Virus record (IMG/VR): IMGVR_UViG_3300047322_001237
Span: 186,001-250,000 of that record
Length of the DNA stretch: 64,000 bases
Reading direction: 5' to 3' (one strand)
In this document: positions 1 to 64,000 of the stretch, one piece after another
Position numbering within the stretch: the first letter of the stretch is position 1
Layout of the letters: every line of letters starts with the position of its first letter
Program-made: the position numbers and the translations under genes
The notes under the pieces: generated by a model
Seen by the model: the letters and a program-made list of their open reading frames with translations, nothing else
What the model was told of the DNA's origin: nothing
Databases searched by the model: none

Positions 1-913
1 CGTGGTTGCTCGGATCACGGTATTTCACGTGGCCGGTGGCGAGCACCACCAGGTTCCCCGCCGACTGTCGATACGTCCGTTCGATATGCGGGTACTTGTT
101 CTTCGGGATGTTGATGATCGTGAGCGTCGATGGCTCGCTGTAGAAGCGGGTCGTATCGAGCGCGGGATAGACGTACCACTGATTACCTTGGACGTAGTAG
201 CCCATCGCCGAGTTGTACACGCCTCCGCAGTGCTTCTGGATGTACTGAGGCACATCCATCAGTCGTGTCCCGTGCGGGATGACGATATGTTCACGAGGCT
301 TCGGATTTGCCGACTTCACCATCGTGACGCCCTGGACCTGTCGTTGACCGTTGACGGTCGTCTTTTGCGACGCTGCCGTGAGGATGGTCTTGATCGCGTC
401 ATCGACGGTCGTGTTCCGGAAGATCTGTCCGACCGACATCATCCGCATCTGCTCGACGCCCTTGTTGACGCACTGGAAATGCACCGTCGCTATGTCGGTC
501 AAGTCCAGGTTCATGCGGCTCGGCGAGTTGAAACCGTTTTGCTCCAGCAGCGGCGACCCCTTGTCGAGGAGCGTTCCCGTGAACAGTTCCGTCTTGATGA
601 CGCTTTGCTGATCGGTGGTGTCGCCCATTTCCTTCAGAGGCGTGTACGTCAGCATCACATCGACGGCGTTCTTGTACGGATACACTTCGTGCGCGTACAC
701 ACCCATCGGGATCTGCATCTCGACGATCAGCTCGTCGCCATAGGAGTCGAGGTAGTTTCGCTTCAGGTCAATACTCGTGACCTTCAAAGGCTGGACATAC
801 GTGCCCGTGGTCAAGACGAGAAGGTCAGCGCGCACGGTGAAGTGCACCGGCTTTGCGCCACCATTGACGACTTGCTCGACCTCCATCATCAAGGCCGATT
901 GTTCGAGTTCCAT
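1..913 (-). CDS. Virion structural protein, partial (runs off left edge; phiKZ gp101-like by position)
   Basis: Not in ORF track. ATG at 913 (MELEQSALMMEVEQVVNGGAKPVHF...), RBS-like AAGAGG upstream, in-frame at both ends checked, last gene of the minus-strand virion operon. Confidence 0.7.
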   Translation of the reverse strand, partial: MELEQSALMMEVEQVVNGGAKPVHFTVRADLLVLTTGTYVQPLKVTSIDLKRNYLDSYGDELIVEMQIPMGVYAHEVYPYKNAVDVMLTYTPLKEMGDTTDQQSVIKTELFTGTLLDKGSPLLEQNGFNSPSRMNLDLTDIATVHFQCVNKGVEQMRMMSVGQIFRNTTVDDAIKTILTAASQKTTVNGQRQVQGVTMVKSANPKPREHIVIPHGTRLMDVPQYIQKHCGGVYNSAMGYYVQGNQWYVYPALDTTRFYSEPSTLTIINIPKNKYPHIERTYRQSAGNLVVLATGHVKYRDPSNH

Positions 914-922
914 GAGACCCTC

Positions 923-1588
923 TTATTTCCAGCGGACGCTAGCAGGTCCGTTGAGACGTCCTCGAGTGAAGGCGTCGGCCATGCTGACGCGCTCCGGATA
1001 CTTCTTGTCTTCCGGCTCTTGGGCTTCCGCGTTGATGGTGGTAACGCGAGGCGCCAGTGGCTTGATGAGCTGATCGCGCGCAACGCGCATCGTGCCGGAG
1101 AGCTTGCGGTGCAAGATCGACTCGACGTAATCCTCGGGGAACAGATACTTCGCGTGGCGGTAGACCGTGTTCGCAAACTTGTCCAGCTTCACGAGGTCGT
1201 CGATCGGTGCGTGGCGGATGTTCAGCTCGTATTCGAGCTTGTTCTTCCAGGCATTCAGGTGATCGCTGATCAACTCATAAATCACCTTGGTATCTTTCTG
1301 ATTGGCCACCCCAATGGTCACGCCCGATTCCCAGTACTCGATCATCTGCGAGATGGAAAGCATCCGATCCACACGCTCGTTTTGCATCTGCTTGTCGAAG
1401 TCCGGGTCGCCGGAAGTCGGCGTGCCAAACTCGCGCATCGCCTCGATCGACACTGTCTGAATCGCCTGGACCCGACAAAGAAAGAGCTTGTGAAAGATGT
1501 ACCAGGCTGTGTCGCGTTGCTCCGGCGGCAACCACGTACTGGCCGTGGGTCTTTGCACCGGCTGGGAGCGCGGTACTCGCTGTTTCAT
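923..1588 (-). CDS. Conserved jumbo-phage hypothetical protein
   Basis: 221 aa, GGAG RBS, co-oriented and tightly packed in virion operon. Confidence 0.7.
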   Translation of the reverse strand: MKQRVPRSQPVQRPTASTWLPPEQRDTAWYIFHKLFLCRVQAIQTVSIEAMREFGTPTSGDPDFDKQMQNERVDRMLSISQMIEYWESGVTIGVANQKDTKVIYELISDHLNAWKNKLEYELNIRHAPIDDLVKLDKFANTVYRHAKYLFPEDYVESILHRKLSGTMRVARDQLIKPLAPRVTTINAEAQEPEDKKYPERVSMADAFTRGRLNGPASVRWK

Positions 1589-1611
1589 GTCGGGACTCCT
1601 TGTTCAGATTG

Positions 1612-2964
1612 TCAGATGCGCCGAATCGCTGCCCGAATTAGCAACAGCACGATCGGCGTGTAATAGAAGCGCTCAAGTCCGCCCCAGCCGTGATAGGTGT
1701 CACAGAAGGCGAGGAGCAGATCCTTGTTGATGGCGCGGTCTTCGAGGTAGTCGCGAACGACCAGCTCAAGCTTCGACTGACCCGGCCCGTTCTCGTAGAA
1801 GGCTTGCGAGAATACGTAGTGGTCGTCGATCAGCACCGGATTGATCAAAGGCGCTGTGGTGTAGGGCAGGCCAGCGAGGTCCGTGTTTGCGATCAGATCT
1901 TCGAGGCAGCCATTGCGCGAAGGCACGGCTTTCAAACTTGCCTCGGTGATCGGCGTGATGCCAGAGAATTCCTGGTCGACCGTCAGTTCGACGTTGCTCG
2001 GATACACCACGAGGTTGATGCCGCTCCATCGGATGCCGTTGAGCATCGGATTGCGCGTGAAGCGACTGACCCACACCAGTCCCGCCCGCCGGTTGGCGAA
2101 CTTGAGCATTTGCGGATCTTTCTGCAGCAGCACATTCCAAAGTTGCGTGCAGCTCATCGACGGGTCGTCGTCGACGTCGAGCTGCCGCATACGAAGCAGC
2201 TCCGGCGTATCGGTGCTCTCGAACATCTCGGTCAGCGCCCGCACGAGCCAAGCGTCATACGTCGGGTAGGGCTGCCCCGGTGCAATGATCGTCATGAACT
2301 CCTTGCTCATGAACTGCTTGGTGTAGGCGGCGAGCATGGACTCGTAGCGACTATGCAGCGTCGCAATCTGCTGCCACTCCTCTTTCTCCACCAGCGGGTT
2401 CTGACCGGCCTGGAGATAGTCCTTCACGAACTCCAGCGTCTGGACGCTCTTCGTCTCCAGATCCAGCAGACGCTCGGGTTCGGCGTAGTCGACCATCTCG
2501 TACTCGATGCCGAACACCGAGTCCTTGTAGAAAGACTTGCGCTCGCTCGACGTGATCGTGAAAATGCCCATGCGACCGTCATCGACCTGAGCGATGAACA
2601 TGTCACCCTGATTGGGAATCAGCACCGGATACACATTGGCGCTGCCCTTATAGGACATCTTCTTGCTTACCGCGTCCTGCGATGCAGTGAGGGACTGAGT
2701 GACCTTCAGTTCCATCTTGCGGATGCGACGGTACTGCTGATACTGCGCCGGCTTGTTGACTGCCTGCCCCGCAATACCGTTGTCCTGGTCCAGGACCTGG
2801 CTGTAGTAGTCGACCGTCCAGCTGCTCCCCTCGATGTGCGTGAGCAGGTCAGTGGTCGGGACATAACGTGTGTCGATCACGATGCCCTTGTACTTCGGAT
2901 CCGTGACGCGGATCTTGTCGCGATGCGGAACCGGAGGCGACGTGGCCTTATCGACGAGTGGCAT
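1612..2964 (-). CDS. Virion structural protein (phiKZ gp99/100-like by position)
   Basis: Start moved to MPLVDK (2964) with GGAG RBS; 17-nt overlap with the upstream gene. Confidence 0.65.
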   Translation of the reverse strand: MPLVDKATSPPVPHRDKIRVTDPKYKGIVIDTRYVPTTDLLTHIEGSSWTVDYYSQVLDQDNGIAGQAVNKPAQYQQYRRIRKMELKVTQSLTASQDAVSKKMSYKGSANVYPVLIPNQGDMFIAQVDDGRMGIFTITSSERKSFYKDSVFGIEYEMVDYAEPERLLDLETKSVQTLEFVKDYLQAGQNPLVEKEEWQQIATLHSRYESMLAAYTKQFMSKEFMTIIAPGQPYPTYDAWLVRALTEMFESTDTPELLRMRQLDVDDDPSMSCTQLWNVLLQKDPQMLKFANRRAGLVWVSRFTRNPMLNGIRWSGINLVVYPSNVELTVDQEFSGITPITEASLKAVPSRNGCLEDLIANTDLAGLPYTTAPLINPVLIDDHYVFSQAFYENGPGQSKLELVVRDYLEDRAINKDLLLAFCDTYHGWGGLERFYYTPIVLLLIRAAIRRI

Positions 2965-4483
2965 TTGTGTTCTCCACGGCTTGTACATAGAACGTCTCGA
3001 CGGACTTGAAGCCCGTCTGACTGGGGACGGCACTCATGAAGCCGAGCATGGAATTGCGAGAGGTCTGGTTGCTGTTGCCGATCGGTTTCGGGTAGCGGTC
3101 GCGGGGCAGCGCTGGCCACAGGGCCTCGATCAAGCGGACGAGGATGTCGTAGTTGGCGAGCAGGCGTGTCCACGCGGCGGGACTCAAGAGACGCCAGTTG
3201 TAGCAGAGGCCAAACCAGACGTGGAACCGTGCCCGCGGATTGGGATCGAACGTCGTAAGTACGTTCAGGTCGCCATCGACGCGAACCGTGCCATCAGCCT
3301 GCAAGTCGTTCGCGGCATACAAGTTGCACGAGAACACCGAGTTGTAGAGCTGCGTCATATAGGGCGCCTCGCCCGTGACGAAGGCCTTCATCCGGTCATC
3401 CATCGACCATCCTTCCGACAACTCGTCAAGGTTCATCAGCAGATTCGGATTGCCCTCGGCCGACAGATCGAGCGCCGTCATGCCGCTGAAGATGCGGATG
3501 AAAAAGGGCGGCTGGTTGTTCGGCACGAACTCATCCCACGCGGGAAAGCGCAAGCCCTCATTGCCGTTGAACCATCCGTCGAGCGATCGCGTCCGATTGA
3601 ACTGTTCGAAGTAGTAGGCCGACAGCGAGAAGCTTTTCTGTATCTGCTCCGGATTGAACGGCAGCTTGTCTTCGCGGTACTTGATGAGCTGGTTGTGAAC
3701 CATCTGTGGATACTCCATCACCACAGATACCGGCTTGTCGTACTTGAACTTGAACGCGCAGCTGATCGTCCACGTATCGGTGTCGTCTTCTTTGGATCCG
3801 ATCTCTGGTTCGCCTTCGAAATCCCAATATCCGACGATGCGTCCCTGGTGTTCGGGAACCGCGACTTGCAGCTGCTTCCCGCTGAGGTTGGACTCGACGG
3901 TCGCGCGGGCGGTGACGCTATTCTTGAACCACTGGGCGAACGTATCGCCGTAGCCCGCCACGTTCTCCATCAGCGTGTGGATCTCCTCGAGGATGACCAT
4001 CGAGACAGGCGGCAGCTGGTAGGCATAGCGGACGTCGAGCACCTGCACGTCACGCATCTGTGAAGTGCGCACGCGAATCTGCTCGCGCCAGCGCTTCGCC
4101 TTCACTTCGTCGATTGCGCGATACTTGAAGTTGATCGTGATCTCGGTGGACGAGTACACGGGCTTCAGCATCGTTTCGACGCGGGGATCGTGGAAGATGA
4201 AAAGGTTGTCCGGGTATAGGACAGCGGTACTCAGAAGTCGGTCTTGATCGACGGCTTCATCGACTTCGATCGTCACCTGATCGTAATAGGCAAGCTCGCT
4301 ATCAGCAGGATCGGCATGGAGCGTCGACCCCGGCTGCATGGTGTTACCGTGCGCGGACGGGTAGAGAATCGGCGTGTTGTCAGGCAGGCCCGTCAGCTTG
4401 AAGAGACGGCGGGCCACGTCATAGACCACTGGACGCGTTACGCTGTCGTACGTCTCCGGGATAGGCAATACAAGTTTCGGCAT
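2948..4483 (-). CDS. Virion structural protein (phiKZ gp98-like by position)
   Basis: 511 aa, phage-like codon use, first gene after terminator at 4541-4560. Confidence 0.65.
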   Translation of the reverse strand: MPKLVLPIPETYDSVTRPVVYDVARRLFKLTGLPDNTPILYPSAHGNTMQPGSTLHADPADSELAYYDQVTIEVDEAVDQDRLLSTAVLYPDNLFIFHDPRVETMLKPVYSSTEITINFKYRAIDEVKAKRWREQIRVRTSQMRDVQVLDVRYAYQLPPVSMVILEEIHTLMENVAGYGDTFAQWFKNSVTARATVESNLSGKQLQVAVPEHQGRIVGYWDFEGEPEIGSKEDDTDTWTISCAFKFKYDKPVSVVMEYPQMVHNQLIKYREDKLPFNPEQIQKSFSLSAYYFEQFNRTRSLDGWFNGNEGLRFPAWDEFVPNNQPPFFIRIFSGMTALDLSAEGNPNLLMNLDELSEGWSMDDRMKAFVTGEAPYMTQLYNSVFSCNLYAANDLQADGTVRVDGDLNVLTTFDPNPRARFHVWFGLCYNWRLLSPAAWTRLLANYDILVRLIEALWPALPRDRYPKPIGNSNQTSRNSMLGFMSAVPSQTGFKSVETFYVQAVENTNATRR

Positions 4484-4540
4484 GATCGGTCGCCTTATGC
4501 TGGGTTACATAAAATCGACCGAATTGCCAGACGGAATAAA

Positions 4541-4560
4541 GAGAGGGCCGAAGCCCTCTC
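4541..4560 (-). terminator. Intrinsic terminator
   Basis: GAGAGGGC-N4-GCCCTCTC then TTTATTCC on minus strand. Confidence 0.8.
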
Positions 4561-4591
4561 CTTGTTTGCGATGCAGGAAACGAACAAGCGA

Positions 4592-6052
4592 TTACATCTT
4601 GCCGGCTTCAGAGAACTTTCCAGCCTGCTTCATCCGCGCTTCGTTATCGCGATTGACGTGGTCATTCATCTTGTCGGCGGAAGATTTCTTCTCGCCGGTT
4701 GCGTCGTCCTTCTTGCTGCCGACCTTCTCCGCCGCCTTCGAACAATCGTTAAGACCTGCGATACCCAGGGCCAATAGCTTCATGCCGTAACCGGCCATCG
4801 GAATGAACGGTTGATATACCCAGCTCGCGTAGGCCTTGTAGAAATTCACGAGCGCCCGACGTTCCGAGGTCATGCCCTCATCACCGATCTTCTTCACGAA
4901 CGCTTCCGACGCCTTTTTCAGCTGACCTTCCTTCATCTCGATCTGGGTCCACAGACCGCTGTAGAACTTGTCGAGAACGATGAAAATTTTCCAAAGAGCG
5001 CTGGCAGCGCCCCTCATGTCGTCCTTCCGGGGAAGCTCTACGGATTCACGCTTAGAAAGAGATTCTCCTTTCCCGGTCTGACCGAACGTCATCGTCGAAT
5101 TGCGCAACCGTTCAAGAGTTGCTTCAACCGTCGATCCCGATTCGGCGCGGAAAGATTTCTTCTGCAACTCGTAGCCGCCCGGGAAAGAGCGCTTGTCAAA
5201 ATCACTCTTGTCGCTCAGCTCCTCCAAACGTTTCGCAAGCTCTTCGAGAGCTTTTTCGGGTGCGTTCGGGTCAAAGGCGTTGAGCGCTTTTTCGATCGCT
5301 TCACCGCGTCCCAGCACGTTGCGCGCGTCTTGCTCGAAGGCTTCTTCGAAGTCTTGGAGAATGAACCCGCCCCGCGGCGACAGGAACAGTTCGCAGAACG
5401 CGCGATTGACGGACACCTCACCTTCAACGCGCTCCGGATAGCTCTCGGCTTTTTTGCCAGCTTTCCCGAGCGTCGCTCGGTAATACTCAAGCCGGCACTG
5501 TTTCCAAAAGTTTTTAATGTGCTGCCATACGCGCGCTACGAAACCGACGATAGCGTCCCAGATCTTCTTCGCACGCTCTTTGATGCCCTCGGCTTCCAGC
5601 GCGATGGAACGGCCGATGTAATGCTCGAGCGACGGCACGATGGCATCCGGTTCGACGTCGGTACCCGCCACTGCCATGTCACCGATCGTCTCGATCATCG
5701 CGGCCTGCGCCGGCGTCGCGGTTTCGATGGACTTCGCCACATGAGCGAGATCATCCAGTGCATCCGACGTCTGAATTGCGCGCTCTGCTTCCTTCAGGTT
5801 CGCGCCAATCTCAGCGATCTGCTCCATCGCCATGCCGAGAACCGTCACCAGCGATTCCAGCGACACTTCCTCTTCTTCCACCGGAGGCACCAGTTCAGCT
5901 TCGTCCGCAGGCGGCGTATCGTTATCCACTGGCGGAATCGGTTCGGCATCAGTCGGCGCCACAACGGTTTCGGTTTTCGCCGGATCCTGAACGGCTTCGC
6001 CTTCGCCGCTTTCTTCGTAAAAGGCCTCGAGGGCCATGAGTGTGCGTCGCAT
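4592..6052 (-). CDS. Internal head/ejection protein, paralog family (phiKZ gp93-97-like)
   Basis: Acidic propeptide with ALE/SLE motifs; shared core AVAGTDVEPDAIVPSLE...ALEAEGIKERAKKIWDAI. Confidence 0.75.
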   Translation of the reverse strand: MRRTLMALEAFYEESGEGEAVQDPAKTETVVAPTDAEPIPPVDNDTPPADEAELVPPVEEEEVSLESLVTVLGMAMEQIAEIGANLKEAERAIQTSDALDDLAHVAKSIETATPAQAAMIETIGDMAVAGTDVEPDAIVPSLEHYIGRSIALEAEGIKERAKKIWDAIVGFVARVWQHIKNFWKQCRLEYYRATLGKAGKKAESYPERVEGEVSVNRAFCELFLSPRGGFILQDFEEAFEQDARNVLGRGEAIEKALNAFDPNAPEKALEELAKRLEELSDKSDFDKRSFPGGYELQKKSFRAESGSTVEATLERLRNSTMTFGQTGKGESLSKRESVELPRKDDMRGAASALWKIFIVLDKFYSGLWTQIEMKEGQLKKASEAFVKKIGDEGMTSERRALVNFYKAYASWVYQPFIPMAGYGMKLLALGIAGLNDCSKAAEKVGSKKDDATGEKKSSADKMNDHVNRDNEARMKQAGKFSEAGKM

Positions 6053-6083
6053 GTTCTTTGTCTTCCAATCGGAATAAATAAAA

Positions 6084-6111
6084 AGCCCCGAGACACGAGT
6101 GTCCCGGGGCT
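6084..6111 (-). terminator. Intrinsic terminator
   Basis: AGCCCCG...CGGGGCT stem followed by TTTTATTTATTCC on minus strand. Confidence 0.8.
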
Positions 6112-6136
6112 CCTAAACGCATCAGCGGACTAAGCG

Positions 6137-8275
6137 TTACTTCTTGCGCTCGCCGGTCTGATCGTCGTACTTCGGGTTCTTACGGGCGTCGCGTTGCTTC
6201 CCTGCATCCTTCTTCATGCGTTCAGCGAAGTCCTTGACGGTATCGTCGTAGTCCTTTTGCGTGAACTGCGAATCCTTCGCTCGGGCTTCTGCGCCGGCCT
6301 TCGCACGGTCGCTGGTTGCCTTGTGGCGAGCAGACGCCTTCTCGTCGTAGGCTTCGAGGCCCGATTCGACGAGGGCGCTGTAGCCACGGAGCACCTTGAT
6401 CGCATGCGTGAACAGCGGCACGAATGGCTGATACGTCCACTGCGCCCACGCCTTGTTGAAGTTCAACAGGGAACGGTAGTGGTGAATCGTCCTGCCCTCG
6501 GCCATCGCTGCTTCACCGGCCTTGCCCATGGCCTTCGTCGCGGCAGCCGACGCGGTCTTGATACGCTTGCCGAGATCGTCGAATTCGTGGTACGTCTTCT
6601 GATAGAAGTGTTCCATCGCCGACAGCATCTCGTCGAGCATGCCGAGGGTCTGCACATACGTATGCTTTGGCGCGACAGGGATAACGTGCGGAAGCGAAAC
6701 ATGATTCGCGACGAAGTGTGCGCCGTCGTTCACATACTTCACGCCCGAGTTGCGCAAGCGCTCCAATGCAGCATCCACGTCCTCGCCTGCGGTGTTCTCG
6801 TACGCGACGAGTTCGAGGTGTGCATGTCCGATCAGCTTGTCGATACCAGCCGACGAAGCGAAGCCCGCCGGATGCATGCCCGTGAGCTTGTTCTTCAGAT
6901 CCTGCGCGGCCTTCTCCGGGCGGTTCACGTCGAATTCGGCGATCGCCTTCGCGATGTCGTGACCCTTCTCGACCACACCGTTGGCGTACTCAGCGAACAT
7001 GCCACGGACCGTCTTCACGAAGCGGGGCAGATCCAACGGATGTGCCTCGAGGTCCTTCGCGCTCAGGCCGCCACCCTTCACGAAAGCGAAGAGCTGCATG
7101 CTTGCGCGAACGAAGTCAACGTGCTTCTCATCGCCCACCTCGCCGGCCATCTTCTTCAGCGCGTCGAGCTTTTTGCGCCACGTCGGCAGCGTCTTGTTGA
7201 TGCGCCAGTAGCCACGGATCTTTTCCCAGATGCGATCGATGAACATCACGATCGATTCCCAGATCCGCTGAGCCGTTTCCTTGATGCCTTCGGTCGCGAT
7301 GCGATGACCGATGAAGCTTTCCATCGAAGGAACGATGGCGTCCGGTTCGACGTCGGTACCCGCCACGGCCATGTTGCCTGCCGTTTCCATCAGAGCGGCT
7401 TCAGCCGGCGTCGCTTGCTTGATCGAGTCAGCCACGAACGCCAGATCTTCCAGAGCGTCGGAAACCTGAATCACGCGCTCCGATTCAGCGAGGTCGTGCT
7501 GGATTTCAGCAGCGTGTTCGCCAGCATCGGCAACCGCGAATGCAGCCTCTTCCATCGCGTACGACAGTTCGAGGCGCTCGCGCATCGATTCCATCGCTTC
7601 GCTGTCGGCTTCCGCTGCACCGCCTTCGGGAGTCGGTGTCTCATCGGCACCGCCCACGGGCGTTTCAGCAGGAGTCGACTCACCACCTGCATCGGTCGGT
7701 TCCGTCGCCGCCGGCGGGGTCGTATCGTCCGTAGCGGGCGGGGTTTCGTCCGTGGAAGCAGCCGGCGTCTCTGCCGTTTCCGGTTCTGCGGGCTGCGTAT
7801 CGTCGGTCGACGTAGCAGGCGTTTCAGCAGGCGCGGGCGGCGTTTCGGTCGAGGCATCAGCTGCCGGTGTTTCCGGCGTAGCATCGGTCGATTCAGCGCC
7901 AGCCACCGGCTCTTCAGCCGTCGATGCGTTGGTCGGTTCGGACGGCACAGCCGGAGCAGCTTCAGCCGGAGTTTCCGCAGGCGTCGGCGCGTCCTGCGCA
8001 ACCGGCGCCGGGTCTTCTACGCCGGGTTCTGCGGGAAGTGCAGGGGCGGCTGCGGGATCGGTGGGCTTGGCTTCGTCGGGTTCCGACGGCTCCGGGTTTG
8101 TGCCATCGCCCGTCGGCTCAGCGGGTACCGGTGCGTCAGCTGCCGGTGCGGACGCGACAGCAGCAGGATCTGCTTCCGGCGTCACTGCGGTGTCCGGCTT
8201 GTCGGTCTCAGCGTCCGTCGGCGAACCCGTGTTGGAGTTGTCGAAGGCCTCGAGGGCCAGGAAATGTCGTCGCAT
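6137..8275 (-). CDS. Internal head/ejection protein paralog with long Pro/Ala/Thr/Glu-rich propeptide
   Basis: MRRHFLALEAF start, ~220-aa low-complexity stretch, then DALEDLA...VPSMESF...IATEGIKETAQRIWE. Confidence 0.75.
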   Translation of the reverse strand: MRRHFLALEAFDNSNTGSPTDAETDKPDTAVTPEADPAAVASAPAADAPVPAEPTGDGTNPEPSEPDEAKPTDPAAAPALPAEPGVEDPAPVAQDAPTPAETPAEAAPAVPSEPTNASTAEEPVAGAESTDATPETPAADASTETPPAPAETPATSTDDTQPAEPETAETPAASTDETPPATDDTTPPAATEPTDAGGESTPAETPVGGADETPTPEGGAAEADSEAMESMRERLELSYAMEEAAFAVADAGEHAAEIQHDLAESERVIQVSDALEDLAFVADSIKQATPAEAALMETAGNMAVAGTDVEPDAIVPSMESFIGHRIATEGIKETAQRIWESIVMFIDRIWEKIRGYWRINKTLPTWRKKLDALKKMAGEVGDEKHVDFVRASMQLFAFVKGGGLSAKDLEAHPLDLPRFVKTVRGMFAEYANGVVEKGHDIAKAIAEFDVNRPEKAAQDLKNKLTGMHPAGFASSAGIDKLIGHAHLELVAYENTAGEDVDAALERLRNSGVKYVNDGAHFVANHVSLPHVIPVAPKHTYVQTLGMLDEMLSAMEHFYQKTYHEFDDLGKRIKTASAAATKAMGKAGEAAMAEGRTIHHYRSLLNFNKAWAQWTYQPFVPLFTHAIKVLRGYSALVESGLEAYDEKASARHKATSDRAKAGAEARAKDSQFTQKDYDDTVKDFAERMKKDAGKQRDARKNPKYDDQTGERKK

Positions 8276-8356
8276 TGTTGTCTACCTTACGTTTCAAAAG
8301 AGACCCATGGCAGAGCGCTCGCGGCGCACGCGCCACGAGTCTCTTTGTCGGGCGTA

Positions 8357-9739
8357 TTACGCCGGGAGCAGCGGATGCTCGGGCACCGGTACGCCGTGAC
8401 GTTCCTTCTGGACCACGTGCTCGAGGTCGTAGCACTTGATCGATTCCTGGACGCGGGCGATGCCGCTGCGCAGGTTCGTGAGCGTGAGGCTCGTCATCTG
8501 GAGCAACGGTTGATTGATCCAGTGGCAGAAGGCGGCGTTGAAGGCGAGCATCGCGCGGTAGTAGGTCTCGACCACCTTCGAATGACCCGAGGTCTCGCTG
8601 TGATCCAGATCGCCCAGGGACTTCTCGGCCTTCTTCGATGCCGCGGCCAGATCCTTGCGCACGCGCTGGAAATCGCCTTCGTTCTTCGACTTGTCGAACT
8701 TCTCGATCGCATCGAGCTGCGCTTCGAGTTCCTTGACGACTTCTTCCATCTGCTCGACGGTGAGCGGCTTGCCCTTGTGGGTTTCGCCCGCACCGTTTTC
8801 CATCTTGCGGCCGCCGACCGAATCAGCGAGCTGCACGTGATGGGTCCGCAGCTTTTCCAGCACGCCGAGCGTCGTCGCGTCGCCTTCCTTCTGGAAGTCG
8901 GACACGATCAGGATCTTGTTGTGGAGCAAGTCGTCTGTGGATTGGGTTTCGAACTGACCCACCTTCTTCGTGGCTACCACGCCCGGCAGACGGCCGAGCT
9001 TCACGCCCTGGAGCGCGTAACGCAGCTTGTTGGCCGATGCTTGCGGATCTTCTGCGTCGAATGCTTCGATGCCGGACTTCGCCTTCTCGCCCATCGCGAG
9101 CACGTACTTGGCGTAGCTCGAATAGACCCAGTCGACGACCGAGGTGAACGTCTTGTTCGCCTGGATGTACTGCACGGCATCCGTCACGTCCTTGTGCGCC
9201 ACCACGGCGAAGACGCCGACGTGACTGCCTTCCTTCTGCTTCGACTTGGACTTGTCGATGGACTTGATCTGCTTCTTCAGTTCCTCGAGGCGATAGCGCG
9301 CTCGCGGGATCTGCGCGAAGATGCGCTTGAAGAAGTTGACGATCGTTTCCCAGACGTGAGCCAGGAACTTCTGGATGCTTTCCCAGATCTTCTTCGCCGT
9401 CTCTTTGAAGTTCTCGGTGGCGATCACGCCATCCTTGAAGCTTTCCATCGACGGGACGATCTCTTCGGGAGCGATGTCGGTGCCGGCCGCTGCCATCTGA
9501 CCGCACATCTCGGTCAGTTGGGTTTCTTCGGTGCTCGCATCCTTGACGTTACCCGCCACGACCGCGAGGTCTTCCAGAGCATCGGCCAGATCCATGCCGC
9601 GATTCACTTCGGCGAGGTCTTTCTGGATGCGTGCTTCATCGCGCGCGTTCTCGTCGATGAGGAGCATTTCCTCTTCGAGCGAAATCAACGGGCGCGCATC
9701 GTCCTGGACTGCTTCCAGTGCAGGAAAGAAATTGCGCAT
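8357..9739 (-). CDS. Internal head/ejection protein paralog
   Basis: MRNFFPALEAV...DALEDLA...VPSMESF...IATENFKETAKKIWE. Confidence 0.75.
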   Translation of the reverse strand: MRNFFPALEAVQDDARPLISLEEEMLLIDENARDEARIQKDLAEVNRGMDLADALEDLAVVAGNVKDASTEETQLTEMCGQMAAAGTDIAPEEIVPSMESFKDGVIATENFKETAKKIWESIQKFLAHVWETIVNFFKRIFAQIPRARYRLEELKKQIKSIDKSKSKQKEGSHVGVFAVVAHKDVTDAVQYIQANKTFTSVVDWVYSSYAKYVLAMGEKAKSGIEAFDAEDPQASANKLRYALQGVKLGRLPGVVATKKVGQFETQSTDDLLHNKILIVSDFQKEGDATTLGVLEKLRTHHVQLADSVGGRKMENGAGETHKGKPLTVEQMEEVVKELEAQLDAIEKFDKSKNEGDFQRVRKDLAAASKKAEKSLGDLDHSETSGHSKVVETYYRAMLAFNAAFCHWINQPLLQMTSLTLTNLRSGIARVQESIKCYDLEHVVQKERHGVPVPEHPLLPA

Positions 9740-9771
9740 GATTGCTTGAACCTTTCAAATGAAGGAATAAA

Positions 9772-9808
9772 ACCTGAGACTCCAGGAAACATCCCCGGAG
9801 TCTCAGGT
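9772..9808 (-). terminator. Intrinsic terminator
   Basis: 12-bp stem ACCTGAGACTCC/GGAGTCTCAGGT followed by TTTATTCC on minus strand. Confidence 0.8.
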
Positions 9809-9852
9809 CCTACCCAAGACGTGTAGAACGTATTAGGTCACCGCACGAGCCG

Positions 9853-11151
9853 TTAGGCCGCTGCCTTAGCTTCTTCCGGCTTGGCTTCTTCCTTCTTCGC
9901 GCCGAAGGCCTTGATCGACTGCTCGACTTGCTGGTTGAGCGACTTGCCGACCTTGACCGCGTACGAAGCGAGCGCCACGTACGGCGTGTCGATCAGCTTG
10001 AGCGCTGCGCGCGCTGCCTTGATCGCTTCGCCCTGGCCTTCTTCCTTCTTCTGCGCTTCGTCCATCGCCTTCAGCAGCTCGTTCTTCGCCTTCTCGCCGC
10101 TGGCGATCGCGCCTTCGTTCGCCTTGATCGCCTGACCGATGTTGATCACGGCGTCGCAGACGGCGATCATGTGTTCCTTGTTCTGGTGAACCGGAACGTC
10201 TTCGCCCTTGAAGTCTGCCGAGGTCTTGTTGAACGGCATGATGCCGGCCTTCGACTTCTCGATGTCCTTCGCGATCACCACGACGAGTGCGTTGCCGCCG
10301 GGCAGTTCTTCCGAACGGCCGACCTTTGCTTCGCCTTCGACCGGGATGCCTTGCGATGCTGCGTCGTGCACGGCTTGCAGGCCGAACGCGTCGTGATCGA
10401 GTGCCTTCGCGAGTTCGCCGATGTTCGACAGATCCTTCGTGCTGCCTTCGATGCCCGACGTCCATGCGCCGTAATCGCTGAACACCTTCTTCGCGACTTC
10501 AGCCATGCGCGCAGCGCCTTCAGCGCCTTCCGGCACTTTGCCTGCGATGTGCAGTGCCTTCGCCATGCCGGCGTTCTTGAAGGTCTTCTCGCTGGCTTCG
10601 CCATCGACCTTGCCTGCCGCGGCCTTCAGTTCTTCGGCGCGCTTCATCATCGGCTCGGTGTTGTCCCAGAGCTTCTTCCAGAACGACTTGATCCACTCGA
10701 TCGCCTTCTTGACGGCGGCGACGATCGTGGCCCACACCTTCTGCAGCGTTTCTTTCACTTCTTCCAGCGCGATCTTGGTCGCGTCTTCACGGCGCGAGAT
10801 CGAACCGAACGATTCGAGGGCCGGCGTCACGCGCTTCGTGTTGATGCTGACGCGCTTGTACATGTGGTTCAACGACGTCCGCAGGATCGCAGCACCGCCT
10901 TGTTCCAGGCCGCCGTGCTCGAGCGCTGCCTTCAGGTCGTCGCGGATCGATTCGAGCGCTTCTGCGGTGTCGACGGCTTCGTCGGTCAGCGCATCGTGTT
11001 CGGCCAGGCCGGCTTCGTCTTCGGCGATGTCCGTCAGACCTTCTTCTTGCGAGTTCGCGAGGTCCGACACTTCGCTGGTTTCGGCTTCTTCGGGCAGCAG
11101 GTTTTCTTCTTCCATCGCTGCGACGAGACCAACGTGAGAAATGCGACGCAT
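9853..11151 (-). CDS. Internal head/ejection protein paralog
   Basis: AAMEEE, ALES, PALESF, IALEEVKETLQKVWATI motifs; AGGAG RBS. Confidence 0.75.
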   Translation of the reverse strand: MRRISHVGLVAAMEEENLLPEEAETSEVSDLANSQEEGLTDIAEDEAGLAEHDALTDEAVDTAEALESIRDDLKAALEHGGLEQGGAAILRTSLNHMYKRVSINTKRVTPALESFGSISRREDATKIALEEVKETLQKVWATIVAAVKKAIEWIKSFWKKLWDNTEPMMKRAEELKAAAGKVDGEASEKTFKNAGMAKALHIAGKVPEGAEGAARMAEVAKKVFSDYGAWTSGIEGSTKDLSNIGELAKALDHDAFGLQAVHDAASQGIPVEGEAKVGRSEELPGGNALVVVIAKDIEKSKAGIMPFNKTSADFKGEDVPVHQNKEHMIAVCDAVINIGQAIKANEGAIASGEKAKNELLKAMDEAQKKEEGQGEAIKAARAALKLIDTPYVALASYAVKVGKSLNQQVEQSIKAFGAKKEEAKPEEAKAAA

Positions 11152-11265
11152 GTTACTGCTCCTATTGCAATAGGTAATTGAGAGGATGACTAACCAGTAC
11201 CCGCGCGGTACTTGCTATCCCACCCGCGGTGAGACGGCTATACTATTGGCGGGAAAAAGGCCGGC

Positions 11266-11874
11266 TCAGAGGTTGCCGAACAGAAGGTGCAGCGTGCCCA
11301 GGAGGTCTTCTATGCCGCCCGGTTGCGAGAGCCATCGCTGGATCACGTTGGCCAGCGAATAGTCCAAGAGCGACGGGTACACGCCGTCCTTGTAGATCTG
11401 GAAGAACTCTTTCGCCGTCGGCGTGAATTCTTGCGGACGCTCGCCTGCATCGTTCATCTGCAGGAAGCTTGCCCACGTTTCCAGACTCATCTGCCGACGG
11501 CCCGTGGAAATGAAGCGCAGCATGTCGTCCAGGAAGCGCAGATGCACGTCCCCGACAGCTGGGCTTTGCATCTGCGCTTTGCACCAACTGTAGAAGTTCC
11601 GGTCACCGAAGGCGTCGAGCGCGGCGATCAGAACCCTCTCGCGGAAATCGAACGACATCGTGGACGCAGCACGCTTGATGTGCTGAGCGTACAGAGTCTC
11701 CACGACCGGATTCGCGTCAGCGGTGTTCTGCTGGGGCGTGACGATACCAACCGAGGTCGTTGTGCGAACGCGAATCTCGTACGGGCGGGGCTTGGCGACA
11801 AGCCGGGGAGGGAGGACTTTGCCCAGAAATCCCCGCGGGTACAGCCGAAGCCCAGCGGCGATGAGTTCAGGCAT
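11266..11874 (-). CDS. Conserved jumbo-phage hypothetical protein (gp91-like by position)
   Basis: 202 aa, overlaps upstream stop; GGAGG RBS. Confidence 0.65.
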   Translation of the reverse strand: MPELIAAGLRLYPRGFLGKVLPPRLVAKPRPYEIRVRTTTSVGIVTPQQNTADANPVVETLYAQHIKRAASTMSFDFRERVLIAALDAFGDRNFYSWCKAQMQSPAVGDVHLRFLDDMLRFISTGRRQMSLETWASFLQMNDAGERPQEFTPTAKEFFQIYKDGVYPSLLDYSLANVIQRWLSQPGGIEDLLGTLHLLFGNL

Positions 11875-12757
11875 ATTTCGCCTCCATCGACGCGATCTTC
11901 GCGTTCAGGCCCTGCACGCGGTTCTCCATGTACTGGATTTCGTTCTGCAGGGCAGCGTCGGGCTTGCGCTCGTTGAGCTTTTCCAAGTTCAGCTTGCGCA
12001 GCTGCACGAGGCGCAGTTCTTCCTTCGCCGCGTTGTAGCGTGCGACTTCGCCTTCCGCGCTCCACTTGCCCCACCAGTAGAACGGATTCATCTTCGCGTT
12101 GATGAAGCCGAACTTGAACGGGTCAAGGCGTTTCTCGCCGAGTGTCTCGCGCAATGCGTGCGGATCCGACGACTTGATCGTGATCTCGGGGATGCTCTCG
12201 ATGGCTTCCTCGACCGACTTCACGGCCTGCGACACGCTTTCGAAGGCGGTGCAGAATGCGATGAAGTTCTGGCTGATCCACTTCTCTTCCGCCGGCGTGA
12301 TGGCGTCCTTGGTCGACGTATCGCTGTCCGGGATGAGTGCCGTCTCGTGCACGAATGCGTAGTTCACCAGCTTGCGCGCGAACTTCGACACGAACGCGAC
12401 GGCTTCGATGAACTGCAGCACGTTCGCCTTCTTGTAGGTGAGGGCGATCGACGCAACTTCCTCGTTGTAGCTCTTGATGACGTAGCCTTCGGCGGCCGCA
12501 AGCGTACCCACGGATTCCTTCAGGCCGGCTTCGATCACGGCGATCATGTTGCCGCCCTTGACCAGTCGCGAGAACGAGCTGGCGAAGCCTTTCATTTCTT
12601 CCGACTTCCACTTCCACTTGCCGAGCAGCGGCACCGCCACTTCATAGGCGGGCAGGGTGGTTTCGCGGAGTTCGACGCGCGTGTTGCGCACGTCGTCGAG
12701 AATTTGATCCTTGCGCAGCGTCGGAAACAGACTGGCGAGGTACGCTTCGATTTTCAT
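11867..12757 (-). CDS. Head/inner-body protein (phiKZ gp90-like by position and size)
   Basis: Start moved to MKIEAYL; helical protein following the gp89-like gene. Confidence 0.6.
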   Translation of the reverse strand: MKIEAYLASLFPTLRKDQILDDVRNTRVELRETTLPAYEVAVPLLGKWKWKSEEMKGFASSFSRLVKGGNMIAVIEAGLKESVGTLAAAEGYVIKSYNEEVASIALTYKKANVLQFIEAVAFVSKFARKLVNYAFVHETALIPDSDTSTKDAITPAEEKWISQNFIAFCTAFESVSQAVKSVEEAIESIPEITIKSSDPHALRETLGEKRLDPFKFGFINAKMNPFYWWGKWSAEGEVARYNAAKEELRLVQLRKLNLEKLNERKPDAALQNEIQYMENRVQGLNAKIASMEAKYA

Positions 12758-12830
12758 GGTTTCTACGAACCCAGTGATAACCCACACGCTCAGCCGAAGC
12801 TAAGCGCGTGGGCGAATGGAAAGGAGTCTG

Positions 12831-14258
12831 TTACAGCGACGGGCTGTGGCCGACCTGGTAAGCGCGCAGGATGTCGCTCACGTCCGGACCCGACTTGCTT
12901 GCGCTCTTGAGATCACGGAAGCTGACATCGGTCGGTTCGGGCAGACCGCGGTGGTAGAAGCGCACGCGCGACCATTCCTTGTCGATCACGGCGACGATCA
13001 TCAGCGAGGTCTTCTCGAACACCTTCTGACGCGTGGCGAAGTGGTCGAACTCACCGCCCAGCGAGAGCTCCAGCTCCGAAATTGCGGTCGTCGACGTCAC
13101 GACCATGTTCGATGCGGCCGCGACCGACGGATTGCCGCTGTAGAGCGCAGCGAGCGTGTTCTTCTTCTCCTTTGCCAGGATGTTCATGTACAGCGCGTCG
13201 CCGTTGGCCATCAGGTTCTTGCGATGGGCGTCGATCAGGTCGCGGCAGAACACCAGATCCTTCCAGAACGCGAGACGGCCCGATTTCCAGCCGTGGTAGC
13301 GCTCCTTCGAGGACGTCTCTTCGTCGGCGAGGGATAAAATATGAACCAGCTTAGCCGTCGGGATCGTGTTTGCGATCAAGCGGATCGAGACCGGCACGGT
13401 GTACGTGGTGCCGTTGTGCGTGAGGTTGACCTCCAGCATCTTGCCCACGGACAGATTCGAGTTCTCCTTGATCTCGGAGACCGTATCGCGACCGAACGAA
13501 GCCGCTACGCGCGCACGCTCTGCTTCCTCGCGCTCGATGCGCGAAATGTCGTCGAGCTGACGCAGCGTGTGGTGGAATTCATCGCGGTATTCTCGCGTAT
13601 CGCCACGGCCAAATTCCTTGTTGACATCGTCACGGGCCTTGTCTTCGCGCTCCGTCTGAGCCTGTTCGCGGTCGCGCTTCCGATCGCTGTGCTTTTCATC
13701 CGATGCACGGCGTGCATCATCGTGCTTCGCGCCTTCCTGCTCGCGGTTCATGCGCCAAAGCTTGTGCGCACGCTCAGCGTTCTTCATCGCCTCGTCCGGA
13801 TCGATCTGACGACCCTGGGAACCGCCGGCCGATTCCATCGCCACTGAGTTCTCCCAGTGAACGGGCAGGCGGTCCTGGTAGGCCTCTTTGGCAAGCATGT
13901 GGTTCAGGTTCGTCCTCACGTCGCTGACGAGCTTGCCTTGTGCCTGGCCGAGATCGCGACTCGTCGCGAACTTGTCGAGGGTGTCCATCACCTTGACGTT
14001 TCCGATCGTCGAGTTCAGGGCCACGGCCTGCAGGTAGTAACCCGCAAAGATCGACTGCAACGACTGCATCACATCGTGCAGCTCGTCGACGAACAACACG
14101 TCCGTATCGACCAGGACCAACGGCTCCACGCGCGCGGCTTGCGAGAACGAGATGAGCGAGTCGTACTTGGGGTTGTTGAGCATCTGCGCGCGATCGACAA
14201 CCGCTTTGATTGCGCTGATCCCAACTTGAGTAGCGTTGATAGGCACGTCGGCACTCAT
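12831..14258 (-). CDS. Head/inner-body protein (phiKZ gp89-like)
   Basis: Start moved to MSADVP with AAGGA RBS; AKE/AME processing-type motifs and a central highly charged insert. Confidence 0.6.
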   Translation of the reverse strand: MSADVPINATQVGISAIKAVVDRAQMLNNPKYDSLISFSQAARVEPLVLVDTDVLFVDELHDVMQSLQSIFAGYYLQAVALNSTIGNVKVMDTLDKFATSRDLGQAQGKLVSDVRTNLNHMLAKEAYQDRLPVHWENSVAMESAGGSQGRQIDPDEAMKNAERAHKLWRMNREQEGAKHDDARRASDEKHSDRKRDREQAQTEREDKARDDVNKEFGRGDTREYRDEFHHTLRQLDDISRIEREEAERARVAASFGRDTVSEIKENSNLSVGKMLEVNLTHNGTTYTVPVSIRLIANTIPTAKLVHILSLADEETSSKERYHGWKSGRLAFWKDLVFCRDLIDAHRKNLMANGDALYMNILAKEKKNTLAALYSGNPSVAAASNMVVTSTTAISELELSLGGEFDHFATRQKVFEKTSLMIVAVIDKEWSRVRFYHRGLPEPTDVSFRDLKSASKSGPDVSDILRAYQVGHSPSL

Positions 14259-14292
14259 CGCATTTTCCTTTTTTCCAGAACAAGAGGTTAGT

Positions 14293-15621
14293 ATGGCTAA
14301 CGGTACGAACCCGGACGGCACATCCAATCCGAATGGCACGCCTGCAGCGCCTGATTTGACAGACGTATTTGCAAAGGCTGGAGTGAGTCCCGCCGATGCA
14401 GTGGATTCGGTGCTGTTGGGGACACCGCAGACGACCCGAGGAACCGCAGCCTTGGCGAGTGCCTATTACGGCATCAACCATCGTCAAACGCCCGCAGCCA
14501 TTCCGATCAATAAAGACGTCTTTGGTTTGACGTTCTTTACGCGGCCAAACCTGAACCTGACGTTAGGGAACCTGCGCGCGGCGCGCCTGTTTAACCCGCT
14601 AACGACCACGAATCAGTACAGCCTTCAAAGAATTATTCGTTGCTACCTCGACCCGCGCAGCAACCACGGTGAGAACGCCGGTCAGGCGCCCGTGACTTCG
14701 CCCATGGTCGATCCCCAGCAAGCCTTCATCCCGATTTTGACGAACACCTTGATGTCGATTTCGGGCTGGCCTGATGTGACCGTGCCTTACACAACGTCCC
14801 ATGAGGGCGTGTATAAGGAGGTGTTTGGACTCGTGGACGGAGTCACCGAGTTCTATGGGGCATACGATATAACGGCCAATTTCCGCAACATTCCGGGTGA
14901 TCCGGTGACTGCGCTCTTCCTCTATTGGGCGCATTACATGTCCAACGTGTATCAGGGAAACATGATGCCGTACCCGGACATGATCATCGAAAACGAGATC
15001 GACTATCAGACCCGGATCTATCGCCTCGTCCTGGACCCGACCAAGACCAAGGTTCAGAAGATCGCGGCCTGCGGCGCGGCCTTTCCATACGCTGCCCCGA
15101 TTGGTGGCACCTCCTTCAACTACGACAGCGAGAAACCCTACAACCAGTCGAACGACCAGATCAGCATTCCGTTTGAATGCTTCGGGGCGATCTATCAGGA
15201 TCCGATTCTCCTGTACACCTTCAATCAGACCGTCTGTGCGTTCAACGACACGATGGCGGATCAGTATCGGAGCTCGCACTACACCAAGGTGCCGATGGGT
15301 GCGCTGGGGATCTTCAACAACCAGGGCTACCCCCGCATCGATCCAGATACGTGGGAGCTGGAGTGGTGGGTCGATAACGACGTCTACAAGCGCTTCCTGC
15401 CTTGGATGACGACCAACAGCGTGCAGGTCAACAACACGACGTATCAGCAGGTGGTGCCGAACACCAGCACGCTCTCGACGGGCGCAACGCCAGCGAGCAG
15501 CAGTAACCAGTCCAGCGAAAGCAGCAGCACGCTCTACACCGCGCACAACGAACCGACTGTTGATCCGACGGTGACGGGTAAAGCGATTCGCGCGATGCCT
15601 AGCACGACCAACAATGCCTAA
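14293..15621 (+). CDS. Virion structural protein (phiKZ gp88-like by position)
   Basis: Start MANGTNPDG with GAGG RBS; divergent from gp89-like gene. Confidence 0.6.
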   Translation: MANGTNPDGTSNPNGTPAAPDLTDVFAKAGVSPADAVDSVLLGTPQTTRGTAALASAYYGINHRQTPAAIPINKDVFGLTFFTRPNLNLTLGNLRAARLFNPLTTTNQYSLQRIIRCYLDPRSNHGENAGQAPVTSPMVDPQQAFIPILTNTLMSISGWPDVTVPYTTSHEGVYKEVFGLVDGVTEFYGAYDITANFRNIPGDPVTALFLYWAHYMSNVYQGNMMPYPDMIIENEIDYQTRIYRLVLDPTKTKVQKIAACGAAFPYAAPIGGTSFNYDSEKPYNQSNDQISIPFECFGAIYQDPILLYTFNQTVCAFNDTMADQYRSSHYTKVPMGALGIFNNQGYPRIDPDTWELEWWVDNDVYKRFLPWMTTNSVQVNNTTYQQVVPNTSTLSTGATPASSSNQSSESSSTLYTAHNEPTVDPTVTGKAIRAMPSTTNNA

Positions 15622-15630
15622 GGATTAAGC

Positions 15631-18603
15631 ATGACCACGACTTCCCTTTCGATTACGACTGTTCCCTCGGGTAGTCCGACGATCGCTGACTTGATCGACA
15701 ACATCCTGGACTATCAGTACAACCCGGCCGGCATTCAGCAGGTGCAGTACAACTACCTGAACGAAGTGACGGGCGGCAAGGTAACGATCGTCGATCCGAC
15801 CAACCCGTACGTGCATGCGCTCGAGACGAGTGCCGTGAACACGGCTGCGTTCCTGCAGCAGAACGCTGCACTGAATCGCAAGCGTTACGTGGTCGCAGCC
15901 CAGACGATGAGCGATCTGTATCTGCACATGTCGGACACCGACTACGTCAATCGATTCGCCACACCGGCGACATCTACCTGGTCGATGCTGATCGGGGAGA
16001 CCGAGCTTCTGAACAAGCTCGTGCTGGATCCCTCGACTGGTCTCAAGAAGATGGTGATTCCGCGCAACACCTTCTTTACCGTGGGCGATGTGCAGTTCAG
16101 TCTCCAGTATCCGATCGTCATCCAGCAGATGGCGCACGGCGGTCTGAGCATCACCTACGACACGACGACGACGTCGCCGCTGCAAACGCTGTCGTCGAAC
16201 CTGGTGCAGTGGTCATACCGTCCTGCCGCGGACCAGAACTGGGTTTATATGGAATTCCCGATTCAGCAGTTCGACATCATCACCCGCAACGGTACGTGTT
16301 CGCCAGCGCAGGCGTTTAATCTCACCGTTCCCGTGAGCGACCAGTTCTACTATTGCCGAGTGTATTCGCAGGATCCGACTACCTTGCGCTGGACCGAGAT
16401 GCAGGTGACGTACTCGACCGAGGTCTACGATCCCCTGACGCCGACGGCCGTCGTTACGCTGGATACGAACACCCAGACGGGCGGCACTGAAGCGACCGTG
16501 ATGATTCCGCAGGTCTATACGACGACGCGATTGCTCAACCAGAACATCCGGATCGATCTGTACGAGACGAAGGGTCCGCTCAACATGAACCTTGCCAACT
16601 ACGATAGCAGCGCGTTCGCTGCGACGTTCCTGGCAATCGATTCGAACGACTCGACGGTCTACACGGCGCCGGTGAACACCTTCCAGTCCCTGATCACGTA
16701 TTCGGACCAGGTCGTGCTGGGGGGCACCGACGCAGTGGACTTTGCGACGCTGCGCCAACAGGTGATTGACAACTCGGTTGGACCTCAGTCGCTGCCGATC
16801 ACGCCGGCGCAGATCACCGACGTGCTGAATCAGCAGGGCTTCGGCGTGGTGAAGAACATCGACAACATCACCGACCGGACGTTCCTCGCGACGGCGCCCA
16901 TGCCGCAGCCGACGGACTCGACGCTGATCACGGCAGCCAACAGCACGATCGAGACGATCACGACATCCGTGACGGAGGCAGTGACGAACAGCGCAGTGAT
17001 TGACAACGGGACGAGCATCACGATCACGCCCAAGATGCTGTATCAGAACAACAACGGCGTCGTGACCATGGTGACCGATGCGGTCCTGAATCAGCTCAAC
17101 GCGATGACGGTCAGCAACAAAGCGCTGGCGATCAGCGCCGGCAACTACCTGTGGAGTCCGTTCCACTATGTCGTCGACATGACGAACAGTGAATTGGCTT
17201 TCCGTCCGTACTATCTCGCAGCACCGAAGGTCGTCACCAAACTTTGGGTCGGCGAGAACGACAGCACGGGCCTGGAAGTGAGCACGAACACTTACAGCCT
17301 CGTCACGACGGACACCGGGTACAAGCTCACGCTGGCGACCACGTCAAGCGCAGCGTACCAGGCGCTCAACGACGCGGAAGTCTACTGCCAGCTTTCGTTC
17401 ATCCCGCCGGGTGAGACGGCACGTGCTTATCTGCAGGGCACGCTCGCGGGCAAGACGAGTGCCGGAGAACGGATCTTCGAATTTGACCTCTCGACGAATT
17501 TCAACATCAACTCGAGCGGTTACATGTTCCTGACGAGGTTCTTCATGTACAACGCAACGCCGCGTCTGACGGGGGCAGAACTCACGACGACGTTCGATGT
17601 GGTGTACTCGACGAGCGCGGACTTGCCGACGACGTGGGCGCAAGGCGCGGTGGACAAGGTGGTCGGTCACTTCCTCGTGCCGTCCAACGCCGCGGGCATC
17701 ACGAACGAGCAACTAGTGATCGAGCTGGGACAGTACTTGAACACGCTCTGGTCGCGCAGTCGCAGCGTGGTCTCGACGATCCAGTACGAGACGTACAAGA
17801 CGAACGTGCCGTACTACTACAAGGAGGACGTCTATCAGATCGATCCGACGACGGGTAGCGCGATCTCGATCGTCAACGGTGCGCCGAAGTTCACAATCCT
17901 GCATCACAAGGGTGATCCGGTGCTGAATCCCGATGGCTCGCCGAGCTACCAGCACAAGGCGGGCGACGTGATTCTGGACGGGGCGAACAACCCAATCCCG
18001 ACCAATCCGCGGGGCGTCAGTCAGCAGCTCGACATCATGATGATCGATGCGACTTACCGCTTCGCTACGGACAGCGTTGCAGCGACCTACGTGCAGCAGT
18101 TGGTCACGACGGTGGTGGGATGGCTCATGGGTTCGTTCGAGACGATGAACGAGCAGCTCCTTGAGAACACCTCGCTTTACTACTACCCGGTGGCGAATAT
18201 GGGTACGGTGCGCGTGTACGGTCCGGATGGCCTCATCTACAACGTGGATGCGGGACAGAAGTTCACGGTGACGTGTCTGGTGCCGAAGACGGTGTTCAAC
18301 AACGACGCGCTCAAGCAGCAGTTGCAGGCGACCACGATCTCCACGATCGCCGCACAGCTCAAGAACAGCGTCGTGTCCGATTCGTCGATCAACTCCGCGC
18401 TCACGGCCGCCTACGGCAGCGACGTGGTGAGCTTCATCCAGTCGGGCTTGGGCGGAAGCCTGAACCTCAACACCATGACGCTGCTCGACCAGTCGACGCA
18501 GCTCGGTATCGCCAAGCAGTTGGTGGCTAACGCCGACGGATCGCTGACAGTCCAGGAAGCAGTAACAGTCAGCTTCGTCGCGTACAACGTGGCGACCAGC
18601 TAA
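15631..18603 (+). CDS. Large virion structural protein, probably baseplate (phiKZ gp87-like)
   Basis: 990 aa, Thr/Val/Asn-rich beta-type composition, conserved position. Confidence 0.6.
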   Translation: MTTTSLSITTVPSGSPTIADLIDNILDYQYNPAGIQQVQYNYLNEVTGGKVTIVDPTNPYVHALETSAVNTAAFLQQNAALNRKRYVVAAQTMSDLYLHMSDTDYVNRFATPATSTWSMLIGETELLNKLVLDPSTGLKKMVIPRNTFFTVGDVQFSLQYPIVIQQMAHGGLSITYDTTTTSPLQTLSSNLVQWSYRPAADQNWVYMEFPIQQFDIITRNGTCSPAQAFNLTVPVSDQFYYCRVYSQDPTTLRWTEMQVTYSTEVYDPLTPTAVVTLDTNTQTGGTEATVMIPQVYTTTRLLNQNIRIDLYETKGPLNMNLANYDSSAFAATFLAIDSNDSTVYTAPVNTFQSLITYSDQVVLGGTDAVDFATLRQQVIDNSVGPQSLPITPAQITDVLNQQGFGVVKNIDNITDRTFLATAPMPQPTDSTLITAANSTIETITTSVTEAVTNSAVIDNGTSITITPKMLYQNNNGVVTMVTDAVLNQLNAMTVSNKALAISAGNYLWSPFHYVVDMTNSELAFRPYYLAAPKVVTKLWVGENDSTGLEVSTNTYSLVTTDTGYKLTLATTSSAAYQALNDAEVYCQLSFIPPGETARAYLQGTLAGKTSAGERIFEFDLSTNFNINSSGYMFLTRFFMYNATPRLTGAELTTTFDVVYSTSADLPTTWAQGAVDKVVGHFLVPSNAAGITNEQLVIELGQYLNTLWSRSRSVVSTIQYETYKTNVPYYYKEDVYQIDPTTGSAISIVNGAPKFTILHHKGDPVLNPDGSPSYQHKAGDVILDGANNPIPTNPRGVSQQLDIMMIDATYRFATDSVAATYVQQLVTTVVGWLMGSFETMNEQLLENTSLYYYPVANMGTVRVYGPDGLIYNVDAGQKFTVTCLVPKTVFNNDALKQQLQATTISTIAAQLKNSVVSDSSINSALTAAYGSDVVSFIQSGLGGSLNLNTMTLLDQSTQLGIAKQLVANADGSLTVQEAVTVSFVAYNVATS

Positions 18604-18616
18604 CAAACGGCATAGA

Positions 18617-18647
18617 CGCCAGGGAAGGCCACGAGCCCTCCCTGGCG
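18617..18647. terminator. Hairpin between convergent genes (probable bidirectional terminator)
   Basis: CGCCAGGGA...TCCCTGGCG flanked by GGCATA and TTATG. Confidence 0.65.
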
Positions 18648-18661
18648 CTTATGACGCACGG

Positions 18662-20071
18662 TCAGCGAAGCTCTTGCAGACGCTTGCGGTACGACTTCAG
18701 TTGCTCGACTGCAGTCTTCCAACCCGCCGGCGGCTTCTTGTCCTCGTCTTCGAGATGGGCGACAACCTTCCTCGCCACCTCTTCAGCGAACGCAACAGCC
18801 TGCACAGCAAGATAGGATAGGTGTCCAGTGTAGTACTGGACCTGAGCCATGATCGCCTGCAGATCCGCCAAGTCCTTGCCCAACACGAAAATCGCATGAC
18901 GCAAGTCGGAGCCGATCGTCGTGGAGTGCGCTCCCTCGGCACCATCCATGGAGAAGCGCTTCGCAGCGACTTCCATCTCGGTCAGATGCTCACGCATCGT
19001 AGCCATGGGGGTGACGACCGAACGCATCTCGAGCAGTAGCTTTGGAACCTCCGCCTGCTTGAACGCCTCTTCGATCACCCCGAAGAGCTTGTCGAAGTTG
19101 AGGTCCTCTTGCGCCCGCTTTCCCTCAGCCGAGGCTCGTAGATTGGTGATCTCCGAGGAGAGGGCGTTGAGCGACATCTTCCGGCCAGCGTGCTCGACTT
19201 CCATCGGCTGAAGCAGTGGTTTCAGCGCCGCGACGTTCTTCATCTTGTCGATGGCGAAGTTCGGCTGCTTCAAGTCCCGCTCAGCGATGTCCTGAAGCAA
19301 CGCGATACGCTGCTGCATCACGAGCTTGAGACTGGTGAAGAGCGGTGCAATCCGCATCATCTCCTGCGAATACTCGCCCTTGCTGACGATGTCATGGAAC
19401 ACCGGATCTCGCTGGCCCAAGAACATGAGGACCCGCTGATCCCGTGCCTCCTGCTTGAAGAACGTGTCGATCACCCGCTGCATCGTGAAGATGCCTTCCG
19501 TGCTATCCCCCGCGTACTCGCTGTCGGGCTTCATTCGATACGGACGGTTCTCGAACGCGTGCATGGCCGTGCGCAAATCCTTCGCCGCCTTTTCGAACTC
19601 CTCGGCTGCCTGCTCCGCACGCTTGGCCTTCTGCTCCAGCTCGGCTTCCGCGTTCTCAGCCGTGGGCTTGTCGTCGCCGGTGAACCACTTGAAGATCTTG
19701 TAAATGACCGCGATAACGGCAGCGATGCCAGCCGCGATCAGGATCCAGATCCCCTTGCCGATCGATTCCAGCGACACCTTCAGACGGGTCGAGGTGGGCT
19801 GGACCGAGTAGTACGCGACGGGTGCCTTGCCACCGAAGTCCGGCAGAATGCGCAGGCCTTCCATCGCGAGGGCCTGACTCATGCCACGCTGTTCCTCGAT
19901 CTCCCGACGCAAGATGAGCAAGTCTTCGACACGCTCTTCCATCGCGAAGAGTTCGACCACCTCTTCATCGAACTCCGGCGCCACGCCCGTGCCGATCGTT
20001 TCCACGATCTGTGGCACCAGCTCCAGATCGGTGTCGAAGTCCAAACCCGCGTTCAGACTTTGATTGAACAT
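18662..20071 (-). CDS. Processed head/ejection protein with transmembrane segment (gp86-like)
   Basis: Start MFNQSLNAG overlapping upstream TGA; AME/SLE motifs followed by IWILIAAGIAAVIAVIYKIFKW. Confidence 0.65.
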   Translation of the reverse strand: MFNQSLNAGLDFDTDLELVPQIVETIGTGVAPEFDEEVVELFAMEERVEDLLILRREIEEQRGMSQALAMEGLRILPDFGGKAPVAYYSVQPTSTRLKVSLESIGKGIWILIAAGIAAVIAVIYKIFKWFTGDDKPTAENAEAELEQKAKRAEQAAEEFEKAAKDLRTAMHAFENRPYRMKPDSEYAGDSTEGIFTMQRVIDTFFKQEARDQRVLMFLGQRDPVFHDIVSKGEYSQEMMRIAPLFTSLKLVMQQRIALLQDIAERDLKQPNFAIDKMKNVAALKPLLQPMEVEHAGRKMSLNALSSEITNLRASAEGKRAQEDLNFDKLFGVIEEAFKQAEVPKLLLEMRSVVTPMATMREHLTEMEVAAKRFSMDGAEGAHSTTIGSDLRHAIFVLGKDLADLQAIMAQVQYYTGHLSYLAVQAVAFAEEVARKVVAHLEDEDKKPPAGWKTAVEQLKSYRKRLQELR

Positions 20072-20517
20072 CAGATGACCCCGTTCATCAGGTCGCACGC
20101 GAGCTGCGCCAGCGCGAAGATTTCGATCTTGTGTTCGTTGTTGAACTTGTGGCTGTCGTCATCCACCCATTCAGCCACGCCGAGGATGTTGTCGTAGAAG
20201 CCGATGTTCAGGTCAATCACCACCTGCTCGCACGGATGCACCGCATGGTAGCGGAGAAACCAAAACTCACGTGCCTGCGCCAGCGCATGCTTTACATCGA
20301 ACACGACTTGCTCGTTGAAGGCGGCGATGAGCTCCATCACCTGCGGCAGCACCGTGAAGTTGTAGTGCGTGCTCGGCACATCGACCTGCGCCGACGGGAG
20401 CGACACGAGACGCGATGCGGCCAGTGCAACGGCGGTGCCGATGATGCGGCTGCGATCGTCGAAGGACGAGATGACGGTGTCTGCGCGATTGAAGAAGGGA
20501 AGGAATTGCGGTTTCAT
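20071..20517 (-). CDS. Conserved jumbo-phage hypothetical protein
   Basis: 148 aa, translationally coupled to downstream gene. Confidence 0.65.
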   Translation of the reverse strand: MKPQFLPFFNRADTVISSFDDRSRIIGTAVALAASRLVSLPSAQVDVPSTHYNFTVLPQVMELIAAFNEQVVFDVKHALAQAREFWFLRYHAVHPCEQVVIDLNIGFYDNILGVAEWVDDDSHKFNNEHKIEIFALAQLACDLMNGVI

Positions 20518-20538
20518 GATGTCAGGTCGTGAGTGTGG

Positions 20539-21822
20539 TTAAGCGAACTGCCGAAGCGATGCGGCTCGTACGAAGAGGTCGTTGTTCGCGATGGTTTCGA
20601 GTTCGCGCTGCAACTTCTCTTGCGAGATACGACGGCGACGAACAGGCGAGAGGAAGTCACGCACATAGCCGAGCAGCTGCTGGCGGTCTTTCACGCCCGC
20701 AATGACTTCGTCGATCACCGTGAGGTCTTCGGTGTACGAGGCGATCTGTTCTTCCGTCAACTTCTTGCTCTTCATGGCTTCGACGAGCTGGTCGCGCACG
20801 CGGCCAAAGCGCACCTTGGAAAGTGCGTAGACGTCTTCTTCCACCTCCAGTGAGTCGGACGCGCACATGAGGAAGCACAGGACCCAGCTGACACCGTAGG
20901 TAAGCGGGCCGGCCGCCATCAGGGCGAGCTTCACGGCTTCCATGAACAGGTACGAGACCGTGCTGCGGTACTGGATGTGACCAAAGTCGCGCATGAGCTT
21001 GTCCAGTGCGGTGACGATGTCACGGCCTGCGCCATGGCGTGCAGCGAACTGGTCAGCCAGCACCTCGAAGCTGTTCATGTCGTAGAGCGACGTGCCCAAT
21101 TCCGATTCAATTTCGCGTGCGATGTTGGAGACGACGACGGTCTCGATCACCTTCTTGTCCGAGGACTTGGCGAGCGCTTCCGCGTCGAGGTCCTTCAGGC
21201 CCGCGGCATCCTTTACCTTCACCAGCACGGCTTCACGATCTTTGACGTTGCCCGATTGGTCCAGCTTCTTCGAGAGGCCGGCCAGGATCTGGTTGGTCGA
21301 GAGCGTTGCGCTGATCAGCTCGAAGTAGCCGAAGACGTGACCGAGTTCGTGCAAGACTGTCGATGCGACTTCAGCCGGCGTGAGCCGCTTGCGGAATTGC
21401 AAGTCCACCGGCATGTACATCGTGCTTTCGACGTTGCTGAACACGCCTGATACACGGCCGTTCTTGCGGTCCACGCGACCGAGCGGACGTGACTTCGCGT
21501 CGGCGATCAACTTGTCGCCGTCGGTGTTCGGCAGATATTGCTGACGAACCCAGTCCGCCCAGCAGCTAAGCAGCGGGTTGTTCTTGTTGATGAACGGCGG
21601 CATCACCGCGGGGCCCGAATCTCCCCACATGACCCGAACGTTCATTCCAGTGTAGTGGGTGATCAGCGTCGACAGCTGCTGCGCTGCCGGATGGTCCGGG
21701 AGGGATTCAGCGCTCAGGTCGCTCAGTTCGGTGAAGATCCCGGTCAACTCGCGGAAGAATGCGCCCGACTGGAAATCGATACCTTCCGTCGCGATCGCAA
21801 GCGTGCGTTTTTTCAGCCACAT
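20539..21822 (-). CDS. Virion protein with zinc-metallopeptidase-like motif
   Basis: LHELGH (HExxH) and distal FEVLADQFA (ExxAD); N-terminal IATE motif; GAGG RBS. Confidence 0.65.
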   Translation of the reverse strand: MWLKKRTLAIATEGIDFQSGAFFRELTGIFTELSDLSAESLPDHPAAQQLSTLITHYTGMNVRVMWGDSGPAVMPPFINKNNPLLSCWADWVRQQYLPNTDGDKLIADAKSRPLGRVDRKNGRVSGVFSNVESTMYMPVDLQFRKRLTPAEVASTVLHELGHVFGYFELISATLSTNQILAGLSKKLDQSGNVKDREAVLVKVKDAAGLKDLDAEALAKSSDKKVIETVVVSNIAREIESELGTSLYDMNSFEVLADQFAARHGAGRDIVTALDKLMRDFGHIQYRSTVSYLFMEAVKLALMAAGPLTYGVSWVLCFLMCASDSLEVEEDVYALSKVRFGRVRDQLVEAMKSKKLTEEQIASYTEDLTVIDEVIAGVKDRQQLLGYVRDFLSPVRRRRISQEKLQRELETIANNDLFVRAASLRQFA

Positions 21823-21948
21823 GGCGTGCGTCCTCTAAGGGGGAAGTGAAAACTAACCTAGGCTCCCCATGCTGTGTATTCAGCCAGGAGTCGCTAGTGG
21901 TCATAGTGATTACTGGGCTTTCCCTCACGAATTCCCAGCATCGCCACC

Positions 21949-23766
21949 ATGTCAAACGCAGCAAACCAGCAGGACATCAAGGGCTACGAATGTAAGCACG
22001 TGGTCTATTGCCCGCCTCCTAAATACGAACGCGGCGACTATCACCTCGTAAAAGAAATCATCCACTTTAAGGACGGCACGACCAAACCGAATGTCCGGAT
22101 GCTCAAGGACTACAAGCGTGACTTCTACGTGACGAAGAAGGGCTACCGCACGCACCAGGACAAGAAGGAGTGGGAGAAGATCGAACGCCTGGATAAGTTC
22201 CAGTCGACGCAGTCAGAGCTGAACTTCTCGATCGCGAAGGCGCTCGGGATGGCGGGCATGAAGGGTGATCCGCGCGTGATGAAGCGCTCGCCCTATCTAT
22301 ACGGTAGCGACATCCTGTCCACGTGCGTCATCAAGAAGATGTACATGGACAAGTTCCCCGACCTGAACACGCAGTACAGCGTGGCGTCTTTCGACATTGA
22401 GGCGGACGTGGTCGAGGGCGAGAACGACATCATCATGGCGACGCTCTCGTTCAAGGACCGTGTCTTCACGGCTATCCAGAAGCGTTACCTCGCCGGCACC
22501 CATCAAGCCGTCGAGAAGCTGCAGCAGAAGTTCAACCACTATATCGGTGACGTCTACGCCGATCGCAACATCAAGTGGGAAGTGCTGGAAGTCGACCGCG
22601 CAGTCGACATCGTGATCGAGTGCTTCAAGCGCGCGCACGAGTGGAAGCCGGATTTCGTGGCGATCTGGAACATCGCTTACGACATGAAGATGATGCTGAC
22701 GTGCTTGGAGAAAGCAGGGTACCGGCCGGAAGACGTCTTCAGTGATCCGGCGGTGCCGCTCAGGTACCGACACTTCAACTTCAAGCTGGGTCCGAACATG
22801 AAGGTGACGGCATCGGGCAAGAAGAGTCCGATTCCGCCGCAGGCTCAGTGGCACACGGTCTTCTGTCCAGCGAGCTTCTACTTCATCGATGCGATGTGCG
22901 TGTACTGGAACCTGCGAAGCCAGAAGGGCAAGGACCCGTCGTACTCGCTGGACTTCATCCTGCGCAAGACCTTTAAAGACAAGATCCGGAAGTTGAAGTT
23001 CGAGGAGGGTGCACACCTTCGCGGGATCGACTGGCACCAGTTCATGCAGAAGCACTACAAGCTCGAATACGTGATCTACAACGTGTTCGACTGCGTGTCG
23101 ATGGAGCTGCTCGACGAGGCAACGAAGGATCTGCAGCTGACCATGCCGAGCTTCGCCGGTTGGACTGACTTCTGCAACTTCAACTCACAGCCGCGGCGAC
23201 TGGTCGACAAGCTGCACTACTACTGTCTGGAAGAGGCGGAAGAGAAGCGGGTGATCGGCAGCACTTCGGACGAGATGAAAACGGAGTTGGACGATCTCAC
23301 GCTCGGTCTGAACAACTGGATCGTGACCTTGCCGGCTCACCTGGTTGCGGACAACGGTCTCTGCATCATCGAAGAGAACGACATGCTTCGGACCAACATT
23401 CGCGGGCACGTGGGCGATCTGGACGTGTCGGCTTCCTACCCGAATGGGGAGTGCGTGTTCAACATCTCGAAGGAGACCACGTACAAGGAGCTGTGCAAGA
23501 TCCAGGGCGTCAGTGAACGGACGCAGCGTTTGCAGGGCATCAACCTGTCCGGCGGCGCAACGAATGCCGTGGAGTTCGCTTGTGAGATGTTTGGCATGCC
23601 GACGCTGGATCAATGGCTCGAGGCCTTCGCAGAGACGCAGGGTCAGCAGTTCGAGATCCCGAAGTACACGAAGCTCATCAGTCGTATCGACACCGTCTCC
23701 ACAGCAGGCGAGGACTTCTACGACGATGACGAAGATGAAGACGACGAAGACGAATCAGATTTCTAA
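21949..23766 (+). CDS. Split family-B DNA polymerase, N-terminal half (3'-5' exonuclease plus motif A; phiKZ gp82-like)
   Basis: ExoI SFDIEAD, ExoII WNIAYD, ExoIII YNVFDC, motif A DLDVSASYPN; motifs B and C not seen; acidic tail. Confidence 0.85.
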   Translation: MSNAANQQDIKGYECKHVVYCPPPKYERGDYHLVKEIIHFKDGTTKPNVRMLKDYKRDFYVTKKGYRTHQDKKEWEKIERLDKFQSTQSELNFSIAKALGMAGMKGDPRVMKRSPYLYGSDILSTCVIKKMYMDKFPDLNTQYSVASFDIEADVVEGENDIIMATLSFKDRVFTAIQKRYLAGTHQAVEKLQQKFNHYIGDVYADRNIKWEVLEVDRAVDIVIECFKRAHEWKPDFVAIWNIAYDMKMMLTCLEKAGYRPEDVFSDPAVPLRYRHFNFKLGPNMKVTASGKKSPIPPQAQWHTVFCPASFYFIDAMCVYWNLRSQKGKDPSYSLDFILRKTFKDKIRKLKFEEGAHLRGIDWHQFMQKHYKLEYVIYNVFDCVSMELLDEATKDLQLTMPSFAGWTDFCNFNSQPRRLVDKLHYYCLEEAEEKRVIGSTSDEMKTELDDLTLGLNNWIVTLPAHLVADNGLCIIEENDMLRTNIRGHVGDLDVSASYPNGECVFNISKETTYKELCKIQGVSERTQRLQGINLSGGATNAVEFACEMFGMPTLDQWLEAFAETQGQQFEIPKYTKLISRIDTVSTAGEDFYDDDEDEDDEDESDF

Positions 23767-23775
23767 AGAGAGCGA

Positions 23776-24060
23776 ATGATGAAGAAGTTGATTGACATCC
23801 CCATGCGGGATCTGGAGGACCTGTTGGACTGGCACGCGGGCCAGGCGGAACGCTACGAAAAGCTTGAGAAGCATCACGCCGAGAAGTACGCGGCGTTTCC
23901 TAAGCACGGCGGAAGCCTGATCCGTGGCGATCAGCAGCGAGCAACCTTCCACCGACGAGCGGTGAAGATTGTCGCTTCCGCGCTGGATGACCGCGCGCGC
24001 GTGCAGTGCAAGAAGAACTGCACGGTGCCTGCCGGCCAGACGTGCTGCACTGCCCGCTGA
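23776..24060 (+). CDS. Hypothetical protein
   Basis: 94 aa directly after polymerase, AGAGAG RBS. Confidence 0.55.
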   Translation: MMKKLIDIPMRDLEDLLDWHAGQAERYEKLEKHHAEKYAAFPKHGGSLIRGDQQRATFHRRAVKIVASALDDRARVQCKKNCTVPAGQTCCTAR

Positions 24061-24075
24061 CAGAGGAGCATTACC

Positions 24076-24234
24076 ATGAACGTTCGTGTCCACATGCGAG
24101 ATCTGGTCACGTGGGACTATCAGAAAGTCGGCAGTGTACTTAATCTTGACCACGTCGAGGTGCTCGATCTGAACGGCGAAGTGCTCGCTTGCTTTCAGAA
24201 GAGTGACGTCTCGTGGATCGAAATCCGCGTCTGA
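24076..24234 (+). CDS. Small hypothetical protein (52 aa)
   Basis: Below ORF-track cutoff; GAGGAG RBS; MNVRVHMRDLVTWDYQKVG... Confidence 0.55.
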   Translation: MNVRVHMRDLVTWDYQKVGSVLNLDHVEVLDLNGEVLACFQKSDVSWIEIRV

Positions 24235-24253
24235 AGCAAAAAAAATAGACACT

Positions 24254-24287
24254 CATATCGGGAGGGCTTTCGCCCTCCCTTTATGCC
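24254..24287. terminator. Repeated bidirectional terminator element
   Basis: CATATCGGGAGGGC-TTTC-GCCCTCCCTTTATGCC; same arms at 32810-32843. Confidence 0.75.
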
Positions 24288-24292
24288 TTAGC

Positions 24293-24598
24293 TTAATCGT
24301 CCATGCCGATGTAGGAGCCGTTGGGCGTCATCACGGGCCTGCCACCGACGTAGGAGCCGTCGGGAGCCATCGTCGGCCTCCCGCTGACATAGGAGCCGTC
24401 CGGTGCCATGGTCGGCATGCCGCCAACGTAGCTTCCATTGGGCGCCATCGTAGGCCTGCCGCTAACGTAGGAACCATCCGGCGCCATCACCGGCGTTCCG
24501 TTGACATAGCTACCGTCTGGCGCCATCGTCATTTGAGCGAAGGCAGCAGGAGCTGCAGCGAGCAATACCACCGTGCACAGCGACGACAAAAGTTTCAT
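24293..24598 (-). CDS. Secreted tandem-repeat protein
   Basis: Signal peptide (...AAAPAAFA|Q) followed by six ~13-aa xPTMAPDGSYVxG repeats. Confidence 0.8.
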   Translation of the reverse strand: MKLLSSLCTVVLLAAAPAAFAQMTMAPDGSYVNGTPVMAPDGSYVSGRPTMAPNGSYVGGMPTMAPDGSYVSGRPTMAPDGSYVGGRPVMTPNGSYIGMDD

Positions 24599-24772
24599 GG
24601 TTCTCTCCGTGTAAGTCTTGGGTTAGTGAAACGCGGGTGTGACACCCTCGGCAGTCTGGTTATCGGCAATCTCGCCGTTCGACTTGAGCCGACTTTCAGA
24701 CCGCCAGGGATTCGGGGATGACGAATACAGACATACGCCCCGGGCGAACGCCCGGGGTCTGAAACACCTGAC

Positions 24773-25333
24773 TTAGGCGCGGATCTTCGCTTCGAGGTCT
24801 GACCACGTGGATTTTTGACCGTCGTACTTCTTGTTCCAGAGCGCAACAATCACGTTCTGGAAATCCACTCCACCTTCCTTAGCGGTTTGGAGCAACCGTT
24901 TCTCGGCAGCTTTCCCCGCGCGATAGGTGTTGTTGTCGTCCGAGTAGTCGTAAAACCAGTCGTGACGTTCAAGCTCCGCTTCGAAGAGGTCGACCGGTCG
25001 CATGTACTTCATCTTCACGCGGAGAATCTCTGCCTTCTGCGATTCGATGTCGCGCCGGAGGCGATCCAGTTCTGGCTGCATTTCAGCCTTCAGCGTCTGG
25101 CGGAGCTGCAGTTCGTGCTTGCGCTTGATCGCCCAGCGGTGCAGGTCAACACCTTGCTTGCCGAGCAGTTCCGCACGGCGGGCAAACTCCGGCTCCTTCT
25201 TCAACGCGAGCATGTAGTCCGCATAGTTGTCGCACTCGAACGACCAGACGTGCGACCAGAGATCTTCATTGAACTGGTTGAGGTCCGCTTCGTATTGGAC
25301 GCGGTCAAACTTCTTCGGCTCTTGATTGGCCAT
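24773..25333 (-). CDS. Hypothetical early protein (coiled-coil; FEAELERHDWFYDYSDD motif)
   Basis: Start MANQEPK with GAGG RBS, downstream of promoter motif at 25394. Confidence 0.7.
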   Translation of the reverse strand: MANQEPKKFDRVQYEADLNQFNEDLWSHVWSFECDNYADYMLALKKEPEFARRAELLGKQGVDLHRWAIKRKHELQLRQTLKAEMQPELDRLRRDIESQKAEILRVKMKYMRPVDLFEAELERHDWFYDYSDDNNTYRAGKAAEKRLLQTAKEGGVDFQNVIVALWNKKYDGQKSTWSDLEAKIRA

Positions 25334-25393
25334 GGTGAGATAACCTCGGTTAAACGACACGTGTCCAGATCACTATTGATCTAGCTCAGCGTG

Positions 25394-25401
25394 GTCATAT
25401 A
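25394..25401 (-). promoter_or_regulatory. Candidate phage early promoter TATATGAC
   Basis: One of seven YATATSAC-N5-YGA sites upstream of minus-strand genes. Confidence 0.55.
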
Positions 25402-25457
25402 GGTCTGAGAAAAAATAGAAACGGCATAGGAGGCGGGGCAATCCCCGCCTCGAAGCG

Positions 25458-26270
25458 TTACTGCGTGAGTGCCTTGTAGGCGGCAGCCATCCGGGTGTCG
25501 TAACCCTGCTGGTTCTTGCCGTTGTACTGAACAGCAAAGGATGTCCAGTCACGCTTGCGCAGCGCGATGACCATGCCGCCAGCGTTCTCGTCCTGCACGT
25601 AGTTGACGAAGGCGTCGAGCTGATTGGCCTCGCTCTCACACATGGCGGCGACGAATGCCTCGACGGACGTGAAGCCCGCCTGAATGTAGTTGAAGCCCAT
25701 GATCTGGAACAGGCCCCAGGATGCGGAGCGCATCGCGAGTCCTGGCGCGAGGCCGATCCCGGATGCCATGGTCTCGGCCTGAGTCAAGCGACTCCATTCG
25801 CTCTCGCCGCCGATGTAGCCGCCAGGCTGCGGATTCACGATGTTGGGGAACTGTGCGACGAGGTTGTCGACCGTCGTTTGCGGGAGCACGGTCAGGAGGG
25901 CTGCGTAGAACTTGTGGCGCTCGAAAAGGATCGCGCACTTGCCGTTATCGAAGAAGCCCGCGCCTTTCGTTTCGACGTTACAGACGGTGGTCACGGTCGC
26001 GACATCGAGACCCAGTGTCGTTGCGGCTTTCTGAATCGCAGCAAGGTTCAGGTACTTCTGAGCGATGAACGGGTCAAGCAAGGCCTGTGTCGCAGCGTCA
26101 TAAATGCCGGTCACGGGCAGGTTGCTTTTCGACTGGAAAACCGTGAGCGCCGTGACAGACCTCGGACCAAACTGGCCGTCGATGACGAGGCTCGATCCTG
26201 CTTTTTCGTTGAGGGCGCGTTGAATGAGTTTGGCTTTTGCGGCGGTCGTATTGGGAGGCAGTGCGCTCAT
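25458..26270 (-). CDS. Modular endolysin: peptidoglycan-binding domain plus N-acetylmuramidase (DUF3380 family)
   Basis: IQRALN...IDGQFGP...ALTVFQ...TGIYD; catalytic region VETKGAGF...ILFERHKFY...SASWGLFQIMGFNY. Confidence 0.88.
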   Translation of the reverse strand: MSALPPNTTAAKAKLIQRALNEKAGSSLVIDGQFGPRSVTALTVFQSKSNLPVTGIYDAATQALLDPFIAQKYLNLAAIQKAATTLGLDVATVTTVCNVETKGAGFFDNGKCAILFERHKFYAALLTVLPQTTVDNLVAQFPNIVNPQPGGYIGGESEWSRLTQAETMASGIGLAPGLAMRSASWGLFQIMGFNYIQAGFTSVEAFVAAMCESEANQLDAFVNYVQDENAGGMVIALRKRDWTSFAVQYNGKNQQGYDTRMAAAYKALTQ

Positions 26271-26384
26271 GGTGGTCCAGTCCTGTGAGTATGCGGCGTT
26301 AAACCTCCACCCCAGAAGCCCAATACGTCGGGCCTCCGGAGCGAAGGTCGTCACAGGATGGATGTGCGACTTTTGAAGCGAGAC

Positions 26385-27161
26385 TTACTTGCCGAAGTAA
26401 GCCGTGAGACGGGTGCGGCCCTTCTCGGTCAGACCGTACTGAAGCAGCGGCTGGAAGTCGACTTGCTTCAGGACTGCTTGGCGCGACTTCGGATCGGCGA
26501 GCGTTTTGAGCAGCGTCACGATCTTCTCGAAGCCCTTGCGATGCTCTTTCGAGAGCGGCACGTGCTGCACGAAGCGGAACACGTGCGTCTCGCGCAGCGC
26601 GCCTTCACGGTGATGATGGAAGAGGGCGAGGATGGCGGTGAGCGTCGGGCGGAAGTCGGCTTCCAGGTTATTGATCGCCGAGATGAGCGCCTGGTAGAAG
26701 TTCACCTGCTGCTGCGTGCCGTCCTTGACCGAGACCGGCATGCCGGGCTTCATCTTGTCCAGGTACTCGTTGATCGTGTTCAGAACGATCTTCGCCGGAA
26801 TCGATGCATCCTTCATCAGGTTCTCGATCTGACGCTTCACTTCTTCGGCCGTGCTGGTCGCACCGACCACGGCTACGTTCACGACGGGCGCTTGCTGCAC
26901 AGCGGGTGCGGCGGGTGCCGGAGCCGGTGCCACGACAGGAGCCGGGGTGACGAGCGTGCCCGTGGCGCTACCGGTTGCCGCTGCCGCGCTGGCTGCCGCC
27001 TTTTCTGCACTTGCTGTAGCGTCTTCCTGGGTCGCTGCACCGGTCGTCTGCTGCGCAACTTCCTGCGTGATCGCGGGCGTCGTCGGCGCTTCCTGCGACG
27101 GTGCGGAGGACGCGCCTGCTGCGTCTTGCTGGTCCTGTTGGTTCTCTTGAGCGTCGCTCAT
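26385..27161 (-). CDS. Virion-associated protein with low-complexity N-terminus
   Basis: Ala/Gln/Thr/Pro-rich N-third plus helical C-domain; follows the vRNAP gene. Confidence 0.65.
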   Translation of the reverse strand: MSDAQENQQDQQDAAGASSAPSQEAPTTPAITQEVAQQTTGAATQEDATASAEKAAASAAAATGSATGTLVTPAPVVAPAPAPAAPAVQQAPVVNVAVVGATSTAEEVKRQIENLMKDASIPAKIVLNTINEYLDKMKPGMPVSVKDGTQQQVNFYQALISAINNLEADFRPTLTAILALFHHHREGALRETHVFRFVQHVPLSKEHRKGFEKIVTLLKTLADPKSRQAVLKQVDFQPLLQYGLTEKGRTRLTAYFGK

Positions 27162-27186
27162 GGTGGTTTCCTTTTGAGGTGGAAGT

Positions 27187-28509
27187 TTAGAAAAGGGCGG
27201 TCTTGTAATTCATGCGAGCCACCTGCAACGCGGTCCCGTGCATTTTCTTCATAAATAGAAGCAGGAACGTGTTTCCGTAGCCCGCGATCGCGGCGGAGAG
27301 GGCTGTGGGACTGAGCGCGAGCTTGTCGCCTACGCATACAGCGCAGTAGTCGGTCTTTTCCAGCTTGCAAAACATGGAGCTGCGCAAGAGGATTTTCTTG
27401 CCCATGTACTTGCCTGCGGCTTCCAAATCCGGGACCTTCTCGTGACCGTCTTGCGTCACGACGGAGAAACCCGGCAGCTTGTGGATGGAGTCGTTGTCTA
27501 CAAAGATCTCCAGGCCGAGACGAGCGCCGCAATCTTCCTGCGTCACCGTCATGTTCGACGAAGCACGCAGCAGCCACTTCACAGCCTCACCGCCAAGCAT
27601 GGTTTCCGCACCACGATTGAACGAGCCTGCCCGCAAGGAGTTGTTCATCGCCGGGAACTTGGTGATGTCCCAACCTTCGGCGAGCGAGTTCGTCACCAGG
27701 TCAACCTGAACGCCATCGCCCAATCCGGCTTCCGCACCGTGCATCAGGAATAGCTTCGAGCGGACGACGTCGTAGGATTTCCCCGTGATGAGGAAGTTGG
27801 CGCCCTCGTCGTCCTTCAAGTATTCCTTGTCGTACGCGATGAGCTTCTTCATGATGCTGGCGATGACGGCCGGATCGTTCAACCGGTCCTTGTTCTCTTC
27901 CAGCAGCTTCTTGCGCAGCTCGAAGATGCCGGGCGGCGCCTGCATCGTCTTGCGCGTCACGGCGGGCACACACAGCTGCGTGAAGCCAGCAAGGTAGAAC
28001 ATCGCGTCACAGAACTTCAGGTACTCGCTGACATAAAGCGGCGCGTTTCGGTCGCCTTCGTTCGGCGCTGTCTCGCCCGGCTTCAGGTCGTCGACCATTC
28101 GGCCGAGCACGTAGGCCTCGAGCTTCTCTGCGTTCACACGGCCCGTCAGGAACTCGACCTTCTTGCCGAATGGCCAGATGATCGCGGTGAAGTTGAAGAG
28201 CACGTTTCCGTAAGTCGTCTTCACGTCAGCGTAGACGTTCGGAACCTCGCCTTCCTTCAGATCGATGTGGTCCTTGATCTTGAGCGGCGGTTCTTTCGGG
28301 TCCGCGTCCTCGATCAAGGTCAGCGCATTGCCCTTCTCAGGATCCACAAAGAAATGTCCAGAAGGTGTCTGGACGATCCTGTACGGATATGGGTCGGACT
28401 TCCATGCCTCCATGCCTTCACGAATCAAGCTGAACGCCGAGATCACCCACGCGCGCCGTCGATACTCATCGGCCTGCATGGCCTTGAGGAAGAATGTCCG
28501 CTTATCCAT
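27187..28509 (-). CDS. Virion RNA polymerase beta' subunit, C-terminal part (phiKZ gp80-like)
   Basis: NSLAEGW...AGSFNRGAET...VTQEDCG...RSSMFC...CAVCVG Zn-site pattern; start MDKRTFF overlaps upstream stop. Confidence 0.8.
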   Translation of the reverse strand: MDKRTFFLKAMQADEYRRRAWVISAFSLIREGMEAWKSDPYPYRIVQTPSGHFFVDPEKGNALTLIEDADPKEPPLKIKDHIDLKEGEVPNVYADVKTTYGNVLFNFTAIIWPFGKKVEFLTGRVNAEKLEAYVLGRMVDDLKPGETAPNEGDRNAPLYVSEYLKFCDAMFYLAGFTQLCVPAVTRKTMQAPPGIFELRKKLLEENKDRLNDPAVIASIMKKLIAYDKEYLKDDEGANFLITGKSYDVVRSKLFLMHGAEAGLGDGVQVDLVTNSLAEGWDITKFPAMNNSLRAGSFNRGAETMLGGEAVKWLLRASSNMTVTQEDCGARLGLEIFVDNDSIHKLPGFSVVTQDGHEKVPDLEAAGKYMGKKILLRSSMFCKLEKTDYCAVCVGDKLALSPTALSAAIAGYGNTFLLLFMKKMHGTALQVARMNYKTALF

Positions 28510-29359
28510 GTTTGATGCCTGTTGTTTCCTTGATCTCGCACTTGAGCAACAAGTCACCGATTGCGATGTCGGCCTTGGTCAGGAGATCGAGGTCGTTGAT
28601 GAAGTCCTCGATGTGCGCCTTGATGATGGCGCGAGGATTTTCGTATCCGTCGGTCGAGATGATCGCCATCGACACGAGGTTGGCTGCGATGTTCTGCACC
28701 GGCATCCCTTCGAACGCACGGCCCACGAGATTCGCGTAGATCGTGAACGGATAGCCGAAATCGACCCCGCTCGCGATGTAGTGGTCCATGATGAGGTCGA
28801 GGCCACCGACGTGATTCTTGAAGCGTCGATAGGCGTCGAGGTACTTCTCGCGAACTGTCGAGTGCTCGTCCGGTTCCTCAAGCTCAACGCGCTCGTTTGT
28901 TACTTCGATGATCTTTTGGATCGTCCGCTGACTCACGCCGTGGATGTCCACCAACAGTTCTTCTGCAGTGTGGCTGGTCGTGACGGAGAGGATTTCGGCG
29001 AGCAGCTCTTCCGGGTGCAGATCCATCGCGCAGTGCTGCAGGATGATGCGCGGATCCTGATACGACTCGATCGCGTGAAGTCCGGTGAGCAGCGTGGTCA
29101 GGTGACTGACCCGCGCGTCTTCGCTCGGCTCGACACCCATTGCCTTGAGCAAGGTGACGAGAATCTCCCGTGTCGTGTCGTAGATGTGCTGGACGGTCTG
29201 ACCTTGATCGGTCCCGTCGTCCGTCATCAGGATCTCAACGAAGTCATCTGAATAGTCCGGCAACTGCAGCGCATCGAGTGCCGCGTGTGCTTCTTCAATT
29301 GTTTGGGTGAATTCGGGCGAGGCGGCTCCCGCCAGATAGTCCCGCAGAATGTCAATCAT
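28502..29359 (-). CDS. Conserved jumbo-phage protein (gp79-like by position)
   Basis: Start MIDILRDY; coupled to the vRNAP gene. Confidence 0.65.
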   Translation of the reverse strand: MIDILRDYLAGAASPEFTQTIEEAHAALDALQLPDYSDDFVEILMTDDGTDQGQTVQHIYDTTREILVTLLKAMGVEPSEDARVSHLTTLLTGLHAIESYQDPRIILQHCAMDLHPEELLAEILSVTTSHTAEELLVDIHGVSQRTIQKIIEVTNERVELEEPDEHSTVREKYLDAYRRFKNHVGGLDLIMDHYIASGVDFGYPFTIYANLVGRAFEGMPVQNIAANLVSMAIISTDGYENPRAIIKAHIEDFINDLDLLTKADIAIGDLLLKCEIKETTGIKHG

Positions 29360-29521
29360 AGATGGCGAGTCCCGCAATAAGAAAATACCGACGGTATTAA
29401 TGCTGTAGCGAAAACCATCGACGCCAACCCGATCTCTTTTTGATCGAGCCAGGGAATTTGGAAACGGTCAAATAATGGATCGCAGAAACAGTACAACTAA
29501 CTTTCTCAGGATGTTTCACTC

Positions 29522-30301
29522 ATGACCAAGAAGAGCCAAGCGCGCATTCAGCGCGACATCGCAGAAGGCAAGCGCAAGCCGGCCATGCGTTCGGTAAACA
29601 TGGCAATGAACCAGCCGATCAAGCCGACGCAGAAGGCTGATGGCTCGTTCTCGATGTCCGCAGCAGATCGCATTCTCGCCGAATGCCGGACCGGCGCTAA
29701 CACCAACAAGGAAGCGAACACCTGCTGGAACGACCTGATCGGCGTCTATCAGCAGATGTCGGGCATGCTGCTTCGTCACACCGACATCTCGTTGGTCTTG
29801 AACGACGCCGACCTGATGTCCTTCATCGAAGACAAGGACACGTTCAAGACCAACGTCCGTCAGTTCGCGAGCGACCTGCGCCAGTTGAGCGACGAGCTGC
29901 AACAGCTGCGCGCGCTGCACAACGGCAAGACGGGCGGCAGCGATGATCCGGAAGAAGTGCTGCACTCGATCCACATCTTCGAGCAGTACAACCTGTGGAT
30001 GACGAAGCACGACGGCGTGCTCATGCCGACGGTCTACCACATCCTTGAAGCGACGAATCAGGCTGAACTCGCTCGCGGTCGGGCTCGCGCCGCAGACGGT
30101 CAACTCAACGGCGATGCACCGGAACTCGCAGTCGATCCCGCTGTGCTCGACGTGAACCAGATCACCGACGTCACCTTCAACGACGACAACGTGGGCCAAG
30201 TCGTCGGCGTGCCGGATACGAAGGGACTCGTCGAAGCAGCGGTCGAATCTGGTCTCGCAGCCGAGAAGGCCGGTCGCGAAGGCAACTTCGAAATCGTCTA
30301 A
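29522..30301 (+). CDS. Conserved jumbo-phage hypothetical protein
   Basis: 259 aa helical; AGGA RBS. Confidence 0.65.
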   Translation: MTKKSQARIQRDIAEGKRKPAMRSVNMAMNQPIKPTQKADGSFSMSAADRILAECRTGANTNKEANTCWNDLIGVYQQMSGMLLRHTDISLVLNDADLMSFIEDKDTFKTNVRQFASDLRQLSDELQQLRALHNGKTGGSDDPEEVLHSIHIFEQYNLWMTKHDGVLMPTVYHILEATNQAELARGRARAADGQLNGDAPELAVDPAVLDVNQITDVTFNDDNVGQVVGVPDTKGLVEAAVESGLAAEKAGREGNFEIV

Positions 30302-30328
30302 GTCTCCATTCAAGAAAGAGAGGTTGTT

Positions 30329-31918
30329 GTGAGTGGTCACAAAGAACATCCGGTGAACGCGTCGTTCACTCAGCATCTGGAAGCGCAGCAAGGTTCGGAC
30401 GTCGTTCCGCCGGTCGAGACCCAAAGCGCGCCCGTCCTCGGCATGGACACGATCGAGACCGAATATCAGGAACCGGCAGGCTCGCTCGCTGAATCGAAAC
30501 CGGAAGAGCCGGAAATCGCCGGCATCGGTCATTTGCCCGAGTCGACAACCGCCCAGCAGGACGCTGAAGTGTTCTTCCCGCTCGACGGCGAATGGGACAC
30601 CAACGGCACGTTCCTGATCGGCCAGGCCGACACGCAAGATCGTGCATCCCGCGCCATTGCCGCCATGCCGAATCTGGATCTGACAGATACGGAAAGCGGT
30701 CGCGAGTGGGTGGACTACATGCGTGAAAGCATGGTCAGCGCACCCAACAAGGATCAGTGGCGTGCCACGGTCGATCGTGAAGCCAGCGAATGGCGTCAGG
30801 GCGTGAAGTCCGAGCGCGGCAATATCGCGATGGGTGCGATGTCGTTCAAGAACGTCGGTGGCGAACTTCTCACTGGCGAGAAGGCAGTGTTGCAAGTCCG
30901 TGCGCTATTGGGCCTGGGAAGTACCATCCAGGTTCCGCTGTGGCACTCAGGCTTCCACATCACCGTCAAGGCGCCGTCGGAAATCGCGCTGCTCGAACTC
31001 AACCGTCGCTTGATGGACGAGAAGATCGTCATGGGTCGCACGACCAACGGTCTGGCTTTCGCGAATACGTCGTCTTATCTCAGCGGCGGGTTGCTCGACT
31101 TCGCCATGGAACACGTGTACGACACGTCGCTCCAGGAGAAGGACATGAATCGCATCAAGTCGATGATCGAAACACCCGATTTGCCCTTGCTGTTCTGGGG
31201 TCTCGCCTGCGCCATCTGGCCGCGCGGTTTCCAATACGCTCGTCCGTACCTCGATCCGATCACGAACGAGGAAAAGATGCTGCGCGAGAAGCTCGCGGTT
31301 GGCAAGCTGCTCTGGGTCGACACCAAGGCACTCACGCCGTGGCAGATCGCGCACATGGCCCATCGCGGCAGCGGCACGATGACTGCGGACGCGGTTAAGC
31401 GCTACAAGACCGAGTTCACGCTCGGTCAGGCGCGTCGCGTCCAGTTGTCGGAGCATATCGCGGTGACGCTCAAGGTGCCGGCGGCCAACGACTACGTGCT
31501 CTCGGGTTATAAGTGGATCAGCGAGATCACGCGCGTGGTCGATGAAGCGTTCCAATTGCCTCCGGAAGATCAGCGTCGCACCAACTTCATCATCCAGCAC
31601 GGCAAGGCCACCAACATGCGCCAGTACATCCACTGGGTTGCTGAGGTTCATCCGGGTGCCGCCACGATCACGGATCGCGAAACCATCGAGAAGATCATCG
31701 ATGACCTGTCGAGCAACGACGAGGTGCGTCGCAAGTACTTCGACGAGGTCAAGAAATACATCGATGATTCGACGATGGCCGTCATCGCAACGCCGACGGC
31801 GAACACGAAGGAAGAGAAGGAGCTGCCGCGCTTCCCGCATCTGTTGCCGATGAATGTCGAGCAGACTTTTTTTACCCTGCTCGAACAGAAAATCAGCCAG
31901 ATCTCCCTCCGGAACTAA
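30329..31918 (+). CDS. Conserved jumbo-phage protein, possible tail/baseplate assembly factor
   Basis: 529 aa, GTG start with GAGG RBS; T TTT TTT heptamer near 3' end. Confidence 0.65.
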   Translation: MSGHKEHPVNASFTQHLEAQQGSDVVPPVETQSAPVLGMDTIETEYQEPAGSLAESKPEEPEIAGIGHLPESTTAQQDAEVFFPLDGEWDTNGTFLIGQADTQDRASRAIAAMPNLDLTDTESGREWVDYMRESMVSAPNKDQWRATVDREASEWRQGVKSERGNIAMGAMSFKNVGGELLTGEKAVLQVRALLGLGSTIQVPLWHSGFHITVKAPSEIALLELNRRLMDEKIVMGRTTNGLAFANTSSYLSGGLLDFAMEHVYDTSLQEKDMNRIKSMIETPDLPLLFWGLACAIWPRGFQYARPYLDPITNEEKMLREKLAVGKLLWVDTKALTPWQIAHMAHRGSGTMTADAVKRYKTEFTLGQARRVQLSEHIAVTLKVPAANDYVLSGYKWISEITRVVDEAFQLPPEDQRRTNFIIQHGKATNMRQYIHWVAEVHPGAATITDRETIEKIIDDLSSNDEVRRKYFDEVKKYIDDSTMAVIATPTANTKEEKELPRFPHLLPMNVEQTFFTLLEQKISQISLRN

Positions 31919-31986
31919 GACCGCGGCACGTCGCGCAGCCGGACTTTGGCGAGCACGTCAAGGACGAGAATCCACTGAAGGCCGCA

Positions 31987-32346
31987 ATGGAGCGCGGTCC
32001 CGTAGTGCTCAACTCCTCCGACGTGCAGCTGGCGCTGCGCGACTGCTACGAAACCGCGTACCACATCTACGACCATTCGCGATCCGGGCCGAACGACACG
32101 CTCGCGCTGGTCGCAATGCGGGATGCGGAAGATAGTTCGTCGGGTGGTCTTCTGTACGAGCAGATTCGGCGATTCGAAGAGCGGCAAGTCTACAAGCACT
32201 TCGGTCTGAACCTGGTCCAGTTCCTTGAGCTGCCGTCAGACATCGTGCGGTTCGTTCTGGAAATGTCGCTCAAGCGTCAGCAGAACACCGCGAAGACGCA
32301 GGAAGACGTGGTGGATGAAATCCAGCGTATGGCGGAGGGACAATGA
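31987..32346 (+). CDS. Small conserved protein; possibly the C-terminal extension of the upstream protein via -1 frameshift
   Basis: Frame open from 31768 without an earlier start codon; YKHFGLNLVQFLELP resembles the end of tail-chaperone/gp51-type proteins. Confidence 0.6.
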   Translation: MERGPVVLNSSDVQLALRDCYETAYHIYDHSRSGPNDTLALVAMRDAEDSSSGGLLYEQIRRFEERQVYKHFGLNLVQFLELPSDIVRFVLEMSLKRQQNTAKTQEDVVDEIQRMAEGQ

Positions 32347-32789
32347 TCGAGCAGGTTGCAGTGCAAGACATTTTCACTTCTGCCTGTCAGGCGCTGATTG
32401 TGCCGGTGAACGTAGTGGGTACAATGGGCAAGGGTTTGGCGAAAGCCTTCGCTCAGCGGTATCCAGGACTCGAAGCAGCGTATCGAGATGCGTGTCGCCG
32501 GCGAGTGTTTTCAAACCACGGGCTGTTTGTCTGGGAAGCAGGGGACGGGAAACTGATCGTCTGCTTTCCCACCAAGCGTCACTGGGCTAACCCATCTCGA
32601 CTTCCATGGATCGACGAAGGTCTAAAACGACTGGCGCGCGACTTCGAAAAGTATCAGATCCGGTCTATCGCGATGCCGATGATCGGATGCGGTGAGGGTG
32701 GTCTACGTTGGGATGACGTCTATCCCTTGATCGTGGAATGGCTCGAACCGGTGGAACTGCGAGTGCGAGTATGTCTATCGCCGCGGTGA
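32343..32789 (+). CDS. Macro domain protein (Poa1p/DarG-like ADP-ribose hydrolase)
   Basis: DIF...PVNVVGTMGKGLAKAF...FPTK.HW...SIAMPMIGCGEGGLRW. Confidence 0.85.
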   Translation: MIEQVAVQDIFTSACQALIVPVNVVGTMGKGLAKAFAQRYPGLEAAYRDACRRRVFSNHGLFVWEAGDGKLIVCFPTKRHWANPSRLPWIDEGLKRLARDFEKYQIRSIAMPMIGCGEGGLRWDDVYPLIVEWLEPVELRVRVCLSPR

Positions 32790-32809
32790 AACCAAAAAAG
32801 AAGGAAGGT

Positions 32810-32843
32810 CATATCGGGAGGGCACGAGCCCTCCCTTTATGCC
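32810..32843. terminator. Repeated bidirectional terminator element
   Basis: CATATCGGGAGGGC-ACGA-GCCCTCCCTTTATGCC, identical arms to 24254-24287. Confidence 0.75.
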
Positions 32844-32858
32844 GTCTTCTCTTTTTCA

Positions 32859-33029
32859 TTACTTCATTGCCACGACTGCACGCTGCGATGCCATGTCGTG
32901 ACCGACGTGGTCCGCAACCACGAGGCTAAGGCCACCGAGGATGAAGAACATCGTGATCAGGAAGGCGCGCTTCGTCGCACCCTTGTTTGCTTTGCCCGAG
33001 TGGTAGTTGTTGTTTGCAAAGTCGATCAT
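32859..33029 (-). CDS. Small membrane protein (56 aa)
   Basis: Below ORF-track cutoff; GGAG RBS; AFLITMFFILGGLSLVVA TM segment; promoter motif at 33086. Confidence 0.6.
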   Translation of the reverse strand: MIDFANNNYHSGKANKGATKRAFLITMFFILGGLSLVVADHVGHDMASQRAVVAMK

Positions 33030-33085
33030 GATTCGCTCCGAATAGATTGGTTTTGCAATCTCACCTGTGGATTGCGTTCGGGCGA

Positions 33086-33093
33086 GTCATATG
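33086..33093 (-). promoter_or_regulatory. Candidate phage early promoter CATATGAC
   Basis: YATATSAC-N5-YGA family. Confidence 0.5.
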
Positions 33094-33161
33094 TGTCTGA
33101 GAATTTCTGGAATCCTCGATTGACGGCTTGCTACAATTTCTCTTTCCTCAGGAGTTTTGTA

Positions 33162-33488
33162 ATGGCAAGGCAACCTCGCGCGACACTCGAACAACTACGC
33201 GAACGACTGGCGACGGTGCAGGAACAAATCGCCAAGGAAGAGGAGAAGCGGCGCACGACGGCGCTTGAGGAGATTCATTCGCTGATGTTTCAGCACGGAC
33301 TCACGCCGACTGACATCGAAGCGAAAGGGAAACGAGGGCCGGCGAAGAAGCAATCGAAAGCTGCTTCAAAGACGACGGTCGCGCCGAAGTATCAGGATCC
33401 GAAGACGGGCGCGACGTGGAGCGGTCGCGGTCGCGAACCGCTGTGGATCAAGGGCAAAAAGCGCGAAAAGTTTTTGATCGCGAAGTAA
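33162..33488 (+). CDS. hns: H-NS family nucleoid-associated protein (Burkholderia Bv3F-like)
   Basis: Coiled-coil N-term; VAPKYQDPKTGATWSGRGREPLWI DNA-binding motif; AGGAG RBS; extended -10 TGCTACAAT upstream. Confidence 0.92.
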   Translation: MARQPRATLEQLRERLATVQEQIAKEEEKRRTTALEEIHSLMFQHGLTPTDIEAKGKRGPAKKQSKAASKTTVAPKYQDPKTGATWSGRGREPLWIKGKKREKFLIAK

Positions 33489-33511
33489 GCGAGCATCTTA
33501 GTGATCGCCCG

Positions 33512-34285
33512 TTACGCTGCGGGGTCCGGTTCGTCGTCAGGCGCCGGATCGTTCTTCTCCGTTTGATCCTTAATGTTCGACCCTTTCCTGCTTCTTGGTT
33601 TTGACTTCGCTTTTGATTCAGGTGCACTAGAGGACCTTTCGGAAGCGCCTGCTGACGTGCTCTCGTTCCGTGGCAGTTTCGGGACGAAACCAAGGTAGTC
33701 GCCAATCCGCTGGCGGATACTTTCCTCCAAACCGTGGGAGAGCCCACTGGCGATTCCACAAATCACCATCCCCAATGGCACGGAAATGAGCAAGAGCATC
33801 GTGTCCTTGCCAACGATAAAGCCAGCATACGCGCCAATTGCCGAACCGGAGGCACGCACTAAATTTTCTAATGAGATGCTGCTAAGTGGGGAGCTTTCGA
33901 ATGGAACAATGCTCTCGTAAGACAAGTAATTCACAAACTCCATGGCATGTCCGTAGTTGACCTCTCGAAGAGATCTAGACTCATGTATGACATCCCTTAA
34001 TGCTTTCCTTGGGTCGAGTCCCTTCAAGGGTTGGTCAGCATTAGGATTTGTGATCTCTTTGAAATAGTCGAAACGCCCAATTAGGGCTCTTTTTTGCCAG
34101 TCGAGGCGGTACCGCTTCAGCTCCACGTTTTCATCCCGAATCGGTCGGACGAAACCCTCAGGAAAGCACCGCTGCGGAACGCTGAACAAATGCGCAGACA
34201 GACCACTTTCTTCGTCGTAGATCGTGGTCTCGTAAAACTGAGGCTTCCGATAAAACTTGGGCGTGCCCGGTTGTTCATCAGTCAT
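33512..34285 (-). CDS. Hypothetical membrane-associated protein, lower GC
   Basis: 257 aa with Gly-rich hydrophobic hairpin (AIGAYAGFIVG...LLISVPLGMVICGIASGL). Confidence 0.6.
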   Translation of the reverse strand: MTDEQPGTPKFYRKPQFYETTIYDEESGLSAHLFSVPQRCFPEGFVRPIRDENVELKRYRLDWQKRALIGRFDYFKEITNPNADQPLKGLDPRKALRDVIHESRSLREVNYGHAMEFVNYLSYESIVPFESSPLSSISLENLVRASGSAIGAYAGFIVGKDTMLLLISVPLGMVICGIASGLSHGLEESIRQRIGDYLGFVPKLPRNESTSAGASERSSSAPESKAKSKPRSRKGSNIKDQTEKNDPAPDDEPDPAA

Positions 34286-34327
34286 GGCGACGAATCCCCC
34301 TAGGTAATCGACTTCACATAAATGAAA

Positions 34328-34630
34328 TCAACTCTCTCCAAACGATCTCGCGAGCTTTTCCCATCGCCGCTGCAACAGGTCGATCACTTTTTGGTTACGC
34401 TCTCGCCCGACCGTTGCCATCTCGAAATACTCTTCGATCGATGCTTCCACCTTGGCCGGATCGTCCCCAACGATCTGATGCCAGGGGCCGACGTAGGCCA
34501 CGATCAGGCTGTCATGGAAGATGCAGCGCCCGATCGCCGCGCCAGCGGACATTACGAAGCCTTCATAATGACACCCCTTGAGAGGCCGTCCGTCGGCGGG
34601 CAGGTTTCGAAAATGCAGTTCCACCTTCAT
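34328..34630 (-). CDS. Hypothetical protein
   Basis: 100 aa, protein-like composition. Confidence 0.5.
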   Translation of the reverse strand: MKVELHFRNLPADGRPLKGCHYEGFVMSAGAAIGRCIFHDSLIVAYVGPWHQIVGDDPAKVEASIEEYFEMATVGRERNQKVIDLLQRRWEKLARSFGES

Positions 34631-34818
34631 CGTGCTTTGGGGCTCCGTGTCGAGGGTCGATCCGCCAAGACCTGACTACGGACAGCAAAATGCGTACATG
34701 CGGGGTTGTGCCCCTAACTTTTTACCGGTTTCACGCCGTCGACGCGCCGTCAACTGCGCTCAAATAACCCTCGGCACCTTCGACACTCGTACAACTCAGA
34801 GTCGGTCGTCGCAGGCTC

Positions 34819-35067
34819 CTATTTGCTTAGCGACGAGTTCCGGAACCATCGCGTTTGCGAATCTTGCCGTTGTTTCGAAATTCGTTCGTCCAAAGCTAGC
34901 TGCAGGTCGTCGATGTGCTTTGTGGCGACCGCAAGCGCGGAGGCTGCGGAGCGGTCGGTATTGAAGAGCCGTTTAAGTGTCTCCACACGCTGCTCGCGCG
35001 GGACGGCCCGCGTGTCGGGGTACAGCACGGCGAGGATGTCGATAAACTGCTCAAGGTGATTTGACAT
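34819..35067 (-). CDS. Hypothetical protein
   Basis: 82 aa helical. Confidence 0.45.
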   Translation of the reverse strand: MSNHLEQFIDILAVLYPDTRAVPREQRVETLKRLFNTDRSAASALAVATKHIDDLQLALDERISKQRQDSQTRWFRNSSLSK

Positions 35068-35222
35068 AACTGTTTTTAGCGAACTTTTACGGATTACTTA
35101 CATAAACTTGGCACGTGCAATGCTGAAACGACACGGCGTGACCATGTCACGCGTGGTCTCCTCGTATTGGGCCCGTCGCCAGTCCCCAGCGTGACGGGCA
35201 TTTTTTTTAACGAGCAAGACCG

Positions 35223-35459
35223 CTACACGCGGTAGCCATGGGAGGCTAGCAGTTCCCCGATATTCGCCCCTTCCCACGAGCCGGGCCGACTGTGCACCAT
35301 GGCGGCGTCTTCCGCGAGCATGACGAGCAACGCCTTAGCGTCCAGTGGTCCGTGGGTAGTCGCGCCGTCGCGCTGCTTGTTCACAACGCTGCATGCTTCG
35401 GCGACCATGACCAAGCCGCGGTAGACGTCGTCTCTAAGCTCCATCTCGATCTTGACCAT
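35223..35459 (-). CDS. Hypothetical protein
   Basis: 78 aa, GGAGG RBS. Confidence 0.6.
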   Translation of the reverse strand: MVKIEMELRDDVYRGLVMVAEACSVVNKQRDGATTHGPLDAKALLVMLAEDAAMVHSRPGSWEGANIGELLASHGYRV

Positions 35460-35518
35460 CGGTGCCTCCGCTGCGGGTATCGGCTTTGCTGCGGGCAGAT
35501 TATCAGAGGGAGGTCGTC

Positions 35519-36016
35519 ATGTGCTACGGAAAACCAGAAGAGCTACTTGCTCAGCTTTTGCAAGCGCGGCCATTGAAGCCAAACCAGTACGGCCATACCG
35601 CGCTGGAAGACTTCGAGCATTTCTGTGCTTACTCGGGGTGCGACCCGAATAACACTTGGGCTAAGCTAGCCTTCGTAACAGCGAGTCTTCCACCATCAAC
35701 CCCGAAGGGCCATGCCATGAGCGAAGAACTCGAAAAACAGTGCGCTGACATTAGCATGCTCCTGCGCGATCATCCGCCCGGAACAACGGCCGACATCGCG
35801 GAGTTTTGTATCGTTTATTGGGACGGCGACAGACTCGTCGGTGCGCATCTGTCCGCGGATCACCCGGGCCAACCAGACGAGCCATTTGACGTCGACGAGG
35901 TGTTGTCAGAGATTCCGGAATGCGTCGACGAATGGCTGAAGGCACCGAAGTACTCCTTCAGGCCGACAATCGTCGAATGGATGAAGGACTCGCCGCCGCG
36001 TGAATCGGGGGCGTGA
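35519..36016 (+). CDS. Hypothetical protein
   Basis: Start moved to MCYGKPEE with GGAGG RBS; a second start is possible at MSEELEK. Confidence 0.5.
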   Translation: MCYGKPEELLAQLLQARPLKPNQYGHTALEDFEHFCAYSGCDPNNTWAKLAFVTASLPPSTPKGHAMSEELEKQCADISMLLRDHPPGTTADIAEFCIVYWDGDRLVGAHLSADHPGQPDEPFDVDEVLSEIPECVDEWLKAPKYSFRPTIVEWMKDSPPRESGA

Positions 36017-36022
36017 GCTTCC

Positions 36023-36664
36023 GTGAGCCTGCCGATAATCGAGCCGGGCGACATGATGCACGGCGTGCGAGTACGCGCGCCCTTCTCTCGCGATGGCTGG
36101 ATCTTTGAGATCAAATACGACGGGTATCGCGCCTTTATCCGCAAGCAAGCTGACCGCGTCGAACTTCTATCTCGCCACGGCACGGTCATGAATGCAGTCT
36201 TTCCGGACATCATCGAGGCCGTTAGCGCGGTGCCCGGAAACTTCATTTGGGACGCCGAGCTCACGGTCGACGAGAGTAACGGACGTTCTTCGTTCGAGGG
36301 CCTTCAACAGCGAGGGCGCTTACGCGTTCCGATGCGTGTCCGTGCAGCCGCGCGCGAGCGCCCTGCCCGTCTCTACGTCTTCGATATCCTCGCCTCCGAA
36401 GATGACGACCTACGACAACTCCCGCTCGACCAACGAAAGGAAATCCTCAGAGACACGTTCGATGACAACTCGGTGCTGATCTACGCAGGGGGAATCATCG
36501 GCGCCGGTGAATGGGTCTTCGAGCAGGCGCAGAAACTCGACCTCGAGGGCGTCATGGCGAAACGCCTCGACTCGCTCTACGTGGCGGGTCGCTCCCATGC
36601 ATGGCAGAAGGTCAAGAACCTAGACTACAGCCGCCCTGCTGCTCTCGGTATCGGTCGCCGGTAA
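36023..36664 (+). CDS. ATP-dependent DNA ligase, adenylation domain only
   Basis: Motif I EIKYDGYR, III WDAEL, IIIa YVFDIL, IV EGVMAK, V WQKVK; no OB domain. Confidence 0.85.
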   Translation: MSLPIIEPGDMMHGVRVRAPFSRDGWIFEIKYDGYRAFIRKQADRVELLSRHGTVMNAVFPDIIEAVSAVPGNFIWDAELTVDESNGRSSFEGLQQRGRLRVPMRVRAAARERPARLYVFDILASEDDDLRQLPLDQRKEILRDTFDDNSVLIYAGGIIGAGEWVFEQAQKLDLEGVMAKRLDSLYVAGRSHAWQKVKNLDYSRPAALGIGRR

Positions 36665-36666
36665 CA

Positions 36667-37380
36667 CTACGCGCCGGTCGCCGCGAGGATCGATTGCATC
36701 GCCGTTGGCGCAAGCGTCCTCGCAGGCTTGCTGGAACGTCCATAGGGACTGAGCAAGATCGGCGACGGCTTCAGTGCTAAATCGAAAGGCTCGACACCGA
36801 TGGGACCTTTTCGCTTCACGATGTTGACCGAGACGCCGTCGGCTGCTGGCCGGATGGCGAGTCGCAGCGACGCGGGCGATGTGTCCTGCTGCACGGCAAG
36901 CGGACGGAAAACGAAAAACAGCATCTCCGACGACTGCGAGACCAGTAACAGACGCCGCAGCGATTCGGGACGCATGTGCTGCTGCCACAGTAAGACCGCC
37001 CCGCATGTATTCGCCTTCAGTATCTGCTCAGTCGACCAGAGCACGTCCGCCGTCTTTTCGACCTCCAGCCGAATCAACTTCTCCGGCGGAACGCCGATAT
37101 ACGCGAGTCCCTGGACGTTCGGAACATGTGGCGGTTTGATTAATACAACAGGCCGTTTCGCCACCGTGGTCAGCGCCGGCTGCAACATGCGCACTTCGCC
37201 GATCCCTGGCTGTTGGACTAGCAGTTCGACCAAGGTGCCAATCGGCCACCCCCCGCCAGGCAATTCCGCCGATAGCCGGTCGTAGCCGGTGTCGACCGTG
37301 CGCCCTGCCCTTCTTGCCAACTGGTTACCGCGCCAGAGGGACGGGTGGATTTCTTCAATGTCCTTGGGAAGTGCTGACAT
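36667..37380 (-). CDS. imuA: ImuA/SulA-like RecA-fold protein
   Basis: HPSLWRG...TGYDRLSAELPGGGWP...ELLVQQPGIGE...LWSTEQILK...LRRL; start MSALPKD. Confidence 0.85.
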   Translation of the reverse strand: MSALPKDIEEIHPSLWRGNQLARRAGRTVDTGYDRLSAELPGGGWPIGTLVELLVQQPGIGEVRMLQPALTTVAKRPVVLIKPPHVPNVQGLAYIGVPPEKLIRLEVEKTADVLWSTEQILKANTCGAVLLWQQHMRPESLRRLLLVSQSSEMLFFVFRPLAVQQDTSPASLRLAIRPAADGVSVNIVKRKGPIGVEPFDLALKPSPILLSPYGRSSKPARTLAPTAMQSILAATGA

Positions 37381-37395
37381 CGTCGCGCCTAAACA

Positions 37396-37411
37396 CTGTA
37401 TAGATGTACAG
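37396..37411. promoter_or_regulatory. LexA (SOS) box
   Basis: CTGT-ATAGATGT-ACAG, canonical CTGT-N8-ACAG, 15 nt upstream of the imuA start. Confidence 0.88.
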
Positions 37412-37834
37412 TATCCTACACCCTTTTTCGCGGCGCATCGTCTACCACTTAGGGAACCGCTTGGAGAGACAGTTAGTTGCGTGGTGAAAACCACAAAAAA
37501 CGTATCATTCATTACGTTTTGGCGCCGTGACTGTCTGCCAACCTCGGCCGACTTCCGGATCACGTCAAAGAACGCTTGCCAGCGGCCACTTAGTTCTTTT
37601 TCCGTGAAACATTCCCCGCGAGCTGCCGCCGACGCCTTGATTTAGAACAAGTTGGCGCCTTCGAAAATTTGTCCCGAGTGTTTCACGGGACGTCATTCGA
37701 ACTTAAGACTACTTCGAGGTTCCACGCCCTCTTCCCCGCCCTGCTTGACCGACAAAAAGTGACAGTACAGCGAAGTATACTTGCTCTGCCCTTGTTTACA
37801 AGCTAGAGTTCGACACAATTCGGTCGTGCGCCGC

Positions 37835-37874
37835 ATTCTTCGGTCGAAGGTGATTTTTCGAAAAACCGAAGAAT
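37835..37874. promoter_or_regulatory. Inverted repeat upstream of parA (candidate ParA operator)
   Basis: ATTCTTCGGT-N20-ACCGAAGAAT, overlapping the palindrome TTTTTCGAAAAA. Confidence 0.5.
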
Positions 37875-37896
37875 CCACAACAAAGGGGAACCTCTC

Positions 37897-39099
37897 GTGA
37901 ATGCAAGCACTCTGCTCGCCAGCGGCCTGCCGCCGGCGCTTGACTACGCCGCGTCCATGGACACATTGGCTGATGTGTCCGCCCGTGCCTCGGGTGTTCT
38001 AAATCAGATCCGCGATCGGATGCTGGAACCATATCCGCGCAAACGCCCGCCCACGTTCACGAGCGCACAGGTGGCCGGCCTGTGCGGACTTGAAAAAATG
38101 CGTTTCCAGTATCTGACTACGAAAGGCGATCTCCCCACCGGCACGTCGATTAAAAATGGCAAGAGCAAAGTCTTTACGTTGGAAGAGACACTACGGTATA
38201 TCCGGGCTGTCGGCAATCGCCCGCCGCGACCAGAGAACGCTCCCGGCAAAGTTGTGACGGTGGCCAACTTCAAAGGCGGTGTGGCTAAGACTACGACGGC
38301 CGTCTCGCTCGCTCAGGGACTCACCTTACGCGGTCGTAAGGTTCTCGTTATCGACTGTGATCCCCAAGGCACCGCTACGCAGTTATGCGGCTTCTCGCCC
38401 GAAACGGAAATAGGCGAGGAGATGACGCTCATGCCTTTGATCTACGGCGATGAAACGAGACTGGACTACGCAGTCCAACAAACCTACTGGCAGGACCTAG
38501 ACCTGGTCCCGGCGTCTTCCGGTCTCTTTAGCGCTGAGTTTCATATTCCGGGCAAGCTGGCCACCGACCACAAGTTCGAATTCTGGAACATCTTGAATCA
38601 GGGCCTCGAAGGCCTCAAAGACAAATACGACGCCATCGTCATCGACACTCCGCCATCTCTAAGTTATCTGACGATCAATGCGTTGATGGCGGCGAACGGA
38701 CTATTGATGCCCTGCCCGCCCGAGGGGCTCGACTTTGCCAGCTCCACTCAGTTCTGGTTCCTCTTCACCGAAATGTCGAGGCACGTTCCAGCAATGCGTG
38801 AGACGAAAGACTTCGATTTCGTCAATGTCGTGCTCACGAAATCGAAGAGTGACGACCTTTCCGGCGTTGTACGGGGCTGGCTGCAAAAGGCCTACGGAGA
38901 TCGAGTCCTTCCGTATGAGATTCCCGACTCCGTCGTCCCGAAGAGCGCATCTGCTCAACTCTCTACCGTCTACGACCTTACCAAGCCCGAGGGCAGCGTG
39001 GCAGCCTACACCCGCTTCAAGGATCCGATGGATCAGTTGGTGAGGCACATCGACTCCCAGTTTGTACAGGCTTGGGCGTCTTCCATGTTGGAGGTCTAA
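37897..39099 (+). CDS. parA: ParA partition ATPase (type Ia, N-terminal HTH extension)
   Basis: Deviant Walker A NFKGGVAKTT, DCDPQG, DTPPSL; GTG start with GGGG RBS. Confidence 0.95.
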   Translation: MNASTLLASGLPPALDYAASMDTLADVSARASGVLNQIRDRMLEPYPRKRPPTFTSAQVAGLCGLEKMRFQYLTTKGDLPTGTSIKNGKSKVFTLEETLRYIRAVGNRPPRPENAPGKVVTVANFKGGVAKTTTAVSLAQGLTLRGRKVLVIDCDPQGTATQLCGFSPETEIGEEMTLMPLIYGDETRLDYAVQQTYWQDLDLVPASSGLFSAEFHIPGKLATDHKFEFWNILNQGLEGLKDKYDAIVIDTPPSLSYLTINALMAANGLLMPCPPEGLDFASSTQFWFLFTEMSRHVPAMRETKDFDFVNVVLTKSKSDDLSGVVRGWLQKAYGDRVLPYEIPDSVVPKSASAQLSTVYDLTKPEGSVAAYTRFKDPMDQLVRHIDSQFVQAWASSMLEV

Positions 39100-40094
39100 T
39101 GCGCGCCGCTCAAAGACTTAGTGAAAAGATTGGTGACATCGACATCCCAGAACCCGGTCAATCGCCGGCGGCCGGTGATCCGTTTCGTCCAAGGACGGCA
39201 CCAGGTGGAGCGCTCGCCTTTCAGCATGCAATGCGCGAGAAGCAGGCCGAGCTCGACGCGATGTCCGCACAGCTGGCCGAACTGCAAGCTCAGAAGCAGA
39301 CGAACTCGCCCAGCGGCGTCGAGATTCCCCTCGACCAACTGCATGAAGTCGCAGGTCGCAGACGCTACATGCCGCCGGAAAAGTACAATGAATTGCGGGA
39401 AAACCTGCGGAACAACAAGCTGATTCAGCTGCCCGTCATTCTGCCACGTGCAGAAGGTGGCTTCGAAATACAGTCGGGACATCACCGGATCGACGCTTAT
39501 CGGGAACTCGGGCGTTCGACCATTCGCTGTGTTCTGGGTGACGCGACGGGCGATGAAGCTGACGACGGCGCGTTCTGGGCCAATCTGATGCAGTCGGACC
39601 TGACTGACTATGAGAAGTACGTTGGACTGACGCGCGTACATTCGAAACATCCGGAATTGGGCCAAGTCGAGCTAGGCGAGCTCGTCGGCATTAGCACTTC
39701 CCACCTCAACGCCCTGCTCTCTTTCGGTCGTTTGCCTGAGCAGGCCCGCGCGATTCTCGATACCAATAAGGCGATCATGGGCGCGAACGCGGCCGCGGCT
39801 TTTGCGGCTATCGCGGAGGCCGGCAAGGCGGAGCGGGTTGTGGAAGCGGTACGACGTCTCTCCGAGCGGGAGCTAGATCAGGCGCAGGCGGTGAAGTTTG
39901 CAAAAGCCGTTGAGACGCCCAAGGCAACGAAGCCGGCTGCTGAGTCGTACAAGGTGAAGACCGGAAAGAGTACGTGGTGCGATGTGCGCAAGACGAAAAA
40001 CATCATGCGCATCGAGTTCCAGTCCGAAGAGGTGGCCAATGCCGTCCAAGAAGCCATCAAGCAAACCCTCGAGGCGCTCGCCGCAAAGTCCTAA
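39099..40094 (+). CDS. parB: ParB partition protein
   Basis: TAATG overlap with parA; ParB N-domain (...FEIQSGHHRIDAY...) and HTH (ELGELVGISTSHLNALL). Confidence 0.93.
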   Translation: MRAAQRLSEKIGDIDIPEPGQSPAAGDPFRPRTAPGGALAFQHAMREKQAELDAMSAQLAELQAQKQTNSPSGVEIPLDQLHEVAGRRRYMPPEKYNELRENLRNNKLIQLPVILPRAEGGFEIQSGHHRIDAYRELGRSTIRCVLGDATGDEADDGAFWANLMQSDLTDYEKYVGLTRVHSKHPELGQVELGELVGISTSHLNALLSFGRLPEQARAILDTNKAIMGANAAAAFAAIAEAGKAERVVEAVRRLSERELDQAQAVKFAKAVETPKATKPAAESYKVKTGKSTWCDVRKTKNIMRIEFQSEEVANAVQEAIKQTLEALAAKS

Positions 40095-40162
40095 ACGCTA
40101 AGTGCTTGATTCTTTTGATTTCCTTAGTACGGAAAAAGGAGACGGCAGTGAAATAGCTGCTA

Positions 40163-40307
40163 GAAACACGAAGGCCCCCAGCTGGAAACTGAGGGCCTTC
40201 GCATAAGTGGGCTTGGCTGGAAACCGTCGCTCACTACACTCCCAAGCTGGAAACTTGGAAGGGTACTTCGTCAACCCCGAGTGTAGCGAATAGCGATCGA
40301 CAGTCAA
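40163..40307 (-). ncRNA. Candidate counter-transcribed RNA of the rep leader, with its promoter
   Basis: Minus-strand TTGACT-16-TACACT (40307-40280); transcript would fold CCAAG and GAAGGCCC hairpins and end at GTGTTTCT. Confidence 0.55.
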
Positions 40308-40345
40308 GCAAATTCAATCCATTTTTGAGAAATGGACCGCTCGAC

Positions 40346-41434
40346 ATGTCTATCGCGCAACAGCTCGTTGCTGGCGAGGGTGAAACACACCCCGACGATT
40401 CAGCAGCCCTCACCGCTTTCCGGTGTGACTCGACAAACCTGCCTTGGGTCATCTTCCGGGCTGCGTTCCGTGCAGCACACATTGAGGAGATCCCTCCTCG
40501 CGCACGTGCGGTTCTTTCCGCCCTCGCCCGCACCGTCGACGCCGCCAAGCCGTTCGCCGCGATCTTCGCTCGTCGTGAACTGCTCACAGGACGCGCACTG
40601 CAATCCATGCGCACCTTCTACCGCAGCCTCGATGACTTGGAGTCCGCCGGTCTAATCGATCGCCGCGCTCAATCCCGCTACGTTGAAGCCGGTCTCTTCG
40701 GTCGTGCCTACATCCACCTCACCGCGCGAGCAGCCGAGCTTCTAGGGCTCGTTGAGTCGATGCAACCGCCCTCACCTGAGCCCGTCGAATCTTCGCTTCC
40801 GCATCCGTCTGCCAACTTGGCAGACGGTGGAATATATAAGGATCTAAGCCCTTCTGTTTTTCAAAAGAGACAACCGGGGCAAGTGCCTGAGGATCTCCAG
40901 CGTCTGCGGTCCCTGGGTTTTTTTGATTTCTTGATTTTCAAACTCATGCGGGAAGCGCGTGAGCATGGCAAACGTCTCTCGGATGTCGTGGAAGCAACAT
41001 GGGACCACCTGAAGCTCGCCAAAGCCCCAATCAACTACCTGCGGAGTCTGCTGCGGGGAACGGTTGATTTCGCTCACCAACTGCGCGCCAGGATTAACGT
41101 CAAAGCCGAGGAGCAGGCTCGGGTGAAGCGCACCTTGGAAGCCGATCAGGTAGCCCGTCAAAGCGCCGGCAAAACGTTCCTAGACGCCTCGGGGGCACGC
41201 AAGTACGTGATCGATGCCGACGGCGAGAACATGGTCGTCTACAACCGTGACGAAGGCATTGGTCGACAAGCCGCGGGTTGGAAAGAAGGTTTTGCTGCAG
41301 CGCTCGCTCGAGGTCAGATCCGTGCGGCGAGCAGCTACGTGCAGCCGGAGCAGGGCAGGGAACGTCCGCCAGTTACAGCACAGGTTCGGGAACACATCGC
41401 GGGACTGCGCAGCCTGCTGGGAGCTCGTCGCTAG
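40346..41434 (+). CDS. Replication initiator of Burkholderia chromid/megaplasmid type (winged-helix, often annotated replication protein O)
   Basis: NLPWVIFRAA...RARAVLSALARTVD...IFARRELL...RTFYRSLDDLE...GLFGRAYIHLT; third gene of the parA-parB-rep cassette; start may be TTG 40325. Confidence 0.8.
   Translation: MSIAQQLVAGEGETHPDDSAALTAFRCDSTNLPWVIFRAAFRAAHIEEIPPRARAVLSALARTVDAAKPFAAIFARRELLTGRALQSMRTFYRSLDDLESAGLIDRRAQSRYVEAGLFGRAYIHLTARAAELLGLVESMQPPSPEPVESSLPHPSANLADGGIYKDLSPSVFQKRQPGQVPEDLQRLRSLGFFDFLIFKLMREAREHGKRLSDVVEATWDHLKLAKAPINYLRSLLRGTVDFAHQLRARINVKAEEQARVKRTLEADQVARQSAGKTFLDASGARKYVIDADGENMVVYNRDEGIGRQAAGWKEGFAAALARGQIRAASSYVQPEQGRERPPVTAQVREHIAGLRSLLGARR
40805..40827. repeat. 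23-bp interrupted palindrome inside rep (candidate oriV)
   Basis: CCGTCTGCCAA-C-TTGGCAGACGG followed by AT-rich AATATATAAGG...TTTTTCAAAAG. Confidence 0.55.
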
Positions 41435-41467
41435 TCAGGACTGCTTAGTTTTTGAGCAAAAAAAAAA

Positions 41468-41487
41468 GACGGGTCCGAAGACCCGTC
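41468..41487 (-). terminator. Intrinsic terminator between rep and lipoprotein
   Basis: GACGGGTC-N4-GACCCGTC followed by a long T-tract on minus strand. Confidence 0.8.
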
Positions 41488-41492
41488 AAAAG

Positions 41493-42251
41493 TCAGTTGG
41501 CGAGCTGCCAGCCGTTATCCGTCAACAGCATGTAATACGTTGCCGTGTAACTGTAGCGCACGTCGTCGCTGTATTGACTCGGTTTAAGGTCAGTTGCCAG
41601 CATTGTACTAACCAGATTCGGACTGACATTCGGACATTCGGCGACAATATTTCGAGAAAACACGGATCGGATATTCTGTGCTTCTACCACTTTGTCGTGA
41701 TACGCCGTTGTCGTATCCCATGCCTTCAGCGCAGCGGCCTCAACGTCAGGATGCTGCTTGAGGTACATGTCCGAGTAGACATTGAGGGGATAGCTCACGG
41801 CGGCAGCGAGTCGGTCGTCACCTGGCTGCGACTCGCGAATCTGCGTGTTATAGGCGGCCTGCTGATCCTCAGAGAGGGACGCCCGAAGCGCATCGACCCC
41901 ATCTGACACGTCTTTTGCGTATTTCTGCAGCGACGCATCCGCCTCGTCCCGTGCCTCTTTATGCGATTTAAGATACTCATCCAAGTCGGTCAAGTATCGG
42001 ACGTTGGCACGTGCGGGTTTCATCACCACTTCGGCAGCCATCTGCATTTCGTAATGTCTGTCGTCGACCTTCACGCCATTGACCTTGTCGAACTTGGTTA
42101 TCTTGAAGAGATCACAGTCGGCTATATGGAGATTCTGCTCGACGCCCTTGCGTACATCCGACTCGGACGGGGACTGAGAACAAGCAGCCAAGGTGGCAAC
42201 CACTGAGGCGCACAGAGCCAGCCGGCCCACGCCGGTGCGCTGAATAAACAT
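41493..42251 (-). CDS. Lipoprotein
   Basis: MFIQRTG...LALCASVVATLAAC lipobox; downstream of promoter motif at 42344. Confidence 0.75.
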   Translation of the reverse strand: MFIQRTGVGRLALCASVVATLAACSQSPSESDVRKGVEQNLHIADCDLFKITKFDKVNGVKVDDRHYEMQMAAEVVMKPARANVRYLTDLDEYLKSHKEARDEADASLQKYAKDVSDGVDALRASLSEDQQAAYNTQIRESQPGDDRLAAAVSYPLNVYSDMYLKQHPDVEAAALKAWDTTTAYHDKVVEAQNIRSVFSRNIVAECPNVSPNLVSTMLATDLKPSQYSDDVRYSYTATYYMLLTDNGWQLAN

Positions 42252-42343
42252 GATTCTTTTCCTTTCTAATTGAAAACGTTTGCCCAGACGGGCAGGGGAG
42301 ACGGGAGTCGGAAGCCGCCGCATCTTAGACGAATATCGGCAGC

Positions 42344-42351
42344 GTGATATA
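42344..42351 (-). promoter_or_regulatory. Candidate phage early promoter TATATCAC
   Basis: YATATSAC-N5-YGA family, just after terminator 42381-42400. Confidence 0.6.
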
Positions 42352-42425
42352 ACTCTTTAGGAAAAAGACAAAAGAAAAACGGCCTGGGAAAACCCAGGCC
42401 GCTATGCCCTCAAGAGGGAAGGGGA

Positions 42426-42956
42426 TCAGTCGAAGCTATAACGCACGACTTCCTTGAGCGGGAGAATGCCGATCATCTTGCCGGACCCGCAACCCGCTAC
42501 CTCGCGAAAGAGGCGCACGTAGTTGGTGTCGATGTCCTCTTCCTCGCACCATGCGAAAAAGGAGATTGGATCGATCAGGCCAACGTTGCGCTCAGACGTC
42601 CGCCATTCGCTCAGATCGCGACGGACACGATGAGCGAGCGTACTGCCGATCGAGATCTTGCGACCGTCGAACGTGGTGAGTTCATCCATAGCGTCCAGAC
42701 TGCCTTCCACAGGAAGCACGCCATTGATCAAGCAGCAAGCCATGAGGCCCGACCAGACTTTTAGCTTTAAGTAGCGAGCGACCAACAGAATTTGATCGGC
42801 TGCAGATTGCACGTTATCAATACGCGCAACTGAAACGGACGGAACGAGTACGACACCTTTTGCGTCCGTCGTTTTTTCTGCAAGGTATTCGCGAAGTTCG
42901 ACGAACGCCCGTTGGTTTGCGGCGAGGCTGTCCTCGCCAAATGAAGAATGGCCCAT
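42426..42956 (-). CDS. Hypothetical protein
   Basis: 176 aa co-oriented with neighbours. Confidence 0.6.
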   Translation of the reverse strand: MGHSSFGEDSLAANQRAFVELREYLAEKTTDAKGVVLVPSVSVARIDNVQSAADQILLVARYLKLKVWSGLMACCLINGVLPVEGSLDAMDELTTFDGRKISIGSTLAHRVRRDLSEWRTSERNVGLIDPISFFAWCEEEDIDTNYVRLFREVAGCGSGKMIGILPLKEVVRYSFD

Positions 42957-42968
42957 GGTATCTGTACC

Positions 42969-43289
42969 TTATTTGATCTCATCGCCCATGCAGGCAACGA
43001 GCGATGGATGGATGAATGCGAGCTGTGTCGTGGTGAAAAGAATGTCGCGTTGGTCGTGTTTGCCGCTTTGCGTGGCCGTTGAGATCAAAGACTCCGAAAG
43101 GTCCTCCACGAGCACGAGATCCTTTTCAGACCAGACAAGCTTGTAGACTTCTGTTTGTTCCTTGATGTAATTGGTGAGTACCGACAGATACTCGGCCGCA
43201 GCTTTGATCTCAGCCGCGCAGGTCGGCGGATCCAGAAGCAGCATATTCAACACGGTGCGCTGTGTAGCGCTGAACCGCTTTTCACGCAT
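42969..43289 (-). CDS. Hypothetical protein
   Basis: 106 aa, GAGAG RBS, promoter motif at 43394. Confidence 0.6.
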   Translation of the reverse strand: MREKRFSATQRTVLNMLLLDPPTCAAEIKAAAEYLSVLTNYIKEQTEVYKLVWSEKDLVLVEDLSESLISTATQSGKHDQRDILFTTTQLAFIHPSLVACMGDEIK

Positions 43290-43393
43290 GATTTTACTCT
43301 CTCAGGTTGAGCCGTTCTCGGGATGCTACTAATGGTCGATGCCACCGACCCCTCAAGCAAGCGGGACTTCAATACTCCGCGTTGCTCAAGGGC

Positions 43394-43401
43394 GTGATAT
43401 A
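43394..43401 (-). promoter_or_regulatory. Candidate phage early promoter TATATCAC
   Basis: YATATSAC-N5-YGA family. Confidence 0.6.
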
Positions 43402-43487
43402 AGGCTGAAACTTTTTAGGATCGGCAAAAAAAAAAACTAAACGGCATAACTGCCAGAGGTTTCCCCCTGGCAGCGACAACCACGGCG

Positions 43488-43937
43488 CTACGCCGCTTTC
43501 TGCACCAGCTCCGGCGCGCGGTGGGTACCGCGGTTCGGCAGCTTTTCTTCGACCAGGAACGTCTGGATGTCCTGGCATGCTTGATACAGTTCCGACAACT
43601 CGTACTCGTATCCGGTCAGGAATTCGAGTCCGTCTTCGAGGCACTGGTGGTGCTTGAAGAGGTCGGTCGTTTGCTCATAGTCCGTCAAAAAGACACTGAA
43701 CACATTGCGATCCGTCTCGCAGATCCAGGCATTGCGGCAGCCGAAATGACGGCCTCCCGGATGCTTCTCGACGAACATCTTTAAACGCGTGACGCGCATG
43801 GTCCGCTCAGTGTGCTGAGTGATATGCGTGTTGCCACGGGGGGACCCCTGATGTTGGAACATCAGATACAGCATTTCAACGATAGCGGTCCCGACGGGGG
43901 TGATGCGATTAACGACAACGCGATTCATGCTTGACAT
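43488..43937 (-). CDS. Hypothetical protein
   Basis: GAGGA RBS at 43937; alternative start at 43799. Confidence 0.55.
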   Translation of the reverse strand: MSSMNRVVVNRITPVGTAIVEMLYLMFQHQGSPRGNTHITQHTERTMRVTRLKMFVEKHPGGRHFGCRNAWICETDRNVFSVFLTDYEQTTDLFKHHQCLEDGLEFLTGYEYELSELYQACQDIQTFLVEEKLPNRGTHRAPELVQKAA

Positions 43938-44101
43938 TCCTCGTTATAATTTTGTTGTTTAGCTGCTGTTCAAGTGAAACTCGTAAGAAAAGCTACTATC
44001 GATCGAGTGCGAGCGACCCGACCCCGTATGGCCTTTATTGTTTTTTTGGTTGTTGCCGGTTTTTGATTCGTTTGCTACCTATCCTTGATTAACCTCCTCG
44101 C

Positions 44102-45631
44102 TTACATTGCATTGGGGATAACGACTGACGAGTACGCCAGTGCGCGAGTTCTAAGCAATTCCTGATTCTTTTGCTGATACGCCATGTGCTTCTCGACGTC
44201 GGCGCAGTAAAAGGAAATGCATTCAGGCGTCTTTCCCGTCTTCAGCTTTCGAGTCCGGCCAAACATCTGCAGGATCTGCTGCTGACTGGAGATCGCCACG
44301 GACATGATGTTCGTGGTGAGGTTCGGGATGTCGACCGCGGTGCCTGCCGAGATCGGTGTCGTGACGCGGATGTCCGCTTCGATACAGTTCTCGAACGGGT
44401 CCTCTTCCACGTAACGACGCACGTCCAGGTTCGGATACTGCTTCTGCAGGAACTCCGTCACGAGCGTGCAGAATTCGATCGACGCGCAGAAAATGATCGC
44501 CTTCTCAGTCGGCTGATACGTCCTCAGGTACTTCGCCTTAAGCACCTGGTCAATCAGGTTGAGGTAGTTCTTCAGGACAGGCGGGTTCTTCATCAGGTAC
44601 TTCTCGAACACATGGTTCGAGTAGTTACCTTGCATGTCCTTGGTGCGGATGGCGTCAGGCCGCGCAATGCGGTAGAACAGGGCGGTCGCATTGGTGTAGC
44701 GGTCGTATGCCGGACCCTTATGGCGGTCAGGGGACGGATACGCGATCTCATACATCCGCTGGATGAACGCATCTTCCTTGTCGAGCGTTGCGGACAACGA
44801 CAGCGACTTATGGCAGTGCGTGTAGAGATCCACCAGGAAGTTCAGGTGAAAATCCTGGTGCACTTCGTCGATGAGGCGGAACCCCGATCGCAGCGTTTGC
44901 ATCAACTCCGATGGACGACATGCATAGCCCATCTCAAGCGTCTGGTCGCCGTACTCCTTGTAGAGTTTGAACCAGTTCTGGATCGTCTTGTTACTGATCA
45001 GGACGATCTTGCTCGTAAGCCGACCTTCGAGCGCCATCTCCAGAAGCGCCATCAGATGATCGCTTCCGCGGATGATCATCAGGTCTTCAATCGCGATGTC
45101 GAACACTTCGCGGATTTCGTCACGCCACTTCTCCAGATACATCGGCTTCACGATGATCACCGGAGCAAGGCGCGTCTTCGCCACAGCAAAGAGCGACGTT
45201 ACGCCTTTACCTTTACCCGTCTGAAACTCGATCAGCTTCGAGACCGAACCGTCCTCCTTGAGGACGTAGTCGACGCCTTCATCCTGATAGTCGTGCAGGT
45301 TCCAGCTGTCGAAGATCTTGAAGTCAACTTCTCGAACCGGCGGCAACTCGACCTGCTCGATGTCGACGAGCGAATCCTTCAGGTTGTGAAACGCGAGGTA
45401 TTCCTTGAATTTCTTCAGGACGTTGATGTGATAGCGATACTCACCAGTGTCAGCACAATGCGTCGCATAGACCGGAGGCTTCGGAGGCGGCTTTGTCGAA
45501 TAAGGACTCGGCTTGGCGCGAAGGGGCTGCACGAACTGCTTGGTGAATCCGAGCACCGCGGGCATGGCGCGCGGCGTCACCTTGCTGACGACGAAGTGAT
45601 GCGAATGAAGACGAATCAGAAGTTCAGCCAT
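44102..45631 (-). CDS. SF2 (DExH) helicase (phiKZ gp75-like)
   Basis: QTGKGK, DEVH, SAT, QMFGRTR motifs; start MAELLIRL. Confidence 0.9.
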   Translation of the reverse strand: MAELLIRLHSHHFVVSKVTPRAMPAVLGFTKQFVQPLRAKPSPYSTKPPPKPPVYATHCADTGEYRYHINVLKKFKEYLAFHNLKDSLVDIEQVELPPVREVDFKIFDSWNLHDYQDEGVDYVLKEDGSVSKLIEFQTGKGKGVTSLFAVAKTRLAPVIIVKPMYLEKWRDEIREVFDIAIEDLMIIRGSDHLMALLEMALEGRLTSKIVLISNKTIQNWFKLYKEYGDQTLEMGYACRPSELMQTLRSGFRLIDEVHQDFHLNFLVDLYTHCHKSLSLSATLDKEDAFIQRMYEIAYPSPDRHKGPAYDRYTNATALFYRIARPDAIRTKDMQGNYSNHVFEKYLMKNPPVLKNYLNLIDQVLKAKYLRTYQPTEKAIIFCASIEFCTLVTEFLQKQYPNLDVRRYVEEDPFENCIEADIRVTTPISAGTAVDIPNLTTNIMSVAISSQQQILQMFGRTRKLKTGKTPECISFYCADVEKHMAYQQKNQELLRTRALAYSSVVIPNAM

Positions 45632-45697
45632 AATGAACCTGCATAGAACGGAGGAAGGGGATTGCGCGGACGGTTGCAATCCCCCGCACTACGATGC

Positions 45698-47689
45698 TTA
45701 TGCGCCGTTACGTTCCAGATGCTCGAAGACCTCGCGCGGACAGAGCGCGACGTCAAACGGGTGATCCATCCGGTTGGTACTGATGAAGCTGATCGGGTCG
45801 GTGATGGCTTCGCGGTGATCCTCGAAAGCCATCGTCGCGGAAAGCGAACGCGACAACATCGAAAGCGACATCACACCGAGACCTTCATCGGTCCAAGGCT
45901 TCGGCAAGCTGTAGTCGCCGTCCTCCGCCGAAACAATCATCGCTTCGTAGAGAACGACATCAAGCACTGTGAGGTTCACGTCAAGCTTGCTGTTGACCAG
46001 GTCGTACAGTTCGATCAGGGCGTCATCCGGCCTGACGTTCTTGTCCCGGTCTTGCATCATCTTGACGCTCGACTCCAACATCTTCGCGATGTCACGCGAA
46101 TGGTCCGACATGTTGAAGTGCTTGAGGGGAAGCGCCAGAATCGGCAGCGACCAGTCCCAATCCCTCATATCGATGACGTAATTCCCGGTTTCCGTATCGA
46201 GATCCCAGCCGACGCGCCGAATGTGATGCAAGAGCGAATGCGTCATCGAAGCTTTCCGACCGCTCACCGCCGTCAGGATGTCGACGCCTTCCGCCTTCCC
46301 GTATTCGCCGACCAACAGCCCCACGTACTCGAGCTCCGAGAAGCGCGCGATGTTGAGATTGTCGGGATCGTCGATCTCGTTCACGTCGTTCAAATTCGGT
46401 GCAGACTCCGCCGCGATCACCAGCTTCACCGGCAAGTCCTTCAACCGATCCGCCATGAGATACGAGTTGTCGTCCGACCCCACCTTCAGGTACAGCTTGT
46501 CCGCATCCCGCAAGACGATGGCCTCGATCGATGCCGAGCTGTCCAAGTGCTTAACCGACAGCACGGACTGCGACGACTTCTCGGTCAGCAACATGCAACA
46601 CATGTGACCGATGTTCGTGAAATCCGGCACCGAGTTGGCGAGTTCGCCGAAGCACGTCGAGCACACGCCGACAGGATCGGGATGTGCGCATCGCATGACC
46701 GAGCGAACCCGAACCGTCTTACCGACCAGATGCTCGTCCCCCTTGCGGAGGATCTTGAGCTTGTTCTCCTTTTCGTCCAGATAGAACTTGCCGGCGAGAC
46801 GCCCCAGGTCCTTCTTGCGCATCGGCCACTTCACGTACTTGGTCGTACCGCAATCCCCCTTATGCAGGTTCTGCACGTTCATGGACATGAGCTGCAGACG
46901 ACGCGAGAAGTACTCGGCCTGCTGCAACGGCGCCTTCGAGAAGATCAGCGATTTCGCGGCCGAACGGGATTCGACCAGCGAGTCGCGGAAGTTCCGATAG
47001 CCTTCGGTATAGCTGCGCAGAATCGGCAGCTCGAAGACGTTCGAGTCGATCTCGGTGACGCGACCGCGAGCGGACACGCACTGGAGCAACTGATCGAACT
47101 TCACCGTACCCGCACGCGCGGCAAGCGCGAGCGGATTCTTCTTCAGATCGACGCCGCCCTTGATCACTGCGCCGACGGCCTGATAGCTGTCCTCGAGCAT
47201 CTTGTCCGTGACCTTCTCCAAGGGCACCGAGAACAACGGCTTCTTCGCCTCAATGATCTTCGGATGGTCGAGCATCTCGATGAAGTCAGTGATGTCGAGC
47301 GACACCACGTATTCTTCGAGTCGGTACGAGAGCTCGTTGTACATCTCGTTCGTGATCTCGTACGTGCGCTTGGCCAGTCGGTCGAGCGTGACTGCCGGAT
47401 CGCCGTGATAGGCGTCAAACGTATCCCACACCACGCTGGCGAGCAGATCCAGGTGCGTGTTGGAGCCGAGGCGCTTGTCACCCAGCACCGAGAGAACGTG
47501 ATGCTTCTTCAACACCGGCGTCTGGGGAAACTCGCGGTGGAACTGCCAAACGTATGAGCTGTAGATGGTCGAGCGGAAGTCGACCTCCATTTCCCCGTCG
47601 TCGAACACACAGATGAACGACCCCCAGAGCGAATTCCACAGATCCTCTGTGCTCATTCCGATGAGAGTGCGCGCGCTGATGCGTCTCAT
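45698..47689 (-). CDS. Non-virion RNAP beta' subunit, C-terminal part (phiKZ gp74-like)
   Basis: EYFSRRLQL...LHKGDCGT...RSVMRC...CSTCFG...SQSVLSVKH. Confidence 0.88.
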   Translation of the reverse strand: MRRISARTLIGMSTEDLWNSLWGSFICVFDDGEMEVDFRSTIYSSYVWQFHREFPQTPVLKKHHVLSVLGDKRLGSNTHLDLLASVVWDTFDAYHGDPAVTLDRLAKRTYEITNEMYNELSYRLEEYVVSLDITDFIEMLDHPKIIEAKKPLFSVPLEKVTDKMLEDSYQAVGAVIKGGVDLKKNPLALAARAGTVKFDQLLQCVSARGRVTEIDSNVFELPILRSYTEGYRNFRDSLVESRSAAKSLIFSKAPLQQAEYFSRRLQLMSMNVQNLHKGDCGTTKYVKWPMRKKDLGRLAGKFYLDEKENKLKILRKGDEHLVGKTVRVRSVMRCAHPDPVGVCSTCFGELANSVPDFTNIGHMCCMLLTEKSSQSVLSVKHLDSSASIEAIVLRDADKLYLKVGSDDNSYLMADRLKDLPVKLVIAAESAPNLNDVNEIDDPDNLNIARFSELEYVGLLVGEYGKAEGVDILTAVSGRKASMTHSLLHHIRRVGWDLDTETGNYVIDMRDWDWSLPILALPLKHFNMSDHSRDIAKMLESSVKMMQDRDKNVRPDDALIELYDLVNSKLDVNLTVLDVVLYEAMIVSAEDGDYSLPKPWTDEGLGVMSLSMLSRSLSATMAFEDHREAITDPISFISTNRMDHPFDVALCPREVFEHLERNGA

Positions 47690-47740
47690 TTGTTTTCCTT
47701 GTTAAGCGGCCCGGCCGATGAGCTGGCCGGGCGGTCGTCT

Positions 47741-49990
47741 TCAATGAGTGAGTGCTGCTTGCTGTTTTGCCAGGTTGCCGCTACGGCCTTTCCAAGACGG
47801 CGAGTAGGGTCGATAGACGAACTGGACGCCAGCGCACGCGAGGATGTGCTTGACCAACTGCAACGGACGCGAGTTGCCGTACGGGATGACCGAACGATCA
47901 ACGGCGTTGTGGATATTGGTCGGCTCGTCTGCATCGAGAATCGCGTTACAGACCATCTCGTGCGTTTGCGGATTGTTGTTGCGATCCATGACCTCGGCCG
48001 ATGCCCGCGGTCCAACGTACGATGCCAAGATCCGCTTTTCCGCCTCGCCCCATGCACGAATCGACTGTGCACGGTAGGGCAGGGCGTACTTGTCGGCGTT
48101 GGTCACCTGAGACAGGACACCGTAGTGCTGAACCTTGCCCGACGACACGGCCGTCCAGTCGTCCGCGATCTTTTCCAGCAGGATGATGTACACGCTGCCA
48201 ATCCGCACCGGGACCTTGGTCGTCACGCGTCGACCAGAGTTGCCGACGTAAGTCACGGGACCGTACGTCGACGGATAGTTGGCTTCGAGCATCCGAACGA
48301 TGTCACTCGACTCGCGCGGGTTGTTCGTCGGCAGATGCAGATAGATGCCGTTGCGAATCACCTGAGCCAGGTGTTCCGCACGCGTCTTCAGATACGCACC
48401 ACCTTCAAACCACGAGTGCATGACAGGTGCCACGATTTCGTAGTAACCCATCAGGTAGTTCCACGCGTGATCGAACACCGGCTTGTTGCTCGCCTCGAGT
48501 TCCTGCGCCTTCGCCAATGCCTGACGATCGTTCTCCGCGATGCCGAACCATGCACGAATCTGCTTGGCCACGTCACGCGAATGTGCGTTGATGTAGATCT
48601 CGTACTTGCGGCCGAGATTCATCCGCGACACCGTCGAGTTCGGGTCCATCACGATGTCTGCACGATTGCCATCCGCGTCGACCGGCATGTGATCCGCGGG
48701 CACGACGTTACAGATCACGCCCTTACCACCGTGCGTGTCGGTCAGCTTGAAGCCGATCGTCGGCGTGACGTCGTACTCGATCGTGAACTCGATGCGCCAG
48801 TCATCCAGCGGAGCCTTGCGATACAGCTTGTAGATGCGCTCCTTGGATTCCTGGACCACGGACAGGGCTTCGACCACGAGACGATGGAACTCCGGCGTCA
48901 GACGCAGGGACTCCTTGCGCTCGCGCTCAAGGCGTCGCCATTCGTAAACGATGTCCGAGTAAAACTGACGACGCGCCCGATCGTAACGATCAGCCTGAGC
49001 ATCCATGCCGATCGGCGTCGGCGAGTTGTTCGCCTGCGTATCGTGATGAACACGGATGTCGATCACCCGGCCGCCTGCACCGTCTGCGTAGATCATCTTG
49101 TCAAAAACGTGATCGATCTCCATCAGGTCGTACGTGCCTTGCTCGACGATCGCCAACTCGCGGTCGTAGCTTTTCGGATCCTTGTCGTGCGGACGCAGTG
49201 CCATCAGCACGCCGTCTTCACGAACGAATTCACCGATGTCCGGGAACGCCTTGAAGTTGTCCTCGTCACCGTACAGATTCAGCGGGTAGGCCTTGGCGCC
49301 AAATTCGACGACACGCGTCTCGTACTTCTTGAAGCCGAATTCTTTGAGCACCTCCGCGCTGATCATGATGCCGTCCTCAGAGGTGGCCGGATGACTCATG
49401 TACGCGATGTTGCATTCACGCCCGTACTTGTAGCCGCCCGTATCCGTCACAGAGGGAGAATCCGTGAGGATCGTGTCCGCCTTCAGATAGCTGCCCACGC
49501 GGATGTCGGAAAGCGAAGGCTTGATCGCGTTCCGGAACCCGAAGTAGCTGTGATACGACGTGTGCGTCGTGATGTTGATGCAGCCGATCTCCTTCGTGTG
49601 CACGTTCTCGTAAATGAGCACGCTGTGCGGGTTGTCCTGGCGGCGCTTGAGCACCGTGTCCTGTCCGAACGTTTCGCGATAGCGGTCGATCACCTTGATC
49701 ACTTCGCAGTCGACCGGCACCTTCGTCGAGAAGGTGTACTTGCCGAATTCACGTTCCGTGCCGCTCTGGCAGCGGCGCTCGGTCGAGCCCTTGATCACGA
49801 GACATTGACCGACGTGCGACGAAAACATCTGTTTGCGGGCAGCCGAGTTATGGCCGTCCCACGGGTTCAACCCGCAAACGTTCATGAGCTCCGGGTCCAG
49901 CTCATTCGGTTCTTCCAGCAGAACACCCGAGCGACGAATCGCGGATGTCATGGGCTTGATGCTCGCAGTCAGACTGGCGGTGTCCATCAT
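47741..49990 (-). CDS. Non-virion RNAP beta subunit, C-terminal part (phiKZ gp71-73-like, uninterrupted)
   Basis: SAARKQMFSSH, EDGIMIS, GFKLTDTHGGKGVI, DIVMDPNSTVSRMN. Confidence 0.9.
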   Translation of the reverse strand: MMDTASLTASIKPMTSAIRRSGVLLEEPNELDPELMNVCGLNPWDGHNSAARKQMFSSHVGQCLVIKGSTERRCQSGTEREFGKYTFSTKVPVDCEVIKVIDRYRETFGQDTVLKRRQDNPHSVLIYENVHTKEIGCINITTHTSYHSYFGFRNAIKPSLSDIRVGSYLKADTILTDSPSVTDTGGYKYGRECNIAYMSHPATSEDGIMISAEVLKEFGFKKYETRVVEFGAKAYPLNLYGDEDNFKAFPDIGEFVREDGVLMALRPHDKDPKSYDRELAIVEQGTYDLMEIDHVFDKMIYADGAGGRVIDIRVHHDTQANNSPTPIGMDAQADRYDRARRQFYSDIVYEWRRLERERKESLRLTPEFHRLVVEALSVVQESKERIYKLYRKAPLDDWRIEFTIEYDVTPTIGFKLTDTHGGKGVICNVVPADHMPVDADGNRADIVMDPNSTVSRMNLGRKYEIYINAHSRDVAKQIRAWFGIAENDRQALAKAQELEASNKPVFDHAWNYLMGYYEIVAPVMHSWFEGGAYLKTRAEHLAQVIRNGIYLHLPTNNPRESSDIVRMLEANYPSTYGPVTYVGNSGRRVTTKVPVRIGSVYIILLEKIADDWTAVSSGKVQHYGVLSQVTNADKYALPYRAQSIRAWGEAEKRILASYVGPRASAEVMDRNNNPQTHEMVCNAILDADEPTNIHNAVDRSVIPYGNSRPLQLVKHILACAGVQFVYRPYSPSWKGRSGNLAKQQAALTH

Positions 49991-50068
49991 GCGTATTCCT
50001 TGTGAAGATGCTTGAATTTGTTATCAGTGTTTTCCACTCTGATAAAGCAGCTGCGCCGCTTCAGAGTA

Positions 50069-50076
50069 GTGATATG
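50069..50076 (-). promoter_or_regulatory. Candidate early promoter CATATCAC overlapping a plus-strand TATG
   Basis: Divergent gap between RNAP beta and the 50110 gene. Confidence 0.55.
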
Positions 50077-50109
50077 TAACCGTGATTCTTTTGAGACGGA
50101 TTTCTAACA

Positions 50110-50478
50110 ATGGCCTCAACTTCCAGCACATCCAGCAACGCGATTAATGCCCTCATGTTCGATCCGGGACCGACCGTCTTTTACACAGACGGCTTTCGCC
50201 AGGTGCTCGAAGACCACATGACGTACCTGCGCCAACATCAGTCGACGCAGCTCATGTCCGTGAGTCCTCAGGCTGCCTGGGAAAACGATCAGGATCTGTT
50301 TGGGTTCTTGCAGGTGGTCAACTTGGCGCCGCAATACCACTGGGTGACCATGCGGATGAACAACTTCTCATCACCAGCGGAATTCGGCACAGGCGTCACG
50401 CAACTACTTATCCCTTCAAGCGTTGTCCTCGAACAACTGCGTTCCGCCTACATGACCAGTAATGTCTTGACGGCGTAA
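50110..50478 (+). CDS. Conserved jumbo-phage small protein
   Basis: 122 aa opposite-strand gene inside the RNAP block, ends at shared hairpin ~50497-50527. Confidence 0.6.
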   Translation: MASTSSTSSNAINALMFDPGPTVFYTDGFRQVLEDHMTYLRQHQSTQLMSVSPQAAWENDQDLFGFLQVVNLAPQYHWVTMRMNNFSSPAEFGTGVTQLLIPSSVVLEQLRSAYMTSNVLTA

Positions 50479-50547
50479 TGCAAAAAAAGAAAGAGTCGGA
50501 GAAGAGGGCGTGAGCTCTCTTCTCCGGCTTATGCCGCTAGGTCTGGT

Positions 50548-52062
50548 TTAGACCAAGCGGCCACCCGCGGGCGGGTAGTAGCCACCTTGCGGCTGCTGGA
50601 ACCCTTGCTGCGGATACATCGGTTGCTGCTGCGGATACATCGGCTGGCTCTGCTGATTCGCCCAACGCGATCCTTGCTGCTGCACCGGCGCTTGTTGCTG
50701 TGCCGGATAGCCACCAGTTGCGTAGACAACCGACGGGTTGGTCGCCATCACCGAGTTGAAGTCCAGCCCACGACCCGTGTGCACGAGATGCGGCGCTTGT
50801 TGCTGCGGCGCCGGTGCGTTCGGGTAGAAACCACCCGTCACCTGCGGCTGCTGGTACACCGGCTGATGATGCTGAACGGGTTGGTGCGGTTGAACCGGCT
50901 GATGAGGACGATGGGTTGCCGACATCCACGCTTGCTGGTGCTGCTGATGCATGGCGCGTTCTGCTTCACGTGCCGCCAGGAAACCGTCGAGAGGCTGACG
51001 ATTTGCCGGAGCCGTCGAGACCGGTGCTGCCGCGACAGGTGCCGGAGCTGCCACCGGAGTCGGGGCCGCCAGCACGACCGGAGCCGGTGCCACGGGCGGC
51101 GTCGGTTGCGGATACGACGAGGGCAATGCAGTTGCAGCAGGTTGGGTCGCGACCGGCGGTTCACCGGACGAGCCTTCGTTGCCAGCCTGCATCGGAACCT
51201 TGCGGATTTCCGACAGCATGACGCCGAGGTTGTCGAAGGTGCGTTCCCATTCGCAGTCGATCACGAGATCGGACGCCGGATTCGTCTCGTCGCCGAGCTG
51301 GTTCTCGAACGTGCTGGTCAGATCGTTGAGCGGTGCGATCACGGCAAGCGATGCCTGCATCAATGCATCCAGATTCGGCGCGACGTCGGAGTCGGAACCG
51401 CGGTGATACGACCCCTCCACGTCGATCTGAGGGAACATGAATTCCATCAGCGAGATCAACGTTTCCTTGTCCTTCACGCGGCACTTGATGCCGTAGATGT
51501 CGTTGCCATCTTTCTTCAGTTCCTGATACAGCGGGAACGTCACGACACCGACGCGCTTGTGGCGTTTTCCGCCGACCGATCCGGTCTTCTTCAGAAAGAT
51601 CGTGATGATGCGGCGCGCGGTCTGATCCGATGGCATTGCAGCCAGCACCTTCTTGAACAGATCGTAGGTCTTGTCATCGGCGTTTTTCACCTTCGACAGG
51701 AACTCAGACTGGTCCGGCGCGAGCTGTGCATGCAGGTCGGTCGAGATCGCGATCGAGATCAGCTGCAGCATCAGTTCGGCTGCGACTAGGTTGAAGCGCA
51801 CCATCAGGACCGAGCGGAACTTCTCCAGCACTTCCGATTCGCCGCGCGTGATCGATTCCGCGAGTGGATGGAACAGCACGATCTGGCTCTTGTCCGGATT
51901 CGCGAGATGCTCAGGCGTCGGCAGTGCGAGTCGCTTGCCCTTGATCAGCACCGGCATCGTCTGCTTCATGAGCTTTCCGGAAACCAGGTTGTCGCTCGTG
52001 ACGACTAGGTTCGCGGTCTTCATGAGCGACTTATACAGCTCGATCAGATTGGGAGTTGTCAT
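50548..52062 (-). CDS. Conserved core protein (phiKZ gp70-like) with Pro/Gln-rich disordered tail
   Basis: Position between gp69-like and RNAP beta; QQPMYPQ repeats. Confidence 0.65.
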   Translation of the reverse strand: MTTPNLIELYKSLMKTANLVVTSDNLVSGKLMKQTMPVLIKGKRLALPTPEHLANPDKSQIVLFHPLAESITRGESEVLEKFRSVLMVRFNLVAAELMLQLISIAISTDLHAQLAPDQSEFLSKVKNADDKTYDLFKKVLAAMPSDQTARRIITIFLKKTGSVGGKRHKRVGVVTFPLYQELKKDGNDIYGIKCRVKDKETLISLMEFMFPQIDVEGSYHRGSDSDVAPNLDALMQASLAVIAPLNDLTSTFENQLGDETNPASDLVIDCEWERTFDNLGVMLSEIRKVPMQAGNEGSSGEPPVATQPAATALPSSYPQPTPPVAPAPVVLAAPTPVAAPAPVAAAPVSTAPANRQPLDGFLAAREAERAMHQQHQQAWMSATHRPHQPVQPHQPVQHHQPVYQQPQVTGGFYPNAPAPQQQAPHLVHTGRGLDFNSVMATNPSVVYATGGYPAQQQAPVQQQGSRWANQQSQPMYPQQQPMYPQQGFQQPQGGYYPPAGGRLV

Positions 52063-52098
52063 GTTTTCTTCGGGACTCGCTTCCGAGTCCGCTCCTTG

Positions 52099-53607
52099 TT
52101 AGATGAGACCGAACTGCGGCGTGGCAAGTCCTTCCGGGGTGCCGGGCATGCCCGTGTGGTCGTTCAGGTGATGGAACACCTGCTCGAAGTCGCGCGAGAG
52201 TTGCATGTTCAGGTTCTCGTTGTTCGTGATAACGGGCACCATCAAGGCGTCCGCGAAGCTCGGTGTCACGTACGTGATCAGCGGACCGCCATCGAGCGAG
52301 ATCTGCATCCACGTTTCGCCCAAGAGGTCAGCGCGCATTTCGATATAGAAGTCGACCGCGTTCTTGAACGAGATGTCGTTCAGGACCATGTGCTCGAGCT
52401 TCACGATGAAATGCTGCAAGTACGGACCAAGGTCGTTCGAGCTGAAGCCTTCGGCGTTGGCGATCGCCGTGCTGACCGGCGAAGTGGAATCGAGCGACAG
52501 ACCCGGATGCATCGCACCCGACAGAACCCGGCGGTTCGTCGTCGTGAACGCCAGCTGCGTCAGCGTGAGTTCCATCATCAGAGCCGGAACCGACTGGCTG
52601 AGAATGGTCGCCACTTGCGTAAGACGATCGGAACCGCCCCAGTCTTGCGACATGCCCGAGCCTGCGCTGTGCACATCGCCCATCGTCGGTGCCGCGTGAT
52701 TCGTTTGGCCGAGTGCCGCCACAACCGTGACATGGTCGACGTTCGGATCGAAGCGCTGCAGATCGTGCCATGTGAAGAAGTTCGAGACGACGCCGTCGCG
52801 GAACTTGGTCATCGCCGAGAAGAACGAGTTGTATCCGATCGGCTGCTCCTGCGCGTAACCGCGCGCCGTTTCCAGCACATCGGTTTCCTGTTGCACACCG
52901 AACGCGTTGTCAACCGTCGCCTTCTTGTAGTTGTCGAGCAGATTCGCTGCGTAATCCGCAGCAAGGTTGTTACCCCGCCGCGATGCAACCGGCGTCTGCG
53001 ACAACACCGTGCGGCAATCGACCACATCGCCGAGGCCCTGCAGATGGCTCAGCTGCATCGTCGAGTACACATCTTCCGGACGCATGCGGTGAGTCCGGTT
53101 CGGCGTGTAAGCGTCGATGAATGCGGGGTCGACGAGCACGTGCGCGTTTTCCGCGACGTTCGTGTAGGCCTGGTTGCCGAATGGCGTGTGTTCGACCGTG
53201 GTTCGAACGGTCACGATCGAGTTCACGAAGAATTCCATCTTCGGGTCGATGTAGTTCGAGTGGAAGATGACGCCGGGATAGTTCGTGTAGCCCAGGACGA
53301 TGCTCGTGGACGTGCCACCCGCCATGTATTTGGTTTCCACTTCCATCATGAAGCGCATGCGACGCTCGTTCCAGCCATTCACGATGCCGGCCGCCTGTTC
53401 CGCGGTGGCCGACGGCGCGATCAGCTGATTCGCCACACCTGCCAACAAAGACGGCGTGTACTTCTGCGTGCCGTGCAGCGCATCGGCGAGATGGTTGAGC
53501 GTCGGACCTTGGACGTTCGTTTCGTAGGGACGGCGATACTGCGTGTTGTAGGTGCCAGTTTCCATCAGGAACAGGCGCTTGACCTGCATGCGGGCGGCTT
53601 GATTCAT
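52099..53607 (-). CDS. Conserved core protein, probable nuclear import factor PicA/Imp1 (phiKZ gp69-like)
   Basis: Immediately downstream of the gp68-like gene; start MNQAARMQ with AAGGAG RBS; assignment positional. Confidence 0.6.
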   Translation of the reverse strand: MNQAARMQVKRLFLMETGTYNTQYRRPYETNVQGPTLNHLADALHGTQKYTPSLLAGVANQLIAPSATAEQAAGIVNGWNERRMRFMMEVETKYMAGGTSTSIVLGYTNYPGVIFHSNYIDPKMEFFVNSIVTVRTTVEHTPFGNQAYTNVAENAHVLVDPAFIDAYTPNRTHRMRPEDVYSTMQLSHLQGLGDVVDCRTVLSQTPVASRRGNNLAADYAANLLDNYKKATVDNAFGVQQETDVLETARGYAQEQPIGYNSFFSAMTKFRDGVVSNFFTWHDLQRFDPNVDHVTVVAALGQTNHAAPTMGDVHSAGSGMSQDWGGSDRLTQVATILSQSVPALMMELTLTQLAFTTTNRRVLSGAMHPGLSLDSTSPVSTAIANAEGFSSNDLGPYLQHFIVKLEHMVLNDISFKNAVDFYIEMRADLLGETWMQISLDGGPLITYVTPSFADALMVPVITNNENLNMQLSRDFEQVFHHLNDHTGMPGTPEGLATPQFGLI

Positions 53608-53609
53608 TA

Positions 53610-55172
53610 TTAGAAGCTCCTTGATGCCAGCGCAATGGAGAGTTGCGCCAGTTTGATTTTGATGTTGCCGGGCACGGCGTAGTAGCGGTCGTGCTGATTC
53701 CCAGTGAGTTGTCCAACCCACTCGGCGGGCAGCGTGAGACGCCAGTCGTGCTCGCTTAACTGCTTAGAAATGAGATCGATCGCAACTTCGGCCGAGGTCG
53801 GGAGTCGCGGAGCTTTCTGCTTACCGGGTTGACGACGGGGATGCTTGTACAGCGCTGAGAGCTGGTCGATCATCGGCGCGGGGATCTTCGCCTTCGAATC
53901 GCTACTCGTCAGGTGCATTACGTCCTCGTTCGATCGTGCGATTGCACTCACGAGGCCGGCGAGCTCGGGATAGCCCTTGTGCCAATAAATGGCTTGCGCA
54001 GCTGCGATGGCCTGAAGCTTGGAAGAGATCTTCAGGTGATGGATACCACGCGGCTGCAACTGCCGATGACTCTTCAGCGCAAACATCACGAGAAGCGTCT
54101 GCGGCTTGTAATGGATCTCGTTCTCGAGCGCCTTCACGGTCTCGAAGGACATGTCCAGAAATTCCGAGGGCATGTCCGGCGCGATCTGCTGCGCAATGTG
54201 ACGCATGTCGCGCGCGTACATCCGGATAGGCGCGATCTTGCCTTCCGCAACGGGCAGCTTGACCTTGCAGCTTTCGAGCTTGGACTGCTGGTTCTCGGTG
54301 TCCTGGTTCTGACCCTCGACTTTCTTTTCCTTCACGATTCCGCTGAAACCGCTATCGGAACCGCCGCGCGTCTTGTACTTGATGAAGTTGAAGATGCGGC
54401 TCACCAAGTGCGAGTTCGGATCGACACCGCGCACGTCGCCAAAGGCGAGCTTGCGAACAAGCACCTGACCCATGATCAACGCAGGAAAGTCTTCGACGCT
54501 GATGCCCTTGAAAATGTGCGCGCTATTGGCGACGTCCATCTTCTTCGGGTCACTCGGAATCATCGATTCCACGTACGTGCGCAGTCGCTCCATGTGCACC
54601 GATTGCGCCATGCGAGTTTGCGACAGCAGCTGATACGCGTGGAACTCTTTCCAATTGGTGCCGCATTCTTCCTTCACCTGCGCGATGAACTCGCCCCAGA
54701 TCGGGAAAATGACGCGCAATGCGACGGAGATCGCGATGAGCCAACCATAATCTTCGCGCAGATACGTTCCTTCACGCGTGCCCGGCATCTCGTGCATGAC
54801 GAAATGCTCCTTGAGGTCTGCCGGGTAGTAGATGTTCGCGTGAAAGTCGATCCAGTGCTTGATGTCTTCGAGCTCATGCAGCTGGTAAAGCTTGGCCACC
54901 AATTCGTACAGAAAGAGGGTCAGTTGGTTCGTGTCGTAGTACATCCCGAACACGTCCTTGACCTGACGGAAGATCGAGAAAATTTCGTTCTGCCGCTCCA
55001 TCGGCAGATGTTTCCAGAACGCGTTGATCTGCTCGAAGATGTCGTATTCGAGGTCCTTAATTATGCCTTTGAACTCGGAGATATTCCATTCAATACTCTG
55101 CCCCTGATGCGAAAGCGTCACTTCGGTACGACTGTTGTCAACCAGCCCGATTTTGCTGATCTGCAGTTCCAA
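53610..55172 (-). CDS. Non-virion RNAP sigma-like subunit (phiKZ gp68-like)
   Basis: ~520 aa, position; probable TTG start after AAGGAG. Confidence 0.7.
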   Translation of the reverse strand: MELQISKIGLVDNSRTEVTLSHQGQSIEWNISEFKGIIKDLEYDIFEQINAFWKHLPMERQNEIFSIFRQVKDVFGMYYDTNQLTLFLYELVAKLYQLHELEDIKHWIDFHANIYYPADLKEHFVMHEMPGTREGTYLREDYGWLIAISVALRVIFPIWGEFIAQVKEECGTNWKEFHAYQLLSQTRMAQSVHMERLRTYVESMIPSDPKKMDVANSAHIFKGISVEDFPALIMGQVLVRKLAFGDVRGVDPNSHLVSRIFNFIKYKTRGGSDSGFSGIVKEKKVEGQNQDTENQQSKLESCKVKLPVAEGKIAPIRMYARDMRHIAQQIAPDMPSEFLDMSFETVKALENEIHYKPQTLLVMFALKSHRQLQPRGIHHLKISSKLQAIAAAQAIYWHKGYPELAGLVSAIARSNEDVMHLTSSDSKAKIPAPMIDQLSALYKHPRRQPGKQKAPRLPTSAEVAIDLISKQLSEHDWRLTLPAEWVGQLTGNQHDRYYAVPGNIKIKLAQLSIALASRSF

Positions 55173-55213
55173 AACTGATCTCCTTAGGAACATTAACTAC
55201 GGAACTTCAGGGA

Positions 55214-55227
55214 GGTGATATATCACC
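55214..55227 (-). promoter_or_regulatory. Candidate early promoter within perfect palindrome GGTGATATATCACC
   Basis: TATATCAC-N5-TGA; TGAAAC 12 nt upstream, as at 62182. Confidence 0.6.
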
Positions 55228-55326
55228 GAAGCTAGTTTCAATGCGATCTGGGGTCAAAGAACCGGTCAAGCCCCACAGCCTGACCGGTTCCTCAACTAAC
55301 TCAGCATTTCAACTGCCTTAACCTGC

Positions 55327-56055
55327 TTACCAGGGGATGTCGTCCGACACTTCTTCGGTCGAACCGCCGCCACCGCCGCCACCGTAGCTGTTGCCACGAT
55401 TGCCGCCGCCGCCACCGTTGTTACGGTTGTAGCCACCACCGCCACCGTTGCGGTTACCGCCGCCGTTGTCCTTCTTCTCCGGCTCGACGTACTCGGTCAC
55501 GAGGAGGTGCGCCAACATGTTTTCCATGAGGCGGACCCAACCACGTGCGAAGAGCGCCGACTGCTCGCCGTTGCTGTACTGCTCGCCGGTCTTGTGGAAG
55601 AGCGTGTGGAAGTCACTCTTACCGAACGGGAACTTGATGCGGGGCCGATCACGTGCGGTTACCGAAACCCACACGACGCCTTCCGCATCCTTGCCGAAGT
55701 GCAGTTCCGACTGCACGACCGGCGATTCGCTGCGCTTGCCGCCCGGGAAGATGAAGTTCTTGTTCTCGATCTTCACCTTGTCTTCCTGACCTGCCGGGCC
55801 GTCGATGATCTTCGCCAGCGCGCCGAGGAAAACCATGAACACTTGCGCGTCGAGGTTCGCGGTGATCTTGCCGTACTGCTTCGACTCGCCCTGATCGTCC
55901 GGGTCGTTCGTGTAAACCGTAATGCGGGGATTGTTCGAGAAGAGGTTGACTTGCAGGCTCGAGTACTTGCCCTTAGCCGTGGGGCAGGGAGTCGACAGAT
56001 GCAGCTTGCGGTTGTCGAATGCAATCTTCTTTCGTTCTTTGCGGAAGTCGCTCAT
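55327..56055 (-). CDS. SSB-like protein with Gly/Asn linker and acidic DDIPW tail
   Basis: Start MSDFRKERK; ends GGGGGGGSTEEVSDDIPW. Confidence 0.6.
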   Translation of the reverse strand: MSDFRKERKKIAFDNRKLHLSTPCPTAKGKYSSLQVNLFSNNPRITVYTNDPDDQGESKQYGKITANLDAQVFMVFLGALAKIIDGPAGQEDKVKIENKNFIFPGGKRSESPVVQSELHFGKDAEGVVWVSVTARDRPRIKFPFGKSDFHTLFHKTGEQYSNGEQSALFARGWVRLMENMLAHLLVTEYVEPEKKDNGGGNRNGGGGGYNRNNGGGGGNRGNSYGGGGGGGSTEEVSDDIPW

Positions 56056-56141
56056 TTTCTTTGTAATCCGATGTTCTGTGGGGTGACAAACGATACCCAC
56101 GATGAATAAAAAATCCCCAGTCGAATCGTGTTTCCCCGCAC

Positions 56142-57005
56142 CTATTGACTGGTTACGATGCTCTTCAAGATTTCCCGCGTGAAGGGATCCTGGATGAATT
56201 CGAGTCCCAAGCGCACCTTGTCGGTGGTGGTAACGCTCGTCCAGTGAAAACGGTTGGCGATCTCGATAACCTCCTTTCGAACTTTGATCGGCATCGGGAC
56301 GAACGTCTCGTTATCGCCGAAGACCTGCATGAGGTCCTCGCGAAACGGCAGCATGACCAGGTCACGCCCGTTGGCGTACTTCGTGTACCAGAGCGCTTTG
56401 TCCTTGAGTCGTCCCGTGTGCGATTCCAGCAGCGTGACGCTGCGAAAGTATTTGGCCGAGAGCAGGTCGTACGCGACGTGCGTCAACAACAGAATCTTCG
56501 GCGTGACTTCCTGAGGCGGGTTGAGCAGGCGATCGAAAGTCAAGATCGGCAGAGGCCGCGTCTTGTTTTCAGCCAGCATGAGCGCGAGCGTCTTCTTCAG
56601 AATGGCCGTGTACTCCATCTGCTTAGGCGTGTTGTCCTTGCGCAGGGTGGCATAGCGATAGCGCGTGACGAGATTCGTCATGTTGTTCACGTAGAACACG
56701 ACCTTGCAGCGACCGCTGCTGCTCTCGGCGACGATCTGGCTGATCTGCTCCATCTCGTCGTCGAGGTTTGCTGCGATCTCTTCCGGTACCACGCTTCCAG
56801 CCGTGACCTTGTCCAGCGCACCAAGAAAGTTGCGGAACAAGGTCTTCACGTTGACCCACAGCTCCTCGTACTTCAGGATGGGCGGAGAGTCGACGGGGAT
56901 TTCCGGGTGAATTCCGTTGGCGCTCTCGATCGCCAGCGACGTGGCGACGGAGAGGGGGTACTGACCCACGGCACGCTCGGCAATGCCAGCATTCATCAGC
57001 TGCAT
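56142..57005 (-). CDS. Conserved core protein, possible RNase H/5'-3' exonuclease-like
   Basis: LWVNVKTLFRN...LLTHVAYDLL...LESHTG; adjacent to SbcD-like gene. Confidence 0.5.
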   Translation of the reverse strand: MQLMNAGIAERAVGQYPLSVATSLAIESANGIHPEIPVDSPPILKYEELWVNVKTLFRNFLGALDKVTAGSVVPEEIAANLDDEMEQISQIVAESSSGRCKVVFYVNNMTNLVTRYRYATLRKDNTPKQMEYTAILKKTLALMLAENKTRPLPILTFDRLLNPPQEVTPKILLLTHVAYDLLSAKYFRSVTLLESHTGRLKDKALWYTKYANGRDLVMLPFREDLMQVFGDNETFVPMPIKVRKEVIEIANRFHWTSVTTTDKVRLGLEFIQDPFTREILKSIVTSQ

Positions 57006-57009
57006 TACA

Positions 57010-58128
57010 TCACCTCACTTCGTTGATTTTCTGTTGTGCAATGGCGATCATGTCCGCCGAGACACCCATGGCCTGCAGGCGCTCGGAGAGCAGTTCGACA
57101 ATGTTTTCGCGTGTGATCGTGATAGGCACGAACTCCACCGTTCCTTCTTCCAGCGCGGGCGCCTCCACTTCATCCGCGTCCTTCGGGTTCTTGCTCCAGA
57201 CGAACTGGGGATAGATCCGCATCAACGCATCCATATCTGCAAACAGCGGATGGTCGTAGTTCGCCTCCAGGCGGACCGCCGAGTTATCGGGCAAATGCTT
57301 CACACGACGCTCGATCTCAAGCAGCGAGTCCTCGACCGACATGTGCATGCAGTACACCGTGATGAACTTGCGCGCGCCCGTGTTCTCGACGAAAACGACA
57401 TCGCGATCGCCGTTCGGACGAAACGTTGCGCGGAAGTGACCCTTCGGTTCTTCTTCGCCGTGGCCGAGACGATCGAAGGAGCCTTGGGCGTAGATCCACT
57501 TGTAGGTCGACTGGATATGAACGTGTCCGATGAAAACGCCCATGCGCGTGATCCGGAGATACGCTTCCGAGTCATGCTTCTGTGCTTTCACGTGGGGCGG
57601 GAGCTGATACTCGAATTGCCCGTGCATGAACATCAGATCTACCTGTTCGAGTCCTTTCGCTCGGAGCAGGTCGTAGATTTGGCTAAGAGTTTGGTCTGTT
57701 GTCGGCGCACTCTCATCGGGTACGAACCCAACCCAGATGTCCAGGGAGGGTTCGTACTCGACGGAAATGTCTTTAACATATTTGAGATTAGCGCCAATGC
57801 CTGCGATCTCATTGATAGAGACGAACCGCTCCGACTGTCGCCAATCGTGACTCGGCGTCCCCTCGAGGACGTAGAGCACGATGTCGTGCTTTTTGCACAG
57901 GCGCAGCAGGTGAGCGATCCAGAAATCGATCTCTACCAAATCTTCGTCATTCAACGACAACAACGTATCGAACACGTCGCCCACGAGGCAGATCATGTCG
58001 AGTTCGGCCGTCTCCGCGTTATCCGGGAAGGCGGCCTTCAGGTTCTTGATGATGTCACGCGTCGGTGTGCGCTTTGCACCCAGATGGATGTCGCTCACCG
58101 TCGCGATCTTGAGGTCAGAAGTCCTCAT
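57010..58128 (-). CDS. SbcD/Mre11-like metallophosphoesterase nuclease
   Basis: SDIHLG, GDVFD, GTPSHD, HGQF, GHVH, GSFDRL. Confidence 0.9.
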   Translation of the reverse strand: MRTSDLKIATVSDIHLGAKRTPTRDIIKNLKAAFPDNAETAELDMICLVGDVFDTLLSLNDEDLVEIDFWIAHLLRLCKKHDIVLYVLEGTPSHDWRQSERFVSINEIAGIGANLKYVKDISVEYEPSLDIWVGFVPDESAPTTDQTLSQIYDLLRAKGLEQVDLMFMHGQFEYQLPPHVKAQKHDSEAYLRITRMGVFIGHVHIQSTYKWIYAQGSFDRLGHGEEEPKGHFRATFRPNGDRDVVFVENTGARKFITVYCMHMSVEDSLLEIERRVKHLPDNSAVRLEANYDHPLFADMDALMRIYPQFVWSKNPKDADEVEAPALEEGTVEFVPITITRENIVELLSERLQAMGVSADMIAIAQQKINEVR

Positions 58129-58744
58129 ACTCGGGCTCGTCTCCCTGTGTCGATGCCGGTCCCGTCGCTTGCGCGGGAGCAGCGGCCGCTGCTTGTTCCG
58201 CCGCGAAAAGAGGAGGGCGACCGTACCGCGTCAGGATCTCGTTCCACACCACAGCATGTTTGTGGAGCTTGTCGCTCGTGTTCATGATCGACGCGCGCTG
58301 ACCCAAAACGTTGCGCAAATAATTCACACCCGCCATTGGGTGCAGATGCGAGTACTGATCCGCCAGCTTCACGACATCCTGAATCGGCGTTTGCCGCCGG
58401 TCCGCTGGATCGCGGACCGGGTTCACCCCCTGGTAGTCAAACAGGGGAGGTACCCGGAACAGCACTTTGTCGGTGCCCGGTTCGAACACGTCGACGGATT
58501 TGTACGGTGTGCCGGCAATCGAGATCCAGTCAGCAACCGTGACCTTGTGCGGAAGTTCCTCGTCGCCGGCGAGGAGGGGCAGGAAGACTTTCGAGAAGAT
58601 GTCTTCCGGCAGACGCGCAACATCTTGCGATGCGATGACGTTGAGGCTGGCCGCGATCGTGTTGATGAAGTTCGCCTGGCCCTCGTCACGACCGTACGTC
58701 GCGCGAGCGCGCGCTGCCTGAAACTTGTTCGCGGGCTGGTTCAT
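58115..58744 (-). CDS. Conserved jumbo-phage hypothetical protein
   Basis: 209 aa, GGAG RBS, overlaps sbcD-like start. Confidence 0.65.
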   Translation of the reverse strand: MNQPANKFQAARARATYGRDEGQANFINTIAASLNVIASQDVARLPEDIFSKVFLPLLAGDEELPHKVTVADWISIAGTPYKSVDVFEPGTDKVLFRVPPLFDYQGVNPVRDPADRRQTPIQDVVKLADQYSHLHPMAGVNYLRNVLGQRASIMNTSDKLHKHAVVWNEILTRYGRPPLFAAEQAAAAAPAQATGPASTQGDEPEYEDF

Positions 58745-58755
58745 GCGCGGACTCC

Positions 58756-59358
58756 TTAGTCAGCTGCGGGCGTCGGACCGTCAGAGATACCGGCCGCTTT
58801 GGGTTGCGACTTGGCGTAGCCGTTAGGATCTTCGAAAGCCTCGACGACGTTCGGCCTGAGAACGGTGAAGTACAGGAACTGCATGTTGCGCAACTGCAGC
58901 GCATGAGCTTGTCGCTTGAGCTCGGCTGCGATGGCAGGCGACGGCGTCTGCGGGATGTTCTCGTACGCGAAGCGGCCGCGTTCCTGATAACAGAAGAGCT
59001 TGAAGTCGACGACAGCAACATCGTCGGGCTGCTGACCCATCATGGCGTCGTCGCCGTTCTCGAAGATCGGCGTGTAGACGATCACGAAGCAGTTATCTAC
59101 CGCAATCGGGAACACCGTCTGAACGATGATCGAGCCGTCCTGCATCAGGTGCGGCTTGGTCAGCACTTCACTGGGTTTCAGTGCATGCGGCAGCTTGCGA
59201 AAGTCGAGGTACTCGTGTTGTTCGAAGTGGACGACGTCGAGGATCGACTTGTTGATTCGGCGGAACAGGCTTTCGAGCCATGCCGGTGCTTGGTTCGGGG
59301 TGGGCACCTCTTCGAACGCGGGACCCGGGGACGTGATGGGTTTGATGTCGGAGATCAT
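58756..59358 (-). CDS. Hypothetical protein
   Basis: 200 aa, ATGA coupling with upstream gene. Confidence 0.6.
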   Translation of the reverse strand: MISDIKPITSPGPAFEEVPTPNQAPAWLESLFRRINKSILDVVHFEQHEYLDFRKLPHALKPSEVLTKPHLMQDGSIIVQTVFPIAVDNCFVIVYTPIFENGDDAMMGQQPDDVAVVDFKLFCYQERGRFAYENIPQTPSPAIAAELKRQAHALQLRNMQFLYFTVLRPNVVEAFEDPNGYAKSQPKAAGISDGPTPAAD

Positions 59359-59789
59359 GATGCTTGTTGGATGACGTTGGCTGCTACCGACTGTCCGGTG
59401 TTGTTCAAATTTACGGCTTTGATGAACTTGGAATTACTTGCCTGGATGAGTCCCGAATACGGGTACGTCACGCCGTCCTCAGTGACCTGCGCGTAAACCA
59501 TCAAAGTCACGAGGCTCGTACCGTCGCTGTTGTCGCTTGCCACCTGAACGGTCGCGGCGTCGTAATAGCGATTGAGGTACGTTTCCATCGCGACCTGAAT
59601 GGCCTGACAGGTTCCCGGGATGTCACCAGCGTTCTGCTCAATCACTTTCTGAATGCTGGTGATGTTCCCTGGGTACGTGTACGTCTGGTTGCTCATCGAC
59701 TCGTAGATGTGCGCCATCAACAAGTCGGCTTTCTGCTGCGGCGAAACAACCCAACCTGCAGTAGAAAGAGACGGCACGGGAGTTGGCAT
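59355..59789 (-). CDS. Conserved jumbo-phage small protein (possibly gp25-like fold)
   Basis: 144 aa; fold guess from alpha/beta pattern only. Confidence 0.55.
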   Translation of the reverse strand: MPTPVPSLSTAGWVVSPQQKADLLMAHIYESMSNQTYTYPGNITSIQKVIEQNAGDIPGTCQAIQVAMETYLNRYYDAATVQVASDNSDGTSLVTLMVYAQVTEDGVTYPYSGLIQASNSKFIKAVNLNNTGQSVAANVIQQAS

Positions 59790-59910
59790 GATTGGGGCTC
59801 ACAGTATCAAAGGAAGACATAAAATCTGCCCATCGATACCGTCGACCAAGCAAAAAATAAAGGAGTACGAAGGCACGCCCGGAAGACTTTCATCTCCCGG
59901 ACTTACCTTC

Positions 59911-60531
59911 TTACAGCCTTTCGTTCCACTTCGAAGTCGGATCGTCCTGACCAATCTCGACATACGCGCGGATCACGTCGTGAGTGTTGAGGATGTCTGC
60001 CTTCTCCTCGAACTCCAGCTCGCGATCGCCTTCGTGAATCTCGTCAAGATAGTGATGAACGACCCAGCCACCGTCTTCCGTATCCTCCACCACGCCGTGA
60101 TGAATCCTGCGCCAATCGTAATGCTCCACACCACGACGACCCGGCTCGACGTCGAAGTACGTCTGCGAGTAACCATCGCATCGCTGCTGGTGATAGAGCG
60201 TACGCACATCTTCCTGCGCCATAATCCAGCGCTGCATCGTGAGCGGGGCATGCTGCAACCGACCCAGATCCCAGATGCTCTGGATCCTGTCGCTCATGAA
60301 CAAGCTATCGAACTTACGCGTCGCTGCTCGCGCAATCCGCATTGCTTCCGAACTGTTGAAGCTGTCGTACAGATGCTTCGCCGAGTTGAAGAACGCCTGA
60401 CCGAACTCCGTCAACGCTCCGCTGAACTGCTGCACCTGGTTCTCCAGAAACGCGAGGGTGCCCGGATGCTTCTGGGCGCCATACACGAGACTGTTGAACG
60501 TCTGGGTATTACCCTGAACGATCATTACCAT
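59911..60531 (-). CDS. Conserved jumbo-phage hypothetical protein
   Basis: 206 aa directly after nvRNAP beta'-N; GAGG RBS. Confidence 0.65.
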   Translation of the reverse strand: MVMIVQGNTQTFNSLVYGAQKHPGTLAFLENQVQQFSGALTEFGQAFFNSAKHLYDSFNSSEAMRIARAATRKFDSLFMSDRIQSIWDLGRLQHAPLTMQRWIMAQEDVRTLYHQQRCDGYSQTYFDVEPGRRGVEHYDWRRIHHGVVEDTEDGGWVVHHYLDEIHEGDRELEFEEKADILNTHDVIRAYVEIGQDDPTSKWNERL

Positions 60532-60544
60532 TTCTCACCTCGCG

Positions 60545-62074
60545 TTAATGAATAGCCGGAACCGGTTCCGCAGCCGGCGGCGCTTCGGGAATCGCTGCCA
60601 TGCGACGCAGAACTTCCGGATCGGCTTGTTCCGGTTCGTCCCAGTGAATCCAGTTGCTGATCGTCGCGATCACGGTCTTGGGCATCGACAGATTGCGCGA
60701 CACGGTACGCGGTGCGTTCATGTCGAACACGCTCTGATGCGGTGCCAGTCGATACAGCTCTTCGGCCGTCACGAAGTCGAGCGACAACGTTGCGTTGAGC
60801 TGGTCGCCGTCGAAGTCCGCGTTGAAGCCGACCACCGACAGAATGCTCATCGAGATCGTCGGGATCGCCGGTTCGCTCTTCACCTTCGTGATGAACATGG
60901 CCTGCGCCGATGAACGCGCCAGCGACGGATTGCGTTGCAGCACGATCGGGACGCCCTTGTACGGGGAACGCTCGATGAAGTCGTGGAACATCTGGTCGAG
61001 CATCGGACAGTACTTCGCCGCGTGGTCGAGCAGGTACGCATCCGCTTCCGACGGCGTCATGCCTTGACGCATCATGCGGTTCTTCAGATGCAACTCGAAC
61101 ACGGCAATGCCGATGCCCCACGGGATGTGAACTTCGTCGTAGTCGTGGCGATCCGTGAGCGAACTGATCACCGCACGGAAGCTGAAATGTGCCCGCGTAC
61201 CATAGACGTGCTTGCGGAAGATGCCTTCCTTCTTCGCCAGCACCGTGCGCATCGTCTCGTCGTAATACTGCGACGTCTGGATGATCATCTTGATCGTGCG
61301 GTTCTCTTTCACTCGTTCGGAGTGGACGGAGAGCGGCGCGTCAATGCCGACCATCATCAGAATCGCGTCCACAGCAACAGGAGCGGTCGCGTCCGTGTAC
61401 GAGCCGTGATTCGTGTCTTCCAACACGAGCAGTGAACGGTTCGGCAGCGGCAGGTATTTCGAGAAGACGCAATCGCGCTGTTCTTGCAGCAGCTGCTTGA
61501 GCGGAGCGAGCTTCTTCTTGCTGTAGAACTTCAGATTGAACATGAAGTCCATGATCTGATCGAAGTTCTCGACGAAGTTGTTGTAGCCGCGCGGGATGTT
61601 CGCCTTGCGGATGTAGTCCATCACAGGCGGCTCTTTCACGGTCGCCTTGTAATTGACGTCGACGATCCAGCGCATCACGTCGAAGTTGCTCTTCTCGAAG
61701 CGCTCCGCGATCATCGTCCAGACCGTCGGATTGATCAGGGCCGTGACACCCTTCGGTGCGCGCAGCCAAATCAGCGGTTCGAGATCGCGCTGATGCGGTG
61801 CCGTCACTTCGGTGTGGCAGTCCGGGCATTCCACGGCCTTGATGTACTTCCCGTCACCGAGCTTATCGACGCCGACCGTGTTGCCGCAGTCACACGAGGG
61901 GATGTTCGAGAGCAGATCCGAGTTGATCAGATCGTACTTCGTGAAAATCAGGTTGTAGATGTGTTCTTTTTCCTCTTCGGAAGTATCCGAGAGGTCGTTG
62001 ATGATGATCGGTTCCTTGGACGAGAAGTGATTGAACACTTCGTCTTGGTTCACGAGTTGGAGGAATACGCCCAC
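60545..62074 (-). CDS. Non-virion RNAP beta' subunit, N-terminal catalytic part (phiKZ gp55-like)
   Basis: CDCG...CPDC Zn finger, RKHVYGTR...RAVI, QRNPSL, catalytic NADFDGD; AAGGAG RBS plus GTG. Confidence 0.95.
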   Translation of the reverse strand: MGVFLQLVNQDEVFNHFSSKEPIIINDLSDTSEEEKEHIYNLIFTKYDLINSDLLSNIPSCDCGNTVGVDKLGDGKYIKAVECPDCHTEVTAPHQRDLEPLIWLRAPKGVTALINPTVWTMIAERFEKSNFDVMRWIVDVNYKATVKEPPVMDYIRKANIPRGYNNFVENFDQIMDFMFNLKFYSKKKLAPLKQLLQEQRDCVFSKYLPLPNRSLLVLEDTNHGSYTDATAPVAVDAILMMVGIDAPLSVHSERVKENRTIKMIIQTSQYYDETMRTVLAKKEGIFRKHVYGTRAHFSFRAVISSLTDRHDYDEVHIPWGIGIAVFELHLKNRMMRQGMTPSEADAYLLDHAAKYCPMLDQMFHDFIERSPYKGVPIVLQRNPSLARSSAQAMFITKVKSEPAIPTISMSILSVVGFNADFDGDQLNATLSLDFVTAEELYRLAPHQSVFDMNAPRTVSRNLSMPKTVIATISNWIHWDEPEQADPEVLRRMAAIPEAPPAAEPVPAIH

Positions 62075-62181
62075 CGTGTTCTCCTTGCTTGGTGCAACTG
62101 CTTGATTGGGGATCGTGTTGCTACGTTGCTGCTTACGATTGCTGGGGGAAATAAAATTCGCCTTGCAATCTATTCACGGTA

Positions 62182-62189
62182 GTGATATA
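62182..62189 (-). promoter_or_regulatory. Candidate phage early promoter TATATCAC
   Basis: YATATSAC-N5-YGA family upstream of the nvRNAP gene. Confidence 0.6.
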
Positions 62190-62238
62190 TCGCCAAGTTT
62201 CGTTTCAACCGTCTGGAAACCGGCGTCATCTGCGATGC

Positions 62239-62373
62239 TTAAGGCTGCACCGACTTCTCCTCCTCAGGCGTCTCATCGAGGAGCGCGACGTTCGAGGAGG
62301 TGCCGCGAAGGAGCCAAGCAATCGTGATTGCCAACACCAACCAACCTGCACCAAACAACATCCAAGCGTTCAT
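62239..62373 (-). CDS. Small membrane protein (44 aa)
   Basis: Below ORF-track cutoff; MNAWMLFGAGWLVLAITIAWLL TM plus acidic tail; AAGAG RBS. Confidence 0.55.
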   Translation of the reverse strand: MNAWMLFGAGWLVLAITIAWLLRGTSSNVALLDETPEEEKSVQP

Positions 62374-62512
62374 CTTGTTTCTCTTATTGCTCGCGGTGGT
62401 CTATCCGCGTTGCATGAACCAAAAAAAAAATACGGCATAAAGAGAGGGGAGAGGGCTTTCGCCCCCTCCGCTCAAACTGCACCTCGCATGAGCGAGGCGC
62501 AGGCACTACTGC

Positions 62513-64000
62513 TTACTGGTTGGACCAGCGGCTGAAGCCAGCGCGGGCGCCGTACTGCTGTTGTTGCGGGTGCGCGAAGCCGCGGTTGAACACCGAGCCG
62601 TTCATCGAGCCCGTATCCAGACCAGCCGACACTGCGTACGGGTTCACCGCGCGCTCGTACTGGTTCAGATCCGTCATCGGGGCGATGGTGCGCACCGACA
62701 GACCCGTGTCCTTGCATGCGTTCAGCAGCGCGACGATGAACGCCGGCTCGAAAGTCACGCGGCGTGCGAAGCCGGTGAACTCGACGTTGTTCTTGCCGAG
62801 GATGCCTTCGATGATGTGCTTGCGCTTCGCCAGACGAACTTGCAGGTCCAGGTTCGTGCGTGCGAACGTATCCGACCATTCGCGTGCAACTTCCGGATCG
62901 CGATCGCCGACCATGTTGAGCACGGCCAGGTAGTCGATCTCGCGGAGGTCGCGCTTCACGCCGTGACGGTCGACGTACCAACCCAGGTGGATGCGGTTGA
63001 ATTCGTCGGACGCCACGCGGCCGCCGGCCTGGAAGTAACGGCTGAAGTTGCCGTGCGTGAGCACGTTCGCCGCGCGGATGATGATTTCATTCGCTTTCTG
63101 CCAGTTGTTGCCGCTCAGCTCAGCAGCTGCTGCGAAGATGCCGTTGAACCAGGTCTGCGGACCGCACTCGGGCACGTCCAGCGAGAGGATGAGCTTCGGC
63201 GTGATGACCGAGCCAACCAGACGCAGGAGGTGGTCGCTCGTCTGACCTTGACCGCGCTGGAACGCATCCGACTTCGTGTCGACGCGCGAGCCGAAGCCGT
63301 TCGGGTTCTTCTCGAAGTTCGCTTCGATGCCGATGGCGCCGATGTCCTTCCAGTCGATTTCCGCGCTGTTGCTCATCGGTGCCGGACGGAATGCCTCGAC
63401 CCATGCGTGGTTGTCGGCCAGCGTGAACGCCGTCACGAGCGCCAGCAGCTGCGCCGGAATCGTGAGCAGCTTGACCGACTCGAGATCGGTCATCACGAAA
63501 CGCGGACGGTAGCGCTTGAACTCGTCCGGCGACGACGGCTGAGCCGTCTGCTGGACCCACGGGTCGAAGCGTTGCGTCTGCTGTTCGGTCGGCGCCCACA
63601 CGAGGTCCATGTAGCCGCTGATGCGCGAGATCTGCGACACACGCTGGGTCACGCCTTGCTGGCCCGGGATTTCCTGCCCGCCTGCGCGGAAGTCGATGAC
63701 GATGTCCGAACGGATCGGTGCGCCGACCATGTCACGCGACTGGCCGTTGCCGAACGTCGGCTGAACGGTCAGCGAGTTCTCTTGCTCGACGGTGCCCAGG
63801 TCCAGGTCCTGGAAGCCGCCCGGCTGACGCACTTCGAGTTCGGTCTGGCACGCCGTTGCAGCGTTCGCTGCCAGCTCGTGAACCAGCGTCACGTCGTCGA
63901 CGTTGAAGTCACGCGGCACCACGCATGCGTCCACCGGCCAAATCGGCATGCCCGGGAACGTGCGCGACACGGCGGCGAGCACTTCGTCCGACAGCGTCTT
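62513..64000 (-). CDS. chmA: Chimallin, major nuclear shell protein (partial, N-terminus beyond right edge)
   Basis: RSDIV...ISGYMDLV...DIGAIG...SLDVPECGP...NRIHLGWYVD..G.KRDLREIDYLAVLN...RRVTFEPAFI; directly upstream of nvRNAP beta'-N as in phiKZ. Confidence 0.88.
   Translation of the reverse strand, partial: KTLSDEVLAAVSRTFPGMPIWPVDACVVPRDFNVDDVTLVHELAANAATACQTELEVRQPGGFQDLDLGTVEQENSLTVQPTFGNGQSRDMVGAPIRSDIVIDFRAGGQEIPGQQGVTQRVSQISRISGYMDLVWAPTEQQTQRFDPWVQQTAQPSSPDEFKRYRPRFVMTDLESVKLLTIPAQLLALVTAFTLADNHAWVEAFRPAPMSNSAEIDWKDIGAIGIEANFEKNPNGFGSRVDTKSDAFQRGQGQTSDHLLRLVGSVITPKLILSLDVPECGPQTWFNGIFAAAAELSGNNWQKANEIIIRAANVLTHGNFSRYFQAGGRVASDEFNRIHLGWYVDRHGVKRDLREIDYLAVLNMVGDRDPEVAREWSDTFARTNLDLQVRLAKRKHIIEGILGKNNVEFTGFARRVTFEPAFIVALLNACKDTGLSVRTIAPMTDLNQYERAVNPYAVSAGLDTGSMNGSVFNRGFAHPQQQQYGARAGFSRWSNQ

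Follow-up and report, generated by a model that had tools for sequence, protein, structure and literature searches.

We propose that two neighbouring open reading frames of a phiKZ-like jumbo phage are a single recoded gene with two products, a 529-aa form and a roughly 672-aa form, with the longer most likely made by ribosomal -1 slippage on a run of seven T that would add a 157-residue extension. The arrangement was identified in a 64,000-nt window of IMG/VR virus record IMGVR_UViG_3300047322_001237 (positions 186,001 to 250,000 of that record); coordinates below are those of the window, and its features are listed in Table 1. The original prediction was that a programmed -1 frameshift at the T heptamer fuses the upstream frame (ORF1) to the downstream frame (ORF2), in the manner of lambda G/GT. 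Every sequence fact on which it rested proved correct: the heptamer is in phase, the -1 frame is open with no ATG, GTG or TTG before position 31987, and slippage would give a fusion of 515 + 157 = 672 aa, with a junction reading EQTFF/YPARTENQ. The preference of the gene for TTC is also real; elsewhere in ORF1 and ORF2 there is one TTT against 19 TTC, and T is the third base of only 13% of codons. The frameshift interpretation is likewise supported, with the qualifications that the resemblance to G/GT is one of arrangement only and that the evidence is comparative.

Table 1. Features of the recoded locus (window coordinates).
Position	Strand	Feature	Supporting observations
30329..31918	+	ORF1, zero frame, GTG start (provisional), 529 aa, proposed short product; stop at 31916-31918; residues 1-61 predicted disordered	Orthologue of PhiPA3 gp074, phiKZ gp077, Goslar gp081, EL ORF047 and SPN3US gp227; phrog_4585, E 1.6e-103; tblastn hits in 205-246 phage records; AF2 model, pLDDT 81, pTM 0.81
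31768..32346	+	Whole open -1 frame, stop to stop (stop codon 32344-32346); the 157 codons from 31873 would be joined to ORF1 residues 1-515	
31867..31873	+	T_TTT_TTT, in phase with ORF1 codons ACT TTT TTT (then ACC); proposed shift site	T-run at the homologous FF codons in 142 of 142 loci
31873..31918	+	Dual-coding overlap; zero frame encodes the C-terminal helix of the short form (TLLEQKISQISLRN, then stop), -1 frame the start of the extension (YPARTENQPDLPPEL)	Zero-frame tail is helix 510-527 in the model; only blastn match of a 3-kb query (30000-33000) to Ralstonia phages RP12 and RP31 is the 61 nt at 31823-31883, at 83.6%
31919..31986	+	Apparently intergenic stretch, coding in the -1 frame, without ATG/GTG/TTG; family motif HVAQPDFG at 31927-31950	Third-position substitution bias in related pairs; PHROG profile of ORF2 has 35 more N-terminal positions than the ATG-started ORF
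31987..32346	+	ORF2 as called (ATG start, 119 aa); C-terminal part of the -1 extension, helical, with a long last helix	phrog_12109, E 1e-23; AF2 model of 31873-32343, pLDDT 79 overall and above 90 for residues 93-156

Within the window alone, the open -1 frame is unremarkable. The -1 frame of this 57% GC gene has few stops, such that the 37 stop-free codons between the run and the ATG have P about 0.48, and T7 runs occur at about ten sites in the window (21 overlapping matches against 4 expected), although the codon choice at the run is unlikely by chance. Conservation of the heptamer and frame in chimallivirus orthologues had been named in advance as a test and strongly supports the frameshift; the comparative evidence is what decides the matter. 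We examined 142 related loci from GenBank phages, IMG/VR and metagenomes, which form 48 clusters at 50% identity and 22 at 40%, and include phiKZ-type PA7, PhiPA3, EL, SPN3US and Goslar. A T-run sits at the homologous position in all 142 loci, as an in-phase T_TTT_TTN in 126 of them; the -1 frame stays open for 140-191 codons after the run, through the ORF2 domain, in all 139 complete loci. By contrast, the +1 frame is closed within 17 codons of the run in about two thirds of the 53 loci for which this was scored. The -1 frame opens as little as 0-5 nt before the run in some lineages, and ORF1 stops as little as 33 nt after it; the run is therefore the only shared candidate site. In AT-rich relatives the open frame cannot be chance: 84 stop-free codons before the first start in PA7 have P 7e-8, and 135 codons in the related locus L024 have P 3e-9. 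For 33 lineages combined the figure is 1e-56, and the chance that all share the -1 frame is 1e-16.

No locus has the two parts fused in frame, including when we looked specifically for natural fusions as a "Rosetta stone". This effectively refutes the possibility that a homopolymer sequencing or assembly error, or a real frameshift mutation, split a single 672-aa gene. Homopolymer runs are error-prone and the window comes from a metagenome-derived record, but the same split, at the same run and with the same phase, occurs in all 142 loci, including many independently sequenced isolates. Moreover, the zero-frame tail after the run is itself conserved (TLLxQK..I..R) and is modelled as a helix. 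We consider this explanation extremely improbable.

A second alternative is that there is no recoding, and that ORF2 is a separate gene translated from its own start (ATG 31987 in the window, or coupled re-initiation or a non-canonical start elsewhere), with the T-run reflecting a conserved Phe-Phe in ORF1. Annotators and gene callers treat the two as separate genes; RP12 has an ATG overlapping the ORF1 stop (TGATG); and both common coupling overlaps, ATGA and TGATG, put the second gene in the -1 phase. The ATG at 31987 has a weak AAGG 5 nt upstream, so independent initiation may also occur. Nonetheless, a conserved peptide motif, HV..P.FG, lies in the -1 frame just after the ORF1 stop, and in 97 of the 116 loci with the motif there is no ATG, GTG or TTG anywhere in the open -1 frame upstream of it; in some loci the first start comes 66-122 codons after the ORF1 stop. 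The corresponding stretch of the window (PRHVAQPDFG and onward), which the original prediction judged to look coding, carries this family-wide motif, and the window has no near-cognate start (CTG, ATT, ATC or ATA) between the ORF1 stop and the motif. FLC1-1B lacks the ATG of its relative RP12 yet keeps the peptide. Substitutions in the equivalent start-less stretch of related pairs fall at -1-frame codon positions 1/2/3 as 103/65/192; for ten non-overlapping pairs the counts are 51/35/104 (chi-square about 41). In PA7, the annotated ORF2 covers only the last 80 of about 164 conserved codons. Lastly, protein constraint on Phe-Phe does not explain TTT in GC-rich genomes that use TTC 70-95% of the time, nor the T at the preceding wobble base. 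We therefore regard independent translation alone as very unlikely.

The pattern of variation at the site suggests selection at the nucleotide level. The first Phe codon is TTT in every locus, even where TTT is 5-30% of Phe codons, and the base before it is T in most; only the last base varies (T, C or A), which is the pattern expected of X_XXY_YYZ. However, 16 of the 142 loci lack a canonical in-phase heptamer, having G_TTT_TTT (9 loci), G_GTT_TTT (3 loci) or A_CTT_TTT (4 loci). We found no stimulatory element; no strong downstream hairpin exists, as the original prediction noted. Folding energies downstream of the run were no better than those of shuffled sequences (z-scores around 0 for single-sequence folds of 33 loci), RNAalifold predicted no shared pair in 19 sequences, and no consistent Shine-Dalgarno-like sequence lies upstream of the run. 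A 3-4 bp CUGC-UCGN-GCAG hairpin 3 nt after the run occurs in some relatives, but it is too weak, too close to the site and not general. Such an element is not obligatory; lambda G/GT is not known to have one. A promoter and terminator scan of 29300-33700 found nothing relevant.

The same fusion protein could instead arise by transcriptional slippage, with RNA polymerase, probably the phage's own multisubunit non-virion enzyme, adding one extra U on the T7 run in a minority of transcripts; ordinary translation of those messages would then read ORF1 straight into ORF2. The site is a pure homopolymer of 7-8 T in about 120 of the 142 loci, and a U-run in the RNA paired with dA in the template is the weakest hybrid and the classic context for slippage, as at Shigella mxiE (T9), Thermus dnaX (A9) and IS elements; in these systems, and in potyvirus P3N-PIPO, a homopolymer run likewise links two overlapping frames. 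Where the second Phe codon is TTC, the run is often kept at seven by an extra 5' T that a ribosomal heptamer does not need, which fits a run-length mechanism as well as it fits ribosomal slippage, and a polymerase needs no RNA stimulator. On the other hand, runs of 5-6 T occur in about 20 loci and none is longer than 8, which is shorter than most bacterial examples and short for efficient polymerase slippage in known bacterial cases, and the first codon is never TTC while the last base is free, as the ribosomal heptamer rule predicts. RNA contigs from three phiKZ/PA7 RNA-seq studies cross the run as T7 without an indel, indicating that the bulk message is unedited; contigs drop rare variants, so this excludes only majority editing, and the one raw-read run examined held no phage reads. 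We consider transcriptional slippage possible but less likely. If the phage's own non-canonical multisubunit RNA polymerase were responsible, which we think improbable but not excluded, this would be the first recoding signal read by a jumbo-phage RNA polymerase, conserved across the whole chimallivirus lineage.

In the model we favour, most ribosomes read ORF1 to its stop and make a 529-aa protein that ends in a short helix, whereas a fraction slip back one base while the two Phe codons of U_UUU_UUU occupy the P and A sites, with both tRNA-Phe re-pairing perfectly with UUU in the -1 frame. Those ribosomes would continue through 31873-32343 and make a 672-aa protein in which the last 14 residues are replaced by a proline-rich linker, the HV..P.FG motif and a helical domain. 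The ratio of the two forms would be fixed by the slippage rate, as in lambda G/GT. Our analysis establishes the site, the frames, their conservation and coding constraint on the start-less stretch; the fusion protein itself, its production on the ribosome rather than through altered RNA, the slippage rate and the function are inferred, since no fusion protein, junction peptide or ribosome footprint has been seen. We are highly confident that recoding of one kind or the other yields the fusion, and moderately confident that the mechanism is ribosomal. Structure prediction of the ORF1 core with the extension gave only weak support for the extension sitting against the core, and we do not rely on it: the score was 0.48 against 0.00 for the best control, partner pLDDT was at least 48, and three runs shared at least 27% of their contacts, but while the calibration mark was reached by 58 of 80 solved complexes and 2 of 110 mismatched pairs, at 0.60 or under it was reached by only 7 of those 80 and by both mismatches that passed.

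The arrangement resembles the -1 frameshifts of dsDNA-phage tail assembly chaperones, including lambda gpG/gpGT and P2 E/E+E', the latter using T_TTT_TTG (Levin et al., 1993; Xu et al., 2004). In those systems, a morphogenesis-related gene yields a short and a C-terminally extended product by a -1 shift a few codons before the stop of the upstream frame, the downstream frame has no start of its own, no strong RNA stimulator is needed, and the arrangement is conserved while the sequences diverge. The "G/GT-like" label nonetheless does not extend to the proteins. ORF1 is 529 aa, against about 100-150 aa, and lies next to a virion RNA polymerase subunit gene and a macro-domain gene rather than between tube and tape-measure genes; the neighbours are an RNA polymerase beta subunit, phrog_5038, phrog_28433, a macro domain and an H-NS-like protein. 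Neither ORF1 nor ORF2 has a Pfam hit, and their PHROG families are of unknown function; the only hint of a tail-chaperone relation is a sub-threshold language-model feature score of 0.86 between ORF2 and Phage_P2_GpE, a level that is often chance. T7 gene 10A/10B also reportedly uses a -1 shift on a U-rich site, G_GUU_UUC, with tRNA-Phe in the A site, close to the end of the gene, to give a minor extended form (Condron et al., 1991), and the T5 clade here (loci L022, L026 and L027) has the in-phase site G_GTT_TTT. However, T7 10B adds about 50 residues with no conserved domain and is dispensable, whereas the extension described here is a conserved 140-190-residue module.

We infer that ORF1 is probably a very distant relative of the T4 gp26/gp51 baseplate-hub assembly proteins (Pfam PF12322, T4_baseplate), although the link is weak. 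Foldseek matched the ORF1 model to BFVD predicted structures named baseplate hub assembly protein or hub subunit (E 1e-4 to 1e-2, target TM 0.44-0.54), and a language-model feature hit reached a PF12322 cluster (0.91, 203 shared features); no solved structure of the family is available for comparison. By contrast, sequence evidence is below family thresholds: the ORF1 protein of the window has no PF12322 hit, 1 of 49 orthologues reaches E 0.0075, below the gathering cut-off, and hhalign probability is 5-23%, whereas T4 gp26 and gp51 themselves score 215 and 177 bits. A local CxxC match to gp26 lies near the C-terminus, but the window's own protein has lost the Cys pairs, and ORF1 is twice as long. 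T4 gene 26 also gives two products, gp26 and 26', but by internal initiation rather than frameshifting. Searches for relatives of solved structure, by sequence and by fold (including Foldseek against the PDB), found nothing beyond generic helical matches at Z about 5, and a fold search of the Atlas returned only orthologue clusters. T4 gp51 is annotated as a chaperone rather than a virion part, none of the relatives of ORF1 is among solved PDB chains, and its Goslar orthologue is not named in the text of the Goslar virion cryo-EM preprint. We infer that both isoforms probably act in virion (tail or baseplate) assembly and are not part of the virion.

We found no mention of this frameshift in the searchable literature, including a 2021 comparative genomic survey and a 2026 review of jumbo phages. 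If our interpretation is correct, a gene pair conserved across the phiKZ-like nucleus-forming jumbo phages examined here, including the model phages PhiPA3, Goslar, SPN3US and EL, and phiKZ-type PA7, is really one gene with two products, and the downstream ORF has been given arbitrary and often badly truncated starts in public genomes. Recognition of this would correct core-genome lists and essentiality maps for these phages, supply a specific, testable junction peptide, and add a deeply conserved recoding site, U_UUU_UUN, that has no detectable stimulator. It would also suggest that fixed-ratio short and long isoforms, known from tail chaperones, are used by a gp26/gp51-like assembly factor.

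The virus record that includes the window is 278,988 bp long and has direct terminal repeats, with the window corresponding to positions 186001-250000. The gene order in the window matches that of phiKZ-like (chimallivirus) jumbo phages, and the order around ORF1 and ORF2 matches PhiPA3 gp077 down to gp073, such that ORF1 corresponds to PhiPA3 gp074 and phiKZ gp077, and ORF2 corresponds to PhiPA3 gp073. The macro-domain gene that follows ORF2 starts with an ATGA overlap on the ORF2 stop, and Goslar has a macro-domain gene (gp083) in the same position after its own ORF2. The genes, sites and sequence features discussed here are listed in the table.

Positions of genes, T-runs and other features in the window and in related loci.
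Sequence	Position	Strand	Feature
Window	27187-28557	minus	Virion-type RNA polymerase beta subunit gene
Window	28502-29377	minus	phrog_5038 gene
Window	29522-30301		phrog_28433 gene
Window	30329-31918		ORF1 (TAA stop at 31916-31918)
Window	31768-32346		Open -1 frame
Window	31867-31873		Seven T, in phase with ORF1 as T_TTT_TTT
Window	31927-31950		HVAQPDFG, the window's version of the HV..P.FG motif, in the -1 frame
Window	31987		First ATG/GTG/TTG in the open -1 frame
Window	31987-32346		ORF2
Window	32343-32789		Macro-domain gene (PF01661, E 5e-12)
Window	32898-33488		H-NS-like gene: C-terminal DNA-binding domain PF00816 (E 3.5e-13), weak match to N-terminal oligomerisation domain PF22470
Window	40918-40924		Second T7 run, in phase (NNT TTT TTT) with an automatically called ORF at 40325-41434
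Window	24238-45, 41458-67, 43426-36, 62421-30 (minus strand), 35201-08 (plus strand)		T-runs of 8-11 bases
Window	36023-36664, 39072-40094, 44102-45679 (minus strand)		PHROG hits to ATP-dependent DNA ligase, a ParB-like protein and a DNA helicase
Window ORF1	residues about 305-320 and 488-493		Regions where most orthologues carry Cys pairs
L063 (locus from Erwinia phage Simmy50)	2436-2984		ORF2 as annotated
L058 (locus from PA7)	3021-3263		ORF2 as annotated
L066 (locus from PA7)	about 4553-4569		Ends of RNA-seq contigs
L070 (locus from Bacillus phage vB_BspM_AgentSmith)	2678-3176		Same gene, recorded with a Bacillus host

The sequence features described in the original prediction, namely an in-phase run of seven T in ORF1 and a -1 frame that is open across this run into ORF2 with no earlier start codon, are all present. 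ORF1 reads ...GAG CAG ACT TTT TTT ACC CTG... at the run, and slippage would join residues 1-515 of ORF1, counted from the called start, to 157 codons of the -1 frame, giving a protein of 672 aa with the junction ...EQTFF/YPARTENQ.... Apart from this site, ORF1 and ORF2 use TTT once and TTC 19 times, and only 13% of codons end in T; ACT TTT TTT is therefore an unlikely codon choice. By contrast, the open frame in this window is not significant on its own, since the -1 frame of this GC-rich gene has a stop density of 0.02, such that 37 stop-free codons have P about 0.48. There are 21 overlapping T7 matches in the window, against 4 expected from shuffles, and the longer T-runs elsewhere in the window are probably terminator tails or promoter regions of this phage. 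The second in-phase T7 run lies in an ORF with no PHROG hit and follows a G+C-rich stretch, so it may be a terminator-like site rather than a second slip site. A first hint that ORF2 is longer than annotated came from a PHROG profile search, in which the ATG-started ORF2 matched only positions 36-145 of the 147-position profile phrog_12109.

ORF1 has relatives in 205-246 GenBank phage genomes. For comparative analysis, we collected loci from GenBank (FLC9, FLC1-1B, RP12, PhiPA3, the phiKZ-type phage PA7, SPN3US, EL, Goslar, FBKp24, Simmy50, Yong MS32, JM-2012 and AgentSmith), 51 loci from IMG/VR, and, as an independent replicate, 80 loci from metagenomes. In total, 142 loci have the 3' end of ORF1, and these form 48 single-linkage clusters at 50% identity and 22 at 40%. 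Every locus has a T-run of 5-8 bases, mostly 7 or 8, at the homologous Phe-Phe codons, and in all 139 complete loci the -1 frame is open for 140-191 codons after the run. By contrast, the +1 frame closes within 17 codons in about two thirds of the 53 loci in which this was compared. The -1 frame opens as little as 0-5 nt before the run in some lineages, and ORF1 ends as little as 33 nt after it; the run is therefore the only shared place where a shift could occur. No locus has the two parts in one frame, and an artefact or a decayed gene is excluded as an explanation because the split is universal and the zero-frame tail after the run is conserved.

In AT-rich genomes, the open -1 frame cannot be chance. 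PA7 has 84 stop-free codons before the first start (P 7e-8), and locus L024 has 135 (P 3e-9). Thirty-three lineages combined give 1e-56, and the chance that all 33 share the -1 phase is 1e-16, although the loci are not phylogenetically independent and these combined values are upper-bound illustrations. The AgentSmith locus, in a genome of 36% GC, has the site T_TTT_TTA and a 171-codon open -1 frame, and no other out-of-frame open stretch there exceeds 33 codons.

We next asked whether the stretch without a start codon is coding. An alignment of the -1 products shows a motif, HV..P.FG, a few codons after the ORF1 stop. In 97 of the 116 loci with the motif, no ATG/GTG/TTG lies anywhere in the open -1 frame upstream of it, and in several loci the first start comes 66-122 codons after the ORF1 stop. 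FLC1-1B has ACC where its relative RP12 has an ATG, yet it keeps the following peptide. Between the ORF1 stop and the first start codon, differences between related pairs fall at -1-frame codon positions 1/2/3 as 103/65/192, and for ten non-overlapping pairs as 51/35/104 (chi-square about 41), which is the classic coding signature. Moreover, the only blastn match between a 3-kb query (window 30000-33000) and Ralstonia phages RP12 and RP31 is the 61 nt around the run, at 83.6%, whereas the proteins themselves are about 38% identical, as would be expected of a dual-coding segment with a nucleotide-level signal. Independent translation of ORF2 without recoding, which we consider very unlikely, cannot explain the start-less conserved stretch or the codon choice at the run.

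In phase with ORF1, 126 of the 142 loci have T_TTT_TTN (86 with T, 38 with C and 2 with A), nine have G_TTT_TTT, three have G_GTT_TTT and four have A_CTT_TTT. The first Phe codon is always TTT, even in genomes where TTT is 5-30% of Phe codons, and only the last base of the heptamer varies freely, which fits the tandem-slippage rule X_XXY_YYZ. In one clade (IMG/VR loci L022, L026 and L027, with L020 and L030) the run has eroded to 5-6 T (GTT TTT TCC, ATC or ACC), yet the -1 frame and the motif are kept; the in-phase site there is G_GTT_TTT, and a CCA AAA G follows about 20 nt downstream. Four other loci (L039, L041, L129 and L136), in which a shift remains unexplained, have only CTT TTT ATT (T5, in-phase A_CTT_TTT), with the -1 frame opening just 5 nt before it. 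The pattern of variation does not exclude transcriptional slippage on the same run, since when the last base is C the run is often still 7 T long because of an extra 5' T that the ribosomal model does not need. We did not detect a stimulatory element: folding energies of the 80 nt after the run are no better than those of shuffles, and RNAalifold finds no shared pair. RNA-seq contigs from three studies of a phiKZ-type phage, aligned to PA7, cross the run as T7 without an indel, indicating that the bulk message is unedited and that the two frames lie on one assembled RNA contig, although rare U8 transcripts cannot be seen in contigs. In two of the three studies the contigs end about 10 nt after the ORF2 stop, which suggests a transcript 3' end there; one contig carries an extra A after position 4561 of the PA7 locus L066, a strain difference.

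Neither part has a Pfam family, or a relative among solved structures by sequence or by fold. The ORF1 model is confident (pLDDT 81, pTM 0.81), with residues 1-61 disordered, and in the model the zero-frame tail after the run forms the last helix (residues 510-527). Three weak but independent lines tie ORF1 to the T4 gp26/gp51 family (PF12322, baseplate hub assembly). First, a Foldseek search of predicted viral structures returns the orthologues and, below them, proteins named baseplate hub assembly protein or hub subunit, at E 1e-4 to 1e-2 with target TM 0.44-0.54. Second, one of 49 orthologues has a sub-threshold Pfam hit (E 0.0075). Third, an Atlas feature search reaches a PF12322 cluster at 0.91 with 203 shared features. 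However, hhalign against T4 gp26 and gp51 aligns only a CxxC segment, at probability 23% and 5%, and we therefore treat this family link as probable, not established. Most ORF1 orthologues carry two Cys pairs (a C..C pair and a CxxC pair, zinc-ribbon-like), which the window's clade has lost, with a deletion at the second pair. The Goslar orthologues (gp081 and gp082) are not named in the text of the Goslar virion cryo-EM preprint (10.64898/2026.04.21.720040), which fits an assembly factor and not a virion part. The model of the extension has a low-confidence first 90 residues and a confident helical C-terminal part ending in a 35-residue helix. A complex prediction of the ORF1 core with the extension gave weak support only: the score was 0.48, against 0.00 for the best control, with partner pLDDT of at least 48 and at least 27% of contacts shared between runs. 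In calibration, the mark was reached by 58 of 80 solved complexes and 2 of 110 mismatched pairs, but at 0.60 or under it was reached by only 7 of those 80 and by both mismatches that passed.

The interpretation offered in the original prediction, a programmed -1 frameshift fusing the two ORFs, is supported by these comparative data, although its likeness to lambda G/GT holds for the arrangement only. We propose that ORF1 and ORF2 are one gene with two products. In this view, the short form ends in a conserved helix, which in the long form is replaced by a linker, the HV..P.FG motif and a helical domain, with the ratio of the two forms set by the slippage rate. While the site, the open frames and their conservation are observed directly in the sequences, all evidence for the fusion is comparative or predicted, and the shift efficiency, the mechanism and the function are inferred. 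Recoding of one kind or the other is very likely; ribosomal -1 slippage is the favoured mechanism, though with only modest confidence, and transcriptional slippage on the same run is a less likely alternative.

The proposed arrangement works like that of lambda G/GT, P2 E/E+E' or T7 10A/10B, but ORF1 and ORF2 are not members of the G/GT family, as judged by size, neighbouring genes and sequence families. We found no description of this frameshift in the searchable literature; neither a 2021 comparative survey (PMC7824862) nor a 2026 review of jumbo phages (PMC13282480) mentions a frameshift, and the review likewise does not mention recoding or slippage. Hence, the type of arrangement is established in other phages, whereas its occurrence in this gene appears not to have been described. 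Public annotations handle ORF2 inconsistently: in Simmy50 it starts 136 nt inside ORF1, while in PA7 only the last 80 codons are annotated. The value of the finding is that the proposed recoding is family-wide, includes the model phages, and would correct a widespread annotation error.

Follow-up and report, generated by a model that had tools for sequence, protein, structure and literature searches.

We analyzed a stretch of 64,000 nt (in the following, the window), i.e., positions 186,001 to 250,000 of the IMG/VR record IMGVR_UViG_3300047322_001237. Its central part, from about 33,100 to about 42,400, encodes an H-NS family protein, a short ATP-dependent DNA ligase, an ImuA homologue with a LexA box, overlapping parA and parB genes and a rep gene, while both flanks consist of intact chimallivirus genes. 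The features at and next to this island are the following.

32343-32789 (+): macro-domain protein (DarG-like), the last phage-backbone gene left of the island
33162-33488 (+): H-NS family protein, the first island gene
33512-35459 (-): small island genes of unknown function (257, 100, 82 and 78 aa)
35519-36016 (+): conserved 165-aa island protein of unknown function
36023-36664 (+): short ATP-dependent DNA ligase (adenylation domain only, 213 aa)
36667-37380 (-): ImuA homologue (237 aa) without imuB or dnaE2
37395-37412: LexA (SOS) box ACTGTATAGATGTACAGT, 15 nt upstream of the imuA start
37603-37687: inverted pair of TGTTTCACG (half of the canonical parS) upstream of parA, a candidate centromere or operator
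37781-37874 (+): parA control region with the promoter-like TTGCTC-17-TAGAGT (37781-37809) and the inverted repeat ATTCTTCGGT-N20-ACCGAAGAAT (37835-37874)
37897-39099 (+): ParA, type Ia partition ATPase (400 aa)
39099-40094 (+): ParB (331 aa), overlapping the parA stop by 1 nt
40165-40307 (-): candidate antisense (counter-transcribed) RNA gene with promoter at 40307-40280 and a transcript of about 40273-40165 with two hairpins and a U-tail
40346-41434 (+): Rep, winged-helix protein and putative replication initiator (362 aa)
40805-40945: cis element inside rep, i.e., a 23-nt palindrome (40805-40827) plus a stretch with suppressed synonymous change, a candidate origin or Rep site
41468-41487 (-): intrinsic terminator hairpin with a T10 tail, ending the 276-aa gene and flanking rep
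41493-42323 (-): 276-aa lipoprotein-like gene, variable, the right end of the island
42426-43937 (-): three small phage-backbone genes (176, 106 and 149 aa)
44102-45679 (-): phage helicase, the first core gene right of the island
62513-64000 (-): chimallin (nuclear shell protein), cut by the window end, 655 aa in full

Within the flanks, chimallin was identified by phrog_4795 (3e-83) and P0241 with PF25677, and the helicase by phrog_16 (7e-30). RNA polymerase beta-type subunits lie at 27187-28557, 45698-47689, 47741-49990 and 60545-62074, the DNA polymerase at 21949-23766 and head or virion proteins at 1612-12787. The core genes in the window are full length and match PHROG profiles end to end, and the endolysin is intact. 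The macro-domain protein matches PF01661 and PADLOC DarG (7.6e-47) and has two paralogues in Burkholderia phage FLC9. The three small genes between the island and the helicase have homologues in a relative without the cassette (L104) as well as in two further compared sequences (L009 and L010).

ParA hits AAA_31 (2e-37) and the RepA-type TIGR03453 (2.8e-63), and ParB hits parB_part (8e-10) and ParB_N (5e-4). H-NS is supported by Histone_HNS (3.5e-13), the ligase by DNA_ligase_A_M (3.2e-30) and ImuA by NF033429 (7.7e-64, 214.9 bits against a cut-off of 150). Rep is 84% identical to proteins annotated as 'Replication protein O' that follow parAB on Caballeronia plasmids. However, it has no Pfam, NCBIfam or PDB relative beyond a winged helix, i.e., only its N-terminal wHTH is recognizable by fold, such that its initiator role rests on gene context and database names. 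No family hits were obtained for the small genes at 33512-35459.

The sequence-level elements of the original prediction, i.e., a coupled parA-parB-rep cassette between chimallivirus core blocks with plausible cis signals (a ctRNA promoter and an intragenic palindrome), are confirmed, except that the claimed phage-type promoters could not be verified. The predicted ctRNA promoter is TTGACT-16-TACACT on the minus strand at 40307-40280, and both hexamers lie in blocks that are invariant across 9 replicons. The intragenic palindrome is perfect over 23 nt. Terminator-like hairpins are present at 32795-32856, 41468-41487, 42378-42403 and 43442-43455. On the other hand, a simple sigma-70 scan shows no enrichment in the island (5 sites against 4.5 expected). 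The island is also wider than the predicted range of 33100-41450, because the 276-aa gene is non-phage as well. The predicted chromid/megaplasmid type of the replicon is fair, since the nearest ParA in PLSDB (67%) is found on 0.6-1.9-Mb Caballeronia replicons and Rep occurs on plasmids of 244 kb to 1.95 Mb. That the replicon is complete is not proven, given that no iteron array or mapped origin was found and Rep has no experimentally characterized homologue.

We next compared the locus with related genomes. The window is collinear gene by gene with the cultured phage FLC9 (LC667451) over 21.9-32.8 kb and 44.1-64 kb, where FLC9 has only 2 kb in the slot for which the window shows 11.3 kb. The same island was found in the same slot in five independent genomes, i.e., the window, a second metagenome contig (UViG_3300046463_001154), Paraburkholderia sp. 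BCC1886, Paraburkholderia sp. HC6.4b and the IMG isolate genome 2756170199. Caballeronia arationis LMG 29324 probably has it too. These phages form one clade on the helicase tree (SH-aLRT 100), although one clade member (L104) lacks the island. Three of the five genomes, and probably also C. arationis, come from assemblies of cultured isolates, which argues for stable carriage. The contig sizes of 278,988, 282,688 (HC6.4b) and 286,074 bp (BCC1886) for members with the cassette and 284,983 bp for L104 look like whole separate replicons, albeit without inspection of the contig ends. In BCC1886 and HC6.4b, chimallin is encoded on the same contig as Rep. In contrast, no PLSDB plasmid record encodes chimallin.

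The individual island genes are conserved to different degrees. H-NS is present at the same place in UViG_3300046463, BCC1886 and C. arationis but absent from FLC9 and L104. The region 33512-35200 is missing in UViG_3300046463, while the 100-aa gene is 78% identical in C. arationis contig 34. The 165-aa protein is 76% identical in UViG_3300046463 and partly present in C. arationis contig 144. The ligase is of similar short size (219-231 aa) in BCC1886 and C. arationis contig 144. ImuA is 81% identical in UViG_3300046463, 78% in C. arationis contig 144, and a pseudogene in plasmid L004. The 276-aa protein is only 26% identical in UViG_3300046463, while its C-terminus matches sequence downstream of rep in the C. 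novacaledonica plasmid. Island genes are under purifying selection with dN/dS values of 0.03 (imuA), 0.07 (ligase), 0.12 (165-aa protein), 0.14 (rep) and 0.21 (H-NS). ParA and ParB are 90% and 85% identical to those of the HC6.4b phage, respectively, whereas ParA is only 45% identical to that of its nearest phage relative and at most 67% to any PLSDB plasmid. That is, parAB modules are swapped between close phages and shared between distant ones, which is the pattern expected under incompatibility pressure. Relatives furthermore carry toxin-antitoxin and TIR/PIN genes in or near the slot, i.e., cargo typical of resident elements.

Conservation also extends to the nucleic acid level. The LexA box is the only site in 64 kb (against 0.08 expected) and is conserved at the same position in five compared sequences (L027, L030, L102, L004 and L031). 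The two copies of TGTTTCACG are the only ones in the window, and both are conserved in HC6.4b and IMG 2756170199. The parA control region is nearly invariant in the three phages that share this parAB type. For the candidate antisense RNA, 97% of cells are paired and 9 of 20 pairs show double changes. None of 500 shuffles reaches the score and slid controls collapse, while no Rfam match was found. The arms of the intragenic palindrome are kept in all 11 rep genes, where HC6.4b has compensatory arm changes that cost S>C and D>H. The suppression of synonymous change is reflected in 15 of 31 against 15 of 130 single-codon sites (p=1.7e-5).

Given these observations, we consider with moderate confidence that the window is part of a ~279-kb genome from a Caballeronia/Paraburkholderia-associated chimallivirus clade that carries a ~9.3-kb plasmid-maintenance island, and that this supposedly strictly lytic family thus probably has a phage-plasmid lineage. 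Direct evidence for episomal state, copy number, circularity or inheritance is lacking, such that the following mechanism is inferred. Host RNA polymerase would express the island genes, and Rep would recruit the host replisome to an origin in or next to rep. The antisense RNA would limit Rep and keep the copy number low, as in repABC plasmids, while ParABS would segregate the copies, i.e., the phage genome would be inherited as a low-copy extrachromosomal prophage. Following established phiKZ biology, the lytic program needs the virion-delivered phage RNA polymerase and would thus be silent by default in daughter cells, which H-NS may reinforce. This leaves unexplained how a plasmid-state genome would start the lytic cycle without virion RNA polymerase. 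More speculatively, the SOS box ties the island to DNA damage and may feed into induction. We found no prior report of such a lineage.

It is possible, though unlikely, that the phage is instead a persistent or carrier-state virulent phage whose island serves the lytic cycle, e.g., with ParAB positioning genomes or nuclei and Rep recruiting host replication proteins. Chimalliviruses without any plasmid genes also turn up in isolate assemblies (10.1101/2024.12.31.630880; PMC12768965), i.e., presence in isolates alone does not prove plasmid maintenance. Furthermore, PhuZ is dispensable in some genera (PMC12768965), such that another positioning system is conceivable, and no repressor or integrase was seen in the window. 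On the other hand, rep, its antisense RNA and its intragenic cis element are shared almost unchanged with ordinary conjugative Caballeronia plasmids, and low-copy control is pointless in a lytic burst. FLC9 and L104 manage without the island, and the parAB swapping fits incompatibility avoidance between co-resident replicons.

More doubtful is that the elements are domesticated or decaying phage-derived megaplasmids that no longer make virions. Here, P. adhaesiva carries related phage genes on a 492,647-bp contig, interrupted by a Tn3 transposase and an integrase, and a Cupriavidus megaplasmid holds a 221-aa fragment of the phage RNA polymerase beta subunit. This is opposed by the full-length core genes and intact endolysin of the window, by a dN/dS of core genes against the sister phage of 0.04-0.12 and by genome-length contigs that stay within 279-286 kb.

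We consider it improbable that the island is recently captured passenger DNA, i.e., a plasmid fragment picked up by recombination without function for the phage. In favor of this, GC3 of island genes (0.57-0.71) is lower than that of core genes (0.75-0.83), Rep is highly similar to plasmid Rep, imuA stands alone and the ligase lacks its other domains. However, the island is present across a clade whose core proteins have diverged to 46-64% identity, it shows low dN/dS and conserved cis elements, and the short ligase and lone imuA are themselves conserved in size and sequence in all members. Finally, a wrong join by the metagenome assembler is effectively refuted, even though the window comes from a metagenome and the region is broken over several contigs in C. 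arationis, since it would need two false junctions exactly inside a syntenic slot and the same architecture was assembled independently in another metagenome and in three isolate genomes by different projects.

With regard to known systems, the window shares with FLC9 and other Chimalliviridae (phiKZ, RP12/RP31, Goslar) chimallin, split virion and non-virion RNA polymerase subunits, DNA polymerase, helicase and head proteins. Protein identity to FLC9 is only 40-60% (41% for the helicase, gp368), FLC9 has four small genes in place of the 9.3-kb island, and no phage record in INPHARED has this Rep. Persistent virulent jumbo phages/BAPS in Enterobacteriaceae isolates (Seoulvirus, Goslarvirus, Bapsvirus) are likewise chimallin-encoding genomes recovered as separate contigs in assemblies of colony-purified bacteria. 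Those phages were screened and found to lack plasmid replication and partition genes (10.1101/2024.12.31.630880) and their mode of persistence is unknown, while this clade carries a full par-rep module.

Phage-plasmids (P1, N15, SSU5-like) also combine a tailed-phage genome with an own plasmid replication initiator and a parAB system, and related members carry addiction or defense cargo. A LexA-controlled gene of the translesion-synthesis family is present here. Here, however, the phage part is a ~280-kb nucleus-forming chimallivirus with its own RNA polymerases, from a family treated as strictly virulent. No repressor or immunity region was identified, the replicon is of a Burkholderiaceae parA-parB-ctRNA-rep type, and no ParA or Rep match to any known phage-plasmid exceeds 33%.

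The repABC replicons of Alphaproteobacteria show the same gene order of partition ATPase, centromere-binding protein and initiator, an antisense RNA encoded between the second and third genes and a conserved cis element inside the initiator gene. The best NCBIfam hit for ParA is repABC RepA, but the score is below the equivalog cut-off (214 against 348 bits). Rep shows no similarity to RepC, there is no RP-C domain, no Rfam ctRNA family matches, and the hosts are Betaproteobacteria. The parAB-rep replicons of Caballeronia/Burkholderia plasmids and chromids (e.g., Burkholderia sp. THE68 p2, C. novacaledonica and C. arationis plasmids) have the same three-gene order, a Rep of 64-84% identity and the same parB-rep leader, antisense promoter and intragenic palindrome, and in some of them imuA with an SOS box lies upstream of parA. 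Those replicons carry type IV secretion or chromid cargo instead of a phage, and their ParA is only 41-49% identical (67% for chromids), whereas the phage-borne ParAs group with each other.

The window has a G+C content of about 58% and corresponds to positions 186,001-250,000 of contig Ga0495680_0000001 (278,988 bp) from JGI metagenome 3300047322, which is also held as IMGVR_UViG_3300047322_001237. Between 33.1 and 42.4 kb we find the following island genes.

33162-33488, plus strand: H-NS family protein
33512-35459, minus strand: several small ORFs of unknown function
35519-36016, plus strand: conserved 165-aa protein
36023-36664, plus strand: 213-aa ATP-dependent DNA ligase, adenylation domain only
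36667-37380, minus strand: ImuA homologue, above the NCBIfam cut-off
37897-39099, plus strand: ParA
39099-40094, plus strand: ParB, starting on the last base of the parA stop
40346-41434, plus strand: Rep, putative replication initiator, 362 aa
41493-42323, minus strand: 276-aa lipoprotein-like gene

PADLOC and Pfam searches gave nothing for the small island ORFs. Both flanks consist of chimallivirus genes.

1.6-12.8 kb: virion and internal head proteins
21949-23766: DNA polymerase
25458-26354: endolysin
27187-28557: RNA polymerase beta-type subunit
44102-45679: helicase
right of the helicase: three more RNA polymerase beta-type subunits and an SbcD-like nuclease
62513 to the window end: chimallin

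The original prediction, i.e., a parA-parB-rep cassette with an antisense (ctRNA) promoter and an intragenic palindrome between chimallivirus core blocks, is therefore correct.

With regard to the phage part, chimallin matches phrog_4795 at 3e-83, and the full-length 655-aa protein (P0241) carries PF25677 and has hundreds of homologues. The four RNA polymerase beta-type subunit genes match phrog_2962, 3015, 3295 and 2987 with E-values from 1e-141 to 1e-228, and an Rpb2_6 domain was detected as well. Virion and internal head proteins, endolysin and polymerases are all full length within the window. The macro-domain protein at 32343-32789 matches the macrodomain of the DarG antitoxin (PADLOC, 7.6e-47) and has two paralogues in Burkholderia phage FLC9. 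It is a plausible phage counter-defence against DarT-type DNA ADP-ribosylation.

We also compared the window with FLC9 (321.8 kb), the closest cultured phage, which shows 40-60% protein identity. Window 21.9-32.8 kb and 44.1-64 kb are gene-by-gene collinear with FLC9, while the 11.3 kb between them correspond to only 2 kb of small genes in that phage. The FLC9 record lacks a family-level taxonomy line; its own chimallin homologue is 46% identical. A misassembly would need two false joins inside this slot. Given this synteny and the four independent assemblies summarized below, we rejected an assembly chimera.

Independently assembled genomes with the same architecture.
UViG_3300046463_001154 (79.8 kb), another metagenome: core proteins 84-97% identical; H-NS, 165-aa protein, ligase, imuA, parA, parB and rep in the same order
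Paraburkholderia sp. BCC1886, CAAJGK010000011.1 (286,074 bp), isolate: macro, H-NS, ligase, imuA-like, ParA, ParB, Rep, helicase and RNAP; chimallin on the same contig
Paraburkholderia sp. HC6.4b, JACHDC010000009.1 (282,688 bp), isolate: ParA, ParB, Rep, helicase and RNAP; chimallin 20 locus tags from Rep
IMG 2756170199 (138,880-bp contig), IMG isolate-genome id, strain not identified: related to HC6.4b, 84% nucleotide identity in the cassette

The type strain Caballeronia arationis LMG 29324 is a probable further case. It carries a sister phage with a 92% identical chimallin on contigs of 143.7 and 74.1 kb, both of which break inside the slot. A 14.3-kb contig of the same assembly (contig 144) holds ligase, imuA, parA, parB and rep, and its ParA groups with the phage-borne ParAs. 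However, a search for end overlaps among the three contigs (34, 144 and 11) found none, such that it stays open whether contig 144 belongs to the phage. Furthermore, the exact ParA sequence of the window (37897-39099) is also recorded on a 43,484-bp contig of a Logan assembly of a public sequencing run, i.e., the same or a near-identical phage was sequenced elsewhere.

To assess the distribution of the island, we fetched about 85 chimallivirus helicase loci from IMG/VR and metagenomes. Only the window contig and its closest relative showed the island within 10 kb. On a helicase tree, the window phage, the four genomes listed and the C. arationis phage form one clade (SH-aLRT 100) together with one island-less metagenome contig (L104, 284,983 bp), while FLC9 lies elsewhere. 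The island therefore looks like a trait of one Caballeronia/Paraburkholderia clade, with one loss or a sister lineage that never had it. Comparison with L104 and with C. arationis places the island boundaries at about 33,100 and 42,400. Megablast of the island and of the right flank against phage and plasmid collections found only the rep gene in plasmids, and tblastn of Rep against phages found nothing. No PLSDB plasmid encodes chimallin.

The island genes show signs of selection. Between the window and its sister phage, dN/dS is 0.14 for rep, 0.03 for imuA, 0.07 for the ligase, 0.12 for the 165-aa protein and 0.21 for H-NS, compared to 0.04-0.12 for core genes. On the other hand, third-position G+C of the island genes and the adjacent small genes (33100-43300) is 0.57-0.71, against 0.75-0.83 in the phage core genes. 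That is, the island keeps a foreign codon signature despite being old in the clade.

The partition genes behave as modules. The two sister phages share only 45% (ParA) and 48% (ParB) identity, whereas the window shares 90% and 85% with the much more distant HC6.4b phage. UViG_3300046463, BCC1886 and C. arationis contig 144 form a second ParA group at 68-72%. Sampled conjugative plasmids are at most 49% identical in ParA, and the best PLSDB hit is 67%, on Caballeronia chromids. In contrast, Rep is 83-84% identical to Caballeronia plasmid Rep, 78% to the sister phage, 70% to BCC1886 and 61% to HC6.4b. Exchange of partition specificity between related replicons, and of Rep with resident plasmids, is what co-resident low-copy replicons do.

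The relatives carry ParE/Phd, PIN, TIR and AAA genes in or near the slot, i.e., cargo typical of resident elements. In detail, the slot next to the macro gene collects defence-like or addiction genes (locus L099, 12474-15036; L103, 653-3510; L098, 4269-4791 and 12509-13840), namely TIR-DnaB_C and DUF72 in C. arationis, PIN and TIR_2 in HC6.4b, and an AAA ATPase in BCC1886, where ParE/Phd is also found beside the DNA polymerase. Homing-endonuclease-type genes are inserted among the RNA polymerase genes of relatives (GIY-YIG/NUMOD3 in C. arationis, L099 7476-8216; HNH in Paraburkholderia adhaesiva, L101 772-1626) but are absent from the window.

In P. adhaesiva (JAJEJQ010000004.1, 492,647 bp), homologues of the phage RNA polymerase subunit and neighbouring genes (36-62% identity) are interrupted by a Tn3 transposase and an integrase, and are followed by H-NS, a cold-shock protein, a GAAD/GASH/DO-GTPase cluster and ParD. 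This may be a cointegrate with a megaplasmid or a decaying relative. On the closed 545-kb megaplasmid NZ_CP017750.1 of Cupriavidus sp. USMAA2-4, a 221-aa 'hypothetical protein' (360600-361265) is 44% identical to residues 343-504 of the phage RNA polymerase beta subunit and sits next to a RelE/ParE toxin and integrase remnants, which looks like a scar of past chimallivirus-megaplasmid recombination. Finally, the 222,441-bp record NZ_CP134650.1 of Enterobacter ludwigii, deposited as a plasmid, has a distant match to the same subunit (23% identity over 44% of the query) and may be a jumbo phage filed as a plasmid.

We next investigated cis elements. Upstream of parA, the three phages with the same parAB type share the only two copies of TGTTTCACG in the window, a parS-like half-site, which form an inverted pair at 37603-37611 and 37679-37687. 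They also share a promoter-like TTGCTC-17-TAGAGT and an inverted repeat, ATTCTTCGGT-N20-ACCGAAGAAT, just before the start codon. A canonical LexA box, ACTGTATAGATGTACAGT, at 37395-37412 is the only one in 64 kb, against 0.08 expected. It lies 15 nt upstream of the lone imuA (no imuB or dnaE2), which is the most constrained island gene, and is conserved in the other phages and plasmids that carry imuA. It may link the element to DNA damage.

The parB-rep spacer is conserved in all 11 replicons compared, both plasmids and phages. On the minus strand, TTGACT-16-TACACT lies in invariant blocks and is followed by two hairpins and a U-tail. Here, 97% of cells are paired and 9 of 20 pairs show changes on both sides, while 0 of 500 shuffles reach the covariation score and sliding the partners destroys the signal. 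This fits a ~105-nt counter-transcribed RNA controlling rep, as in repABC plasmids. Rfam gave no hit at gathering or permissive thresholds, i.e., the RNA is not homologous to the Rfam ctRNA families, and no tRNA was found.

Inside rep, the 23-nt palindrome at 40805-40827 keeps its arms in all 11 genes, and HC6.4b carries complementary substitutions in both arms that change two amino acids. Across codons 154-200, 15 of 31 amino-acid-invariant codons use one codon in all ten sequences, against 15 of 130 elsewhere (p=1.7e-5). Since the palindrome follows Rep type rather than ParB type, we read it as a Rep site or origin element, not as parS. A search for iterons yielded only three short GCTGGAAAC repeats, which proved to be parts of the RNA hairpins, and no 19-22-bp iteron array was found. 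Cumulative GC skew gave no usable origin signal because gene orientation confounds it, and the simple sigma-70 and terminator scan of the island was not above the shuffled expectation.

The assignment of Rep as initiator is less well supported. The family (window 40095-41434 and the loci L003-L005 and L029-L031; 'Replication protein O' in NCBI names, with 485 or more homologues in Caballeronia, Paraburkholderia, Burkholderia and Cupriavidus) has no Pfam, NCBIfam or PDB relatives. Its AlphaFold model (pLDDT 74) shows a predicted N-terminal winged helix, with only weak MarR-like matches, and a confident C-terminal domain without significant fold match, and a PDB profile search gave nothing. The putative initiator role thus rests on the constant position of rep after parAB, on database names, and on the absence of another recognised replicon type on plasmids such as THE68 p2, for which MOB-suite reports none. 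Both this Rep family and its antisense RNA are uncharacterised families in their own right.

Taken together, we consider it likely, although not certain, that the island serves plasmid-type maintenance. Evidence for stable extrachromosomal inheritance is only indirect, i.e., genome-length contigs in assemblies of cultured isolates without read depth or contig ends. In a further-reaching reading, which we consider about as likely as not, this would be the first temperate (plasmid-prophage) lineage within the nucleus-forming Chimalliviridae. That is, a ~280-kb phage would replicate and segregate as a low-copy plasmid from a host-read parAB-ctRNA-rep module, its lytic programme would stay silent by default because it depends on a virion-delivered RNA polymerase absent from daughter cells, and a LexA-controlled island gene would link induction to DNA damage.

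Chimalliviruses are the textbook case of obligately lytic, host-independent phages and are favoured for therapy for that reason. Two recent large surveys report chimallin-encoding jumbo phages as separate contigs in assemblies of colony-purified Enterobacteriaceae and call them persistent or carrier-like, without being able to explain how they persist; one of them screened for plasmid replication and partition genes and found none (10.1101/2024.12.31.630880; PMC12768965). Our literature searches combining chimallin, Chimalliviridae or jumbo phage with phage-plasmid, temperate, Caballeronia or Paraburkholderia returned nothing describing a chimallivirus with a plasmid replicon. A clade with a conserved, selected plasmid replication and partition module would give a concrete, testable mechanism for persistence and would extend phage-plasmids to the largest and most autonomous phages.

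Finally, we compared the module with known replicon and partition systems. ParA corresponds to the long type Ia form, i.e., it comprises 400 aa with a KGGVAKTT motif (deviant Walker A) at residues 126-133 and an AAA_31 domain at 118-282. For ParB, ParB_N scores 20.4 bits, below the 26.3 cut-off, and TIGR00180 (8e-10) is also below its cut-off, while PF02195 is among the JGI precomputed annotations. Burkholderia secondary replicons are known to use parAB plus a plasmid-type rep, sometimes with parS sites inside genes (PMC4948915). With regard to repABC replicons, a candidate counter-transcribed RNA between the second and third genes is present. In contrast, no RP-C domain of a RepC initiator was hit even at E=10 for five family members, and ParA scores 214.1 bits against TIGR03453, below the RepA equivalog cut-off of 348.45. 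Rep_3, TrfA or related initiator domains were not found either. The candidate element appears to work like a phage-plasmid with a repABC-like control layout but by these tests is not a member of repABC or of the iteron Rep families, and it differs from known phage-plasmids in occurring in a phage family where such a module is unexpected.

What the first reader, a model, noticed from the sequence alone, without database searches (positions are those of the whole stretch)
37897..40094. ParABS segregation in a lineage that normally positions its genome with PhuZ and a protein shell
Established: chimalliviruses centre the nucleus with PhuZ filaments, and chimallin excludes most host proteins. Inference: ParAB serves a shell-free lysogenic state, and must be switched off or excluded when chimallin assembles. 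That implies a lifestyle switch not yet described for this family.
Basis: inference. Interest (0 to 1): 0.7.

Follow-up and report, generated by a model that had tools for sequence, protein, structure and literature searches.

The report
Plasmid replicon inside a nucleus-forming phage
A 279-kb nucleus-forming jumbo phage, from a family regarded as strictly lytic, carries a complete, long-conserved plasmid partition-and-replication cassette, and a relative sits as its own replicon in a finished bacterial genome, which suggests these phages can persist as plasmids.

Summary
Window 37897-39099 encodes a long, P1-like ParA and 39072-40094 a ParB. The genome is a true chimallivirus, with chimallin, a phiKZ-type capsid protein, split virion RNA polymerase subunits and also PhuZ.

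The pair is part of a larger unit: imuA-like, parA, parB and rep, plus conserved non-coding DNA. This is the replicon core of Caballeronia, Paraburkholderia and Cupriavidus megaplasmids such as pMOL28. It lies in a 12-kb island that the nearest cultured phage, FLC9, lacks.

The island is not an assembly artefact. Contigs from the source sample tie both of its sides to phage genes.

Four related chimallin-bearing elements have the cassette in the same slot. parA and parB are under strong purifying selection (dN/dS 0.03-0.12, dS above 1). One close relative carries a swapped parAB allele.

In Paraburkholderia adhaesiva ZD32-2, whose assembly has five contigs, such an element forms the 284-kb fifth contig.

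A plasmid-prophage lifestyle is the best reading, but it is inferred. I found no centromere, no repressor or switch, and no expression data. Persistent infection, or domesticated plasmid derivatives, remain possible.

The parts
37897..39099 (+). parA: a long (type Ia-like) Walker-type partition ATPase of 400 aa, with a GTG start and an N-terminal extension of about 110 aa.
   Evidence: Pfam AAA_31 2e-37. phrog_164 7e-53. The ATPase core aligns to P1/P7 ParA and a 407-aa long ParA from about residue 105. It is 67% identical to Caballeronia megaplasmid ParA and 90% identical to ParA of three other chimallin-bearing elements.
39072..40094 (+). parB: a centromere-binding protein with a ParB/Srx N-terminal domain (GHHRIDA = GxxRxxA) and an HTH domain. 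It overlaps the end of parA.
   Evidence: PHROG ParB families 1e-14. It aligns to solved ParB/Noc/Spo0J structures at 4.5e-08 over residues 83-269. It is 54% identical to parB of plasmid RPE67 p2. dN/dS is 0.06-0.12.
40346..41434 (+). rep: the putative replication initiator of the 'Replication protein O' plasmid family (362 aa from the ATG at 40346; the listed ORF starts at the TTG at 40325).
   Evidence: DNA is 82% identical to the rep gene of Caballeronia/Burkholderia plasmids. The protein family has 485 members and the top hits are 84% identical. It is 34% identical over its full length to the third gene of the pMOL28 parA-parB-rep unit. The AF2 model shows a winged-helix part but gives only generic fold matches.
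36667..37563 (-). imuA-like gene, transcribed divergently from parA. It is part of the same replicon unit in host plasmids.
   Evidence: NCBIfam ImuA_translesion scores 215 bits against a cut-off of 150. The same imuA/parA-parB-rep arrangement occurs in several C. arationis replicons and in G005.
37781..37809 (+). sigma-70-type promoter candidate for parA: TTGCTC, 17 nt, TAGAGT.
   Evidence: Read from the sequence. Both hexamers are invariant in four phage elements although the flanking DNA has diverged, and are partly conserved in plasmids.
37835..37874 (.). Operator-like inverted repeat ATTCTTCGGT / ACCGAAGAAT between the promoter and the parA start.
   Evidence: Read from the sequence. It is conserved in all elements whose ParA is 90% identical. 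In G005, whose ParA is only 45% identical, a different inverted repeat (TTTCGCCAA / TTGGCGAAA) takes its place.
37602..37688 (.). Split inverted pair CCGTGAAACA ... TGTTTCACGG. These are the two halves of the canonical parS palindrome, set about 78 bp apart. Function unknown.
   Evidence: There are 2 matches in the window against 0.19 expected. The pair is invariant in the phage elements and is also found upstream of parA in three C. arationis replicons, whatever the ParB allele.
40181..40254 (+). Three GCTGGAAAC repeats in the parB-rep spacer. They are candidate centromere or iteron sites.
   Evidence: Three of the four matches in the window cluster here, against 0.5 expected. The repeats are conserved in plasmid homologues and in four phage elements, and G005 has a different motif. 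They do not co-vary cleanly with ParB or Rep.
41468..41487 (.). GC-rich hairpin flanked by A and T runs. It is a likely bidirectional terminator closing rep.
31950..44050 (.). 12-kb accessory island that holds the cassette, together with an H-NS-like gene (32898-33488), a LigD-type ligase domain (36023-36664) and small unknown ORFs.
   Evidence: Synteny with phage FLC9 is collinear on both sides, but the island has no counterpart in FLC9. FLC9 has no ParA. G005 has the same island in the same order.
44102..49990 (-). Phage backbone next to the island: a helicase and two split virion RNA polymerase beta-type subunits.
   Evidence: phrog_16, phrog_3015 and phrog_3295. These genes are collinear in FLC9, G001, G002, G004 and G005.
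62513..64000 (-). Chimallin (nuclear shell protein). The gene runs past the end of the window, to genome position 250480.
   Evidence: PF25677 Chimallin_Phikzvirus 3e-48, 165 bits.

Best explanation
The two ORFs are the partition genes of a complete plasmid-type maintenance cassette embedded in a complete chimallivirus genome. The cassette consists of an imuA-like gene, a long ParA, ParB, a Rep initiator and conserved non-coding elements.

The most likely function is to let the 279-kb phage genome persist as a low-copy extrachromosomal plasmid (a phage-plasmid, as with P1 or N15) in Caballeronia or Paraburkholderia hosts. The proposed steps are:
- Host RNA polymerase transcribes the cassette from a sigma-70-type promoter.
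- ParA represses that promoter through the adjacent inverted repeat.
- Rep fires an origin nearby, using the host replisome.
- ParB loads on a centromere that is not yet identified.
- ParA-ATP on the nucleoid separates the sister copies.

All of this needs naked, host-accessible DNA, that is, a state without the chimallin shell. PhuZ and chimallin would serve the lytic state.

Shown here: the identity of the genes, the architecture of the cassette, its linkage to the phage backbone, its conservation, the selection acting on it, and its occurrence as a separate contig in an isolate genome.

Inferred: autonomous replication, partition activity, the silent state and the switch.
For: 1. Gene identities are established.
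2. The parA-parB-rep order and the parB-rep spacer match the replicon core of Caballeronia/Burkholderia megaplasmids and pMOL28.
3. The cassette is physically linked to the phage. In the source sample, a 43.5-kb contig joins parAB to upstream phage genes. A 12.8-kb contig joins the 3' end of rep to the helicase and RNA polymerase genes. Both have depth 15.
4. The cassette sits in the same slot in G001, G002, P. adhaesiva C5 and G005. Their core genes are only 46-66% identical (or 84-97% in G005).
5. parA has dN/dS of 0.03-0.05 and parB 0.06-0.12, with dS above 1. The genes are therefore old and constrained, not a fresh passenger.
6. G005 keeps the island (ligase 74%, ImuA 81%, Rep 78%) but has a different parAB allele (45-48%) and a matching change of the operator repeat. 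This is the pattern expected under plasmid incompatibility pressure.
7. The P. adhaesiva ZD32-2 assembly has exactly five contigs. The chimallin-bearing one is 284 kb, and its only detected ParA is the island's.
8. The type strain C. arationis LMG 29324 carries a near-identical phage: capsid protein 96% identical, chimallin 90%.
9. G000 has no tyrosine recombinase and has a full tail-fibre block. It looks like a complete phage without an integration route.
Against: - No centromere could be assigned. There is no multi-copy palindrome, and neither candidate element tracks the ParB allele.
- No repressor, S24 peptidase or other lysis-lysogeny switch was found.
- No RNA run was listed, so expression is unknown.
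- Rep's role as an initiator rests on context and homology only.
- Chimalliviruses are known to turn up in isolate assemblies as persistent infections without plasmid genes. Carriage in isolates is therefore not proof of a plasmid state.
- P. adhaesiva C5 carries 72 kb of bacterial genes and lacks detectable homologues of G000's tail-fibre block. It may be a domesticated derivative rather than an inducible prophage.
- Complete relatives G006, G009, G010 and G012, and phage FLC9, lack ParA.
- G000 comes from a metagenome, so its physical state is unknown.
Confidence: 0.6

Rival explanations
1. The cassette supports a persistent or carrier-state infection rather than true plasmid lysogeny. The phage remains essentially lytic, and ParAB-Rep only prolongs the survival or inheritance of phage genomes in slowly dividing infected cells, without a silent, regulated prophage state.
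For: Goslar- and Seoul-like chimalliviruses persist in isolate cultures without being temperate. No repressor or switch was found in G000. G000 keeps the full lytic apparatus, including PhuZ and chimallin.
Against: Those persistent phages lack ParA and Rep, so persistence does not need the cassette. A sigma-70 promoter, an operator and a plasmid initiator imply host-driven maintenance of naked DNA. The parAB allele swap points to incompatibility between stably co-resident replicons. C5 is a discrete replicon in a finished genome.
Confidence: 0.15
2. The cassette matters only for domesticated derivatives. Chimallivirus genomes that captured a host plasmid replicon became megaplasmids, as in P. 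adhaesiva C5 with its T6SS cargo. In an infectious phage such as G000 the island is a tolerated, selfish plasmid remnant with no role in the phage life cycle.
For: C5 has 72 kb of bacterial genes, and only 126 of 267 G000 proteins have homologues there. None of those homologues fall in the tail-fibre block. IMG/VR labels G001, G002 and G007 as proviruses, cut at or near the island. The island sits in a variable slot that FLC9 lacks.
Against: G000 and G005 have no bacterial cargo and are otherwise complete or collinear phages, yet they keep intact parA, parB and rep. Strong purifying selection with saturated dS across phage lineages is hard to reconcile with a useless remnant in a packaged genome. 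The operator co-varies with the ParA allele.
Confidence: 0.15
3. ParA and ParB act in the lytic cycle, for example by positioning or condensing phage DNA or the nucleus, or ParB acts as a nuclease or CTP switch against host defences. They would have no link to plasmid maintenance.
For: Stand-alone ParB-like proteins are common in lytic phages (mentions hits to ParB alone). ParA-family ATPases position many kinds of cargo (one search lists MinD and McdA relatives).
Against: The genes arrive as a block with Rep, an imuA-like gene and plasmid cis DNA that is 82% identical to host plasmids. The closest relatives are megaplasmid partition genes at the plasmid record origin. PhuZ already supplies positioning. 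Most relatives do without the cassette.
Confidence: 0.05
4. Assembly chimera: a host plasmid fragment was wrongly joined into a phage contig.
For: Logan contigs of the source run break inside rep. Depth rises there because other plasmids in the sample share that sequence. The 127-bp terminal repeat equals a common assembler k-mer size.
Against: Both contigs that flank the break contain phage backbone genes and have equal depth. Five independent records (G001, G002, G004, G005 and C. arationis) show the same junctions.
Confidence: 0.02

Closest known systems
Phage-plasmid P1 (type Ia ParA-ParB-parS plus the RepA/oriR plasmid replicon)
   Same: It is a tailed phage genome that carries a long ParA with an N-terminal extension, a ParB and a plasmid initiator. 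The expected autoregulation acts through an operator in front of parA. The prophage has no need to integrate.
   Different: P1 is a 94-kb phage that forms no nucleus, and it has a known C1 repressor, Cre/lox and a mapped parS. Here the host genome is a 279-kb chimallivirus with its own RNA polymerases, chimallin and PhuZ. No repressor, resolvase or parS was identified. Sequence identity to P1 ParA is low (E 9e-14 over the core).
N15 / phiKO2 / POI1126 phage-plasmids (SopAB-like partition)
   Same: These are the best ParA matches in the phage collection (27-33% identity). They are phages maintained as plasmids.
   Different: They are 40-60-kb siphoviruses, some linear with a protelomerase. None is a jumbo or nucleus-forming phage.
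pMOL28-type parA-parB-rep replicons of Cupriavidus, Caballeronia and Paraburkholderia megaplasmids (e.g. RPE67 p2, C. grimmiae p3)
   Same: They share the gene order, the divergent imuA-like gene, the Rep family, the parB-rep spacer with repeats and the split CGTGAAACA/TGTTTCACG pair. Identities are ParA 43-67%, ParB 33-54% and Rep 33-84%. From memory, not checked here: the pMOL28 par/rep region was shown to act as a minimal replicon (Taghavi et al. 1996).
   Different: Those replicons drive cellular plasmids and chromids. Here the same unit sits inside a phage genome between a structural-protein gene and a helicase.
Persistent Goslar- and Seoul-like chimalliviruses in bacterial isolate assemblies (bioRxiv 10.1101/2024.12.31.630880)
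   Same: They are chimallin-encoding jumbo phage genomes recovered from assemblies of cultured bacteria.
   Different: Those authors screened for plasmid replication and partition HMMs. They found only lone ParB hits and no ParA, and classed the phages as non-temperate. The present clade has a full parA-parB-rep unit.
Burkholderia phage FLC9 and Ralstonia phages RP12/RP31 (cultured phiKZ-like jumbo phages)
   Same: They are the nearest cultured backbones (RNA polymerase beta' 52% and 43% identical). FLC9 is collinear on both sides of the island.
   Different: FLC9 has about 3 kb of small genes in the slot and no ParA anywhere in its genome.

Membership tests
Type Ia ParABS partition system (P1 ParAB, F SopAB) | ParA is a Walker-type ATPase with the deviant Walker A motif KGGxxK[ST]. 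| tested here: met
   KGGVAKT is present in the translation. Pfam AAA_31 2e-37. The protein aligns to the Soj/ParA core.
Type Ia ParABS partition system (P1 ParAB, F SopAB) | ParA is the long form, with an N-terminal extension of about 100 aa that carries a DNA-binding HTH for autoregulation. | tested here: inconclusive
   The length criterion is met: the core starts at about residue 105-117, matching residue 97-111 of P1/P7 ParA. The HTH itself was not modelled. An operator-like inverted repeat that co-varies with the ParA allele supports autoregulation.
Type Ia ParABS partition system (P1 ParAB, F SopAB) | ParB has a ParB/Srx N-terminal domain and an HTH DNA-binding domain, and is encoded directly downstream of parA. 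| tested here: met
   It aligns to ParB/Noc/Spo0J over residues 83-269, with GxxRxxA present as GHHRIDA. PHROG ParB families match. The gene overlaps the parA stop. Pfam ParB_N is below its cut-off.
Type Ia ParABS partition system (P1 ParAB, F SopAB) | A cis-acting centromere (parS) is bound by ParB. | tested here: inconclusive
   No multi-copy palindrome was found. Two conserved candidate elements exist (37602-37688 and 40181-40254), but neither tracks the ParB allele.
Phage-plasmid (P1/N15-like lifestyle) | A complete set of virion and phage replication genes. | tested here: met
   Capsid protein, internal head proteins, gp29PR, DNA polymerases, RNA polymerase subunits and a tail-fibre block are present. 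CheckV rates the record 100% complete and it has a terminal repeat.
Phage-plasmid (P1/N15-like lifestyle) | A plasmid replication initiator and a partition system. | tested here: met
   The parA-parB-rep unit is homologous to megaplasmid replicon cores. Function was not assayed.
Phage-plasmid (P1/N15-like lifestyle) | Stable extrachromosomal maintenance in host cells. | tested here: inconclusive
   A relative forms a separate 284-kb contig in a five-contig isolate genome, and a near-identical phage is in the C. arationis type-strain assembly. However, C5 carries bacterial cargo, persistent infection is an alternative, and G000 itself comes from a metagenome.
Phage-plasmid (P1/N15-like lifestyle) | A lysis-lysogeny regulator and inducibility. 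| tested here: inconclusive
   G000 has no S24 peptidase and no tyrosine recombinase. An H-NS-like gene is in the island. Other repressor types were not searched for. Induction cannot be tested with these tools.
Chimalliviridae (nucleus-forming phiKZ-like phages) | Chimallin (ChmA) shell protein. | tested here: met
   PF25677 scores 165 bits and covers 12-574 of 627 profile positions.
Chimalliviridae (nucleus-forming phiKZ-like phages) | Split multisubunit RNA polymerases and a phiKZ-type major capsid protein. | tested here: met
   phrog_3015 and phrog_3295. PF25620 2e-191.
Chimalliviridae (nucleus-forming phiKZ-like phages) | PhuZ tubulin (present in many members, not all). | tested here: met
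   PF00091 scores 36 bits. A 366-aa ORF matches phiKZ gp39 at 3e-27 and PhuZ of 201phi2-1 at 4e-15.
pMOL28 / Caballeronia-type megaplasmid replicon | The order imuA-like (divergent), parA, parB, rep, with a conserved parB-rep spacer and a Rep of the 'Replication protein O' family. | tested here: met

The most novel reading that the evidence does not exclude
A clade of Burkholderiaceae chimalliviruses is truly temperate as phage-plasmids. The same 280-kb genome would alternate between two states. In one it is a naked, low-copy plasmid, transcribed by host RNA polymerase, replicated by Rep and segregated by ParAB. In the other it is a lytic genome enclosed by the chimallin shell and centred by PhuZ. 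Incompatibility with resident megaplasmids would drive the swapping of parAB alleles. Some lineages, such as P. adhaesiva C5, would have settled into megaplasmids carrying bacterial cargo such as a T6SS.
Probability: 0.4. Interest if true: 0.88.

Novelty: new variant of a known kind. Interest (0 to 1): 0.78.

Why it matters
Nucleus-forming jumbo phages are treated as obligately lytic. Their biology, from the injection vesicle to their own RNA polymerases and the chimallin shell, is built around never exposing their DNA to the host.

A plasmid-prophage state would mean the same genome can also live unshielded. It would then depend on host replication, transcription and nucleoid-based segregation. 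That raises several testable questions:
- What decides the entry route?
- How are the lytic genes silenced?
- How does such DNA escape host defences?

The finding also bears on three practical matters:
- Phage therapy and biocontrol with jumbo phages of Burkholderia, because temperate behaviour and gene carriage matter there.
- The interpretation of phage contigs in isolate genomes and of 'provirus' calls in virus databases.
- The origin of some megaplasmids.

The strains needed are public: C. arationis LMG 29324 and P. adhaesiva ZD32-2.

Tried and rejected
- **Chimeric assembly: rejected.** Source-run contigs tie both sides of the cassette to phage genes at equal depth, and five independent records share the junctions.
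- **Classical parS: not found.** There are no repeated 14-16-bp palindromes in the island or the genome, and generic repeat finding gave only chance-level pairs.
- **Split half-parS pair as the centromere: not supported.** It is kept in G005 and in C. arationis replicons with unrelated ParB alleles.
- **GCTGGAAAC repeats as an allele-specific parS: not supported.** The first comparison looked promising, but the wider table shows no clean correlation with ParB or Rep.
- **Integration.** G000 has no tyrosine recombinase. For P. adhaesiva C5 I looked for an empty site in 80 other Paraburkholderia genomes. The two flanks are never adjacent, and there is no tRNA or ncRNA at the junction. Integration is therefore neither shown nor excluded for that element.
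- **SOS-type repressor.** No S24 peptidase was found.
- **Rep fold.** The AF2 model (pLDDT 74) gave only generic MarR-like winged-helix matches (E above 0.1). There was no sequence hit to a solved structure and no Pfam or NCBIfam family.
- **Expression.** No RNA run was listed.
- **Defence functions among the island's unknown ORFs.** There were no PADLOC hits.
- **tRNAs.** None in the window.
- **Megablast of the region against phages.** No match.
- **ParA-ParB complex prediction.** Not run. It was judged unnecessary for the claims made here.
Full report
**1. Observation**

The first (37897-39099, +, 400 aa) is a ParA-family ATPase:
- It matches Pfam AAA_31 at 2e-37 and CbiA at 6.5e-18.
- It matches PHROG 'ParA-like partition protein' at 7e-53.
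- Its best NCBIfam models are the plasmid partition proteins RepA and SopA, both below their equivalog cut-offs.
- It carries KGGVAKT, the deviant Walker A motif.
- Its ATPase core begins near residue 105-117. This aligns to residue 97-111 of the long ParAs of P1/P7 and of a 407-aa Walker-A ATPase. It is therefore the long, type Ia-like form.

The second ORF (39072-40094, +, 340 aa) overlaps the end of parA. Its Pfam ParB_N match is sub-threshold (20.4 bits against 26.3). Other evidence shows it is a ParB:
- It matches three PHROG ParB families, down to 1e-14.
- It aligns to solved ParB, Noc and Spo0J proteins across both the N-terminal and HTH domains.
- The box II motif GxxRxxA is present as GHHRIDA.

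**2. The premise: is this a chimallivirus?**

The window is positions 186001-250000 of a 278,988-bp IMG/VR virus record. The record has a 127-bp terminal repeat and is rated complete. It encodes:
- chimallin (PF25677, 165 bits; window 62513 to beyond the window end);
- a phiKZ-type major capsid protein (2e-191);
- phiKZ internal head proteins, gp29PR and a divergent family B polymerase;
- split RNA polymerase beta subunits;
- a tail-fibre block.

It also encodes a tubulin that matches phiKZ gp39 (PhuZ) at 3e-27 and PhuZ of 201phi2-1 at 4e-15. The premise therefore holds, with one correction: ParAB comes in addition to PhuZ, not instead of it.

The nearest cultured phages are Burkholderia phage FLC9 (RNA polymerase beta' 52% identical) and Ralstonia phages RP12 and RP31 (43%).

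**3. What the pair belongs to**

The next gene (40346-41434) has no Pfam, NCBIfam or PDB match. Even so, its DNA is 82% identical to the 'Replication protein O' genes of Caballeronia and Burkholderia plasmids. Its protein family has hundreds of members in Caballeronia, Paraburkholderia and Cupriavidus, with top hits 84% identical.

ParA is 67% identical to the ParA at the origin of Caballeronia megaplasmid records. ParB is 54% identical to parB of plasmid RPE67 p2. The same parA-parB-rep order is annotated in three plasmids:
- RPE67 p2;
- C. grimmiae p3;
- pMOL28 of C. metallidurans, whose third gene is a full-length homologue of this Rep (34%, E 2e-36).

From memory, not checked here: the pMOL28 par/rep region was characterised as a minimal replicon.

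Upstream and divergent lies an ImuA-family gene (215 bits against a cut-off of 150). The same imuA/parA-parB-rep unit recurs several times in the C. arationis genome.

Non-coding DNA is conserved as well. The parB-rep spacer, with three GCTGGAAAC repeats (3 of the 4 window matches against 0.5 expected), aligns with the plasmid spacers. The feature is therefore a whole plasmid replicon core, not just a partition pair.

**4. Setting within the phage**

Protein-level synteny with FLC9 is collinear from window 20 to 32 kb and from 44 to 60.5 kb. The 12 kb in between has no FLC9 counterpart, and FLC9 has no ParA anywhere. Besides the cassette, the island holds an H-NS-like gene, a LigD-type ligase domain and small unknown ORFs. 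None of the unknown ORFs matches a PADLOC family.

The ParA hits in the phage collection that I saw are known small phage-plasmids (POI1126, N15, phiKO2, vibriophages) at 27-35% identity. No jumbo phage is among the 30 rows listed. I did not inspect the remaining 147 records.

**5. Not an artefact**

The genome comes from a rhizosphere metagenome, and several other samples hold parts of the same stretch. In the source run, one 43.5-kb contig ends at 40358. It therefore joins parAB to about 38 kb of upstream phage backbone. A 12.8-kb contig runs from 40849 through the rest of the island into the helicase and RNA polymerase genes. Both have depth 15.

The breaks lie only inside rep. Depth rises there because other plasmids in the sample share that sequence. 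Both sides of the only weak point are thus attached to phage genes.

**6. Relatives**

A search of IMG/VR with ParA found two records of about 140 kb (G001, G002) with ParA 90% identical. Both encode chimallin (37-38% identical) and RNA polymerase beta' (63-64%). Both have parA (90%), parB (84%) and rep (60%) in the same position next to the helicase (46%) and beta'.

A chimallin profile search of bacterial genomes found two isolates:
- Caballeronia arationis LMG 29324 (chimallin 90% identical, capsid protein 96%);
- Paraburkholderia adhaesiva ZD32-2.

In P. adhaesiva the chimallin contig C5 (284,264 bp) carries ParA at 90% identity, and this is its only ParA at E below 1e-20. The assembly has exactly five contigs: 3.38, 1.91, 0.91, 0.49 and 0.284 Mb. 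C5 is therefore most probably a complete replicon.

In C. arationis the phage contigs end at the two edges of the island. The likely reason is that the host has several paralogous copies of the cassette, which break a short-read assembly.

G005 is a metagenomic fragment and the closest relative (RNA polymerase subunits 95-97% identical, chimallin 91%). It has the whole island in the same order, but with different levels of identity:

| Gene or region | Identity to G000 |
|---|---|
| ligase | 74% |
| ImuA | 81% |
| Rep | 78% |
| island flanks | 82-95% |
| ParA | 45% |
| ParB | 48% |

Complete relatives G006, G009, G010 and G012 have no ParA. Ordered by RNA polymerase beta identity, ParA-positive and ParA-negative lineages interleave. 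The history therefore includes losses or repeated gains.

**7. Selection**

Between G000 and G001, G002 and G004, parA has dN/dS of 0.03-0.05 and parB 0.06-0.12. Synonymous divergence is above 1. The 90% protein identity thus reflects long-term constraint, not recent transfer. The parAB allele swap in G005, inside an otherwise conserved island, is what incompatibility between co-resident replicons would select.

**8. Cis elements**

Upstream of parA, four elements with the same ParA type have diverged in sequence but keep three features:
- a sigma-70-type promoter (TTGCTC, 17 nt, TAGAGT);
- a perfect 10-bp inverted repeat between the promoter and the start codon;
- a split pair, CGTGAAACA ... 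TGTTTCACG.

In G005 the inverted repeat is replaced by a different one. This is expected if it is the operator for the N-terminal domain of a type Ia ParA.

The split pair persists in G005 and in host replicons with ParB only 31-46% identical. It is therefore a family-wide element of unknown role.

The three spacer repeats exist in two variants. These variants do not follow ParB or Rep identity. No repeated palindrome exists in the island or the genome. The centromere is unassigned.

**9. Mechanism proposed**

The cassette most likely maintains the phage genome as a low-copy plasmid:
- Host RNA polymerase transcribes parAB-rep from the conserved promoter under ParA autoregulation.
- Rep opens a nearby origin for the host replisome.
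- ParB-centromere complexes are moved apart by nucleoid-bound ParA-ATP.

All of these steps need DNA that host proteins can reach, so they imply a state without the chimallin shell. G000 has no tyrosine recombinase. This is consistent with plasmid maintenance rather than integration.

The gene identities, linkage, conservation and selection are shown here. The activities and the existence of a silent state are inferred.

**10. Caveats and rivals**

- I found no repressor (no S24 peptidase). An H-NS-like silencer in the island is only a lead.
- No RNA run was listed.
- A 2025 preprint shows that Goslar- and Seoul-like chimalliviruses persist in isolate cultures without plasmid genes. It states that only lone ParB hits and no ParA were found. 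Isolate carriage alone therefore does not prove a plasmid state. The same result also shows that the present cassette is not a general trait of persistent chimalliviruses.
- P. adhaesiva C5 is a hybrid. About 211 kb is collinear with G000 (126 of 267 proteins). About 72 kb is ordinary bacterial DNA: MFS transporters, dehydrogenases, a T6SS cluster and a porin. No homologues of G000's tail-fibre block were detected. C5 may be a domesticated megaplasmid. That would show the cassette can carry such an element, but not that an infectious phage uses it.
- Its bacterial flanks are not adjacent in other Paraburkholderia genomes, and no tRNA lies at the junction.

**11. Novelty**

Phage-plasmids with type Ia partition are classical (P1, N15). 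A chimallivirus with a full plasmid replicon is not described in the 2025 Annual Review of nucleus-forming phages, the 2026 review of jumbo phages, the chimallin/PhuZ survey or the huge-phage collection that I searched. I rate it a new variant of a known kind, of high interest to the field. The decisive experiments are feasible on public strains.

Noticed in passing
window 32898-33488 (+): An H-NS-like protein (H-NS C-terminal domain 3.5e-13, plus a sub-threshold match to the N-terminal domain) lies in the island. It is conserved in G005 and C. arationis (63-65%). It could act as a xenogeneic silencer of the phage genome, which is somewhat more AT-rich. This is speculation.
   Followed up: partly
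window 36667-37563 (-): A stand-alone ImuA-family gene, with no ImuB or DnaE2 beside it, is transcribed divergently from parA. The same pairing recurs in Caballeronia plasmid replicons, so it seems to be a fixed part of this replicon type. Its role there is unknown.
   Followed up: partly
window 36023-36664 (+): A 213-aa ORF consists only of an ATP-dependent (LigD/NHEJ-type) ligase adenylation domain, without the OB-fold or polymerase/nuclease parts. It is conserved in G005 (74%).
   Followed up: no
G004 (P. adhaesiva ZD32-2) contig C5, 1-49 kb and 266-284 kb (loci L065-L067, L077, L078): The chimallivirus-like block is joined on both sides to bacterial genes: a T6SS cluster (TssF, TssM, VgrG, ClpV), MFS transporters, an aldehyde dehydrogenase, a GMC oxidoreductase, PdxA and a porin. 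The phage map is opened between the homologues of G000 genes 66321-69374 and 71510-73483.
   Followed up: partly
L060 (C5 176-196 kb) and L020:1-7900: The islands of the relatives carry different cargo. C5 has a KfrA-like protein, an SRAP peptidase and an AbiJ abortive-infection protein. G002 has SRAP, a 459-aa tyrosine recombinase and a 743-aa unknown protein.
   Followed up: partly
IMG/VR records G001, G002, G007 (L019, L020, L091): The IMG/VR 'provirus' boundaries fall at or next to the plasmid-like island. ParA lies 1.5 kb and 7.9 kb from the record ends of G001 and G002, and G007 starts just beside the slot. The virus caller probably treats the island as host DNA and so truncates these genomes to about 50-60% 'completeness'.
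   Followed up: partly
G003 (C. arationis LMG 29324) contigs C145, C413, C445, C591 (L048, L049, L051, L053): One bacterial genome holds at least four paralogous imuA/parA-parB-rep replicon cores (ParA 44-66% identical to the phage's, Rep N-terminus up to 95%). This probably explains why its phage contigs break at the island.
   Followed up: partly
G004:C4:437487-438929 (L059): A second homologue (58%) of the phage's 529-aa backbone protein (window 30329-31918) sits on the 493-kb contig C4 of P. adhaesiva, away from the chimallin contig. No second capsid gene was found in that genome.
   Followed up: no
window 40164-40995: In all four metagenome runs, extra contigs with divergent flanks and higher depth pile up on the rep 5' region and its upstream spacer. 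Related plasmids with near-identical rep sequence therefore coexist with the phage in these rhizosphere samples.
   Followed up: partly
G011:C1:70349-72520 (L100): The RNA polymerase beta homologue of this 208-kb relative contains one in-frame TAA. The cause could be a sequencing error, a pseudogene or an intron. It was not examined.
   Followed up: no
G000 145373-154750 (-), outside the window: A 3125-aa ORF lies within the tail-fibre block. It was not characterised.
   Followed up: no
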